In this document: positions 1-64,000 of the stretch, piece after piece | Position numbering within the stretch: the first letter of the stretch is position 1 | Layout of the letters: each line of letters starts with the position of its first letter | From: Marsupella aquatica | Lineage: Eukaryota > Plantae > Marchantiophyta | DNA length: 64,000 nucleotides | Reading direction: 5' to 3' | NCBI GenBank assembly: GCA_973895155.1 | Contig: OZ316896.1 | Coordinates: 18,588,754 to 18,652,753, forward strand | Position numbers and translations under genes: made by a program | Notes under the pieces: generated by a model | Database searches by the model: none | Told to the model about the DNA's origin: nothing | Seen by the model: only the letters and a program-made list of their open reading frames with translations

Positions 1-420
1 CCGATCCCTGAAGAGTTATGCCTCTGTGTACCTGAATTTAGGAAAGAGTGATTTTAGCATCTTCTCCAGGGGCATGCATTTCTCTGCTGGTGGTTTGTGT
101 AGCAAACGAACTCTGTCACGGTACACCTACATGTCCAAGCGTTGTTTAAAGTGCCTGCCTGGGAAACATTTCTACAACAGGAGCTTTGAAAAATAAATGA
201 ATAGGCATTCTTCAATGTACAATGGTGGCGTAAAAACGCAGTATGAAATTGTAACGATATATTCATAACATTGCAGGCTAAGTAAATGTGTGGTCGATAC
301 TGCCATCACAGCTATTGACATTTACGTTGAATTGTGAGACTCCGTAGAGGATTTCAATTTCAAATTTCACATGATTCCTGTCAAAATCACATTGATTGTG
401 ATTATCCTAAGTTCTTGCAG

Positions 421-3400
421 CTCGTAGTAGTTGCATTCACACCAGCATTTGTCTTCACCAAGTTGGCAAGGGCCGTGTCCTATGAGAATATCTTGGCGTG
501 GTAAGCATCTCATCTCTCTAAAGCCTGATTATCCATCAAGGTTTATCTACCGTTGAAACTAAAACTGATGTCCGCGAAAGGATTCACGAGAATAAGCCCA
601 GGATGATGAACACCCTTGCTTCCCTTCCTCAATACCAAGTTATAAGATGAACTGTAATCATGATGGCCATTGCAAGACAGAATGCTTAAGTACCTTGAGC
701 GTTGATGTGCAGGTGGTACATGCCTATCAACGTTTGTCTTTGCTTTTTTTGCGGGCTTGCCTTGGGCTTTGTGGTCCTGAAGAACACTACTGTTCCACCA
801 CACCTGAGGAATCTTGTCTTGGCGTGTTGTGCTGCAGGTGCGTAGTCCACTTTACGTTCCTCGTTTCGCATTTGTCTTGACTAAATCAGCAATTTCACTG
901 ATTGTATGTTTGGTAGTCATTGAGGAAGAAAATGTCAGCGATGCATTTGTAAGAGCACAGAGCTGATATTAGGAGAGGGCCTTTCGTCAAATGTACCTTG
1001 GTCTTCCTCAGGGATTTAGGAACCACAAAACTGGTCATGCTTCTCCACATCATTGGATTGAACATTCTCCATGATTCTGTAATTTTTCTCACTGCACGAT
1101 TTTATGGCTTGGATTTCAAGAGTATTTTTCTTGCAACCAGTGTCAAGTTATTGTTGCTGGCCATCAATTGCAAACATGTTTGTGCCATAGACTTACACCG
1201 TGTTTTGTCTGAGCCTGACTAAAGAATGTCCGATCTATTTCATAGTCTTGGTTGTATAACGCTGTCCAGTCCCCTACGGTCTTCCTGACTCCATTTTCCT
1301 CCCCAAAAGTGACTGCTATTGTCGCTTATAATACAGAGAATTCTCGTGTTCTTCCAGGCAATACCGGTAACGTGCCATTAGTTCTGATTCCGGCAATTTG
1401 TGAGGAGGACGGGAATCCATTTGGGAGGTCAGAAGCCTGCATTCGAGATTCGACGGCATATGTGTCTTATGGGATGTGGGTAAGCTTGTCCATTAATTCC
1501 TAATCATCAATATGCTCGGGAAGCTGTTGAGGAAAGATCTCGTCCCTCCTTTGAAACGCGCAAGTTGGATAGTCCTTGGAATGCTTGTAAGATCACCGTA
1601 TTCAGTGTGATTTATTTAACAGAAACTATTTAGCCAGAAGCCCTGGGAAGGCATAATCTTTAGACAAACCCACTCTGATTTTGATTGCGTACGTCAACAA
1701 AACATCATAAGCTGCCTCTGCCCAACTCTTTGTCTCCAGTACTGTTCGATGGCAAATCTGAGTCCGTAACTTGCTCATGGGTCTCATGGGTCAGGTGGGA
1801 ATCGCCCTTACATGGACAGTCGTCTACAGGCTCCTCCAGCCTCCGGACTTTCAGAAGGAAGGACCAGCACCTCCAGTAGGAAGTAATGGTGGGTCTCCGC
1901 GACCTCCAATAGGAAGTTATGGTGGGTCTCCACGTTTCAGTGACTTCGGAGACTTTCAAGCAGGGAAATATGAAATAGAAGAGTTTAATCCCCGCATGGA
2001 GGCATCTACTGTGGTCACAAGCACGGGCAGTAAACAGAAAGGCCTCTCTTCTGGCACCGTTTTACCATCACCAAGGAATCAGGTATAGTTTCCGGTTGCA
2101 GGGAACTGAAGCCAAGATTAAGCCACGTGAATGACTTGAAAAACAAATTTAGCTGGTTCATTTGTCGAAAAGACAGTGACAGACCTTCAATTTTATGGAC
2201 AAAGTATCAATTTTGATTCGTGAATAATAGATGCCTCACTGATGACCCCGGTCCTGAACAACGAACTTTCTTAAAAGCTAAAAGGCTTATGTCGTCAATG
2301 AAAGCGTAACCAAATGTAACCACTCACTAATTTGTTTTTTTAAGGTGTTGACATTCAAGTGCCATGACGATACGTGTGTCAGATGTCTCTTACAAATGCA
2401 GGTCTCAACAAACATATCGCCCAGGGCATCTTCGCCTCCTGCACCTGATATCACCGAAGCCCCAATAGCCTACTTCCTTTTTTATTTTGAAAAGTATGAT
2501 CTCAAAAAGGTCTTCAATCCTCCAACTTGTGCTGCGGTACAATGTTTCTCTTTCTTTGCATGAATCTGGTGTGACTTATTGATGATTGAAGTGTGCTTCC
2601 AATGATGAGCGTTATTCATTTTCACTAGCACAAGCAGTGCAACGGTAGATGAAAGGCGCTACCAGGCAACTGGTCCTCGCCATCCCACTTTTTGGCGTAG
2701 TATCGTTAAGAGGGGTGCCTGTGTTCCCCATCTCATGGTGGTGGTGGGCCTAGAGAGAATCCGTGCGATGTCCCTACCCCTCGTTGAAATGCATGATTCA
2801 AGACAGGACTGTAGAACTCTCCGTAAGTTGGTGGGCAATCAAGTACCCAAAATGAGTTCCAACATACGAGGCTGGACCCTTGAGAGAATTTACTATCATT
2901 TGTAGTAGTGTTTTTTTACGTTGGTGAAGTTTTCTGATTTTGTCCTTCTGATTGCCCTTCTTTCTATGTCCAAACAGTTTTCATACTGGAAAATCAAGTG
3001 GGTCATGATTCTACGTGAGCTTGAGCGATTCTGTGCATGTGATTGTGTTAGGAGCTTCTCGGTAGCAACAAGCTATCCTCCTTTTTTTTTTCCTTCGTAA
3101 TTCATGGACCTCTAAAAGGGAAAACAAACATAACCGACTGAACTTCGAAGGAAACTGGGTGCAGATTCTTGGTGTAACTGTGGGAGGAATCCCTTTTCTG
3201 AAGTCTCTTTGTGAAGGACCATTCCTTGTCTTCATAGAGTCAGGAGAAATCATCGGGTATTTAAAAGCTTACCACACTTTCCTCTCTACCTGTCATTTTG
3301 TCGGGGTCAATCTAACAGTTTTGCTTGTAGTAGTTTGTGAGAGCTCGGCAGTATTTATTGATCGCCAGATGCGCGATTGAGAAACACATTGTGTCGCCGC

Positions 3401-4349
3401 AAAATCGGTATATTTTCTTACGTGGATAGATTCCATGGGGCAGGACTCTAATATGCATCAGTATGCTTGCAATGTTTGTCTGCTCACAGACAGGCCATGA
3501 TCCCTGCCATGAATATGGTGTTAGGTGCCACTTTGGTACAAGGTAACGTCACTAACCAACGAAAAACTATTGGTCACCAAAAAAGACATAGCAATTGGAT
3601 CACTAGCTCCAAATGTTTACAGGGAGGTGGCTAGCTTCAAATCCAATTTGTCCAGATAGATTCTGGACCCTTATTCTAGCTGCTGTCTATAACACCTGGA
3701 TTCTTTAACATGAAAGTGGCAGGATGGTTGTAGGTACTGGAGTCTCTGAGTTGGAAATGCCTACGATCATTGGAACCATCTTGGTGCGACTGGTGCTAAA
3801 TCCGATTGTAGGAATGATCCTGACAAAGATTGCCCACGACTGGGGCATGTTGCCCCCGGATCCCTTATTCCGATTTGTGCTCATGATCCAATTCACAATG
3901 CCTACCGCCATTAACCTCGGTCAGCTACTTTCCTTATCACCCGTTCTTGTTTATCTTGTTTGAAATCACAGGTTCTTTACTCAACAGACTCTGGTCAGTT
4001 TATAAGCTTCCAGTCGAGCCGAGTGCTATTTACTAATATACAGTTTCTCGTTCCTACGCTGATTTATTTATAATCATGCATCCAGCTATTCCCACGACAT
4101 TTCACCATGTATCAGATATCATCTATTTACCTGTTTAGTCCTACAATTCGATGTAATTCACTAATTTGTACTGCACATCTATAAGTTAGAGCATAATTCT
4201 CAACGTTACGAATTATCCTTGCAGGTACTTTGGCACAGTTGTTTAGTGTTGGTGAGAAGGAAACGGCAATTGTTTTGTTTTATGCCTACTTGTCAGCTTC
4301 AGTATTTATGACATTTTGGATCATTATCTACCTCAATTACGTTTTTTAA
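421..4349 (+). CDS. PILS: PIN-LIKES (PILS) auxin efflux carrier family protein, 5' part missing from window; exons 421-500, 713-837, 1358-1479, 1795-2082, 2402-2536, 3165-3256, 3490-3542, 3734-3919, 4225-4349
   Basis: Nine AG/GT-bounded exons splice in phase into LVVVAFTPAFVFTKLARAVSYENILAWWYMPINV...CCAAGNTGNVPLVLIPAICEEDGNPFG...VFNPPTCAAILG...GQAMIPAMNMVLGATL...LPPDPLFRFVLMIQFTMPTAINLGTLAQLF..YLNYVF*. These are the conserved PILS blocks. TAA at 4347-4349. Confidence 0.93.
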
Positions 4350-4856
4350 ACCGTTGATTTCGTTCAAGTGCTCATGTGATGCCAGTTTGGTGCTCCGTTC
4401 AGTGTTATAAGAATGAATGAACGAATGCATGCTTGAATGAATGACTGAGTAATGAAATGCACATTGAAGTCTAACCCCAAAGGAATATACAAGAGCACAA
4501 AGTCGTGGATATGAGGAGAACCTGGAAGCAGGAACATGCTTAAGGAACTACATTGTTGATGCCTTAGTCTGGCCAAAACCTGAACCGAAACGATTTCTAC
4601 AAATGTGAATTGGGCATGTACAGTTGAATTTATATTTATATTTATCCCGGCATTACAAGACTATATGCACGACAAGAACACGTCGAAACTTTCATCACAA
4701 TCGGTGTACTCTGAACGCGAATATATTTTCAGATTCAAAATCAAGAAATCCAGACTAACATCTAACTACGACTTCCTTCAAATTAGGAATCAGAACCTGG
4801 TCACGAGTAGAGAGCTTGACTAAATATAAATTCAGCTCACTCTAAACAAAATACAA

Positions 4857-5821
4857 CTACACCAAGTACTCATTCAGGTCAATGCCAGCCTCTTTAGCCA
4901 TGACACTCAAACCCTTCTTCTCAATGGTTTTTAGAGCCCTAGTTGAAATCCGCATCTTCACAAATCTGTTGGCCTCTTCCCACCACAATCGCTTGTACTG
5001 CAAATTGGCTCCTTGTAGATGCTTGGTGCGGTGATGAGAGAAAGAAACTCTGTAACCATTGTTCGCCTTCTTCCCTGTCAAATCGCACACTCTCTCTGCA
5101 ACCCACCGTCATACGACCAAATGTCAATTATCTCCTTCTACTGAGAGAAAGGGTAGGTATGCAAATTTCACTACTAGCTGTCGCAGCAAATGGCACATAG
5201 TCGCCACATGCAACAGTACCGTTGATTGGCTGCACATCTGACATGGGATTGGAAGAAACTCATCATGGACAGAAAGCCCAGATAATTGAACCCAAAAGGG
5301 CCTGCAGGCAACAATTTTGAAAACAGTGTGGCCAGAATGAAGACATCCCATAAGGTCGATGGGAGTGCAAAGTTCTCAGAGAAAAGATGGAAAAAGGAAA
5401 AATGATCAGGACACTTTTGTACTCCCAATCTCGGTGGGATCAGCGGGTACCGCAAGTATTGATATCCAAATGCGTCCCCAACGAGCAGTGCACCTTGCTG
5501 TCCAATCCAACAGACTAATGGACAAGGAACAGCAAACAGATACACACGGCGGGAGCAACAAACAACGGGAAGCTAAGCCACGCGAAGCAGAGCAGAGAAG
5601 AGAAGAGCAAGAGAAGAGCCGAGAAGAGCAGAGAAGAGCAGAAGGAACTCACTGGCGATTGGCTGCACGAGCAGTGGAGCGGCAGACGAAGAACTTGACG
5701 ACGACGAGGGGGAGTGGCCGAGGGCTTGTTGTGCTCCGGCACCTGCGAGCTCGCCAGAGACTGCACCGAGGGAGCGAACTGGTGCCGCAATGCGGAGGGA
5801 GCAGATTGTCATTGACGCCAT
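4857..5821 (-). CDS. RPL28: Plastid 50S ribosomal protein L28 (bL28c) with transit peptide; exons 5821-5653 and 5095-4857
   Basis: Exon 1 is a Ser/Ala-rich transit peptide ([14 protein letters not shown]...VQPIA) ending at a GTGAGT donor. After a TGCAG acceptor comes [39 protein letters not shown], the classic L28 signature. Confidence 0.95.
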
Positions 5822-5940
5822 GGCCGCGAGCTTTCAATTCACCTCGAGCTCTCCTTTCCGAGTCTTTCTTCACGGCGAACGTCGTCTCTGTAAGGCGACC
5901 AAACGTTCCCCTGAATTGTAAAAGGGATATCTTGCCTGTC

Positions 5941-6052
5941 GCTCGCCCTCAAAACTCCGGCCCTTCAAAACGTCTTCCATGGATAGCATAACGCTTGTAG
6001 CTCGCCCTCAAAACCTCGGCCCTTCAAACTCATTCCATCAATAGCATAACGG
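5941..6052. repeat. Two-copy tandem duplication (~59 bp unit) just upstream of RPL28
   Basis: GCTCGCCCTCAAAA...GGCCCTTCAAA...TTCCAT...ATAGCATAACG occurs at ~5941 and ~6000. Confidence 0.8.
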
Positions 6053-6180
6053 TTTGTGGTTATTAGTTACCCTTGTGACCAGAAAGTGAATAAAAATAAC
6101 TCTGTTATAGCCCAAAAGTGTTTTACAAACATCCTACATAGAACCCTTGTCTAGACCTCTTTCATCCTACTTACAAAGCA

Positions 6181-7710
6181 CCAACTACAAGCTAGAGTTG
6201 TGACCTAGGTTTCTAGAGTGAAGCATCTAGAATGTAACTCTATGGCTCATCATACATGATAGGAAAACTCATGACTACAATGTATGTCAAATGATAATCA
6301 TGCATGCTTTTTGTCATGATTTCTATTTGCATTAAAAATGGGTTCTATACCCCCACCATAACATATGTGCATAGAAAGAGAGATGTACAAGGAAAGAATA
6401 TTGTATGTTATGTATGATTAATAATATGATGACATGCATGATGGTTTCTTTTAACATTCAAAGAATGTGAGTAAGGCGTATATTTTAGTGATATTTTTAG
6501 TGTCCTTCCCTCTATTCAGATTCAAAGAACCGGTAGTCAGGGCTAGTATTACGTAAACCCCTGTCTAGATATCCTTTATATTACGTAAATTAGTTCGTCG
6601 AGGGGGGCTACATTTCTTTGGCCTTGTTTGAGTAAAAAGAATGTATGTAATATTAGCTTTAACTCAAGTTGTGAGAGGCTATTGTGGTCCAAAATGCTAT
6701 GGTATCACAGATTATTCTTATGAGATAGTTTTACAAATTTTAGTAACCCTGAGGTTTCTAGTAGCTGAGTCCTCTTTAGAATATTTGTCCCCCGATTTGT
6801 CAATGTACTTTCAAATAATTGGAAATCTCGGAGATTTCACTGAAGTCTGAATTTGGCAAGTTTTGAATTAGAGGTTAATAGACTCATGACCTTGATGCAA
6901 CTATTCAGCAAATGGAGAAGGGCAAAGCTTAAGCTTTCAGAAGATAGAAGTCGACAGTGTGATAATCAGAAGCAGTTGTCAAAATCAGGCTTTTTCGCCT
7001 CATGCAACCAAATTCTCAACCTAAGAGAGTCAATAGTCAATTTGTGGCAAGTCCATTTGAAACCAGATCAAACCAGATCAATATCTGATTAAATGAATTG
7101 TATCAATTCATTGAATTCAAGTTCCGACCATAGCTCGCAGTTTGCCTGAATTGCAAAAGGCTGGAAATCTTAATCCATGTGCTAGTACGTTACCCTTTAA
7201 CAAGTAAGTTATCAAGTTAATTATTAGTCATTGTTTATTATATGAAAAATATATACTTTTCAAATTTTTGAATTTAATTTTTAAAATTGGATACGTAACT
7301 AAAACGGTTACATAGTGATAGTTTTACCTGTCTTGCTCTTTGCATTTCTAAATTTTTACATTTCTTTTTATGGCATGGCGTCCCAAAATTTACACACAAA
7401 CTGATGCAAACACGAATGAAAACTGTAAGTTTGATTCACAAAACTGACCAGTCTTGTTTGTTGCGGTTGTTGTTGACGTGGCATGCTCTGGTGCCAGGAA
7501 TTTTGGAAGGGACCTCTCATGGGGTCCGTAACGAGCCTCAATGCCCATTCTTTGAATATTAATAAGAATGATTGACAAAATTCACTCTGCATGATTAATT
7601 TTGACATACATACATTCCATTGTTATTTCCATTTTGGTGGGGACCTAGAGTCAAGGTCTAGAGGCTTCACTATAGAAGCCTAGATCCCAATTGTAACTTG
7701 TGTTTGTGAA
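6181..7710. repeat. Two inverted copies (~6181-6350 and ~7540-7710) of a dispersed repeat also found at ~28310-28470 and ~41240-41400
   Basis: CCTAGGTTTCTAGAGTGAAGCATCTAGA (6204) is the approximate reverse complement of TCTAGAGGCTTCACTATAGAAGCCTAG (7657) and TCTAGATGCTTCACTCTACAAACCTAG (28422). The flanking ATGCCCATTCTTTGAAT motif is shared too. Confidence 0.65.
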
Positions 7711-8279
7711 TTTATAATTAGTAAGATTGGGAAAAGGAAACTGACCCCAGAAAGTGAGTGAAAGCAACTCCGCCAAGTAACAGATTGGACATCAAAGACC
7801 ATATGTAAAAATTTGAGCTCAAACAAAAATCCAAAAATTATCCAATTAAATACAGAAGTTGGTCAAAAATCAATATTTAGTGTGGATTTTGAGTGTAATA
7901 ACTAATGCGACTTAGTGTGGATTTTGATGAAAGTGAGGCAGTGTGTCATATAATCCATAGAAATGGGCAAAACAAACCCCTCAGTATATAGGGGCTAAAA
8001 TTTCTAGGTCACGAGCATGATGTAATACTAACATGAATATTAGTATTTCTGGGAAGACACCCCAAGCCTGCACTTATCCACTTCATGCACTACATCATAT
8101 ATGAGTGCATAGATATCATTCATGCACTTCTCCAAACCCTAAACCCTAGACCCTTCTGACTCCTCATACCCCAAACCCTCATATTTCACAATACACCTGG
8201 AGATATGCACTTATCAATAAATGGTTCTAGCCAATGTGTTACAGTAACTGATAAATGCACTTGCACCCTATAAACAGAA

Positions 8280-8665
8280 ACGCACTCATGTATTTGTTGT
8301 TTAGTGTCTTCAAGTGTTGCAGTTACAGATGGTGCATGTTTGGTGCATTTAGAAATAAATGTGCACTTATGTATTTGTCATTTGGTATGGTCTAGTGTTG
8401 CAGTTACAGATGGTGCATATTTCGTGCATTTACAAACAAATGTGCACTTATGTATTTGCTGATTAGTGCAGTCTAGTGTTGCAGTTACAAATGGTGCACT
8501 TTTTGGTGCATTTACAAAGTATGGTCTAGCGCTGCTGTTACAGATGGTGTATATTTGGCGCATTCACAAAGAAATGTGCACTAATGATTTTTGTCAGATT
8601 TGTAACTAACAATTAGTGCCGTTACAAATGGTGCACTTTTTGGTGCATTTACAAAGAAACGTGCT
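8280..8665. repeat. Degenerate minisatellite, ~80 bp period, core GTGTTGCAGTTACAGATGGTGCA
   Basis: Core recurs at ~8313, 8395, 8476, 8535 and 8620. Confidence 0.8.
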
Positions 8666-8780
8666 GTACGACTAGGGAGCTACACGACCAGCGACCAGCT
8701 TGCAGTTACCCACGGAAAGCACTTATAGACGGTGCAACTTATGCACGGTAATCTGTACAACGAGAGATGGAGGAAAGGAA

Positions 8781-8974
8781 AGGTACACTCCTTCGTATAA
8801 AGGTAAGGTACACTCCTTCGTGTAAAGGACAGGTACGCTCCTTCGTGTAAAGGAAATGTACGCTCCTTCGTGTAAAGGACAGGTACGCTCCTTCGGATAA
8901 AGGAAAGGTACACTCCTTCGTGTAAAGGACAGGTACGCGTGTAAGCGAAAGGTACACTCCTTCGTGTAAAGGAA
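8781..8974. repeat. 25-bp minisatellite (AGGTACRCTCCTTCGTGTAAAGGAM, about 8 units) upstream of ITPA, followed by (GA)n
   Basis: Directly visible head-to-tail units, one internally deleted. Confidence 0.92.
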
Positions 8975-9261
8975 AGGGCAGAGAGAGAGAGAGAGAGAAA
9001 CAAGAATGGCATTCGGGAACTCCGAAGGGACGACGGACGGCAGGAACTGGGTACAGAGTACAATCGGCAGCACCGAGAGAGAGAAGCGCTTTCCTTGGAG
9101 TGATTCTCGGCTGCTGCCAATTTTCTCGATTGATTCGGCTAATCCCGGACTGACTGACTCCCCGCCACAGCTCCATAATTCGCCTCTGGAAGAATTTTTT
9201 CGAGGTGGTAGCGTGGTTCTTGCCAGGAATCGCACCTGGAAGCGCGTCTGGTGGAAGGCAC

Positions 9262-12079
9262 ATGGCAATCAGCAGCGTGAGGATGCAGCTCTCGAGCCCG
9301 GTCACGTTTGTCACAGGCAACGCCAAAAAGCTGGAGGAAGTGAAGATGATTCTCGGCCAGACAATTCCGTTCCGGAGTCACAAGCTCGACTGTACGCCCT
9401 CTCTCGTTCTCTCTCTCTCCCTCTCCGTTTCCCCTGTCTCATCGTTCCTCTCCGTCTTGTTCTCTGCTACTGTTTTCGTTGATTGGTTGATTTTTCCTCT
9501 ATGTCGGTTTTGTCGTTCTTTCTCCCTTACCAATTCTTCACATCTTTCCAATCTTGTGAACTTTCGCAAAGAGATCCGTGCTCAATAACCAAGAAAGGTC
9601 CTCTGAGGCGCAGACGCATCAAAAGTGATGATGGAATTGAGCATCACTTACTTCTCTATTCCTTTTTTGTTTCTCTGTCTCTACTTGTTGCTGTTGCAGC
9701 TCGTGCTGCTTGATTTAGAGAGAATGCGCCTTCCGTAGCCACCCCTTCCAGAAATGAACAGTACCTTGCATTTACATGTCTCAGTGCCCAATTTTTCAAG
9801 GGTGCCACAAAGGGGTTGAGTTGAAAAGCATCCATTTCATTGATTTGTCACTCTTCGCTTGGAATGGCAGCGAGCAGTTCATTATGTTATTCGTAGAAAT
9901 GTTGCTTCGACGTTGAAGGCTTGCAACGGGGAACAATTAGAAACCCGACCTGGCCTCGATTGGAATTCCGAGCTTTGAATTTGGAAACCCGCATTCTCGA
10001 GTAAATTGAGTTCCACACGGAAGAGTCGTCGTTGTAAACTCGTACTCGTGATCTACTCAACGGATCCGCAGTCCATACTATTCGCACATGAATTCGTCTT
10101 CTTCACGCTTAAGCCCATGACTTTTCCCTCCTCGGTCACTGACCCACTGAGCCTCCACCATAAAGAAAGGGGTAAGGGGAAAGTTGTGATTGTCTAGGGC
10201 CTTGATAGAGGGCAGTACCCCTGAATTATGTATCCTGGGCATTCTAATTTGGCCCTGGTCCAAGTTGGCTTGTAGTAGGAGGTCTTGGGCAGTATTTGAT
10301 GTCGCGTGGTATTGTCACGCTCTTGTTCAGTGCCAGAACTCCAAGGGGAACCAGAAGATATATCAAAAGAAAAGGCACGGCTTGCAGCGAAAGAGGTGTG
10401 TTGACCAGGTGGTCCAGATGGACTGAGCTGTCATCGGGCATCTTCTTTGGGCATTCCATTGTAAACTGCGCAATGAATGCTAGCATTCACAGAGCTTACG
10501 GTTCCATTATATATTGCGTTGTTTGTGCTGCCAATTCTCATTGGAGACTGTTTGTTTATGTCAAAGATCAACGGTCCAGTGCTCGTTGAAGACACTTGTC
10601 TCTGCTTCAACGCCTTAAAAGGTCTCCCAGGTGATGTTCTTTCGTATATATGATGCTATATAGAAGTCCTTGTGCCAATTTGTGTAAATCTTGGACATGG
10701 ACATGTTCTGGACAGAACCAGAACATGGGTAGACGTACACTCGACCGCCAGAAAAGCTTTTTGTTCATTTGCCCTTTTCGGTCTATCAGTCGTGTCTTCA
10801 AAAGGTGTTCAAAATTTTGTACAGATAGAAGCATAGACTGTCCTTAATTGTATGTTCTTTCCGGACATCATTCTAAGATGGACTTTTCTTCTGGCCTGGC
10901 AGGGCCTTATGTGTAAGCTCCCAAACCTGAAATTGGAACAATTCTTACACACTGCATGTTGAGAAGGAGAGGGTAAGAGCAAGGGCAATGGATGTTAGGA
11001 TGATATGTTAAAGGAATGCTTGCCCCAGGAGTATCAATTCTACTAAGGGGGAAGATATGCAGACCCTTCATGTCCCTGCCATATTTGTGTAATTTCCAGT
11101 ATCAGTGCCTGTCAATTCAGGTAAATAATTACATAGAAGATCCGTTTGTTAAATCCACTTTTCTATCAAAAATGTTTTCTTAGTACTGCAGTGAGCCTGA
11201 GCTAATATGCTTTTAATGACTGCTTCCTTGGAAGTGCAGAAAGTGGTTCCTGCAAAAGACAGGCCATGAAGGTATACCTTTGATTTCACCGCTGAGTGGA
11301 TATGTTATCCATGCCGAAAATATTGGTCTTGAAGTTGGTCTGAAGATTTTATCAGGAAAATGCTGATGAATTTAAGTGGCTTGTCGCAGATTACTGAGAA
11401 AACTCTACTTTGGGAATCAACAGAGTCATGTGTCAGTGGATCGTCCATGTGCTATAACTGACCGTTTTTCTCAACCTTGTATATCAGGGCTGAACAATCT
11501 TTTGGCAGCATATGACGACAAGTCAGCATATGCTTTGTGTGTATTTTCCCTGGCTCTTGGACCTGGAATGGAGCCTCTTACTTTTATTGGGCGAACTGAG
11601 GTGCTTTTCATTCCCCAGATACCTCCTGTTCTAATTGAGGAGTTGCTGAAGGTTTATTGTTCTCTTTTGTGTTACTTGCTCGTGGTTCTCATGTGGCACT
11701 TTCCGCAAAGCAGGGGACAATAGTTCCACCCAGAGGGCCAGGCGAATTCGGATGGGATCCAGTATTTCAGCCTGAAGGTTCTGAGTTAACGTAAGAATCA
11801 TGACACGGCATTGTCTTTGCACCCTCTTCACTGAGTGTCCTCTTTGGATGATCTATCACGGAATATTTTAGATCATTCATAGTTGGAGTGCATCAGTGTT
11901 CATTGTGCAATAATTAAGTGAATCCTATCTTAAGTTATATATTTTCTGCCCCCGTGCCTTGCAGGTTTGCAGAGATGCTGAAAGAGGAGAAGAACAAAAT
12001 TTCACATCGTCGTAGAGCTTTAGACAAAGTTAGGGAACATTTCTATGCAAATAATTATGCGGTTCAAAAGCCTGTCTAG
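9262..12079 (+). CDS. ITPA: Inosine triphosphate pyrophosphatase (HAM1/ITPase); exons 9262-9391, 10331-10395, 10567-10630, 10903-10912, 11240-11271, 11488-11600, 11714-11790, 11965-12079
   Basis: Spliced product has [62 protein letters not shown] and the KNKISHR signature. All introns are GT-AG and in phase; TAG at 12077-12079. Confidence 0.95.
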
Positions 12080-14159
12080 TTTTCTTGAGAATTGATCATT
12101 CATTGTTTACCACCCTCCCAATTAAAGCTCACTTATTCTTTGACACACTTGCTCCCCGAGAAAATGTTTTGGCTCGGTGACTTTTAACAAAAGGGGGCAC
12201 AAGGTCTTAAAAGGAGGTTTCTCAATCCTCAGGTTGTATCTTGGTCTTCTGAGCAAGCTGATTATCAGCCAGATAAAGTCTCTCTTGGTAAGATGTAATT
12301 TATCTTGGCTCCTCTGAAGTCGAAATCAAAAGCTAAGCAGAAGGAACCTTGTCGCAATTTTGTCTCAATTACATGCTGTACGTGAACCTAATTTTGTCAA
12401 GACATTTATTCTCTGTATGCAGAAAGAGCTAATTAACAAATGCTACAATATGCTCTGGACACATAGATCCAGGAGGCAGGTAATTTTGATGTGCACGTCA
12501 TCATCAGAGGGGAGTCAATGATTCGGTGTGAACAGAACAAAATGCTTTGGGGTGGGTATCAATCTCTGCTGGAGGGTCTATGCATAATACCTCTCGTTTG
12601 CATGAGGCTAAGGAGACCAAAAGGACTAAAACCTCTTTTATTGTTGCATTTGCCCAAAGAATGGAAATAGCCCATCATTTGAGAGAACGAGGCTAAACAA
12701 TTTTGATCAAGATAACAATTGCGAAAGAGCACAGGTGTTGGAACTAGATCCCTGACCTGTGGACAAACGACTTGATGCAAGGTCATGTAGTCATTGAGAC
12801 CTTGGAAATAGGAATGCCTATTATCAATCTGAAAACATTGAAGAACCAAAGTGGCAACTTGCTAAATGGTTGTAAAATGTGGGAATATAATAGGCTTATT
12901 GCCATCTTGCATGTCGTCTTCAACACTAGCCCATATTTGAGGAATACAAATTGATAGTGAGAACAGACCGTGATCACAGTATTATAAGTCATGCTCACTT
13001 TTTATGGTCAATCTTTGGAGGAATCCACATGCAAGAGTAGCATATTGAAATTTGGGTTGTAGGAGTGCTTAGTTCAAGCAAAGCCATTTAAAACTTGATC
13101 CTAATAGACTCATCCATAAACTCATGACTTTGCATGTACTGGTGCTTGTTTTTAAAAAGCTTGAAAAAGTTTTTACATTGATTTGGTTGCCAAAAACGTT
13201 TCCATGCAAATCTTTCATTCCATGCTGCTTTTGTCATGTTGTGCTACTTTTTGTCAAAAAACTGTTTTTAACGATACGATCAACTTGTTGTCCAAAGATG
13301 CACCAAAGAGGCACCATCTGAAGCACAGCTACACTGACTAGAGAAGAACGGAAAGCTAAGAATGACAATTAACTCTTTACAAACTCCAAATGGACACTAG
13401 GTGGAATGGTGCCTTGTTATTTAGTTGTGGGTTTAGTTGAGAAATTTTGGAGGAAGGCTAGAATGCAGTCATTGTTTGAACTAGTGCTGTCATTGGTGGT
13501 GTGGAAGCCTTGGGCTACCTTTGGTGGGCAAAGAAGAGTGGGCTTGTGTGGGAATTCCAAAAAACTAAGCCAACGCAGCCACAAGTGGCTTTACTATATC
13601 TTGTGAGGTGCACCATTGAGGACTTACGGTGATCCTAGCATTTCTTAGAGGCAAGACCCTTAGCCGTGATGAATAGAGAGCAGGGAAGCAAAGGTGCATT
13701 ACATGGAGTCATCCCAAAGGAGCATTGGGCACCAATCCTATGTCAAGACTGACAAGTCTGAAAGGTTCTATTTGTCGACCAATTTACCAATGACTATTGA
13801 GTTTGAGACAAGACAGCAACCAAGTTGTCCCTTACTACCTTGAATGGAGTATTTAACTCAGGACTTAACTTAGGAATTTTTATGTGTGCAAGTTATTGTC
13901 AGTCGGACTAGATTCTATGAAAGCTAGAGAAAGTTTTGGATCCAGTTATTGCAAGCATCTTGATATAAACATTGTCTATTCGGCAAGTGTAGCTCATGAG
14001 ATAATGTTAGGCATTTATCTTAGGTCTAGCGGGAGGTCTAGAGTTGCAACTATAACCGTGGTTGGGGCTAAACTTAATCAAAGACAAGGTTGCAAAGTTG
14101 GTTAGGTTAATCATGTTAATTGCAGACTATATCCCCAAGCAGTGTTTGCTTGGATAAGA

Positions 14160-14381
14160 GTAACTTAGGCTCATTGTTGCAAAATCAGACAGTTTAGAAA
14201 TAGGGAGAAGTTGTATTTCAAAGACTCGGTATGACGGGCCTAGAATGCAATAAAGTTCTTGTGTGTTACTGTGGACATTGCCTTAGCTAACATGAATCAC
14301 ATATCTCTCTGAGTCAACTACTAGTTTGTTGGATGGTTATGGGCATACCGTTGCGATCGTCCCAGGCAAGGTGTGACAACA
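14160..14381 (+). mobile_element. Diverged LTR 3' part, same family as the solo LTR at 15157
   Basis: TTAGGCTCATTGTT...TAAAGTTCTTGTGTGTT...GTGGAC...TATCTCTCTG...TTGGATGGTT aligns with 15289-15480. No matching TSD found. Confidence 0.6.
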
Positions 14382-14559
14382 GTCTATGACTATCAAGTGA
14401 CCAATATTGGCTAGGTACCACAAAGCATCAGTAGGAGCACAATCAAGACTATGACCCCATTACCAGCATTGGCAAGAGCACTAGTGGAGGTGTTCTCAAC
14501 AAAAGCAAACTTGAAGGGCATTCCTTGTTCTAGAGATTGAAAGACTCTCCAAACAGATG

Positions 14560-14800
14560 GCTACTATGCCCATAATACTCAGGAATAGGACCTTTTTACT
14601 AATTTTAGTAAAACCAAGGAGAATGTTTTGAGGTGTTTGCTTGATGGACCCCTAAAATGAAATGTATTTCTTGATAGGACTATTGGGGTATGTTGGTTCA
14701 AGGTCTATCAACGGTCTACATCACTCAGGGTTCCCATCAAGTAACACTTGTCATTTTGGGGGTCCATCTTGGATACTTGGCAGCAGCAGTATAATAATGA
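14560..14800 (+). mobile_element. Possible decayed LINE ORF1 fragment
   Basis: Stop-interrupted translation ...VLRCLLDGPLK...VCWFKVY...LRVPIK*HLSFWGSILDTW resembles the GPW...W...PVW pattern of plant LINE ORF1. Weak. Confidence 0.3.
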
Positions 14801-15156
14801 CCTCTATATGCCTCAAGATTCTTCCTAACTAAGTGATCCAAATCTTGACTGGGCATTCTTCTTCCATAATGCCCTGAAAAATACAAAGGGAAATATCACT
14901 AAGGGCTGAGAGTAGCTTTACAAGAACTTCACGGCAGCAGTTCCTTTTTTCTATGTGTGAGATGTAGTTCTAGCCATCCATACGTGAGAATAGGCCACAT
15001 TGCACTTTCCATGAGCTTGGGGGCACAATCAAGCAAATCCATTACCCAACCTAGTCATGTGTCAATGGGTCCCTTTTTTGCTTGTGTCAATGCTTTTTGT
15101 CAAAAACTTATACCTCCTCTTGACGTGGTCTAAAAACTGGAGCAGATGGTAGGGGT

Positions 15157-15500
15157 TGTTAGATATTGCTCTAGTCTTGTGATTCATGAGCTAACCACAG
15201 TTAGTCTAACTCGGGTTAGGACTTAGCTAATGTTAGCGGTAGTGCTGTCGTGCATATAGCCAGGGCTGATGCCAGACCCTGGTGGAACTTAGGCTCATTG
15301 TTACGGAGCTAGTTGAGAGATAGGGAGAGCTTGTGCTGTGAATGCTTGGTATGGCCGGTCGGCCTAGAGTGCAGTAAAGCTCTTGTGTGTTCCCGTGGAC
15401 GTAGCCTCATGTGGAGGTGAACCACGTATCTCTCTGTGTCGACTATTGTGCGTTGGATGGTTCATGGGCTTGCGATTGCGAATGTCGTCTATGCTCAACA
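15157..15500 (+). mobile_element. Solo LTR (344 bp, Copia-type) with 5-bp TSD GGGGT
   Basis: Starts TGTTA, ends CAACA. GGGGT at both 15152-15156 and 15501-15505. Contains the CCCGTGGACGTAG...GAACCACGT U5 motif typical of plant Copia LTRs. Confidence 0.88.
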
Positions 15501-16699
15501 GGGGTCTTCTTTAACCACATATCAAAATATGACATATATAGTGTACAAGATCCCTCCAGACCATGATAAACCTTATTATTTTATTTAAATCAATTAGTGC
15601 ACACAGTATATTAACACATTTTGATATGTGATTATCGGGGTTCATTTCAAGAATTTTAATTTATTACTTCCAAACCTGATACATTTTAATTTTTGTGTGT
15701 GGAAGTGGTCATCAGCTTTGCTAGGGCAATTTAACTTTTGTGTGTGTAAGTGACCATTAGCTTTGCTTGGGATGGAGAGAGACACTGAATGGCCCCAACC
15801 GTCTTCTGAAACCCCCCTAAGATGATGAAGAAGTTCGAATAAAAACGACGAAATCCAAAGGAAGCTCCCCTAGGAACAAGTGTGGCGTGAAAATTTTAAC
15901 CTCGAAACATACGGAATATGGAAGGGAAAGAACGAGAGAAAAGGAAAGCTGTCCCAACTTTGCGGACACATTTTGGGGGGGAAATGGAAATGCTTCCGCA
16001 GCCTTAGAATAATGAGGGGACGACACGAATCCGGGAATACAAATGATGCTCTGCTGACAGAACATGACATCTAATCAAGAAAGAACAGAATGATGACATC
16101 AGAAGTGCAGCAAATGATGGAATGAGGAGAATCCCCAAAGCGGGAACGGAGATATTGTCATGGAACGAGGCTCTCTCTAACTTCCGTCATGCTGATGCGG
16201 GAGGGAGGAGGGAACGAGGCGAGAAGAATCAAGCTCTTGCTACAGTCTCTGCTTCTTTTGAGAATGTGAGATTTGTACATTAAACGGAGCCGTCTGGACT
16301 CTGGACTCTGGACTCTGGACCCAGCCACCACAGCTGCCACTTCGGCACGAGATGGAGGAGAAATGGGGCCCACAATTGTCAGGGTGAACAATTGTGAACG
16401 CACAGATCTCGGCGTGGGCTCCCATCTCACTATCTCATCAGTCTCGGATCCCGTCTCCCAACATGAGCTTCGAAAAACGAAAACCAGAAGGCCTCAGACA
16501 CAGGAGTTAAGTCGTCCTGACTCCTGACGGCCTTCACGGAGCCCTGGTGGTTCACATGATTGAACTGGAACACCTGATTGTGAGGAACAGCAGTCTGCGC
16601 AATTCAGTCGGTGCAGTGACAAACACGCAGCGTGGAAGGAGGTGCCAACAAACGCGAATGAATGCCCCCCCACCCCAGCTCTGGAGGAGGAGCGTCATT

Positions 16700-17040
16700 A
16701 ATTTTTAGAACATAACACAGAAGAAACATGCATACAGGAGACTCTTGTGGGCGCAATTCCATGTTTGTGGTGCTGGCCCCACAGCTGTACTTCGTAACCT
16801 GTCACTGAGAAGCTCACCTCAAGTTTTCTGTGGGTCCGGCGGATCACGTCCGTGGGGATGGCGAGAACGAACATGCTTATTATTTTAGAACTTCACACCC
16901 AAGAAAATGCGTACAGGAAACTTTTGTGGGAATTCATCTTTGCGGTGCTGGCCCACCGCTGTACTTCATAACCTGTCACTGAAGTTCACCCCAAGATTTC
17001 TGTGGGTGTGGCGCATCATGTCCGTGGGATGGCGAGGGAT
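16700..17040. repeat. Two-copy tandem duplication (~180 bp unit); nearby (CTGGACT)n at 16294-16320
   Basis: TTTTAGAAC...GGTGCTGGCCC...CTGTACTTC..AACCTGTCACTGA...GTCCGTGGG.ATGGCGAG at ~16703 and ~16883. Confidence 0.8.
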
Positions 17041-18219
17041 AGCTCCAGTACGGATTACAGCGTCTTGCAATGGATAGCGATTCGATAGCATTGCAGGGAC
17101 AACAGTGAACTCCCTCCTTTGGGCAGCAGAAACAGTAAGGGGTGGGCATGGCCATGGCCAAGGACAGCAACGACCGCTCTCTTTAGGAATGATTACACTT
17201 TCGAGCATAGAACGGTGCAAGTAAAAGGGGACGGAACTAGTCAAAAGATCGTGATGGTTCACTGGCGAATCCCTTATACGAAGAGGGGTACTGGAGCACG
17301 CACCGTGGGCGGTGGAATTTCCTGACAAAGGTGTTGCGCCGCATCCACCATGACACACGTACTCCCTTCGACAAATGGCTATTCGTACATCCACTACGAC
17401 AGGTAGATCCTCCTTAGCCAAAGCGGTACAGGTGCTTGCTTACTCTCTGGCAAAGCAATAGCACTATCGAATCCAGAAGCACAAAGCATCATAGTGGAAA
17501 AGGGTATGGGTAGGGAATCCATGACAGAAACGGGACAATAAGACTCGTGCATCATGGGGAAGTTACAGGTAAGATAAGTATACAAAACAATGGACTATAG
17601 ACAATAAGTATACAAAAAAGATGTTGAAAACATTTTAAGGTGGCTACACTGCACGAGAACAGGTTCTACGACAGAAGGTACACTACGAAAACTTCTTCTG
17701 CAGCACGACTACTGAAAAGCTTTCGAAGCCAAAAAGCACAATGCACATTCGGTCACCACAACGCAAAATTTTATAAATTTTAGATCCATAGATGTTCTTA
17801 GCTGAAGCTTAAGAGCACAGGTCTTGTACTCGACGTGAGGTGAGAGCACAGTATACTGCGCCTACGTGAGGTACACACTTCTCAAGAAATTAATCCACTA
17901 CTTCACTTCCATCATCGACTCCATTCATCCGTTTGGTACCATCCCATTCCTAATGCAATTCTGCCTTGGGTCAGAAGGCTCGCCACACTCGACCCTATGT
18001 ACAAAGACCTCTCTGTAAGATTCCTTGGGCACTATTAACTACACCCAATATTCTGTGAGATGCAGCTCCTCAAGAAGCAATTGATATTCCCTGCGACAGA
18101 TGGGTGACGCTCAGATTCTTCGTGGTTCCACATCTGTTTTCTCTAAACCGCACCGGCCATGACCTAGCGAGAGCCATTCTGACAGTTCGCTATAGACGAA
18201 GTTTGGGGACGATTAAGAA

Positions 18220-20156
18220 TCACCACAGCTCCACTTCCCTGTCAAATATCCAGCTCAGCTGTCCAGTTTTGGGAGATTTCTTTGCCTTGGAAGACGCCCG
18301 TTCTTCCAACCTTCTAATCCGTTGTCCCAGGTTGCAGACGAAATCCTGAGCTTTCCTTCCTTCTCCGGACAGCCCTGTGACCTTTTCCACATTCCATCTT
18401 TGCACGAGGTGCTCAATGATATCGGCGTAATCTTTGGCTGTGTAAGTACCCGTTCTCTGGGCGACCATCGAGAATTTGCTGAAAATATCCTGATCTTTTC
18501 CGTCGAACATCAAGTGTGCAGGCATCGTAATCCTCTTCCTCATCATGTCCCCGAAGGCTTGCATGGCACCGTCAGGGTCGACCTCAAAGAGCTTCTCTAC
18601 TATTTTGCAGTATGCAGTCTCGTGTCGTCGCTCATCAGCAGCAATTAGTCCACAAATGGTAGCCAGCTTGTCATCACCATAGCCCTTTGCGTGGCGTGCA
18701 GTGTTGCCGTGAGATATGAATGTGGCTCTCTCCTGGAACGAAGTGTACACAAACCCTAGGTAGGGATTATTCTCAGTTTGCGGGTCCTGTTCACAGAACA
18801 AACGATCAAAACCCGTAAGAAAGCTGGGCTTCAATCAAGGAAGAAACGATGGCAACGCGTCATCCCGGACACGTTGCGCTGACGGAGGCCTACTCAACTA
18901 AACCAGAAGATAACGGAATACATCGTTACAGTCATACTTCATGGAAGGCACCCACCCAAGCAAACATTTTCAACACAGAACATGACGAACTTGAAAGTCG
19001 ATTCTCCAACATCGATGTTCAACGAGGAGTTGCTTACCATTCCTGAACCGATCAAGTATTGAATAGTCTTCTCTACAACCCTCATGTTCACCCGGCCGGT
19101 CAGATATAAATATTTGTTGAGCAAATCGCCATGCCTGTTCTCCTCGGCTGTCCATGCACGAGTCCACACTCCCCAGGGTGTGAGACTAGCACCCGTCTCA
19201 TCCTTCGTCCCATCCAACGTATTGAGCATGGTCTGGTACGTCGGAAGAGCTTCCTCGGTGATCATATCGCCAACGAGGACAACTAAATAATCATCAGGCA
19301 ATTCTGCAGATCGTGCCCGCAACTCCTTAAGCTCATCATAAAACCCCTCGGAGGAGGACTCGGGTAGATGGTCCGCTGGCTGCCAGCACTTTTCCACAGG
19401 TTTCAAGTATGGCAACAAGGTCTGCTCCGCCCAGTTGTCGAGAGATTTCACTACCTCTAATCTCTCTTCGGTAATTGAATGAGTAACCTGTGCATGGAGC
19501 TCCCGGGGAATATAAATCCCGACATCTCTGCAATAGATGACATGCAATTATAATTCAAGAACGCCATTAAAAAAGCTAGGAGAAAGTTCGCGCCAGACAT
19601 GCCTGCAAAGCACGAGTAGACTCACCACATGCAATCACCCACCTAACACCAGTTTTATAATATCTTCATCTTTTGTGAGTCCTTATGTAGAAGTACGTTC
19701 GACCATGCAGTTCAGGAGAGATGGACACGATACAACAGATGTTAAAATAGGGAATCGCTGAAATTCTTTCCGAAGTTGCTGCTACGTTATTGAACTCCTC
19801 TTCGGTTGGAGTGCCAGTAATACACATACCATTAGGCCATATGATGCAAACACCAGGGCTAACTGATTCACCTGAAAAGGAAGTCTAAACAGGTAAAGAC
19901 TAGGGGAAGGGTAGAGTCCAGAAGTAGGACCAATCGAGACTTACTTCACTTTAGGGGATACAGTAGCAGTCATTACAACATTTCCCCGGCCCAGTCTGCG
20001 TAATTGAAGAGTTCTGTCGACTGCGGGCCTGAGATTCAAGCTCGCCACACGAAACGATGATGTTGGAACTCCCGAGCTCGCCGAACAGGATGCATGAGCA
20101 GCAGTGCAGGGACCGTTTGTTAGCAAGACCACTCCGGGAACAGCCAGTGCCGCCAT
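18220..20156 (-). CDS. SAD: Plastid stearoyl-ACP delta-9 desaturase; exons 20156-19945, 19527-19038, 18786-18220
   Basis: Transit peptide, then [31 protein letters not shown], the diiron motifs [12 protein letters not shown] and DERRHETAY, and [27 protein letters not shown]. Three in-phase exons. Confidence 0.97.
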
Positions 20157-20759
20157 TGTGCGCTCCTGTTTTCCTTCCTATACCCTGACGATCACAAAAA
20201 GCATTAAACCCCGGACGACCAGTCAAACAAAGAGACGGAGATTTGACAAGAAGGAGCTTCAGAATCTCTTCCAATAAAATGCAGAGTCTCACAAACACCC
20301 CAAGTAAGACTACAACAACCATACGAAGCAATCGTTTGCAACTAAAACCCACTAACGTTTTCGGCACACAATCCTGATCGGCAAAGAGAGGGATATGTCA
20401 CGGAATGTGGGACTACGAGCCATTCGACAAACCGAGCGATCCATCCATACCGACCGATAGCAGCCCTCCTCCCAAACAAGCCAAGAGAATCCAATAAAAA
20501 GCAGAGGAGCACATCTCACTCAACCGCAAAATAGTGCTCGATGCACCAGCGAAAGGGAAGGGACAAGGTTGCAACGCCCCTCTAGCCACGCACACGCAGC
20601 CACAACCAGTACCCCTCGCAGACACACGAAGGCACACGAAGCGCACCGTACCCCTCTTCCGTTCTTCCCGCCCCGCCTCTCTCCACGTTCACAGCTCACG
20701 GCTCACGACAGCAAGAAACAGTCATATCCCCGCTGTTTGCCTAATCTTCTTCTCACCCT

Positions 20760-21300
20760 GTGAGCTTCCTCATTCATTCATGTCAGTTCATTCGTTCCTT
20801 CATCTCGTTTCTTTCTGCTAATAACCAATCAACCATCGTAGTAGCAGAGTCACTCGATTGATTCAGCAAACGTCACAAGGCCCAATCAATCTTCGTCTCA
20901 TCGTGTGATCTTCCTCATTCATTCATGTCAGTTCATTCATTCATCTCGTTTCTTTCTCCTAATAACCAACTAATCACCACCATCATCGTCATCATCGTCG
21001 TCGCCATCAGCAATAGCAGCAAAGCACTGTAACTTTTGATTGATTCAGCAAGTGCGCGGGAGCCACCATCACGATCTTCTACTTACCAGGCCTACTCAAT
21101 CTTCTTCACATCGTCTGATCTTCTTCACATTCATATCACTTCATTCATTCATCACTTCATTCATTCATCTCGTTTCTTTCTGCTAATAACCCCATCTAAT
21201 CATCACCATCGTCGTCATCATCGTCATCGTCATCAGCAGTAGCAGCAAAGCACAAATAACTTGATTGATTCAGCACGCTAGCGGATCTTCTACTTACCAG
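20760..21300. repeat. Three tandem diverged copies of a TCATTCATTCA...CTAATAACC...(CAT/CGT)n...TTGATTGATTCAGCA module in the probable SAD 5'UTR intron
   Basis: Units at ~20765, ~20910 and ~21140. Two end in GATCTTCTACTTACCAG (minus-strand CTG|GTAAGT donor). Confidence 0.75.
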
Positions 21301-24300
21301 AAATTCAAGGGATGATCCCGCCTCCACTCTTCCAGACTCCGCCTCCACTCCACTCTACTCCGCCTCCACCTCCTCTGCCTCCGCTCCTCTGCGCACCTCT
21401 GTCCGCCTCCCTCCTCCCTGAAGAGCCTTTCTTTCCTCCCTCAGCAGCGCTCTGGGTAAAGAGCTTCGTGGTCGGCCCGGCTGTCTTGTTCCTTCTCTCC
21501 TAATCACCTCAGAGGCACACTGATGAGGGCTCTGGAACCTCCGTCCCTGACTGCTTGTCCTGTCTCTCTGCATGGCGTTGCGTGGCTGCCGGCCCTCTGT
21601 CCGAAACTGAGCGGGCTTTACAAGAACCACACTTTCTTTTTAATTTTCTGGGCGAGCTCGTTAGTTCACAATTTTTAATTTCCTGGACGAGATCGCTAGT
21701 TGGCATTTTTTTATTTTTCTGGACCTGTATGTGCGAAGTGGGTGTGCTTTAATTAAAGAACGACACTTTTATTTATTTATAGACTACCGTAGCTCAACAC
21801 TCGTGCTTTGAACAAAGGTGTCTTTACTCTGGGAAAAAACGATGTCATTGATCTAAAAGATATTCTGGAAACGATGTTGTTTGCCCGAAAGACATCCAGG
21901 TTAAAGAAGGTCTTTGTGCAAAAAAATATGTTTTATAAAAGATATCATCATTTTGTAACAGGGGTCATTGTGTAAAAGATGACATTGTCTCCCATGTTGA
22001 TGCACGCAACAAAGTCACGTTGAGCTCTTGCCTTAATGCAAACCATGCCTCTTTATAGGAATACTAATCTATACTGAGATATATTTATGACATTTCAACC
22101 ACCTCGTTGGTTTCACCTTCCCCTCCTAAGCATGACAGGGGAGGATCATTATCGATCCTCGTGCATGCATTTGATACGCATATGTACCCTTCCCATTTCT
22201 TGTTTTTTTTTTCGCCCTCCATTTCGTTCACTCTTTCTCTGGACTGAAAATTCGATTCTCTTTCTTTGACACACAAAACACCAGAATCTGTAAGATGAAA
22301 AACTTGCTAATAGTCAGAAACAAGGGGAAACAAGCAGCCTTGCAATGGGCAAGGATTTGCACTTACACAGTGTACGCTTGAATTGCACAGTGTACTACTT
22401 AACTCGTTACCCTCCCTTCCCAGGATCATTTGTGGTGGCAAAATCTGCCAAATCCCACCTCATTGAAAAGTCAAGCTTCGCCACTTTTGGCAGAATGTTG
22501 CCAGGCTTTTTGTCTTCCATTCCCCTATCCCAATTATCCAGATTTTGACAATTATCCCTGAAATCTAGAAAGATCCTCACGGTCAGATATCGAATAAAAG
22601 TACATAAATAAATAATATTTACTAATACCTACTCTTGACACAAGAACATTCGCAGCGTTACTAGCCACAAACGAAAAGAAAACCTTACCCTGTCCCTTGC
22701 TCCTCCCTCCCTGACTTCTTGGCAGAAGATTGGCTGCTGCCACGACTGATGACTGACTGTCCTCTCTTTCCTCCGCGTCTCTATCCACACCGCCACAGTA
22801 CTGGACCGCCAGTTTGGCACGCCTGTCATTTTCTACAGTTTAGCAGTACCGTAGAGTCTAGTTTGAACTCGCTGGAGCAGTTTTTACCCCGCCAAATTTG
22901 TCAGCCCTTGTCCTAAGTACTGTGTTACTTCTTTCCGTTCCTTCCCGCGACACAGACTAGTCCCGGCCGTGGGCCGAAGTATATTTTCCCGGCGACGGGA
23001 GACGACCGTCCTGCCCCTGGTTTTGGATCACAGGACTGTTTTTATTCCCCCGCTAAGATAGTTGGGAATGTAGAGGGGGGGGGGGGGGGAATCGTGAGTG
23101 CCTTTGGTCCGTATTGGCTTGTCGTAATTTTTGGTGCAATGCTTTCTCCGCTGTTAAAGCTTTTCTTATTGTACCGTCACCTTTATTTTAAAGCTGATTT
23201 TATAGGCAAAATACTGTAGATTGTATGTTTTTTCCTCATAACACCAGATTTTTCATTTGCATAAATCCCATCTCTTCACACAAGGGTCTGGACAATATCT
23301 GTGTGTATTGGCAGGGTTGGGTACTGAGGGGAGAACTAGTTATATCCTTTCTCCTCAGCCCCTGTTTTGTTCTTTCAGACCCTAGATTAACTCCCTCCCC
23401 GTCCTGGTAGGGTCCCTTTGTGGATCCTTAGGTATCTTGGGACCTTGGCTACCCTACCATGTTGCATGATCTAGAGATGATGGTTTACTGATTGGGGAAT
23501 CATCTTTGGGTTTCAAGGCTAAAAATAAAGATCTGCATGGCACTTGACCTAACTCATGCACCCACCAACCCTCTGGTGAGAGAGGGGGCCTAAACCTGCT
23601 AGTCCCAGATTAACTTCTTGTCAGTGTAGGCTTCTCCCCTTTGGACCTTCTTTAGTTCCTTGGGTTTTGTGGTTGGCAAAAGCCATCTCAGTTTCCATAA
23701 CCTGGCATTGTCCAAAGTACTTTTTCTCAGGACAATGGTTGAGTAGGAGGATCCTAAGTTGCTTTAAGTTGGACACAATTGTTTTCTGAAGTAATATAGC
23801 TTGTCACAAAGCAGCCCTCCACTAAAAGTATTGCGGATCAAGTCTTCCTTGTGATCGACAGAATGCCACAGACAAAAAGTAACAACTAATTGGAGGAATC
23901 AGATTGTGATCGTTTTTGTAATCGTCGTCTCCTGTGTAACCCCAAACTTACCCCAAACGTAGTCTGTAGTCTTTGGTGGTGGCGACTAGATCTTCACCAC
24001 AATCACCAGATGTGACATGTAATTGGCTGAACGTTGTGATGGGGGCCCAAAAATGTCCCCAAAATGTACTTGTCAGGAAAATAATCTAGTCCCAATACTT
24101 TAGTCCCAATATTGTGGTCTGTCATACTTGGTCTTGTTATAACTAGGTTCCACTTGTTGTCATGATGACATAGACTGAGGAGATTAAGGTACTTTCCCCC
24201 AAATTCCACTTGTATTTTCTCAGTTTATTAATGTATTTTCATGTACTACAGCATGGGACAAAGGAGATGAGGGGGAACATTTAATTTTTCAGTTTCTTTC

Positions 24301-26337
24301 TAGAGAATGCTTATTGAATCCCTTATGTTTCCTTGGGAACTCTTATGGACGGCATCTTTTAACGAGATTATTTTTTATTCTCTGAAAATAGTAATTATGT
24401 TCTTTTTTTAAGTTTTGGAAGTAGTCATAGTGACAATTTACGTGGTGGCTTCTGTGGAAACATTAAGGGAAACACTAAAGGTACTTAAAGGGGATGGATG
24501 AAAAAGGGAAGGGGTCATTCAAGGAGCCTCAATCTTGACTTAGGATTAAAATCTTTAAAACTATCATGATTTCATATGCAAATGTGTAAACTTCTTAATA
24601 CATCTCTTGTGTAATAGCAAATTGGATTTACGTTTCTATGAGATTATTCTTAGAAATTTTGTTGCAAATATCTATGACAGAGATTATCCTAATTCATCTA
24701 AGATAGCATACCAAATCTCATTCTTTATCTGTGGGAAAAAATAAGAACTATAAGGTAAAGATCATTCATTTAGTTTGTTTGGAAAAACCATAACAAATAC
24801 AAGATAAATACTATTTATTGATGTCATATGTGCATGACACTTGCAATAACCTAAGTTAGAATTGAAATATATTGAGAATTTGGTGGAAGATTTAACAAGA
24901 AGATTGGTTAACCTTCTAACATATCTATCTAATGCTCTAACCTCTACCTTGACTGTGCGGAGCTAAAGTACATGGGTGTGATCAATGTTATATCATGAAG
25001 CATCTCTCCATATCTCATCCACAATCCCGTCCACAATAAATCGCACTTCTTTGCCCAATACATATGGGAGTACATAAGATTTTGATGTTGCTACATGAAG
25101 GTGCACAATTCTTGACAACAATTATTTTGTCCTATATTTGCCTTTGCAAATAATGAGCTCATTAGCAGGGACCCAAAGCCCGTTACTAAGGTTCATGAAA
25201 GAGTACCAAAGAATTTCATCATTCTCTACATCATCTGAGTAGTGCCTCAAGTTGTCAAAACTACCAGCTCAGAACCTTGAGGTTTAGGGTTCAATTTTAA
25301 CTTCTAAGTTGAGGAAAATTCATTGGATTCCTTGTTAGATTCCACCTCACTGAAAAGTCTCGGCCATGTTTGGCATACAATTCACTAGGTTTTTGTCTTC
25401 CATTAGTCACTTTTCCCACCTAGCCTCAAACTCCACCATCCAGAATCTGACAACTATCCTTAATTTCTAGGGGTCAGAAATTAATCTAAGAAAATTAGAT
25501 AAGGAATGTTCTTAGCATCTTTTCCCACCAAGTGATATTCATCACCCTGGTGAAAAAGAAAAATCCATGAAAATTAAGCACATGGGAATCCAAGACTGCA
25601 ACAAACTGGCCACCCCAGCCGTCAGTCTCCCAATGTCTGATTGTGGTCAGCAAATTCAATTTGATCAAAGAGTGTGTTAGCGATTAACTCCATCAGTTTG
25701 TATTGTACACTAGTGTCCAGGGCTCTGGCTAGTGCACACTAGCGGGAAGAAGCCAATGATGTCTACTTTAACTTGTTTTTTGGCCGTGTGATATATACTT
25801 AACTAGGGTTTGAGATACACAACAAGTGCAAAACTTGGAATTTGCATTTGTCGATAACCTACTCACAATCTACACTGCCTTGACTTGCAGCTTCCCCGTT
25901 TGTCAGTCAAGATTCTTATGACTTCCTTCCCAAGTTGTACATCCATGCCCTAAAAATGAACCCCCACCTCATGAGTGCAAAAACTTTTCTACCTAAAAAT
26001 AACTTGCACTTGTCAATAAGTATATGTCAACAGAAAATATACGTGTCATTTAGTGCAGACCTCTTGCATCTGCAAAAAGTGCAAAAACGTGGTTGGGACA
26101 AATAGGGAAGAACTGCATGCCGTGCAATTACCCAAGGTTAGCATTAACAGAGTGTGCACTTAGAGAGAGCTCACTATAGACAGGCTTTTAGAGATTCCTG
26201 AGTACCTCTGGTAGTTTATTAGTGGTTTAGTTATTAGTGACCCTTGTCGCAGTCTCTCCTTTTCGTACCCCATTGGACGATTGTAAATTGTAGGCTTCCA
26301 TCGAAATTCACGACATAGAATGTGCCAATATCTTTAG

Positions 26338-26630
26338 AGCTGTCTGGAATCCAGATGGGTGGTCCGGATGCATGCTGTGCAACTGGAGCCGGGTGATTGC
26401 CCTTGAGGCCTCCCAGAGATCTCGGCTCTCTGCTCTGCCACTACTGAAAAGCATGGCCCCCGGAGTTACCGAGGCTCCAGCTTTGGACTCACGTACTGGT
26501 GCTTAATCTTTAGATCCGAGCCGTCTAGAATCCAGATGGGTGGTCCAGATGTCTGCTGTGCAAGATGGGCATTGGTGATTGGGTCTCAAGCCTCCTTTAG
26601 GATCTCGTCTCTCTGCTCTGCCACTGAAAC
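26338..26630. repeat. Two-copy tandem duplication (~180 bp spacing)
   Basis: GTCT(G/A)GAATCCAGATGGGTGGTCC...GATCTCG.CTCTCTGCTCTGCCACT at ~26342 and ~26523. Confidence 0.8.
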
Positions 26631-28759
26631 TCCCTCTAGCCACTCTAGTGCCCAGAGTCACCCAGACCCAGACGCCGGGTTAGGAATCAACGCTCTGACT
26701 TTTCTCATTTACCGTAGTGCCATACTGCGCAATAAAAAAATCATTGGTATAATTTTGGACTAGAAATTTGGATATTTTGGGTTCTTGTGAAACCTAAATT
26801 TTCCACGTCAATTTTAGAAATATTTTAAGTAGTTTGAACATGATGCTCCCATGGACCACAAGTTTGGTCTTTAGAAAACTCATGAAACACATTTCCCAGA
26901 ATGACTTTGATTGTTATAACTTGATGCTCATAAAATCAAAATATATTTTAGTTTAGTGGAATACCTCAATTACACTTCCATGAAAGTGGCAGTGAATTTT
27001 TGGCCACTTTGGATGAGTTTTTCATCATGCACTGTTGCGGGTATTCTAGATTAATTTTCATTGTGTTAATATTAAATATTTAGGTTTGTGTTTTTTTAAT
27101 GTCCTCCTTATCTAGTTGCCTTAAAAATTACCTTAAGACTCATAATCATCAAGTTCTAAACCCAAAACTCCTATGAACCATCAAAATGTGGTCCATGAGG
27201 GCATTGTGTCCAACATGGAGGTTCATGTGGGTTTCACTTTCAAGTATTTTGTTGTAAACATTTCCTTTTCATTGTCTAATTATTTTTTAAATGAAAATAG
27301 GAGAGTAATATTCTGGCAGTGAATTTTCCTAAAATGGAAATAATCAATGTTCTTCGAGAACCAGAAAATTTGTTACAACTATTTGGGCACATAGCCTCTA
27401 GGGCTATGGCATGGAACAGTTTTGGGGGATCAAAACTACAGTAGGTGGCAAGTAAAAATCCATCAATGTCAGAGATTATGGCCAGTTGAAACATTTTAAT
27501 TAAACTAGGATTATAAACATCATGAGGACTGGGTTGGTGTACCTCATGATGTTTTTAATTCCTCAGGGTTGGTGATTTTTAAACATATCGGTAAAACAGA
27601 TGGCGACTCATGTACACCAACCCTGAGGAAGGTGGTGAGTGGGTGCTTGGCTCGGTTTTAGTCCCAAATGAACGTAATATTCTAGATGATTTGGGGATAA
27701 GGAAGGAAAATAAGGTCTGGTACAGCATGAAGGAGAGTGACTAATTTTGTGCGATAACCAAAGAGGAGGGAGGTTCATTTGTGCAGACAGTGTTCTTGTG
27801 ACCAAAGCCTTCTTTGGTGAAGTAAAGTTATAAACAATAAAGGCACAATATGCGGGACAATATGACTAACTTGATATCTCAAGCTGGGTCTTTTGGAGTT
27901 GTAGCTATGGAGACCCCATACTAAGGCACAAAATGTAGCGAAGGACAATAAGAGTTAACTAACCTGGAAAGAACTCTTTCAGACAATTGCCAAATACCAA
28001 CCCAAGGCTCATTGTGGGAGGCTTTAAAATGCCAGAGGACCCTAGTGACCAGGAACTGGATTAGGGGTTGCAACTTCCAACCCACCACTCCTAATGCAAA
28101 CTTGGTTTTGTATTTATATTCCAAAGGGGGTCAGATTATTGTATCAATTAACCATGTTTGAATAACCTAGCCTCAAATTTAATCCAATTTTTTTTATCTG
28201 GATACATTTTCCTTTATTTTTAGTTACCTTAGTTTACTAATCGGGACAAGAACATAAAATGTGGTGTATTGGTCTTTAACATGATTGGCACATATGTTTG
28301 TCCCAAGAGCTTGAATGCCCATTCTTTGAATGAACCTGTGACAAAAAATATCCATGATCATCATTTGACAAACATCATACTCATGAATTTTTCCATCCAC
28401 ATGGTGGCCATAGAGTTATGGTCTAGATGCTTCACTCTACAAACCTAGACCCAAGCTGTAACTTGGGGTTCATATCACAAGTTGCTACCTTCTTAGATTA
28501 TTACTACAATGCCACCTTTTTGTCAGGGGTCATGTGACATCTTATGGCCTTCAGTTGTTACACGGAACAATTTGATGATTGACATTGCCCTTGGGTTAGT
28601 TTTGTGCACCCTTTATGTTTGGCCTTCTAGGGCACAGCCCTTCCCGCAGGTTCCACCCCACCCTTGCCTCCCTATTTTCAAAGTGCCCTCCGCCCCCCCA
28701 AACACTCTGCTCTAAAAGTCACATGAACTATTCGGAACCAAAAGTCACAGGAATTATTC

Positions 28760-29064
28760 GGAAAACCTGGCAGCGTCTAGGAGTTTACCTCTGAAGGGAT
28801 TGGGCCAGGCTTAAAACCAGGGTTCGAAATGGGAAGATCACATACAGTGAAGCTCAACACGAAATGTCAATGGCCTTCTGGACTTGGGATGGACTCTGGC
28901 AAATTCATGAAGATCTGCTCCTAGTTCAGCCACTCCTACCCCGTCCACCATGAGACTCTCTCTTCCTCAGGTTTTGAGGCTGTGCTACTTCTAGATTGAT
29001 AGGTTCTTTCTTATCAAGGTATGGGAACCCGCCAGTCCCAGACCACTGGCCGGTCTTTGGGAGA
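28760..29064 (+). mobile_element. Probable 3' end of a LINE (ORF2 C-terminal tail) replacing the NRPB7 promoter and first codons in copy 1
   Basis: Translation KTWQRLGVYL*RDWARLKTRVRNGKITYSEAQHEMSMAFWTWDGLWQIHEDLLLVQPLLPRPP* has the Trp-rich, PRPP-ending pattern of plant LINE ORF2 tails. Absent from copy 2. Confidence 0.5.
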
Positions 29065-30070
29065 CCCCGGCACTTCGGCCCACATTTACGAGAGAAGCTC
29101 ACCTCCAAGCTCATCCAGGATGGGAGGGCACTTGCAGGTAACTTAATCAGGGACGGAATCTGTCATTCCGTCTGGCGTTTTTTTCTTGCACCCCTAAACT
29201 CTGCATGCCATTGGGTCAGTTGCACGTTGCAGCCGGGCCACCAGCATGTCGTTATTAAATAAATGAGCAGGAGAATAATATCTCATCGCCCCAGAATGCA
29301 ATCTAATTGCGTTCATCTTTTTGCCTAGCCCAAGCTCCTCCCTGTGTACAAAGTTTCAGGGTTGACTGTCAACTCTGCGAAGTTGTAACTTTGAGCATGA
29401 GAGAGACGCCAGTTGAATGTGTTTGTCAAGTTGCTCTACTTGTGAGAGCTTCCTGACAGCTCAATTTGATTCGGACTGAATGTTAATAAATGTGGATTGT
29501 TCTTCAGTGGCTGACATGGGTTTGTCGTGGCTGTAACTGCTGTGGGGACTATTGGCAAGGGTCTTATCCGGGATGGAACAGGATACGTAACATTTCCAAT
29601 GAAGTATGAGTGAGTTGTATTTAGACCGTTCAAGGGGGAAATATTGGAAAGTGTTGTGACTATGGCCAACAAGGTGATCTTCTACAGCATGATGCTTGGT
29701 CCTACTGATAGAGCTGCGTTTTCTGTGCACTTCGAAATGTGTGATTTCCACCGCGCAAAGGAAAGCGCCTAGCTTCTTCTAATCAGTTTCATTCAGAAGT
29801 GATTGGACCATCCATTAAGGCCTTCTACGTCTTACTGTGACAGATGGGTTTCTTTGCGGAGGCTGGACCTGTGCAAATCTTCGTCTCGAATCATGTAAGC
29901 TGTAAATTCCAATAATTCAACACGAAACGAACCCTAGCTTTTTTATTTTCTTTCAAAACAGGAAGCTGTATGTCCTTGTTCAACTTGATTTCACCTCATC
30001 TGCTGCTGAATTGATCCACGTGTTTCGCTAATTTTCTCTCATAAGTGTTAGCTTGTAATCTGTGTTGCAG
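29065..30070 (+). pseudogene. NRPB7: Truncated NRPB7 pseudogene (part of exon 1 to the intron 3 acceptor)
   Basis: Near-identical to 42044-43052 including introns. Lacks the start codon, has a 1-bp deletion (GATGGGAGG vs GATGTGGAGG) and an in-frame TGA (TAT GAG TGA vs TAT CAG TGC). Exons 4-6 are absent. Confidence 0.93.
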
Positions 30071-31165
30071 AGTATTGTCATCATACGAGAGAGTTTATTC
30101 TCCACCTGGGAAGGATGCAGAGCAAGAGAGTCAGAAACATGTCTACTCAGTGCTGGAAGTGCTTTTGATGTGAAAACTGACGTGCTCCGAGCTACGGTAC
30201 GTTGCGCTGATCTGAGCTGATCTTTGAGCCGAGGGGAAATCGACAGAACCGGTGGAGGAGGTACGGTGATTGTGATTTGTCGAGTCTGAAACGAGTGCAC
30301 AGAAGGAGTCAGGAAAAAGGAGAAGGAGCAATAAGCGGATGAAGGTGTCTGACTAAGGGGACAGACTGTTCTTGCTTGTCTGAATTTGGAAAGCCATGCC
30401 CAGAATTGAAATTGAATGGCCAGAAGTTCTTTCATAAGCTTCGGTGAATTGTTGTTGTAATTTCATTATATTGCCTAGCATGTATTTTGCTCTACCATGG
30501 TGTATGGTCACTGTTTATGGCTAAAAGTTAATGATCAAGTCAGCATTCCATAACTCTTTATATCCATACCCAAGAGTTTGGTGCTAAGAACTCTAGAACT
30601 TTGAGACCCCTAAGTATGAAAAAATCCCCCATGGAGAGACAGAACACAATTATACTGCAAAATGTGATTGTATTTATCGAGAGCCCATGGATGTTAAGCT
30701 CAAAATACAAAGTCATGACATTAGGTAGCAACTCTATACGGAGCTTCTATAGAGTACTCGTCATAGCTTTGATTACAACTATAAATTCAAGTTCTCAGCA
30801 TTCCAAGGACTTAAACCATGAGTAATCTCCAGCTTCCAGACGTGAGGGCCAACTGCACAATCAGAGTTCTCAGAACCTTCCAATCTTTAAGTTGAATGTT
30901 CGTGAGAGAACAAGAATTGGTCTCGTGGTCTAGACTCCAAAATTGTTCTATGATCCGTCACTGCAGCAGGTGCAGGGCAAGCTCGTTCCACTTGTCTACG
31001 TTTGCAATTTGTTCTTGACCTAAACATACAACAACAAGCACGCTTTAGGCAGCATCCAAGCCAACATTTTACTGAACTCAAACCTTTATCACTTGAAAAC
31101 CAGGCCGCAAGGATAATGCCTGTATTGCATGTTGTCTGTGAGTTCTGACTTCATTACGTGTTTGT

Positions 31166-31899
31166 TCATAAATGGCCCAGGATCGTCGTCGCCTTTAAAT
31201 TCCACCACTTATTCTGTCTAAGTTGACTTTCAAATCGGATCCCAAGTTCATCATCTGACAACAAGAATCTAAAAATTCAAAACCAACAATTCCACGTACA
31301 GTGCTTAGCCCAAGTGACCTTCTGGTCACATCAAAACAACTATTATGCTTCGGATCGGCTACATTCATGCAATCTCACCCATAAAATTGGATTCCAAGTT
31401 CACATCCAAAAAGCAAAGGAAAAAAGAGAAAGAGAAAGACTTACTCGGTTCGTCAAGCTCATCCGCCGGAGGGCAAATCCCAGGTGGAAATGGAATATCT
31501 ACAGAAAACATCCCCACCGCACAATTCACACCGAGAACGCCTAGAGTAAAACCTTCTAAGCTTGCAGACAAATACTCCCACAAGATGACCTCTAGAGGGA
31601 CAATCTGTGTAACTACCAAATCTCTAGCACTGCATTGCAACAGACGGACAGAGGGAGGGAAGAGACGCCGAGATCGATTGACATTGCGCACATATCAAAG
31701 AGGTCAAAGGAGGTCCGCAAAGAAACACAGATTGTCTGCTAATTAAGAACCCTGATCGTACCTTACGGCTGGAGATGCACAAAAACAGAGCAAACAACCG
31801 CAACTCACCATCGTTGGGCAACTTCTCTTGCGCCCACTCGTCATCCACGACGTCGAGCAACAGCCCTGGGAAGATTCCGGGGAATAGCTCGGCAGCCAT
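31166..31899 (-). CDS. APC13: Anaphase-promoting complex subunit 13; exons 31899-31809, 31498-31445, 31254-31166 (77 aa)
   Basis: Spliced product MAAELFPGIFPGLLLDVVDDEWAQEKLPNDDIPFPPGICPPADELDEPNDELGIRFESQLRQNKWWNLKATTILGHL* matches the plant APC13 pattern G-LIDIVDEEW--D-LPDDD-PLPP...W-DL. GT-AG introns in phase. Confidence 0.85.
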
Positions 31900-33877
31900 C
31901 GACCTATCTGCGGTGCAGTTGCCGCTCCTGCGTCCTCCCTCTGTCACCCTGTCTTCCCTCCCCAGCTTGAATGTTGGTTAACGCGGCCACACACAGGAAT
32001 TGTGGATGTCCTTGCTTAGTCAATTTCTGGTCGGCTGAGGACGAGAATGACTAAATTTTCTCTCTCTCGCGGCCCATACATTCAGGAATCGTCAGGCCTT
32101 GAAAGTCAATTTCTGGTCTCTTTCTTTCTGCTAATAACCATCTAATCATTACCATCGTCGTCATCAGCAGTAGCAGCAAAGCACAAATAACTTGATTGAT
32201 TCAGCTCGCGAGCGGATCTTCTACTTACAAGAAATTCAAGGGATGAACCCGCCTCCGCCTCCGCCTCCACCTCCTCTGCCTCCGCTCCTCTGAGCAGCTC
32301 TGTCCGCCTCCCTACTCCCTGACGAGTCTTTCTTTCTTCCCTACGCAGCGCTCTGGGTAAAGAGCTTCGTGGTCGGCCCGGCTGTCTTGTTCCTTCTCTC
32401 CTAAATCCTAATCACCTCAGATCGCACACTGAGGGCTCTGGAACCCCCTCTCCCTGACTGCTTGTCCCGTCTCTCTGCATGGCAATGCGTCGCTGCCGGC
32501 CCTCTGTCCGAAACTGAGCGGGCTTTACAAGAACCACACTTTCTTTTTAATTTTTCTGGGCGATCTCGTTAGTTCACATTTTTGAATTTCCTGGACGAGA
32601 TCTCTACTAGTTCCACGTTTTTTAGTTTTCTGGACGAGATAGCTACTGTACATGTAGATTACATTTATTATTTTTCGAGACGGAGATTTCTCTGCCACCA
32701 TTAGTTTCGTGGTACTTTAGTGGGTCTAGTGAGTATGGTGGCGACACTGTGTGTGTGCGATGTGGGTGCGCTTTAATTAAGGAACGACACTTTTATTTAT
32801 TTATAGACTACCGTAGCTCAATATCCGTGCTTTGAACAAAAGATGACGTTACTCTGAAAAACAAATGTCATCGATCTAAAAGATCTTTTAGAAACGATGT
32901 TGTAATAATTTGATGCTCATAAAATCAAATTATTTTTTAGTTTAGAGGAGTATGTAAGCTACACTTTTAAGAAAGTGAGAGTGAATTTTGACCACTTTGG
33001 TTGAGTTATTCATCATGCAATGCTGCGGGTTTTCTACTAGATTAATGTTCATTGCGTTATACGAAATATTGAGGTTCTATCTACACTATAATTTCTGATC
33101 AAACTCTACAATTCATGACGTGCTCTGCACACTGAAGCCATAGTTCATAATTTCTCTGGTAACCATGCTTGTGACTAGTATAAGGAGTCTGCTTATAGGG
33201 AGCTTTCTCTTGTGCACAAGCATAGGAAGTTGGCCTAATGAGACAAATAATGGGCAGTGTAAAATAATGGGTAGATCTCAAATTAAATATTTTTTGGGCT
33301 TTACCATTAAGTGACACTCTAGCATTGGGGTACTGTCTCCCAACATGACTCTTTTTGTTCTTTGACAATGTTTTATATTAGCATGAGATGAGTGTAGATG
33401 ATATAGCCCAGAAGAGTCTTCCCACCTGAGGTCCAAAGCTCATCCTCTCCAACAGCTTTTCTTGGAAGCTTGGAAGCTCCATTCCAAATAGTGTCTTGCT
33501 TTGATGAGGATTTTTGCTTAAGGGGGTGGGGGCTGCAAAGTGTTAAACAAAACCAGGTTTGCATTAGGAGTGGTGGGTTGGAAGTTGCAACTGAACGAAT
33601 TCAAAGCTGAATCGTTTACTTGCTTAATGGAAATGAATTACAATGCACAGCGGAGCCGCACTAATAGCAACTCGACTGAGGAGTAAATCCCGTGAAACAA
33701 GGGGGCACAATTAATCTACACCGTAAGTCACTTAGCCCTAAATCTAATAGATAACTCAAGGCGGCAGAAAAGAATGCTACAGGAAATAATGAACAGCAGA
33801 CACCGAGACGACGAGCCACATCCTAATACCCCTTCCCGTCCGGTGATTCATAGAATTTGCAAAGAGAGTAGGGGGCA

Positions 33878-34764
33878 ATGGATATGATGAGGGTGTGCTG
33901 GTGCGTGTTGTGGCTAATCATAGGAGCACTGAGAGTAGTCGTGAGAGCGTTCCTTGGTGGAATAGAAAATTTATTCCAGTATGTACAGGCCCGAATATCT
34001 CTCGAACAAGATAATGTTGGGAGATCAGTTGTGTTGCAGAAGAAGGAGCCATTGGGAGAAGAAAGTGAGAAATTCTTGATGGCTGCAGCATCATCGGTAA
34101 TGGTAGCCAGAAGCACGAATCAAGTGCTCCTATTTGATATGCTATGTTGTACACGTTGCTGGGTATGTTTTCATCTTGGTGAGCTCAGCCGAGATGGAAC
34201 AACACTCCAAGGATATCTCAGAGAGGACGCCAAGATGGTTAGAAAGGGCACCAAGATGGTCAGAGAGGCAGTCGACATTACTAATTGTCCGAACCAAAAC
34301 AATGTCGGAGTGGACGCCGACATAGGGTTTGACTATGGGTGTGAATTAATTAAGTCCATGTCGGCGGCGTCGCTGAGTTTTGGGCACAGACTGATATCAG
34401 TGACTGATGAAAGTCACTGATAACTGATGAAGTTGTGTACCCCGCGGCGCCGGCTCCTCGGTATTTCAGTGATTGCACTTCCAAGCGGACGTATTATGCT
34501 GTGGTAAGAGGGTATGCTCCAGGTCTATATGATTCCTGGGAAGAGTGTGAGCCACAAGTAAAAGGCTATCGTGGGCAGGTGTACAAATCCTTTACGTCAA
34601 AGAGTGAAGCCGAACGCTATCTGCAGGATAGTTTACAATGAGCACAGGATCACTTGACTCATGGACATCGATTCAGGAGCATAGGTCAGGACAGCTTTGG
34701 GAACCAGCAATACAGATGTAAATATTGCTTGGAGATGTATCGTGATGCTACACACTATGAGTAG
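33878..34764 (+). pseudogene. Antisense accessory ORF inside the Copia element: hydrophobic N-terminus, RNase H1 N-terminal (caulimovirus viroplasmin) domain, His/Cys tail; broken by one frameshift and one stop
   Basis: ORF 33878-34420 joins ORF 34435-34641 by one frameshift near 34410. The second ORF reads YYAVVRGYAPGLYDSWEECEPQVKGYRGQVYKSFTSKSEAERYL. Past the TGA the frame continues HLTHGHRF...YRCKYCLEMY to TAG 34764. Confidence 0.8.
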
Positions 34765-37206
34765 ATAGGCGAACTAGAGTAGATCTAAAACTCTTGTAAG
34801 GATTTTAAGCCAAATTTCCACCGTGGTAATGCATTCGAGAGTATATCCGTCGGCTGCTCTGCTATGGAAATATAATTCAGAGTAACTTCTCCTTCAAGTA
34901 CTCGTTCTCAAATATAGTGATGTTGCAGCTCAATATGCTTGGTTCGAGCATGGAAAATGGGATTCTTTGCCAGATTGATAGCTCCTTGATTATTGCAATA
35001 CAAGTTGAGATGAGAGTCTTGCGATGTGGGTCTGTCTGCTTTAGAGACATTGGACAACACTTCTTGATTCTGGCAGTTAAGAGTCACTTGCGCATCTGTA
35101 GTAACATTCAATTCCTGAAGAAGGCATTTGAGGAAAACTGTTTCTCGTGCACCTTCTGATAGTGCTCAATATTCTGCCTCTGTTGTGCTTTGTGAGATGG
35201 TAGATTGTCGTTTGCTGGACCTTCACCTCGTCAATTTATAGCCGTGACTAAGCTGGACCTTCACCTCGTCAATTTTTGAGGAAGCATTGCCTGTAATAAG
35301 AAGATCATCAACGAAGAGTAATAACAATGCAATTCCCCCCCCCCCCCCCGCGTTGATGAAATAGAGATTAGAGTTTGCTGCACTTTTGACCCAGCCTAGA
35401 GAACAAAGAAAGCAGTCTATGTCTTCGTACCATGCCCGGGGAGACTACTTGAGACCATAGATGGAGCGATTGAGATGGCAAACAAGATGCTCAGAACTAG
35501 GACCTCAAACCCAGGAGGTTGCACCATGTAAATGATTTCTTTGAGTTTACTGTTTAAGAAGGCGGTGATGATGTCCATTTGAGTCATGGGCCAGCCATGT
35601 GCAACAGCAAGGGCGATGATCAGACGAATAGTAGACCACTTGATTACTGGTGCAAAAGTGTCCTCAAAATCCACGCCAGACCACTCTTAATACCTTGAGC
35701 TACCAAACGGGCCTTAAGTCGTGTATGAGTGGGATTAATCTCTGGCTTAGCCGTATACACCCATCTGTTAGATATAGTTTGTTTACCAGGCGGAAGGGCC
35801 ATTAGCACCCAAGTGTCGTGCTGAATTAAGGAATCAATTTCCTCTCTCATGGTAGCAGCCCAACCAGGGTCAAGATGTTCTCATCCACACAGTCAATAGT
35901 CTCTACCAGGCAGACATCTGGGGCGGATGCTGAGGACAAAATCTTGTCACAAGCGGACTGGTAGTTCCCAAGCACGAGATGGCTGTCTATGGATTACCAG
36001 AGGTAGATCTACAGGGGGAGTCGATGAGGGAGAATTAGGAGGACTCAAAGCTGGAGGAGTAGAGGGAGGCTCAATATAAGTAGTTGAATTGTCTGGTGGG
36101 CTATTAGGAAGATCAGGGTCAAGAGTATGGTCAGAGATAATTTATGTACTGAGAGGAGTTGGATCAATGCTTGTGCTGGGTTCTGCTTCCAAGGTTTGAA
36201 TAGGATCATTGGAAGTGATCAAAACGGACGTGGGCTGTGATGGTATGAGCAACTGTCTGTCTATTTAAGGCTGGTTGGGAGGATTTGCTGGGTGACTATG
36301 ACTGGAATCATACATTTGTGACTCATCAAAGATGACATCTCTGCTAACATAAATCTTTCTTTTAGTTGGCTCAAAGCATTGGTAAGCCTTGGATTTATCA
36401 TCGTAGCCAATCAAATTAGTGCGAATGGATTTGGTTGAAAGCTTGTGCCGCAGTTCAGTTGGAATGTGGACGTAAGCTAAACATCCAACAACATATAGAT
36501 GTGATAAGTCGGGCTTTACCTTGTATAATTGCTGGAAAGGTGTGGAAGATACCAATGATGATTGTTGAGCACATAATTGGCCATTTTGATTAGTTCCTCC
36601 CAAAGGTAAGTGGGGAGCCCAATTGCAATTTGCATGCTTTGTGCAGCTTCAAGTAAAGTATGGTATTTCCATTCCGCAACACCATTCTGCTGAGGCATTC
36701 TTGCTGTGGTGAGCTGTCGCTTAATACCATGGTTGTCATAGAATAAGCAAAATTCTGTTGACAAATACTTGCCTTTCAAAAATTCAAAATCTGAGCGGAT
36801 GCACTGGATTTTTTTGCTGAATTTGTTTTCAACCATTGCCCTAAAGATCTTGAACTGGGCAAAAGTTCCACTCTTAGCCTTCAAGAAATATACCCAGGTG
36901 AAGCGAGAGAAATCTTCAGTAAAAGTTAGCAAGTATTTTGCACCGAAGATAGATGGAACCGCGAATGGTCCACACAAGTCAATGTGAACCAGTTGTAGAG
37001 GGCCACTAGATCTGCTTGTATATTTCTTAGGAATGCGTTCCCGATGCTGCTTTCCCATGACACAACTGTCACAAACGTGTTTTTCATACTGTAGTTTGGG
37101 CAGCCTTGCAGCCAAACCCTTTGCTGACATGTTGCAGATTCGGTGAAGGTTTACATGGCTGAGTCTACGGTGCCATAGTTGAAGTGGAGAGATATCAGTG
37201 CAACAT

Positions 37207-37541
37207 TGTTGCGTCCCACTAGCTCTCTGTAAGAAACCGTCAACTCCGGACTAGACAGCAATGCGGAAACATGAGAGAGACTCACTCAATCAGATGTTAC
37301 ACCGACAAGACACCCCGAGTGGAGAAACTTTTGAAGGCTCCATAGCAAATGAGAGTACATGTGAAGAATGAGGGAGAGAGTTCTCTCCCTCCAGCCTATA
37401 CCCCCCAAGGGGGCCAAAATGAGTGGGCCTAAACTAAGCAGATCTTATCCTAATGTAATCTAGGATTAACTAACCCTAGTAAGGCCAAACTAACTAAATC
37501 GGAAACTCAAGTCAATTCCTAACACTCTCTTCTTCAGCCAT
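37207..37541 (-). mobile_element. Nested truncated LTR element (single LTR TGTT...AACA 37207-37524 plus adjacent polypurine tract) interrupting the Copia pol between protease and integrase
   Basis: Removing it restores an in-frame host sequence (...LYRLDNSPVQNTSLCSEVHQCCTDISPLQLWHRRL). CTCTCTTCTT (minus-strand AAGAAGAGAG) abuts the LTR. Confidence 0.8.
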
Positions 37542-40456
37542 TGGTGTACCTCAGAACAAAGACTGGTGTTCTGTACAGGAGAGTTGTCAAGACGGTATAG
37601 ACTGCTGCTTTTGTCTTGAGTGGCTCTAAGGAAGATCTTGTTGGGGTCTTCCTTATCCCCGCCTTATCCAGTACGTAGCCATGGCTAGAATTGAAGTACA
37701 CTCCATGACCTTCATCAGCTAACTGCCCTACTGACAAAAGATTTCGAGTCATACCAGGCACGTACAAAACTTTCTTCACGACTTTATTTCCACTAAATTT
37801 TGTACTGCCCCTGCCAGCGACAGGAATGCGTGCCCCAGAAGCAATAGTTACACTTGAGCTAGAAGCATACAGGACTACACAACTAAGAGTGTTCCTATTA
37901 CCAGTCACATGTGTGCTGGCACCTGAATCTATTAGCCAGTCATGACCAGCGTGGAACTCAATGAAGTTTACCTCTAAAGTACCATTGTCAGGACTATTAG
38001 GTTCGCACTCATCGGCTTCTACTGCTACTGCCACGTTGGCTTGATGCATTCCCTTCTTGATGTCTGCGTGTTTGGTCTGGAGCCTCTTGATCTGGCTCTC
38101 GATCTTCTTCAAGCACTCGCCTTCCCAGTGGCCAGTCTCTTAGTGTTTGTAAAGGTGGAGTTTCTCCCTCTGCCACGAGCAAAGTTCCTGCCTTTGCCCC
38201 GTCCTCTGAAAGAACTCAAACCAGAGTTTCCACGATAAGCGTTGTGGGTCATCACCAGTGCTTGTTCCGTGTCTTTCCCTTGTAGCTCATGTTGCTTCTC
38301 CTCAGCCTCCAAGTGTCCAACCAAATCTGAAAAAGTCATGGATGGAAACTAATGCACTAAGGTACCGAATGAGGTGATGAAGGGTTTCCAACTAGCTGTC
38401 AGTCCCTTCATGGTCGTGCGCATGAGTTCTTTATCCTCAATGGTGAAGTCAATGTCTGCCAGTTGCATGACCAATACATCGATCTCACAAATATATTCTT
38501 CGACGCTACCTCCTCTGGACATGTGCACCTTTGCCAGTCTCTCTCTCAGTATGAGCTGCTTACCCATAGCTGCTGATTCAAAGCAAGACTTCAGCTGTAG
38601 CCATATTTTCGCAGGGTCGTCAATGTACTTCTTTACAATAGGAATAATGTGATCCTTGACGGTCATGGAGAAAATGTAGATAGCTCGCTCCTTCTTCTCC
38701 TCAAGCTTCTCTGCAGAAAGCTGCACGGGATTCGATGGGTCAGGGCTGACCATCTCCCGCCAGCATTTGTCCTTGCAAAATTGTCTCTCAAACTTGAAGG
38801 ACCAGACAATGAAATTCTTGCTGCCATCTAGCTTGTCCTTGTCAGAATAGATGAGCCCTTTATCTACGTCGTAGTGAATGCTGTGGGCTAATTGAGAAGC
38901 GCTGCCATGTGTGGTCTGTTGTTGGCTGTCACATTCTGTTGCGAGCTGCTGGGCGTCTGCTGCGAGCTGCTAGACGTCTGTTGCAAACTGCTGGCCATTC
39001 TGTCTCTCACACAAATCTTGTTGGGAGCTTCTCACCGATTCAATGTGTGATGACGACCTTGCTCTGATACCATGAATGAATTCAAAGCTGAATCATTTAC
39101 TTGCTTAATGGAAATGAATTACAATGCACAACGGAGCCGCACTAATAGCAACTCGACTGAGGAGTAAACCCCGTGAAACAAGGGGGCACAATTAATCTAC
39201 ACCGTAAGTCACTTAGCCCTAAATCTAATGGATAACTCAAGGCGGCGGAAAAGAATGCTACAGGAAATAATGAACAGCAGACATCGAGACGACAAGCCAC
39301 ATCCTAATAGCAACCCCTCATCCAGTTCCTGATCACTTGGGTCCTCTGGCATGCTAAAGTCTCCCACAACGAGCCAAGGGTTGGTATTTGGCATTGTTTG
39401 AAAGAGTTCTTTCTGGGTTAACTCTTATTGTACTTCACTACATTTTGTGCCTATGGGGTCTCCATAGCTACAACTCTGATAGTACCCAGCAGGTTAACTC
39501 TTATTGTCCTTCACTACATTTTGTGCCTAAGTCACTACATTTTGTGCCTAAGTATGGGGTCTCCATAGCTACAACTCCAAAAGTACCCAGCTTGAGATAT
39601 CAAACGTTAATCACATTGTACCTTTATTGTTGATAACTTTACTTCACCAAAGAGTGCTTTAGTCACAAGAACACTGTTAACACAAATGAAATCACTCCCT
39701 CTGCTTTGGTTATGGCACAAAATTAGTCACTCTCCTTCATGTTGTACCATACCCTATTTTCCTTCCTTAGCCCCAAATCATCTAGAATATTACATTATTT
39801 TGGGACTCCGGCCCAAGCACCCACTCGCCACCTTCCTCAGGGTTGGTGTACATGAGTTGCCATCTGCTTTACCAATATGGTTTAAAATCACCAACCCGGA
39901 GGAATTGATGATGTTTATAATCCTAGTTTTATTAAAATGTTTAGAGTGGCCACAATTTTGGACATTGATGGATTTTCACTTGACACCTACTGTAGTTTTG
40001 ATCTAAGGAGACTTTTGGTTGCAAAATCAGACCCGAGGTGCAAGAGAGATTTACACGCCTCCCCAAAAACTGTTCCATGCCGTAGCCCTAGAGCCTATGT
40101 GGCCCAAATAGTTTAAACAAATTTTCTAGTCGAAAGCATTCACATGACAAGTTGTTTGCATTGAGCCTCCCAGAGTTTGTCTGCCCTCTCCCTAGCTTCT
40201 GGGATGTGCGCAACAATCTCTTCTTTTGTACTCCCATTGAAGCTTCTTGGAAGGGCGTTAGCAACAACTGTAATGGAGCTTTCTTCAAGTTAGTAGGCCA
40301 CCTTGTTGTGAGGATCTGGCCACCCATTCATTGCAAGCTGGAGAACCAATGATGCTCTGCTAGGTGTTTACAGACCAATGCAACCTCATCTCAGATCATC
40401 CTTGATTTATATTAGAAAGGGGGTCAAATTATTGTATCAATTAACCATGTTTGAAT

Positions 40457-41116
40457 ATATAGCATGTTCACCTTGGAACATGCTTCATTTTTTGTTTTTT
40501 TAGTGAAATGTATGTGATGTAATTTTTTGTGGCAAATATAAACACTTTTAGTGAAATGTAGGTGATGTAATTTTTTTGTGGCAAATATAAACGGGACATT
40601 GACTAGGAAGACTTACAATCTATGATATTGAAAGGTTGTGCACATAAGGTACAAGAGTAAAAATACACATATCAAGAAAAGTAATAATGAAGAGTAAAAG
40701 TTTAAGTCTATGGTATTGGGTTGTGTACATACTGTCTGTACAGCCTAGAGATACTTATGTACTTACCTTAGGTAATGACACTCAATGACACTCAAATTAA
40801 TTAAAATCATAAATTTAGGACACAAAACCATGAGTAAAGACACAAGGAGTGCATTTTATTTAGATAATTTCTTCTTCACTCATGACAATAAGGGCTAAAA
40901 ATTGATAACAAGGGCTAGAAATTCAGTGAGCTTTGTTAAAGAGTAAACAATCTTAAATATAGCAAAGATTAAAAAGTTTAGAGGGGTGCCAGAGTAAATT
41001 CAAAATCTAAACTATACAAGGGATGCACCTTGGTAAGACACATTGAATTAAAAATACATAAGAAAAGAAGTTTGAATAAGACAAAATACTGGAAGGTGGA
41101 TTCAACTTATAGCAGT
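40457..41116. mobile_element. AT-rich non-autonomous insertion (~650 bp), inverted copy of 44940-45830
   Basis: Absent from the matching site in copy 1 (~28163). Long reverse-complement match to 44940-45560. Confidence 0.8.
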
Positions 41117-42001
41117 TTTATAATTTTTTATCTGGATACATTTTCCTTTATTTTTAGTTATGAGTTTCCTAATTGGGAAAATAACATAAATGTGGTGTAT
41201 TGGTGTTTAACCTGATTGGCACATATGTTTGTCCCAAGAGCTTGAATGCCCATACTTTGAATGAATCCATGAAAAAAAACATGCATGATCATCATTTTAC
41301 AAACATCATACTCATGAATTCCTCCATCCACATGGTGGCCATAGAGTTATGGTCTAGATGTTTCACTCTAGAAACCTAGACCCCGGCTCTAGTTTGGGGT
41401 TCGCCCTTTATAAACACTATATCACAAGTTGCTACCTTCTTAGATTATTACTCCAATGCCACCCTTTTGTCACTGGTTATGTGACATCTTGTGGCCTTGT
41501 TACATGGAACAATTCGATGATTTCCATTGCCCTTGGGTTAGATTTGCGCACCCTTTATATTTGGCCTGCTAGGGCACCGCCCTTCCCGCAGGTTCCACAC
41601 CACCCTTGCCCCCCAAGCACTCTGCTCCAAGAGTCACATGAACTGTTGGTTCTCCAATGTGACTATCTCAGGGGTCTAGGAGTGTCCCCAGTTAACCCCA
41701 TGACAACAAAAGTAACATTATTTGACCCCCCAAAAGTGGCAATCCAGAAAAACCATACTGGATGTCGAGTAGCGTTTCTGTAGCTCTCGTTGTTGAGTCA
41801 TGTGCTCACCTCTCGTTCTGCTCTCTCCTTCTCTAACCTCTTCTTGAGCTCTCTCCTTGTCCTGGTTATGTTGGTCGAACAAGCAACTGAAAGAAATGTA
41901 AAGCATCATGCCCGGCTTCGTCCCCTGTCCTGTGCGGTTCCATCCTGCATGCGGGCGGACAACAATTTTGTGAGGGAGAGCCCTCACTTTGCTTGGGAAC
42001 C

Positions 42002-43598
42002 ATGTTTTTCCATATATATTTGGAGCGCAATATGCAGCTGCATCCCCGGCACTTCGGCCCACATTTACGAGAGAAGCTCATCTCCAAGCTCATCCAGGAT
42101 GTGGAGGGCACTTGCAGGTAATTTAATCAGAGACGGAATCTGTCATTCCCCGTCTGGCGTTTTTTTCTTGCAACCCTGAACTCCGCATACGATTGGGTTA
42201 GTGCACGTTGCAGCCGGGTCACCAGCATGTCGTTATTAGATAAATGAGCAGGAGAATAATATCTCATCGCCCCAGAATGCAATCTAATTGCGTTCATCTT
42301 TTTGCCTAGCCCAAGCTCCTCCCTGTGTACAAAGTTTCAGGGTTGACTGTCAACTCTGCGAAGTTGTAACTTTGAGCATGAGAGAGACGCCAGTTGAATG
42401 TGTCTGTCCAGTTGCTCTAGTTGTGAGAACTTCCTGACAGCTCAATTTGATTCGGACTGAATGTTAATAAATGTGGATTGTTCTTCAGTGGCCGACATGG
42501 GTTTGTCGTGGCTGTAACTGCTGTGGAGACTATTGGCAAGGGTCTTATCCGGGATGGAACAGGATACGTAACATTTCCAATGAAGTATCAGTGCGTTGTA
42601 TTTAGACCGTTCAAGGGGGAAATATTGGAAAGTGTTGTGACTATGGTCAACAAGGTGATCTTCTACAGCGTATGCTTGGTCCTACTGATAGAGCTGCGGT
42701 TGTGCACTTCGAAATGTGTGATTTCCACCGCGCAAAGGAAAGCGCCTAGCTTCTTCTAATCAGTTTCATTCAGAAGTGATTGGACCATCCATTAAGGCCT
42801 TCCACGTCTTACTGTGACAGATGGGTTTCTTTGCGGAGGCTGGACCTGTGCAAATCTTCGTCTCGAATCATGTAAGCTGTAAATTACAATAATTCAGCAC
42901 GAAACAAACCCTAGCTTTTTTATTTTCTTTCAAAGCAGGAAGCTGTATATCCTTGTTCAACTTGATTTCACCTCATCCGCTGCTTTCAAGAATTGATCCA
43001 CGTGTTTCGCTAATTTTTTCTCATAAGTGTTAGCTTGTAATCTTTGTTGCAGTTAATACCAGATGACATGGTCTTCCAATCGGGTGATATTCCAACTTAT
43101 GAAACGTCTGACGGTTCAGTAAGTCCTCTTGCTCCTTGTGAACACTGTTGCATGTTCCTCCAGATTTCACTTTAGGGTTTGCATAATACCCTATTTCAAA
43201 AGAAACTGAATCGAGTCAGATATGTGGATTCAACGCCAGTTGGAACTGTCGTGCTCTGAGCAATTATAAAACTGGCGATGGGTTTTGGCGTAGACAAAAC
43301 CTGCCTTGAGGATCTGATAAGTTGTTGACTTGGTGTTACAGGTTCGGATACAGAAGGATAGCGAAGTTCGTCTCAAGATTGTTGGTACCCGTGTCGACGC
43401 AACTGAAATAGTAAGTGATTCACCTCGTCACCGGGTACCTTTTGCATGCAAAAGTGCCACTCCATGTCCTAGTTATACAGTTTTGTTCTCATCTTGCTAA
43501 TGCCATTTACGTTGGTGCCTTTGTTTCCTCAGTTTTGTATAGGAACTATCAAGGATGACTTTTTGGGTCTAATTGGCAATCCTGGTGGAGGAGCTTAG
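42002..43598 (+). CDS. NRPB7: RNA polymerase II subunit RPB7; exons 42002-42117, 42489-42654, 42821-42871, 43053-43118, 43342-43410, 43533-43598
   Basis: Spliced product MFFHIYLERNMQLHPRHFGPHLREKL...EGTCSGRHGFVVAV...[43 protein letters not shown]...[29 protein letters not shown] is canonical RPB7. All introns are GT-AG. Confidence 0.97.
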
Positions 43599-43999
43599 GA
43601 TTGTGCGTAACCCGTGCCACAACTCAGAACGAAGTAGCAGATGCAATAATCTACGGTTTAGGGTGATAAGCCTTAGGTCCCCACTAGATAGAAATGCAGG
43701 ATAGGAGAATTCGAGAATTCCAGAGAATATTGATATTCCAAAGATGAAAGACACTAGGATAGAGTCTGCACATCATTTACTCTCAAGTGACATTCTCTGT
43801 AACATATGGAAATTTTGTGAAGAATGAACCGAATGGGGCTCAGCTGTTGCAGTAGCATCCCCTTTTAATTTAGTGGGATTAGCGATTCCATTAGTAATCA
43901 TGTTTTGTAACATGTGGAAATTTCTATTAAGAAATCAAAACCCAACGGGGCTCCGCTGTTTGCTGGGACATTCCGAGTCACAACACTGCTGGATGTTTC

Positions 44000-44900
44000 T
44001 GTGTATAAAATGTGGAAATTTCCATCAGGAACGGTGACGTTATGTGGAAATTTCCATCAGGAATGGTGACGTTATGCGCCTCATGGGAGTTAATTTACAA
44101 TACTGTCACTATTTCTTTTGTATTATGCGTCTCATGGGAGTTAATTTACAATACTGTCATTATTTCTTTTGTATTTACAAAATGCCACGGTTTCGGTAAT
44201 ATAGTTCCCCTGATTACCTTCATGTTGTTCTGAAAACAACATGAGTCAGAATTGTTCTCATGATCATTCTTCGAACAACGAACAAAAAACAAGGCGATCT
44301 TTGAACTACGAACAAAAAACAAGGCGAGCTGCCTTATTGTCGTCCTGCTTACTCAGTTTAATGCGTTGGGGGTTTTAATGTGTTTTGGCAGTTTTGTTTT
44401 TCCATTGTTACTTATGGAAGAGTAGTCTTTGAGGTGACGGAAGTGTTCATTTATTTCAAGACTTGCCTGAGTACCTAGTTTTTGAACGAAAATAGAGAAA
44501 AAAAACCTTGCAGAAAAAAGGATTGCAGAAAAGGATTCCATGCTATTTGTGTTCCATGCTATTTCTTGTTCACTTTTGCCCTATCCTGATTTTTGCCTAA
44601 ACCCATTTTCAGTGATGTCCTCAGTTGGAGTCCCAGTCCTCTTGTCTACACCCATTTTCAGTTATCTCCTAATTTGTTTTTGTCTTCATCCATTTTCAGT
44701 TATGTTCTCAATAGGAGTCCCTTTTCTAGAGCCTTCACTCTTGAGTGCTCCCTGCTTTTTTGTCTACACCCATTTTTGCTCTCATCCCTGTTTTTTTGGC
44801 TACACCCATTTTCAGTTATGTCCTCAGTTGGAGTTTGTCTACACCCATTTTTGCCTTCATCCCTGCTTTTTGTCTACACCCATTTTCAATTATGTAATCA
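44000..44900. repeat. Cluster of short tandem duplications and a degenerate minisatellite (core GTCTACACCCATTTT)
   Basis: TGTGGAAATTTCCATCAG x2, CTCATGGGAGTTAATTTACAATACTGTCA x2, CGAACAAAAAACAAGGCGA x2, and CTACACCCATTTT about five times in 44640-44890. Confidence 0.8.
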
Positions 44901-44939
44901 GTTGTAACCCTATAGTACTAAAGTATGATGATTGGTACA

Positions 44940-45830
44940 CATGCTATATGGTGAATCCACCTTCCAGGATTTTGTCTGTCTTATTCAAACTTCTTTTTTT
45001 ATGTATTTTTAATTCAATGTGTCTTACCAAGGTACATCACTCGTATAATTTAGATTTTGAATTTATGCTGGCACCCCTCTAAATTTTTAAATCTTTGCTA
45101 TATTTAAGATCATTCACCCTTTAACAAAGGTGAGGGAAGAAGAAATGATCTAAATAAAGTGCACTACTTGTGTCTTTAAATTATACTCATGGTTTTGTTT
45201 AAGTTCTACTCATGTTTTGTGTCCTAAATTTATGATTTTAATTAAATTTGAGTATCATTACCTAAAGTAAGTACATAACTATCTTTACTGGTGTACAACA
45301 TAATACCATAGACTTAAACTTTTCTTGTTCATTATTATTTTTCTTTGCATATGTACTTTTACTCTTGTACCTTATGTGTACAACTTTTCAATATCATAAA
45401 CTCTATGTCTTCCCTTTTGCATGTGTATTTTTACTCTTGTATCTTATGTGCACAATTTTTCAATATCATCAACTCTACTTCTTCTTGGTCAATGTCTTGT
45501 TATATTTACCACAAAAATTTAGATCACCTACATTTCACTAAAGAAACAAAAAATGAAGCTAGTTAAATCTACGTCAAGTTAATGCGCCCCGATTTTCCAG
45601 AGGCGCCATACACTGCGCCGTCCACTCCCCGTCCACTCCCCAATGCTGCTGCCCGCTCCTGCCCACTCGGGCCCGAGTTTGCTAGAACATAAACCAATAC
45701 TTCAACATTTTGTTGCCAACTTCGGCAGCAGCATCGGGGACGGGGACGGGCAGAGTACGATGCCCCGGGAAAGTGAGGTCGCATTAACTTGACGTAGATT
45801 TAACTCACAATGATGAACATGCTATATAGT
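44940..45830. mobile_element. Second copy of the AT-rich insertion, itself interrupted by a MITE
   Basis: Reverse complement of 40457-41116. Both ends carry ACATGCTATAT. Confidence 0.75.
45561..45805. mobile_element. MITE / fold-back element with perfect 26-bp terminal inverted repeats
   Basis: AGTTAAATCTACGTCAAGTTAATGCG at 45561 and CGCATTAACTTGACGTAGATTTAACT ending at 45805, with imperfect pairing further in. No clear TSD. Confidence 0.88.
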
Positions 45831-46599
45831 AAAGCATGATGATTGGTACACATGCATGATTGATGATACTAATTTATTGCAACTTAAATGTCCATCATTT
45901 ACATTTTCTAAAACAATAACAGATTTCTCTAGTTCTAGGTAGTTGGGTAGACCCTTGGAAATACCATAACGTTTGATCTAACCACTTTTACAAAGCACTT
46001 TGTGACATAAAAAAGTCAGCACACTATAAAAGGGAATTTTTTTATCTTCTTAAGAAGTAGACTATATTTTTACAGTCCATCCAGGCAATGCGTCTTGCAG
46101 GACAGTGAGGTATATGGAAGCTTCATTTAAGAAAACTGACTTTTAGGGAAACACCTTTTACTTGCTAAGAAGATAATACTTTTTGCTTGCTCTTACAAAC
46201 CTCCTTGATATTAATTTGTGATTAAATCTATGACATGAACCAACATAGTTCTATTAGCGCTGCTCAACAGCCTATTGTCACATTTTCCAAAATTAGATCG
46301 CACTCCAAATGTACAGATTAAGGTGTGACTTTAATGATATTTCCAAGCATATAAGGTGGGACAGAGGTAATTGACTATTTTGGGAACATGCAAAATAGGG
46401 CAATTAGGATAAGTGCAATTTTTCTCTTTTACTGGGTTGATTAAACTGCCACCTTTTGGGGGGGGGGGGGGGGGTCAAATATGTAGACTTACCATCATTT
46501 TTAGATTAACTGCTGAAATGCCACATTTTTGGTCATGGCGTAGTGACTTAATACTGATCCTAGAAGATCCTATGGCCCTGAGATTGTCAGATTAGAAGG

Positions 46600-47450
46600 T
46601 TGCCATCACCCTTGGTGCTGGGCTCTTGGGGCACCTACAGTATGGCGTGGACAAAGGAGGGCACTCTGCAGAGGGAGGTGAAACATGCATGGAAGGCGGA
46701 ACTCTGCCCTAGGAGACCATGATACTGCTCTTCAACCCTTGACAAAAAAGAAAATATTGTAATTAATCTAAGGAAAGGTGGTAAGTCCTCCACAAAATGA
46801 TGAAAGCCGCACATCCACATCACCATTTTATAGATACATTCGGAGACAGCAATAATGACTGCCGGACAGTCTAGGGGGCTTTTATACTGGGAGTAGTGGT
46901 TTAAGTAACGTGGGGGAATTTTGCTTACAGATAGGTTGTCGGTAAAAACACCCTTGGAACAACACCTGACCCCAACTCCATCCAATTGGCTGTAATTTTG
47001 TCAGCCTGCAGTAAACAAAACAATTCTTTCACAACAATGAAACCTTTGATATCATTATTGTGAGCAAACAGGCATTATGCTGCAAAAGTTCCTCTCCATC
47101 CAGATAACGCATGATATATTAATCCCCAGTCCGTTGTCCGAATATTCATTCCCGGTTGTTGAGTGCAGCTGGAGACTTTATTCCGGGTCTAGGCTCCCAG
47201 AACGGTACCCATCTCTATTGATCCCTAGGTCTGTCAGCACCAATCACAGAGTCCATGGATTCAACAGCGAATGATTTTACCATGCTTCCAATATTTAAAT
47301 TGCAACAAATAGACAGCCAATTGCAGGCCAAACAAAGACCGTGCAGCCACCTCCACAGGCCCACCTCGATACCAGCTCAGATCATGACCTCACTCCAAAG
47401 ATGGGGAACAAACTCTAAACAAATAAATTGCCTCAGTAGACTACGAGAGA
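46600..47450 (-). mobile_element. Decayed transposase, probably Kyakuja-Dileera-Zisupton (KDZ) type
   Basis: Across frameshifts: LDGVGVRCCSKGV ... AFHA ... LCPRHTVGA ... GDG. This resembles the KDZ C-x-HG, (A)FHA-x-H---C----PR---G-G--DGE catalytic pattern. Confidence 0.45.
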
Positions 47451-48699
47451 GGGGGACAACCTATCTGTAAGCAAAATAAGTGACGGCACATAAGGCGGAT
47501 GAAGGGGTTTTCTGTTGGTGAATGGAGAGTTTAGAATAAAAGGGATGCCAATGGCAGTGGGGTTACAATTGAACATTTGTGGCAGTCACCGAAGAAGCCC
47601 GCATTGGCCAAAAGTTATATTTGTTTTCCAAGTTTGAAAGGGAGGAAGTGAAATGAATTGAGCCTACAGAAATATACACCTGAAGACCAAAAGAAGCTCA
47701 CAGGGTCAAAGCCTTGCCTACGCTTGAAAACTTGTGGCATCATCACGCAGTATAATAATGGATCCCGCCTTCTTCTGGGCATGTCTGCTTACAAAAGCAG
47801 AATTGATGGAATTTAACCCCAACCGTTACTTAAAGTATGTTTTTTGGGGATCCTTGATTGGACAAAATCTGGATACTGCCCCTTTAATATCTGTCATGTA
47901 TGTCACCTTTCTCCCAGTGTCTCTTTTGTGTCTCCATTTTCCTTCTCTTCCCTTGAATTCATTTCTTGTACTTTGCTTTCTCCCTGCTTTCTCCCTGCTT
48001 GTCTTTTTTGTCTTGCACTTGTTCCAAACTAATGAATGGTCAAGCTTCTTGGAATAATTCACTTACCACAACCATCCAAATTCCATACCCCAACACTCAA
48101 GTGTAATTTTTGTTAGGACACATCAATATCACTCTTTTGAGGGGGAACAGTTTTTTTTATAAGAACAATTGAGTTTTATTTGTTTCTTTTTTTATGGTGA
48201 GATTTTTTGAACATATTTCTTCACCTTGATGTCCTTTTTTCATTTCAACATCTTTATCTCAACTTGACATTTTTTCTTTCTTTGACATCCTTTCTTTTCC
48301 TCAACTTGTTTTTACTCACCGTAATATAATTTCCTCACTTTGACTATATTTTCACCTCAACATCTTTTTTCACCTCAATATATTTTCTTCACTTTCACAT
48401 CTGTTTCGCTCCTTGATATGTTTTTCACCTCAATATCTTTTACTCATCTCAACATTTGTTGTGAAACCCACAGGCATCAGGCTAGCGTACAATAAAAAAA
48501 AAAAAGACAAGGGAGGAATTGGCTACCAAAAATACCGAAGAAGGTCACGTTGGTTAAAAGCTGCACTTGCCTTTCAAGTTTCAAATGCAGGAAGTGACTT
48601 TCAGGAAAGGAAAGAAAGAAGGCAGGAAGTGCGATGAATCGAGGAGCAGCCATACCTGAAGTCCCAAAGAAGCTTACATTGGCCAAAGAAGGAAAAAAG

Positions 48700-49100
48700 G
48701 CAGGAAGTGAGCTGCCGCCGACCCCCAATCGTGAACGTACTGTCCAATAATAAGGAACCCAGCCGCCGTCGACCCCCAATTGTAAACCAAGCCACCATCG
48801 AACCCCAATCGTGAACCGTCGAACAGGAACCGAGCTGCCGTCGACCTCCAATCGTGATTCATCGAACAGAAACCGAGCCGCCGTCGACCCTAATCATGCA
48901 CGGTCCAATCGGAACCGAGCCGCGGTCGATCCGAATGGTGACTCGTCGAAAGCAACCAAGCCGCCGTCGACCCCAATCGTGCACGGTCCAATCAGAACCG
49001 AGCCCGCTGTCGACCCAATCGTGAGCCGTCGAAAAGGAACGGAGCCGCCGTCGGTCCCAATCGTGAACCGTGGAACAGAGAACCGAGCCGCCGTCGTCAC
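48700..49100. repeat. GC-rich minisatellite, ~35-45 bp unit (GAACCGAGCCGCCGTCGACCCCAATCGTG), about 9-10 copies
   Basis: Directly visible. Confidence 0.9.
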
Positions 49101-49552
49101 AAGGTTTTTAAAATCTGTATCGTACTGTCGCCACGACACCGCAACAGGCGCCGTTCGATGTCACGGCATCCCTATTCGCTGGAGCATATCTATGCAGTTC
49201 GTCATTCGACACGTACTGCGTTGGGATTCCGCCGAAGTCTTCCAGTGTAGCTTAGAAGACTTTAGAGTGCAACACCTGGCAAGCCTCGCGGATCCGTATC
49301 ACGGGATTTCTGAGCAGGGGCTATGGAGGCTGGAAAGGGTTTGGAAGGATACTAGATGAGGAGACGCGTGGAGACCTCGGAGCACGGCAATCCTTGCCGC
49401 AGGCGCTCTCTCATCATTGCTCGGCGTCTCGGCGAAGCTCCATCGATGTCGTTTACTCGCGTGGAATGATGGAAGGCTGTAGGACGCTCATCGACTCTTT
49501 TCGTTTCCCAATTGTTCTGTCGCTCGATGGTGAACATAATTGTGTGTAGAAT

Positions 49553-49850
49553 AAGAAGCTCTGCCTCGGCATGATTTGGTGTGTGAGAGCGCAGCGAAAG
49601 AGGAAGTAGGGAGAAAACGAGAGAGAGAGAAGCTCTGCCTCGGCATGATTTGGTGTGTGAGAGCGCAGCGAAAGAGGAAGTAGGGAGAAAACGAGAGAGA
49701 GAGAACGGTGGAGACGGCGAGATGAGCATGGCAGAGACGAGAGCGAGAGCGAGAGAGGAAGAGAAGTGAGGTGGTCTGTACTTGTGTCACGTACGAGAGG
49801 AGCAGCGGCGGGGAGGGCGGTGAGCAGCGGGGAGGGCGGTGAGCAGCGGC
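49553..49850. repeat. Exact ~74-bp tandem duplication, GA-rich tract and (GCGGGGAGGGCGGTGAGCA)x2
   Basis: AGAAGCTCTGCCTCGGCATGATTTGG...AAAACGAGAGAGAG at ~49554 and ~49627. Confidence 0.85.
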
Positions 49851-49859
49851 GTTTGATTA

Positions 49860-52800
49860 ATTAGATAAGATTTGAGGCCTCTTTCGATTGTCATTGCGCT
49901 TGCAAGTGGTCCTGTGATCGGCGCGTGAATTTCTACCATCGACTTGTCTGTCAAGCAACCTCCGACGCGCAATTGTTGTCGAAGGATCGAGTGTTGGGCT
50001 GTTAGAAAGAGAATTGGAGAGGAGTTGAAGTGGAAAGTTGTCGTAGTCGGGTGCCTTTCGCTTGCAAGACTTCGCTCGAGTCTCGTCATAGGAGCCTATT
50101 GATAGGTTTGGGCGTTTCGAAGAATTACGGTTTGCCGTCCCTTGAGCCGTTTCAGAGACAAACCACAAGGAGAGGGTCCCGTTGTTGCGTTGGGAATCTG
50201 GCTGGTTGGAAGGACGCAGCTAGAGGAGGCTGACAATGAGGACGAGGAGCTTTGTAACGTGAGCTTGACAAAAGGATAAGTGTTCCTTTTTTTGAGAGGG
50301 GTCAAAAGTGATTGTAGTACAGTGTAGGTTTTGTGGATTAAAAGCTTGGTCTATTGGAGGAGAGTGGACTCCCATCATCGATGAGCGTGGAAGGGAACGA
50401 TGGGGGATAAGTTGGAGGTTGGGGGCGGTGTTGGTGGGAGTGGTGAGCAGCAGACGTCTTCGGCCATCAATGTCTTTGTAACAGGGCAACCAGGTCTCAC
50501 TCATTCCCCTTTTGACTCTGATAAAAATACCCACCCTCTCTTTTGCTGCTGAAATGAGTACTGTGAATAGGTCCAAGATCATCATCAACCAGATTTCTCT
50601 CAGTCATTCCGACCCTAGACGGTCAGGTGTGGTGGAGGTTTTACAGTGCTCCTCAAGTAGGCAGACGACGAGATCCACGGTGCAAAGCTTAATTTCGTAA
50701 AGATAATGGGATGATCCAGGGATAAAGTGTTATTGAAGGCTTCTTAACGAGTTCATTGACACGTTGTGCCATATCATTCCCACCTATTGTCCCACTTTGT
50801 CCTCTTTCCAAAGTGATCGCCCTCTCTGAAGTGGGAACGGTTATGCTCTAGTGGTATTTTATACTTAGCTGTTCTGGAAGCATTTTTTAACAGGTCCGAA
50901 TGTTCTGTACTGTACTGGAAAAGCAGCAGTATACTCTTCCACACATAGTAAGAGTTGCCCGAAGGGGCCTGCAGTAAGCGATGGAGAGCATTATTTGGGT
51001 TCTTGTCAATGCACTTTGTTGGATTAGATACTTTCTGGTTACGTTTAAGAGTACAGGCTTGCATGGACCTGCATTGCATTCGGTATTTGGCGAGGATACG
51101 TTTGCTAATGAATGATATTGTTGGTCTTGTTGTCTGGATGTGGTCACATGTTACTTCTAACAGGCGTCGGAAAATCGTGGTAAGTAAAGTCCTGGCATTA
51201 CACACGATCAATCATCTGGCAACATTTTCGGTTTGCTCACTTCATTTGGTTTACTTCGTCAGTGAGTTCTTGTCCATTCGTCTTATAGAATGTGAACAGG
51301 ATGTCCTGTCACATACAAGGTGGCATATGGCGGCTTACGTTCAAACGTCTCATGAAGAATGTATCATGGGCTCCTCTAACGAGAATCAATCGCATGTTAT
51401 CGAAAACTCTTGTAACTTTCTGGACAGTAATGTGAAGTGTTCCTGTGTAAAATTTCAGTTTTCTGTGGTACCATGTTCTTAACAGAATGGTAATATGCTT
51501 TCTTTGATGCCTCTTGTGACCTTAGGTTGGTACTCAATGCTGCCAAGAAGCTACCCCAGGATGTCATTGCAGGATTCTACACTGTCGAGGCTCGGAATGA
51601 GAAAACCGGAGAAAAAATTGGCTTTGATATACGTATGCCCCACATCTGTGCTCTTTCAGTCTTCAATCAGCAGCCAGTATTTCTTGGGTCTTAGAATTAA
51701 GTACAGTAAGTGTTTGGAGAAAGTCAACCGCAGCGACCGGATACTAAGTTTGATAGTTCTACAAATGTGGGGACTGACTCAATTAGCTCTGCTCTGCTTG
51801 CCTCGGTGCGCACAGATTGTAACAATCTCAAGCAGTTGCACTCGATGGGGCCCACGGGATGTGAATGGATATTTCCGTTTAGATCCTGGTGGGAACTTAA
51901 AAAATATATTCGGGTGAAATGCGTTTGATTGCACCTTTTGCGCCAAAGAGGCAGCATAGTCTTATCAGGCTTTGAGTCTCCCTACTGTACGTAAGCCATG
52001 CACTCAGAGAAGGCTCTAGCGCAGGTATCAGAAACTGTGCCCAATATGGCTTCAGAGGAGATTCTATTTCGTTGTGATTGGTTGGGTTGATGATGCTTTT
52101 GAGGTAAGCAAAGCGTGCGACTCGGCTGGCACTTCCTCATTGGTATCCTTAATTCTTGTCATTAACGTGGATGTTGGAAAATTCCAGAGACATTTTCTGG
52201 AGAGCGAGCGCCATTATCCAGAATGCGCAGAGGTTGTGGTCCCAAAGTAAGTTATCTGACCTGCAAAGATGTCCTCAAGAGTTTGGGCTACATTGGACTG
52301 CATGAAGACTTGATTGCCTTCAAATGCCGAGGCATGGTGCATTGTCATGAAGTCTTTCTCTGTTTGAAAGACTTGAAAGACTTCCACCGATCCATGTGCA
52401 TGCGAACCTCGTGTAACCTGTATAGGTTGGGAAGTATTACTTTGCGCTTGACGATTTTGAGAGGGTTGCGCTACCACTATTAAAGCCCACAGACGGTATC
52501 AAGTTGCACATTATCGACGAGGTAAATGCCCAAGTTGATTGATGGATGTTTTTTTTTCCTTACGATTCTTGGGGCGAGTTCTCCATCTGCTTCCCGTGTC
52601 AGCTTTGTTATCTGCTTTGCGTCTGTCTATTTTCATCGATTGTCGTCAATGCGCAGTTAAAACTTGTGGTAGGTTTTATACTTGAATGGAAGGCGACGTG
52701 GAAACCCGTTGATGTAGACCGCCGAAATGATTGGTTGTCCTCAGGTGGGACGTATGGAGCTTCAAAGCGAGCGCTTTCGTGACGCCCTCACGGCGTTACT

Positions 52801-54430
52801 TTCTTCGTCTCAAACTGCTGTAAGACCTCTCTTTTACTTTCTAGTGCTTTTCTGTTGGGTCGGTGTACCAGTAATTAAGAACTTGAAGAGCAGAGTTGGT
52901 CGACTACGGGGCTTCATCACATGAATCTATTCCCGCAGGTTTTTGGATCTTTACGGGCTCCCCGATTTGGCCATGACTTGCAATTTGTGGAGGACATTAA
53001 ACAGCGGGAGGACACAGGTTAGATCCACTCCTTCGTAAGCATTATCAAATTTTGAACTTATTAAAGAAAATTTTCTCTTGAACTTTTGGAAAACTTTTAT
53101 CGTCCAGCCGAACATGTGGAACATATCTTGCATGGACTGTCAATTCTTTACAAGCAAATGACTTGCGATAGGTTCGTGTTGGCATATCAACCCTAAGTTG
53201 ATGTTTTCGATTTTGTGCAGCAACATTGACTCTTACGAAATCTAATCGAGATGCAACGGCCGCAAAAGTGGAGGCAATATTGATGAACATTGTGGGATCT
53301 CCGTCTGTTGCTGGAGAAGCACGCAGGAGAGACCAGACGGAAACTCTGCCCACTACAGATCAAGACACGAATGCATTCGACACCTCAAAGTTTTTAAACT
53401 CCTACGGTACATCAGGTTGGCCATTGTTCTTACCTTCTTGACCTCCGTGAATTTCAATTCTATGCCCTACTCTTTTTCTGAGATGAAAACTGGTTTGTGG
53501 GTATGGCTTTGATGATTAGAAGTATCTGCAGTGCTTGATAGGAAAAAGAAGCAACCTCCGAGTTCACTGCTTGAAGTTGTATGCGTTTTAATTTTCGTTT
53601 GTGGGTGGCATTTTATGCCTGCAGAAGAACCTGACATGAAGCGGACAAAAATATCTCAACCCTCAGAGTGATATATTCATTGTTCCTACAGTGATCTATA
53701 AATTGAGGTATTTGAGAGCGCATCTTGAGCAAAATTTCTGAGCTTGTACATAACATACAGTGGCTAGAGAGCATACCTGAAAGGGTACGCTTCAGTAGAA
53801 TTATTCGTGGAGTGGAAACTGCAGATCACCCATGAAATTTTTGTGAGTTTCTCGGACTCTATTCTCGTCGAGGGAACACAAGACAGTTCCAATCTAGATG
53901 CTGTCAAGCTCTAAGGTCATGAAACTGTATACCAGTAGCACTCGGTGACATGACACGAGCGTCAAATTTCAAGTCACACGCGGATCTGAAAGACGCAGGG
54001 TGCAAGAACATTTGTTTTTCCTGTGAACGGGATTAAGGAATGGGGACCGCCACCGGTGCAAAGCTATTTCTTTCTCGTCATTTTCATTTTCAGTGTTGTC
54101 AGCCCAAGTCTTTCCAGAGAACGGCTTCATATCAACTCAGCGACACAACCGGTAGTGAGACGGATGAGCAGAATGTGAAATTACCGTTAGTCCAGTTTCT
54201 ACGGCCACAGTCAGGGTCTCAAATCAGTTGTCTGGACATTCAAAGGCAAGAGTCTGTCTTACTGAAGGGACTTTTAAAACTGAGTGACGTAGTTTTGTTG
54301 GACGACAAAAGCCGGATAGGGGTAGATCTCGTTGTTTTTTAAGCTGCCTAGATTTCAATAATTGAATGCGGTCAGCTCATTGCATATGCAAGGGGGTATT
54401 CAAGTTTTTTCAGCTGTTTCGTATCCATAT
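49860..54430 (-). pseudogene. Endogenous viral element: decayed L (RdRp-PRNTase) gene of a Mononegavirales/rhabdovirus-like virus
   Basis: Motifs in the correct order on the minus strand across frameshifts: KLEYPL (~54390); VWSLLR (~53330, GHP region); LDDKSF (~53100); pre-A KALESKRE..F (52850); motif A IDDNR[W] (52650); LPNLYRLHEV (52430); motif B AFEGNQ (52325); motif C GQ[G]DN (GGTCAGATAAC, 52261); motif D IHVNDK (52170); FAYLKSII..SPLK (52110); VTGHP (51315); RSNM*PHPDNKT (GxxT region, 51150); NALHR (50990). Confidence 0.75.
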
Positions 54431-54879
54431 TTGTACACTGGTGACTGGCTTCTGTTCGTAAGGAGAAATCGCAGGCGGATCTTGTACGGTAAAAGGCGGA
54501 AAAAATGGCCCAACAGCTCTGGGTACACCACCTATCAAGAGATATGATGGGATCCCGGGAAGCTTACTCTAGGGGTCTACAATTAAATGCTTTGAAAGCA
54601 ATCATTTTTCTGTAGCGACGATCTCCCAACTAGTAATGCTGGTCGCGCCAATTATCATCTACCGGAGCTTTTTAATACCATAAATTTCTCACCTCTGGTT
54701 AGAATCGAATTGTAAATTTGGATGGTATACCAAATGGCGAATCCTCGAAACGCACGGCTATTGTTACATGAAGCTCCAGTATTGAAGCTCTACGTCAGCA
54801 GTCCACTCAGGAAACGTTTGAACCAAATTAAGGCAGTTTCTGACGGTAGCTCCGTATTTAGCCTGGGTTTAAACGTTCT

Positions 54880-55727
54880 CTTCCATTAATAGTTGAATCG
54901 TAGACTTCCCTTCGATTCCGCTAAAGATTGCTTATCACCTACGCTCCTTCCCTCCAAAAACTTTTCTCTAGCACTTATTATGATGTAGGAAACGCTTGCA
55001 GTCCAACGCAGAGAAAGACGATCTCTGATGTGCATCTCTCCAATTACTTTTTTTTGCCTTGAACCATCCAATTGAATATGCAGCTCTCCAATTACTTCGG
55101 ATGCGATCCTCTTCTGGACGCGGAGAGGCTGCCAACAACGGCAACCATCCAATACAACTTTCATACTGAGTGCAAAGCTTTTAATTAAGGAGATGCCAGG
55201 CTCCCATCAAGTTGCATCATGGTGAATACGGAGAACTCTTCCTAAGGGAATCTACTTTGCTCGGTTTGCCAGTGGTGCACACTTCAGCGACACCGTCGGG
55301 AAGAAAGTTCTTACAAATGTATGTAACGTACCTACATAGTGGTATGGAATCATGCAAAAGCCTCGGGATATGGTCATCAGGTTTCTTGCTTTCGAGCGAT
55401 CGAGGCACCATAATGTTTTTGGGCAGAATTCTTGTCGACGTCTCCTGTGATCGACGTCTCCTGTGATGCGGTTGCCTACTCTTTGTTGGGTACTCATAAG
55501 TGAGCAACGAACGGTAACTTGACATGGCAAGTTTCGATCGCGACCGAATGAAAAGGTCCACTGCCAAGATGGGGCGTCCAATACTGCCAAAGCTTTCCCA
55601 TAATGTCGTGCCTTGTCCCGTGGTAAAGTCGGCTCTGCCGTGTCCGACAAAAGCCGGCTTTGTAACTATATTGTAGACGCACGATCCTCTTTGGACTGCT
55701 TGTATCGTTCGAGATTCCGTTCCCCAT
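54880..55727 (-). pseudogene. Decayed viral gene, possibly nucleoprotein (N)-like
   Basis: Intronless broken ORFs (55727-55494, 55567-55217). DSLRKSSPYSP*CN resembles the rhabdovirus N motif GLSxKSPYSS--N. Same strand as, and adjacent to, the L remnant. Confidence 0.45.
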
Positions 55728-55899
55728 TTTGTTAGAATTTCTTTGTTTTGCGCTCTATTTGTCGTCCACTATGTTGACAAGTAATTGCGTTCCTTTGTTT
55801 TGCGCTCTATTTGTCGTCCACTATGTTGACAAGGTATTGCGGTCCTTTGTTCGAAGATCACATTCATAACCACAACAAGAATATGAGGGAGACATGAAT

Positions 55900-58800
55900 A
55901 GTTGAGACAGTCATGATCATCATTTCATTCTATGAACAGGGCAGTGTTCTGACAATTCTACTGTGCTTACCAAACTCCCGAAAGGTAAGAAGAGCCAATG
56001 AGGCAATGTTGCGAACACACTAGAATTAGATCAAATCCCAGACTCAGACGAGCTCTGCCCGGACCCCATTTACAAACGTCGTCAGCACAGACGCAAAGAC
56101 AGCAGACAGTATTGTGAGCACCTGAGTGGCACTCACCAATCAAGTACCACGGAGTCTTCCATGGTTGAAACCGGCTAGAGACTAGCTGTTCACGTCAGTG
56201 TCAGTGATGCTGGCTCTGGTTTGCATAGGAACCGAAGAATCCTTTCGAGATTTCCACCAAATTCAGTCGGAGGGTAGATTTTTCAATGGTAGAGGGGTGC
56301 GAGTGCAAATGTCATACAAAGTTCACGCAGTCGCTTAATTCACAAAGCTTGCTCGACCACAACATCCACAAGGGAGACACGACTCACTACGTTTCTACTA
56401 TATGTTTCTAATCAAAGATGCCTGGAGTAGTTTTCATTCAGACAGGTGCCTTGTGTCTTGTCCTCCTCTCCTACGGTCGATTCCCGAATTCAAGAAACAA
56501 CCACACTGACAAATTGAATTGCCTAGACCTCTGCCTCCCCAGGCGAAATCCCTGTGGAAGCTGAATGTCATCGTCGTCTAGGACAAGAGCATTAACTTTA
56601 AGACGGCTACTCTGAACTATACAGACTCCAATGAGAGACATCCTTTTTCAATTATTTGATTCAACATCATGACAATTAAGAGGAGCCATGGGCAGGAGTT
56701 GCAGTGATTGCAAAAGCCCTGACGTGCGAATGCTCCCTTGTCGGTGACAAGTGATTGCAAAAGCCCTGACGTGCTAATGCTGCCTTGTCGGACCTCGTCA
56801 CCGACATAAAGGGACGCTGAGGTACCGAGCGTTCCGTGTTGTTCCGAAGAGTGCACGCTTATTTAGAAAAGAAATTCCTTTCACAAAAATATAGGCTCCT
56901 AATTGTCTGGCAAAATAATCAACCCAGAGTCGCCCAGATCAGCATTTCGTAAAAGTTAGAGATACTCCAGCAAGGCAATAGCAGAGGGCTTGATTCGGAC
57001 TTTCAATGGGTGCTTGTTATGCAACTTAGGTGATTCGCACACAATCCTGATCAGCATGGTAAGATTGTGGTATAATGATGATCACAAAGAGTAGGGTGCG
57101 CTTGGTCAGGCTGATAATGCACGCGAAGGCCTGATGACTAGAAACTTGATGATGTCAATATCTGCTATCGTTTTTCGTAGAAATAGGCTCTCTATAACAC
57201 CAACGACCTCGTGAGAGATTGACGTAGATTTCAAGCAAAGAGAGTTTGTGGGGAACGCGATACATGTATTGAATAGCTGGTAAATCCGTGTTGCCACGGG
57301 CAGACTTGTACTTACAAAGCCGTAGTAGGTCATAACTTCACCATCCTTGAACTGGCCACCTACGGTCTGGATCAATGTCTACAAACCTCGTCCTCCAATC
57401 TTGCGAGGTTTCAGGGCCGTTCTCGATGGGATCCAGCAGCATCCTCCCACTCCCATGCTCTTTCCACCTCTTAGAAGCTTCCCTAAACCAGATCTTCGAG
57501 GTGCTCTCAACGGGAGCTTCGACTGTAGTCACGGACGCTGCCGGATTCCACATCTTTATGACCTGCGTGTTGTGTCTCTTCGAATGGATTTTCGTCACCA
57601 AGCTTTGCTGTTCTGGTTTCATGCTGAAAGCCGCTATAGAAGAAGCGCACCTACGCTTGGTAATGGCTGGTCCTGGCTCCTCGAATTCGGTATCGCTGTA
57701 CCATCCCGGCTCTACTACACGATTGATGGGAACGTGATCCCGACCAGGAGCTCGAAGTATTCCGCTACGGGAGCTAGACTTTTTTCCGAATAACCTCGCC
57801 AACAATGAGATACTGCTAACACGCTTCCGGCGCATGAATTTCCACACCCTCACTCTAAACACTTTCACCTCCATCGCTGCAGCAATCGAGAACTACTCCT
57901 ATCCTCTTCGCTTCGAAAACGAAGGGTTCAATTAAAAGTCCAAGCTCCAACTCTCTCTATCATACCAAAGTCACCACACCACCATCCTCCATTGCGTGCT
58001 CCAGCCGCTCGCCTCCTTTGGGTGGCAGGCAGATATCACGTTCCTTGCTAGTAAAACCAGTGGTGTGGGCTCTGTGGTGGCAGCGTAACAGCACAATTGT
58101 AGTAAGTACAACAAACAAGGTGGTGGTACATCGTCCCTGCTCTAGCCAGCCGTATGCTGACAAGCAATGGTTTGCCCAGCAAGGACTTCAACCCTGATCA
58201 GAGCAGAATTGGTCAGAGTACCACGAGAAATCCTCAACCTCTCGCCAATCCGGACAGTCCGAAAATCGCAAATGAATAATTCAACAGCATTGCGATCATC
58301 ATCATCCTCAGTTGCTATATCGCGCCTGGCTGCCAGTCCTGCATGAAAACGAGCCCAGTACAGAGCTCAGTAGCGCAACAGGAGATTCACCCAAATCTCA
58401 ATCGACGCAAAAACTGTGATCCTTCACAGCCGTTACTCTTGCCCAACGATCTCAAATGGGGCTTCATGAATTTTCAGCGTCCATGTGTGCCGATGAATCG
58501 ATAATACTGCCGCTATGTCAGGCACTACGGCATGCACTGAGATCTGTATGCAGTCTTTCTGAATGGACTTCAAATGGATATTTCGACGACGTACACAATT
58601 AGTAACGGCACGACGACAGCACGCTAGACAACTCAGGCGGAGCTCCGTCTGATCCTCACAACGCCAATCGAGGTTGAGCTTGATTTAGCGACCAAGTTAG
58701 TGATTTGCGTTACTGCAGCTGCGAGTACAGGAACACTGGACCCGAACTTGTCTCGGCCAGCCCCCAAGTTATTGGTCCCAGTGACAGAACCAGACGGCAT

Positions 58801-59380
58801 CAATCGATCTACTGTAGGTGCTCGGGATGAAAATGGGTGGGAAGGCGTGCTAGAGTAGAGAGTACTCAGTGAACCTTGAAGGATGGACTCAGTGAAGACA
58901 GCACCGTGAGCAGCGCACAATCCTCAGCGCACACTAGAGTAGCTCTTTGATTCCACCTATAGTCCTACAGTGATCACCTTGCTCGAAAGCCTACAGCAAG
59001 CTTCCAATCTATAGTCCTACAGTGATCACCTTGCTAGAACGCCTACGGCAAGCGACACTTCTGGCCTGGACTGAACCTTTTCCCAACTGTCTGGCGAAGG
59101 TCGAGCACTCCACCCCGCATCCAGAAGCCGCTCGATGTGTTTTGGATTCTTGAAGAGGTGACAGAGGCCGGCGAATGTTGCAGATCGTTTGATGGATTGG
59201 CGTCATTGACCCATATTTGGACGGGATCGACGGCAGCCGCTCGTGTGGTGGGGACGTGTGGTACATTATTTCGCTTTTCAGGACCCTCAAGCAAGTTTCA
59301 CAGATTGTGTAATTTATTGATTGTATATCACACGAGATCCAGTAATAATGGGGGAAAAGGGGGACACACCAACGAAGCCT
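55900..59380 (-). pseudogene. Further intronless decayed ORFs, probably upstream genes of the same viral genome (57874-57106 possibly a 30K-type movement protein)
   Basis: ORF 57874-57338 (178 aa) joins 57375-57106 by a frameshift. More broken coding-like frames at 56856-56617 and 58920-57960. No introns or TE motifs seen; same orientation as L. Confidence 0.35.
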
Positions 59381-59385
59381 GTGAG

Positions 59386-59446
59386 TCCCTAACAACGTTA
59401 GGCCTTAAATAAACCCTAAACCCTAACAACGTTAGGCCTTAAATAG
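59386..59446. repeat. Short duplication enclosing telomere-type CCCTAAA repeats at the right edge of the viral-like block
   Basis: CCCTAACAACGTTAGGCCTTAAATA x2 separated by AACCCTAAA. Confidence 0.75.
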
Positions 59447-60309
59447 AAAACCATCATCTGTATACAAAGAATACAAACCAAAACAAGGGACCAAAAAACA
59501 CCCCAAAACAAGATATTTGCGAGCCGCAAGCCAAGAGCTAACAAACTAATGTACGGGAATCTTAGTTTGTGTTTTGGTAGAATGGTAGGTGTTATATTTT
59601 AAGTGGAGTTAACAACCACAAAAAGGACTAAAACCCCACTAAGTAGCTACCTAAACTAAAACACTACTGTACATCAAATTGAATAGCCTGTTAAAGCTCA
59701 CGAGGAAACAGCATGTAAGGGTAACCAAGAGTAATATCAAGTGCTTCACTAACCCCTTCTCTTCACGTCTTTCTGCCACGATCTCTCATGATCCGCCTGC
59801 CCCTCTTACAGATAGCTCTAACAGATAGATCAGATCAATCACTTTAAACAAATACAGCTGGGATTGAGTACTTCGAATCCAAGCAAAGGACCCCCTCTGC
59901 AAATGGGAGCTGCGAACGATGACAATAGCCAGCCGGGACGAGCCTTCAGTTTGAAGCCTGACTTCACTGTTGAAAGAAATGGGCTATGTCTACACACGAA
60001 TTGGGATCAGTTCACGTGTAAATGATTCTCCAGAATCTCATATCATATGCATTTGTCATGTAAGTACTGCTGACGCAAGTATATAATTATGCGGCCTGAC
60101 GCCCAACGTCACGAGCAAGTCTCTACGAGCTATAATTACTGATGCATTTGGGTCCACTGGATGACTGGAGAGTCAGTCCTAAGATCATATCATTGATTTG
60201 CACCAAATTTAGAAGTACATTAGTAGATTCATAGATAGAAAGCACGGTGCTCCATCTTTGGTGCGGTGAACCATTGAGTACGTTCACTTTTTGAGGGAGG
60301 GTGGGGCGA

Positions 60310-60359
60310 CTCTGACGATCCATGCTACCTCTCCTCTGTATTTGCATGGATCGTCAGAG
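60310..60359. other. Perfect 16-bp-stem hairpin
   Basis: CTCTGACGATCCATGC (60310-60325) pairs with GCATGGATCGTCAGAG (60344-60359). Confidence 0.85.
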
Positions 60360-61379
60360 GACTGTTCAATTGCAGAAGGCTCTGGATATGGACGTGCAAC
60401 CCGAAACAGGAGTACCAACTCTACTGTGCTGGCTGTGCCATGAATTGGCATGGCAGTGCACAAAAGGAGCTTTGGGCCAGGCTATGGGCAAAGGAGCTAT
60501 GGGCAAAATTGGGGAGAGGGCTGGCAGGAGGAGGATAGAGAAGAGGCACCTGAGCAAGGATGGATCGATGAAGCTAACCTGCAAGCATGAGAGAGAGAGA
60601 GAGAGAGCTCTTCAGCAGCAAAGCAGCTGCCTGTGCGATGACGAGAACCTCATGAGTAGTAACTTAGTGTTTCAGGAGCATTTTGCACATTAGACGGCAT
60701 ATGGCAGTGCAATCTTTCTGCACCTTGGCGACTGGAAACGTGATCATGATGATGGTGTCTTTTGGGGGTTTCGAACATTAGACTTTATAGCAAAGAAATC
60801 GAAGGTAACAGCCTATTTTTTAAGTGTAAATTTTAGCCAAATTCCACCTCCCCAATTTTGGCTGATATTCGCTAGCTTTTTTTAACACCATTAGCCACTC
60901 TTCCACCAAATCATGGACCCCATTAGCCAGAATGTAACCGTTCTCCTTAAATCAAGGGATATCTGACAGTCACTATTTACTTAGTAAAATCTTCTAGAGA
61001 ATATTCCTAGATTCTCCTCCCTTAGAGAAGCAAACATTAGCCACACTGGCTAAACATAAAAAAAACCTTAAAAAATACACTGGAAGGTAACCTTGTAACT
61101 GTTGTCCATTGGGTCGGGTCCTTCCATTCAGAGCCACCCATGAGCAAGAGTTTAGGGTTACCCTAAACCCGCACACATAAGGTAACGCTGCACAAATAGG
61201 GATGGAAGACATGAGAGCGTTTTCACATTTTAAATTTACATTTGGTGCCCAGATCCACATAATTGGAGAGTTTGGTCTACATTAGTCATCCCACCAAGCA
61301 TACCACAATGATAGCAATCTTCATTGTGACAAGTGAGGTTGTTTAGAAGTTGAACAACTTTTGCACAACCCTTATCCCA

Positions 61380-61850
61380 AAGTGGGTTCACCAATGCCCC
61401 TTTGCACACTCAAGAATTGACACTTAAAAAAAATTTGAAGGTCATTCTCTTGTCACCTAAATGGAAACAGGTAGGCTAGGAGCATCTACGAGTGGGACGT
61501 GGGGGTGCTAATAAACGGGGTTCACTAAAGCCCTTTGCGCACAAAAAATGCGACACCTAGTAAAATTGGAGGTCACTCTCTTATCACCTAAATTGAACTC
61601 TTCTAAGAATAAGTCTCAAGGGGTTGTAATATATAAGATTTCCAATACTGTTGGCTTGAGTCAAGGATGGGCACAAGTATGGAAAGGGTCACCAGAGCAC
61701 TTGATAAGCAAAAGGCTTGACAATTGAAAAAACTTGTAGGTCACTCCCTTATCACCTAAATTGGACTCTTTTAAGAGTAAGCCACAAAGGGTTGTAATAA
61801 ATGAGTTTCACAGGAAGACCTGAATCAAGAATGGGCACAGCACAAGGAAG
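61380..61850. repeat. Three diverged tandem units (GGTCACTCTCTTATCACCTAAATTG core)
   Basis: Core at ~61440, ~61571 and ~61739. Confidence 0.75.
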
Positions 61851-61859
61851 GCAGATGCG

Positions 61860-63100
61860 CTAGACCAGCTTCTGAAGCCTTGCTGGTAATCACACATCAA
61901 AATGTAATAATATACAGTGTGCATTCATTGATTTAAAGAAAATACCAAGGTTTATCATGGTATAGAGGGACGTTGAACAGAGTATATGTCATACTTTGAT
62001 GTGCAGTTACCGGGACCCCTCACTGCTGAAGCCAATTGTAGCAATGTGCTACAGTGTATGAACACCCAAGAGTAATTTCCTCCCCCATGTACTCCTGGCA
62101 AGACATTTCTCTAATGCTGTGCCTCAAGAGAATGTGGACAAGGTTCTGATCATCTGATGTAGCTCAGAGATGAGCTTGCCCGCCAGGGCCTTGACAAGGT
62201 TGCGGATTGAAGTCAATCCTAACCCCTTTGCTGTATTGGTAATGTCACTGCATTATGCCTCAACCTATAGCAAACCCCACAAGTGTTGTTTGGCCCAGAG
62301 ATATTTTAAGATCATTAAGTTCCTTATCAGCTCTCAACCACACCGTCAGCAAGTATCATAAATAACTCAGGATAACCTAGTCACTCTTGCAATAAATTTT
62401 GAGATCATTAAGTTCCTTATCATTCAGCTCCCAACCACAAAGTCAGCAAGTATCATAAAGAACCCAGTATAACGTGCTTAATTAGAGTGACTTTTGCAAT
62501 GAGTGAGGTGGGGTTGATCCTAGTGTTGAATAATCTATCCTCCAGGAGAACCTTGAGCTGAGCGACCATTTGCTGGTGTGAGATGTCTTATTAGCCTACC
62601 TCAAAAGCCCAGGAATTTTGACTAGTTCATGTCCCTCTCGATCCAAGGTCCAACTCAGTTGTTGAAATATTGGAGGCAGCCGATGCGGGATCAAAACAAT
62701 GGCCCTGGGCTTGACCCAATTACAATGGAGGCCTCAAGCCTGACCATAGTTCTGAGAGATGTGTTGACATGCTTGAACGTTACCTAAGGACTGTAGATTA
62801 GCTTGGGTCTAATGTTAGCATATATCCAATGCAGCAAGCGGAGTCTCTCTGCTTTTATACCCTCATGGAGACCCCCAGTTGTTCCATCCTGAAGGGCTTG
62901 ATTTCCAGACACAATTCAGGGATCTCTACCATCAATCTACTTATATAATGGCAAAGCAAACCTACCATTCAGGCCCGTATTAGACCTAGAGTGAATCTTT
63001 GGAGGGTCTGTACCCCTCTTTTACAAATATGACCTTAACATGTTAAGGACACCTCCCCAGGTGATCTTTAACTTTTGGCCATAAGAGAAAACCTTACCCT
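61860..63100 (-). mobile_element. Decayed LINE ORF2 (RT C-terminal region), interrupted by a small duplication at 62308-62460
   Basis: Minus-strand GLHCNWVKP (GL-vN--KS motif) and KGLGLTSIRNLVKALAGK (GGLG motif) in the expected order. Confidence 0.55.
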
Positions 63101-64000
63101 GTGTCTGCAATTGGCACTTTCACAGAATTTTGAATCAATTTTTTTTAAAAACTTTTCTTACCATTAATGATAGGGCTACGACTAACCAGAAAATTCCAGC
63201 TTTGAGCCGCTCTATTAGAGTGTGCCAAAGTACTGCCACAAACATAATCTAATGGACATTCCAGCTTAAGACTCCCTATTAGAGTGCGTCAAAATACTGC
63301 CACAAGCATAATCTAATGGCTAATAATTTTTTGAAGTGTAATTCTTAGGGGCCATGTATTTAGGTGGCCTATAATGTTTTTTTTCCACCCCCCATAAAAC
63401 CACTTTAAGTCTTTAGATCTCACTTAGGGCCTTGTTTTGAAGCGCCTAGTGAAGAACATTGCTATTTTGGGGCATGGGAACATAATTTTCGTGATGGCGG
63501 TGGAGTTCGGCGAAAGTTCGCCACTAAAAAACCCACACCTCGACGGCACCCTTTGGCAATGCGTTTGGTCGTCGTTTGTGAAAAACCCACACGTTGGTGG
63601 GGCAGTGCTGGAGTGGCTCAGACAAATACACTGTACCCATAGATTCCATCACTGCAAAGCATTCTGGAATGTGGGACCTGCTGAGCTCTACCGGAGATGG
63701 GAGGCTTGAAAACACTAGCTACGAGTAGAGCCTCTGTGCAAGCGAAGATGAGCAAATTTCACCTGCTCAAAAGCTCACGTTATGTTCCTCCAGAGAAGAC
63801 CGTACCCAGTTGCTCGTGCTCCACACTGGCAATGCCACTGTTTAGGACGCCTGGTGGTACATGCACAATACAAAAGTGTGCAAAAAACTCTAATGTCAGG
63901 AGGGCAAAGTCTTTTCCAAAATTCGTACCTGGAAATATGCCTGGCTTCGTATACAAACTACAAATGAATGAAAATTTCTGATCACAGAATCTTCGACTGT

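What the first reader, a model, noticed from the sequence alone, without database searches (positions are those of the whole stretch)
33878..34764. Copia retrotransposon carrying an antisense accessory gene with an RNase H1 hybrid-binding/viroplasmin domain and a His/Cys tail
Seen: between the pol stop (~34780) and the 3' LTR, on the strand opposite gag-pol, an ATG about 50 bp inside the 3' LTR opens a ~295-codon gene broken only by one frameshift and one TGA (plausibly a CGA deamination). It has a hydrophobic N-terminal segment (VCWCVLWLIIGALRVVV), a clear YYAVxxG..PGxYxSWxEC..QVxGY.G..YKSF.S..EAxxY domain, and H-x2-H-x-H...CxxC. It ends tail-to-tail with pol. Established: this domain is the N-terminal dsRNA/RNA-DNA hybrid-binding domain of eukaryotic RNase H1 and of caulimovirus P6/TAV, a silencing suppressor and inclusion-body protein. 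Antisense ORFs are known mainly from Gypsy Retand/Tat elements, with other domains. Inference: an element-encoded factor, expressed from an antisense 3'-LTR promoter, that binds dsRNA or RT hybrids for anti-silencing or replication. I am not aware of this architecture being described for Copia.
Basis: partly seen in the sequence, partly recalled or inferred. Interest (0 to 1): 0.85.

Follow-up and report, generated by a model that had tools for sequence, protein, structure and literature searches.

The report
Copia retrotransposon with backwards hybrid-binding gene
A decayed plant jumping gene carries, on its opposite strand, an extra gene for a small conserved protein that has the nucleic-acid-gripping domain of RNase H1 but no cutting domain, which likely helps the element handle its own RNA-DNA copying intermediates.

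Summary
Real, but the anatomy needs correcting. A complete Copia element (237-nt LTRs, 5-nt target duplication, gag-pol on the minus strand) carries an antisense gene between pol and the polypurine tract. It encodes an RNase H1 hybrid-binding domain (PF01693, E 2e-18) and an H-x4-H-x16-C-x2-C tail. The gene is about 192 codons, not 295. The 'frameshift' is a 318-nt piece of another repeat: five contigs in three runs join straight across it in frame. Other copies read through the stop.

Uninterrupted relatives exist (131-232 aa, 48-78% identical over the C-terminal module), including three dispersed copies in the liverwort Calypogeia fissa. That species also holds the closest named pol relative. 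Divergent copies show 12 silent of 16 listed changes (4.9 expected, P=1e-4), while close copies decay neutrally. The gene has therefore been under selection and is not a one-off capture.

Not shown: expression, binding, or that the distant relatives sit in Copia elements. Anti-silencing is the weaker reading, because this domain is dispensable for silencing suppression in CaMV P6. Best guess: a non-catalytic helper that binds reverse-transcription hybrids. Nine literature searches found no such architecture.

The parts
33587..33591 (.). 5-nt target-site duplication, left copy
   Evidence: single copy at the empty paralogous site 27960-28111
33592..33828 (-). 3' LTR, 237 nt, begins TA and ends CA in element sense
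   Evidence: K2P 0.035 to the 5' LTR
33829..33841 (-). polypurine tract
   Evidence: sequence
33878..34125 (+). antisense gene, N-terminal part (82 codons): hydrophobic 19-mer (KD 2.06), then amphipathic helix (muH 0.57), then linker
   Evidence: only a weak match to the family N-termini (hhalign P 0.0095; no HMM hit)
34126..34443 (.). 318-nt foreign segment interrupting the gene in this copy; likely the end of an LTR of another, more abundant element
   Evidence: joints, loose ends at both borders and several-fold higher summed contig depth; LTR identity inferred from flanks that diverge just past a CA end
34444..34764 (+). antisense gene, C-terminal part (106 codons plus stop), with one premature stop at 34639-34641
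34492..34620 (+). RNase H1 N-terminal hybrid-binding domain (PF01693, Cauli_VI)
   Evidence: family profile hits 1qhk E 4e-11 and 3bsu E 1e-5; model of a relative superposes on 3bsu at 0.7 A over 45 columns
34651..34728 (+). H-x4-H-x16-C-x2-C tail, predicted zinc site (helix, beta-hairpin, helix)
   Evidence: metal binding not tested
34785..38139 (-). pol (protease, integrase, RT, RNase H), broken by stops, frameshifts, a ~150-codon deletion near 35210-35260 and a nested insert
37228..37524 (.). 297-nt solo-LTR-like insert (TG...CA, 5-nt duplication) in pol
38136..38993 (-). gag (PF14223), with stops
39061..39072 (-). primer-binding site starting TGG (tRNA 3'-end type; initiator-Met assignment recalled, not from a call)
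   Evidence: sequence
39073..39309 (-). 5' LTR
39310..39314 (.). 5-nt target-site duplication, right copy

Best explanation
This is a dead copy of a Copia lineage, likely of liverworts, whose antisense extra gene encodes a ~190-230-residue protein with an RNase H1 hybrid-binding domain and no cutting domain, which likely acts as a replication helper that grips the element's RNA:cDNA hybrids. Shown: position and strand, the domain and its predicted fold, the absence of a catalytic domain, the conserved His/Cys tail, presence in several copies, and selection on the antisense frame. Inferred: transcription from a promoter in or next to the 3' LTR; clustering or membrane anchoring through the N-terminal hydrophobic and amphipathic helix; zinc binding by the tail; and binding of duplexes in or near the particle. 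That binding would shield or organise the intermediates, supplying in trans the grip that cellular RNase H1 carries in cis. The layout (N-terminal helix, disordered linker, hybrid-binding domain, zinc site) resembles a miniature caulimovirus P6 by analogy only. The confidence given is for the helper mechanism; that it is a selected element-borne gene I put at about 0.85.
For: Domain and fold. Tyr29, Trp43 and the aromatic at 58 of the human domain are kept in the family profile (numbering anchored on PMC7657459 passages, which name Y29, R52, A55, K60; roles of W43 and F58 recalled). Human and fly domains bind hybrid more tightly than dsRNA. In-frame joint in 5 contigs of 3 of 4 runs. Variant copies bridge LTR to gene (X1 record 3) and gene end to pol (X1 record 7). 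Divergent copies: 12 silent of 16 listed differences, 4.9 expected, P=1e-4; shifted frames give 4 and 2. Uninterrupted relatives at 48-78% identity over 100 columns. Three C. fissa copies on two chromosome-scale contigs, one visibly decayed. The window integrase, P0110 and the C. fissa pol P0115 form a clade (support 0.92, 46-sequence FastTree).
Against: No expression or binding data. The genomic context of the distant relatives and of the divergent contigs was not seen, and P0115 lies on a different C. fissa contig from the three accessory genes. Human K60, a DNA-backbone contact, is Ser in nearly all family members, and K59 is Thr in C. fissa. Close copies differ neutrally (2 of 13 and 3 of 13 silent) and several carry their own indels, so no recently active intact copy was demonstrated. 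The N-terminus of the window gene matches the family only weakly. No TATA-like match was found on either strand of the LTR beyond one loose motif. Most Copia elements replicate without such a protein (established knowledge).
Confidence: 0.45

Rival explanations
1. Silencing suppressor: the protein sequesters element-derived dsRNA from Dicer-like enzymes.
For: The P6 dsR motif binds dsRNA and hybrids in vitro (PMC5902531). [quoted passage not shown] Loss of K60 could lower DNA-strand contact. A sunflower Tekay extra ORF was modelled as DRBM-like (PMC11728184 passages).
Against: The dsR domain of P6 is dispensable for RNAi suppression. Human and fly domains bind dsRNA weakly.
Confidence: 0.2
2. 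Host-factor adaptor: as in P6, the domain binds TOR or 60S ribosomal proteins to boost translation of element RNA or to block autophagy of particles.
For: In P6 the same domain binds TOR, eL18 and eL13 (PMC5902531). Structural neighbours of the model include many caulimovirus P6 proteins.
Against: The low-rmsd matches to P6 cover only 46-65 columns, about the domain itself. Copia gag-pol is one frame in close relatives (P0110) and needs no reinitiation.
Confidence: 0.15
3. Nuclear targeting factor: the protein tethers the integration complex to R-loops or protects element R-loops in chromatin.
For: The domain recognises hybrids. Other antisense extra proteins are nuclear or predicted DNA-binding (PMC7264820; PMC11963269 passages).
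Against: A strongly hydrophobic N-terminal segment (KD19 1.2-2.6 in 7 sequences) fits membranes or aggregates better than chromatin. No link to integrase was shown.
Confidence: 0.1
4. Passenger: a host or viral gene captured once and carried along, with the apparent selection inherited from host genes.
For: The context of relatives was not seen. Close copies evolve neutrally. A fungal Helitron carries a captured PF01693 gene (PMC4289320 passages).
Against: No introns, yet antisense orientation. The only named relatives are three dispersed, partly decayed C. fissa copies. No named conserved host orthologue appeared among 103 hits, and the tail was absent from all non-family proteins among the best 150 of 8671 hits over 1.84 billion representatives.
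Confidence: 0.1

Closest known systems
Antisense extra ORFs between pol and the 3' LTR (aORF-3R): maize Grande gene23, rice RIRE2, Silene Retand, bean PvRetro13, Botrytis Boty (PMC7264820, PMC11963269)
   Same: Position, antisense orientation, presence in several copies, conservation
   Different: Retand is Gypsy and mostly encodes TRP28 or SMC-like domains in a 2.9-6.6 kb region; the other named examples are also Gypsy-type (recalled). Here a compact Copia has a ~0.6 kb gene with a hybrid-binding domain and His/Cys tail.
Cellular RNase H1 N-terminal hybrid-binding domain (human 3bsu, yeast 1qhk; also bacterial RNase HI)
   Same: Sequence and predicted fold of the 44-residue domain; key aromatics kept
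   Different: No RNase H catalytic domain; K60 mostly Ser; an added N-terminal helix and a His/Cys tail not seen in any RNase H1 held
Caulimovirus P6/TAV (viroplasmin)
   Same: Non-catalytic use of the same domain in a reverse-transcribing element; a similar order of N-terminal self-association region, dsR domain and zinc finger (PMC5902531)
   Different: P6 is about 420-540 aa and viral; no similarity was shown outside the domain; here the gene is antisense in an integrase-bearing Copia
SIRE env-like eORF-3'F of Copia (PMC6317226)
   Same: Extra ORF in the 3' internal region of a Copia element, with a hydrophobic segment
   Different: Those are sense-oriented and heterogeneous; this one is antisense with a defined nucleic-acid-binding domain
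Helitron-captured capE of Pleurotus ostreatus (PMC4289320)
   Same: PF01693 domain carried by a transposon
   Different: Fungal rolling-circle element; described as a captured gene

Membership tests
Ty1/Copia LTR retrotransposon | gag, protease, integrase, RT, RNase H in that order | tested here: met
   Pfam and tblastn with P0110 and P0129; RNase H by tblastn only, no Pfam hit on that piece
Ty1/Copia LTR retrotransposon | two LTRs, target duplication, PBS, PPT | tested here: met
Ty1/Copia LTR retrotransposon | TG...CA termini (usual, not obligatory) | tested here: not met
   both LTRs begin TA; tomato TARE1 does too (PMC3701649, abstract in listing)
aORF-3R antisense accessory gene | antisense, between pol and 3' LTR | tested here: met
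aORF-3R antisense accessory gene | present in most copies of the family | tested here: inconclusive
   several variant copies carry it and two bridge it to LTR or pol; short contigs cannot give the fraction
aORF-3R antisense accessory gene | conserved under selection | tested here: met
   12 of 16 silent in divergent copies; 48-78% protein identity; close copies neutral
aORF-3R antisense accessory gene | transcribed from its own antisense promoter | not testable with these tools
   needs stranded RNA reads
RNase H1 | N-terminal hybrid-binding domain | tested here: met
RNase H1 | catalytic RNase H domain (DEDD) in the same chain | tested here: not met
   no RNase H Pfam in P0004, P0007, P0107, P0232 or P0002-P0009; only ~45 residues follow the domain
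Caulimovirus P6/TAV | dsR (PF01693) domain | tested here: met
Caulimovirus P6/TAV | homology over the rest of the protein | tested here: inconclusive
   low-rmsd matches cover 46-65 columns only
Caulimovirus P6/TAV | encoded by a pararetrovirus genome | tested here: not met
   lies inside an integrase-bearing Copia element with a target duplication
Retand TRP28 antisense ORF | PF04195 domain in a Gypsy element | tested here: not met
   no PF04195 hit; Copia domain order
Zinc finger (HHCC type) | four conserved ligands that bind zinc | tested here: inconclusive
   ligands conserved in 8 of 8; no significant Pfam match; geometry and binding not measured

The most novel reading that the evidence does not exclude
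A liverwort Copia lineage has independently evolved a miniature viroplasmin: a self-assembling, zinc-containing, hybrid-binding protein made from an antisense gene, which builds or shields cytoplasmic reverse-transcription sites as P6 does for caulimoviruses. It would be an antisense accessory protein of a plant retrotransposon with a definable biochemical activity.
Probability: 0.3. Interest if true: 0.85.

Novelty: new variant of a known kind. Interest (0 to 1): 0.62.

Why it matters
The function of antisense extra genes in plant LTR retrotransposons is an open question, largely because their products resemble little that is known (PMC7264820). This one carries a small, structurally solved nucleic-acid-binding domain with mapped contact residues, so binding, localisation and partner tests are direct. 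It also suggests that a Copia lineage and caulimoviruses both took up the same domain without its nuclease. At 190-230 codons it falls below the 250-codon cut-off of the REXdb survey (PMC6317226), so such genes may have been missed systematically.

Tried and rejected
No RNA holder was listed among 5 runs; this is no evidence either way. The metagenome scan gave 80 loci and the viral scans 0 and 14 loci; none of the 94 loci matched Copia pol, and the tail HMM gave one 15-residue chance-level hit. The ESM Atlas gave no usable hit twice. Rfam gave two matches far below gathering score; the CTGATGA repeats near 34400-34430 lie in the insert and matched no ribozyme family. An HMM of five relatives' N-termini did not find the window N-terminus among 1327 six-frame pieces. 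The full-length model was poor (pLDDT 59.6). The wide fold search found only the yeast domain (Z 5.0); the tail was not searched alone, so no fold claim is made for it. The homodimer-plus-zinc job gave no verdict. The accession-neighbour test in C. fissa was uninformative: the pol found is on another contig. A sense ORF in this region was rejected: longest stop-free runs are 67-93 codons. The '295 codons with a frameshift' reading was rejected. A second joint (34112 to 34449, one X2 contig) is out of frame and is read as another decayed copy. Earlier-finding look-ups by sequence and place returned nothing. Literature searches. A supplement search of PMC6317226 (5 files, 17,418 characters) found no mention of the domain, but its domain table may not be held in full.

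Full report
THE ELEMENT. Two 237-nt direct repeats at 33592-33828 and 39073-39309 differ at 8 sites, all transitions (K2P 0.035). They are flanked by a 5-nt duplication, and a paralogous repeat at 27960-28111 shows the unoccupied site with one copy of those five letters. On the minus strand lie a primer-binding site, gag (PF14223), protease, integrase, an SH3-like region and RT. RNase H is seen by tblastn with a relative, followed by a polypurine tract at 33829-33841. This is a complete Copia element. It is dead: stops and frameshifts in gag-pol, a ~150-codon deletion and a nested 297-nt solo-LTR-like insert. The closest pol found is an unnamed Logan protein (72% over the integrase); the closest named one is from the liverwort Calypogeia fissa (58%). 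In a FastTree of the window piece plus the top 45 of 109 long-matching hits (120 listed), these three form a clade with support 0.92. The host has intron-bearing plant genes; that it is a liverwort is an inference.

THE OBSERVATION. The + strand ATG at 33878 lies 50 nt inward of the 3' LTR, past the polypurine tract. PF01693 matches 34492-34620 (E 2.1e-18). One stop interrupts at 34639-34641 and the frame ends at 34764, about 20 nt from the pol stop. Minus-strand frames here are closed (longest 67-93 codons).

THE CORRECTION. Contigs of four runs were laid on 33400-35400. Five contigs in three runs (X1 1, X2 2, X4 2) join 34125 to 34444 with ten other letters between. The skipped 318 nt has loose ends at both borders and much higher summed depth: X4 2090-4028 against 110-236 over the domain. 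The tool warns that depth is no copy number, so this is a hint only. By length arithmetic the joined form is one frame of 192 codons. No target duplication is seen, so capture during break repair is likelier than transposition (inference). All listed X2, X4 and X5 depth, and half of X1 depth, reads a sense codon at the premature stop. One further X2 contig joins out of frame, and several close copies have indels of their own, so many copies are decayed, each differently. Variant copies bridge LTR to gene (X1 record 3, 10 differences) and gene end to pol (X1 record 7). No contig spans a whole gene. The five listed runs come from three studies, and one may be the source sample.

SELECTION. Two divergent copies (about 80% alike) cover the domain. 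The tool listed 11 of 19 and 7 of 18 of their differences; I assigned rows to records by matching depth. Of 16 distinct sites, 12 are silent in the antisense frame against 4.9 expected when the same base changes are placed at random (P=1e-4); shifted frames give 4 and 2. Close copies give 2 of 13 (C-terminal) and 3 of 13 (N-terminal; one search showed only 40 rows, 98 hidden), as expected for decay after insertion. The context of the divergent contigs was not seen.

THE FAMILY. A profile search returned 103 proteins among 2611 candidates of 64-317 aa. Eight (P0002-P0009, 106-224 bits) stand above a background led by bacterial and other hybrid-binding domains; P0008 and P0009 are short fragments and P0008 lacks the tail. 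A search of 1.84 billion representatives added one more, P0232, among the best 150 of 8671. A tail HMM built from six members hits 14 of 381 held proteins, all family, including three not used to build it and not their cluster mates (P0003, P0232 and the window). Identity over 100 C-terminal columns is 48-78%. The only named members are three C. fissa proteins: two 204-aa copies differing at 8 residues on one 9.1-Mb contig, and a decayed copy (74%) on another contig. Dispersed, partly decayed copies and no named orthologue elsewhere fit a mobile gene, but their flanks could not be read. Full-length members share a plan: a hydrophobic segment then an amphipathic helix, a low-confidence linker, the domain, and H-x4-H-x16-C-x2-C (8 of 8). 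The window N-terminus has the same physical pattern but only a weak sequence match. No catalytic RNase H domain is present.

STRUCTURE. A model of P0003 (pLDDT 72; 77-90 over residues 11-100) matches the human domain 3bsu at 0.7 A over 45 columns and caulimovirus P6 and other viral proteins over about the same span. The tail is predicted as helix, hairpin, helix, and was not searched alone. Against the human domain, Y29, W43 and the aromatic at 58 are kept, K59 mostly, and K60 is mostly Ser (Y29 and K60 contact DNA per PMC7657459).

MECHANISM. Shown: a selected, non-catalytic hybrid-binding-domain protein encoded antisense by the element. Inferred: it is made from a promoter at the 3' LTR, gathers through its N-terminal helix, and grips RNA:cDNA hybrids, helping or shielding reverse transcription (0.45). 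Rivals: dsRNA sequestration (0.2), TOR or ribosome adaptor (0.15), R-loop targeting (0.1), passenger (0.1). The silencing analogy is weakened because the P6 dsR domain is dispensable for RNAi suppression and binds TOR, eL18 and eL13 (PMC5902531).

WHAT IS KNOWN. Antisense extra ORFs at this position are described for Grande, RIRE2, Retand, PvRetro13 and Boty, with function unknown (PMC7264820, parts 1-2 of 3 read). Retand ones mostly encode TRP28 (PMC11963269, passages). REXdb counted extra ORFs of at least 250 codons in 582 Copia elements, names sense ORFs in SIRE as the characteristic case, and does not mention Marchantia in its main text (PMC6317226, passages; supplement search blank but possibly incomplete). 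PF01693 appears in 2 papers of the library: a fungal Helitron capture (PMC4289320, passages) and a CaMV TAV study (PMC7102451, abstract only; search). Also read as passages: PMC11728184, PMC13547354, PMC7657459. Nine searches found no Copia or other LTR element with this domain; subscription papers are not covered. An earlier unchecked note of this scan reports a different antisense gene in a fungal Copia (e1-7559699), so the position alone is not unique in Copia.

VERDICT. A real and apparently undescribed variant of a known kind. The gene model is corrected to about 192 codons, selection is supported, and function is untested. Interest 0.62.

Noticed in passing
window 33592-33828 and 39073-39309: Both LTRs begin TA instead of TG, as reported for tomato TARE1.
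   Followed up: partly
window 37228-37524: 297-nt solo-LTR-like insert with a 5-nt duplication inside pol.
   Followed up: partly
window 35210-35290: About 150 codons between RT and RNase H are missing in this copy, beside a short direct repeat; a loose end in run X4 suggests that other copies keep them.
   Followed up: partly
window 40482-45559: Inverted arms of about 630 nt (71% alike) enclose copies of 28190-28672 (87%) and 29065-30070 (96%), including an Rpb7-like exon (PF03876, E 0.0018, below cut-off): looks like a Pack-MULE-type gene-fragment capture.
   Followed up: partly
window 27428-28111 and 39310-40003: The Copia inserted into one copy of another repeat; the unoccupied copy lies inverted 5 kb away.
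   Followed up: yes
window 18220-19547 and 9154-9585: Intron-bearing host genes: an acyl-ACP desaturase (PF03405, E 1e-80) and a Ham1/ITPase-like first exon (E 0.023).
   Followed up: partly
window 8269-8992: Tandem arrays with 81-nt and 25-nt units upstream of the Ham1-like gene.
   Followed up: no
P0231-P0374: Many unrelated proteins carry 2-8 tandem copies of the hybrid-binding domain; one is from the gut fungus Anaeromyces robustus.
   Followed up: no
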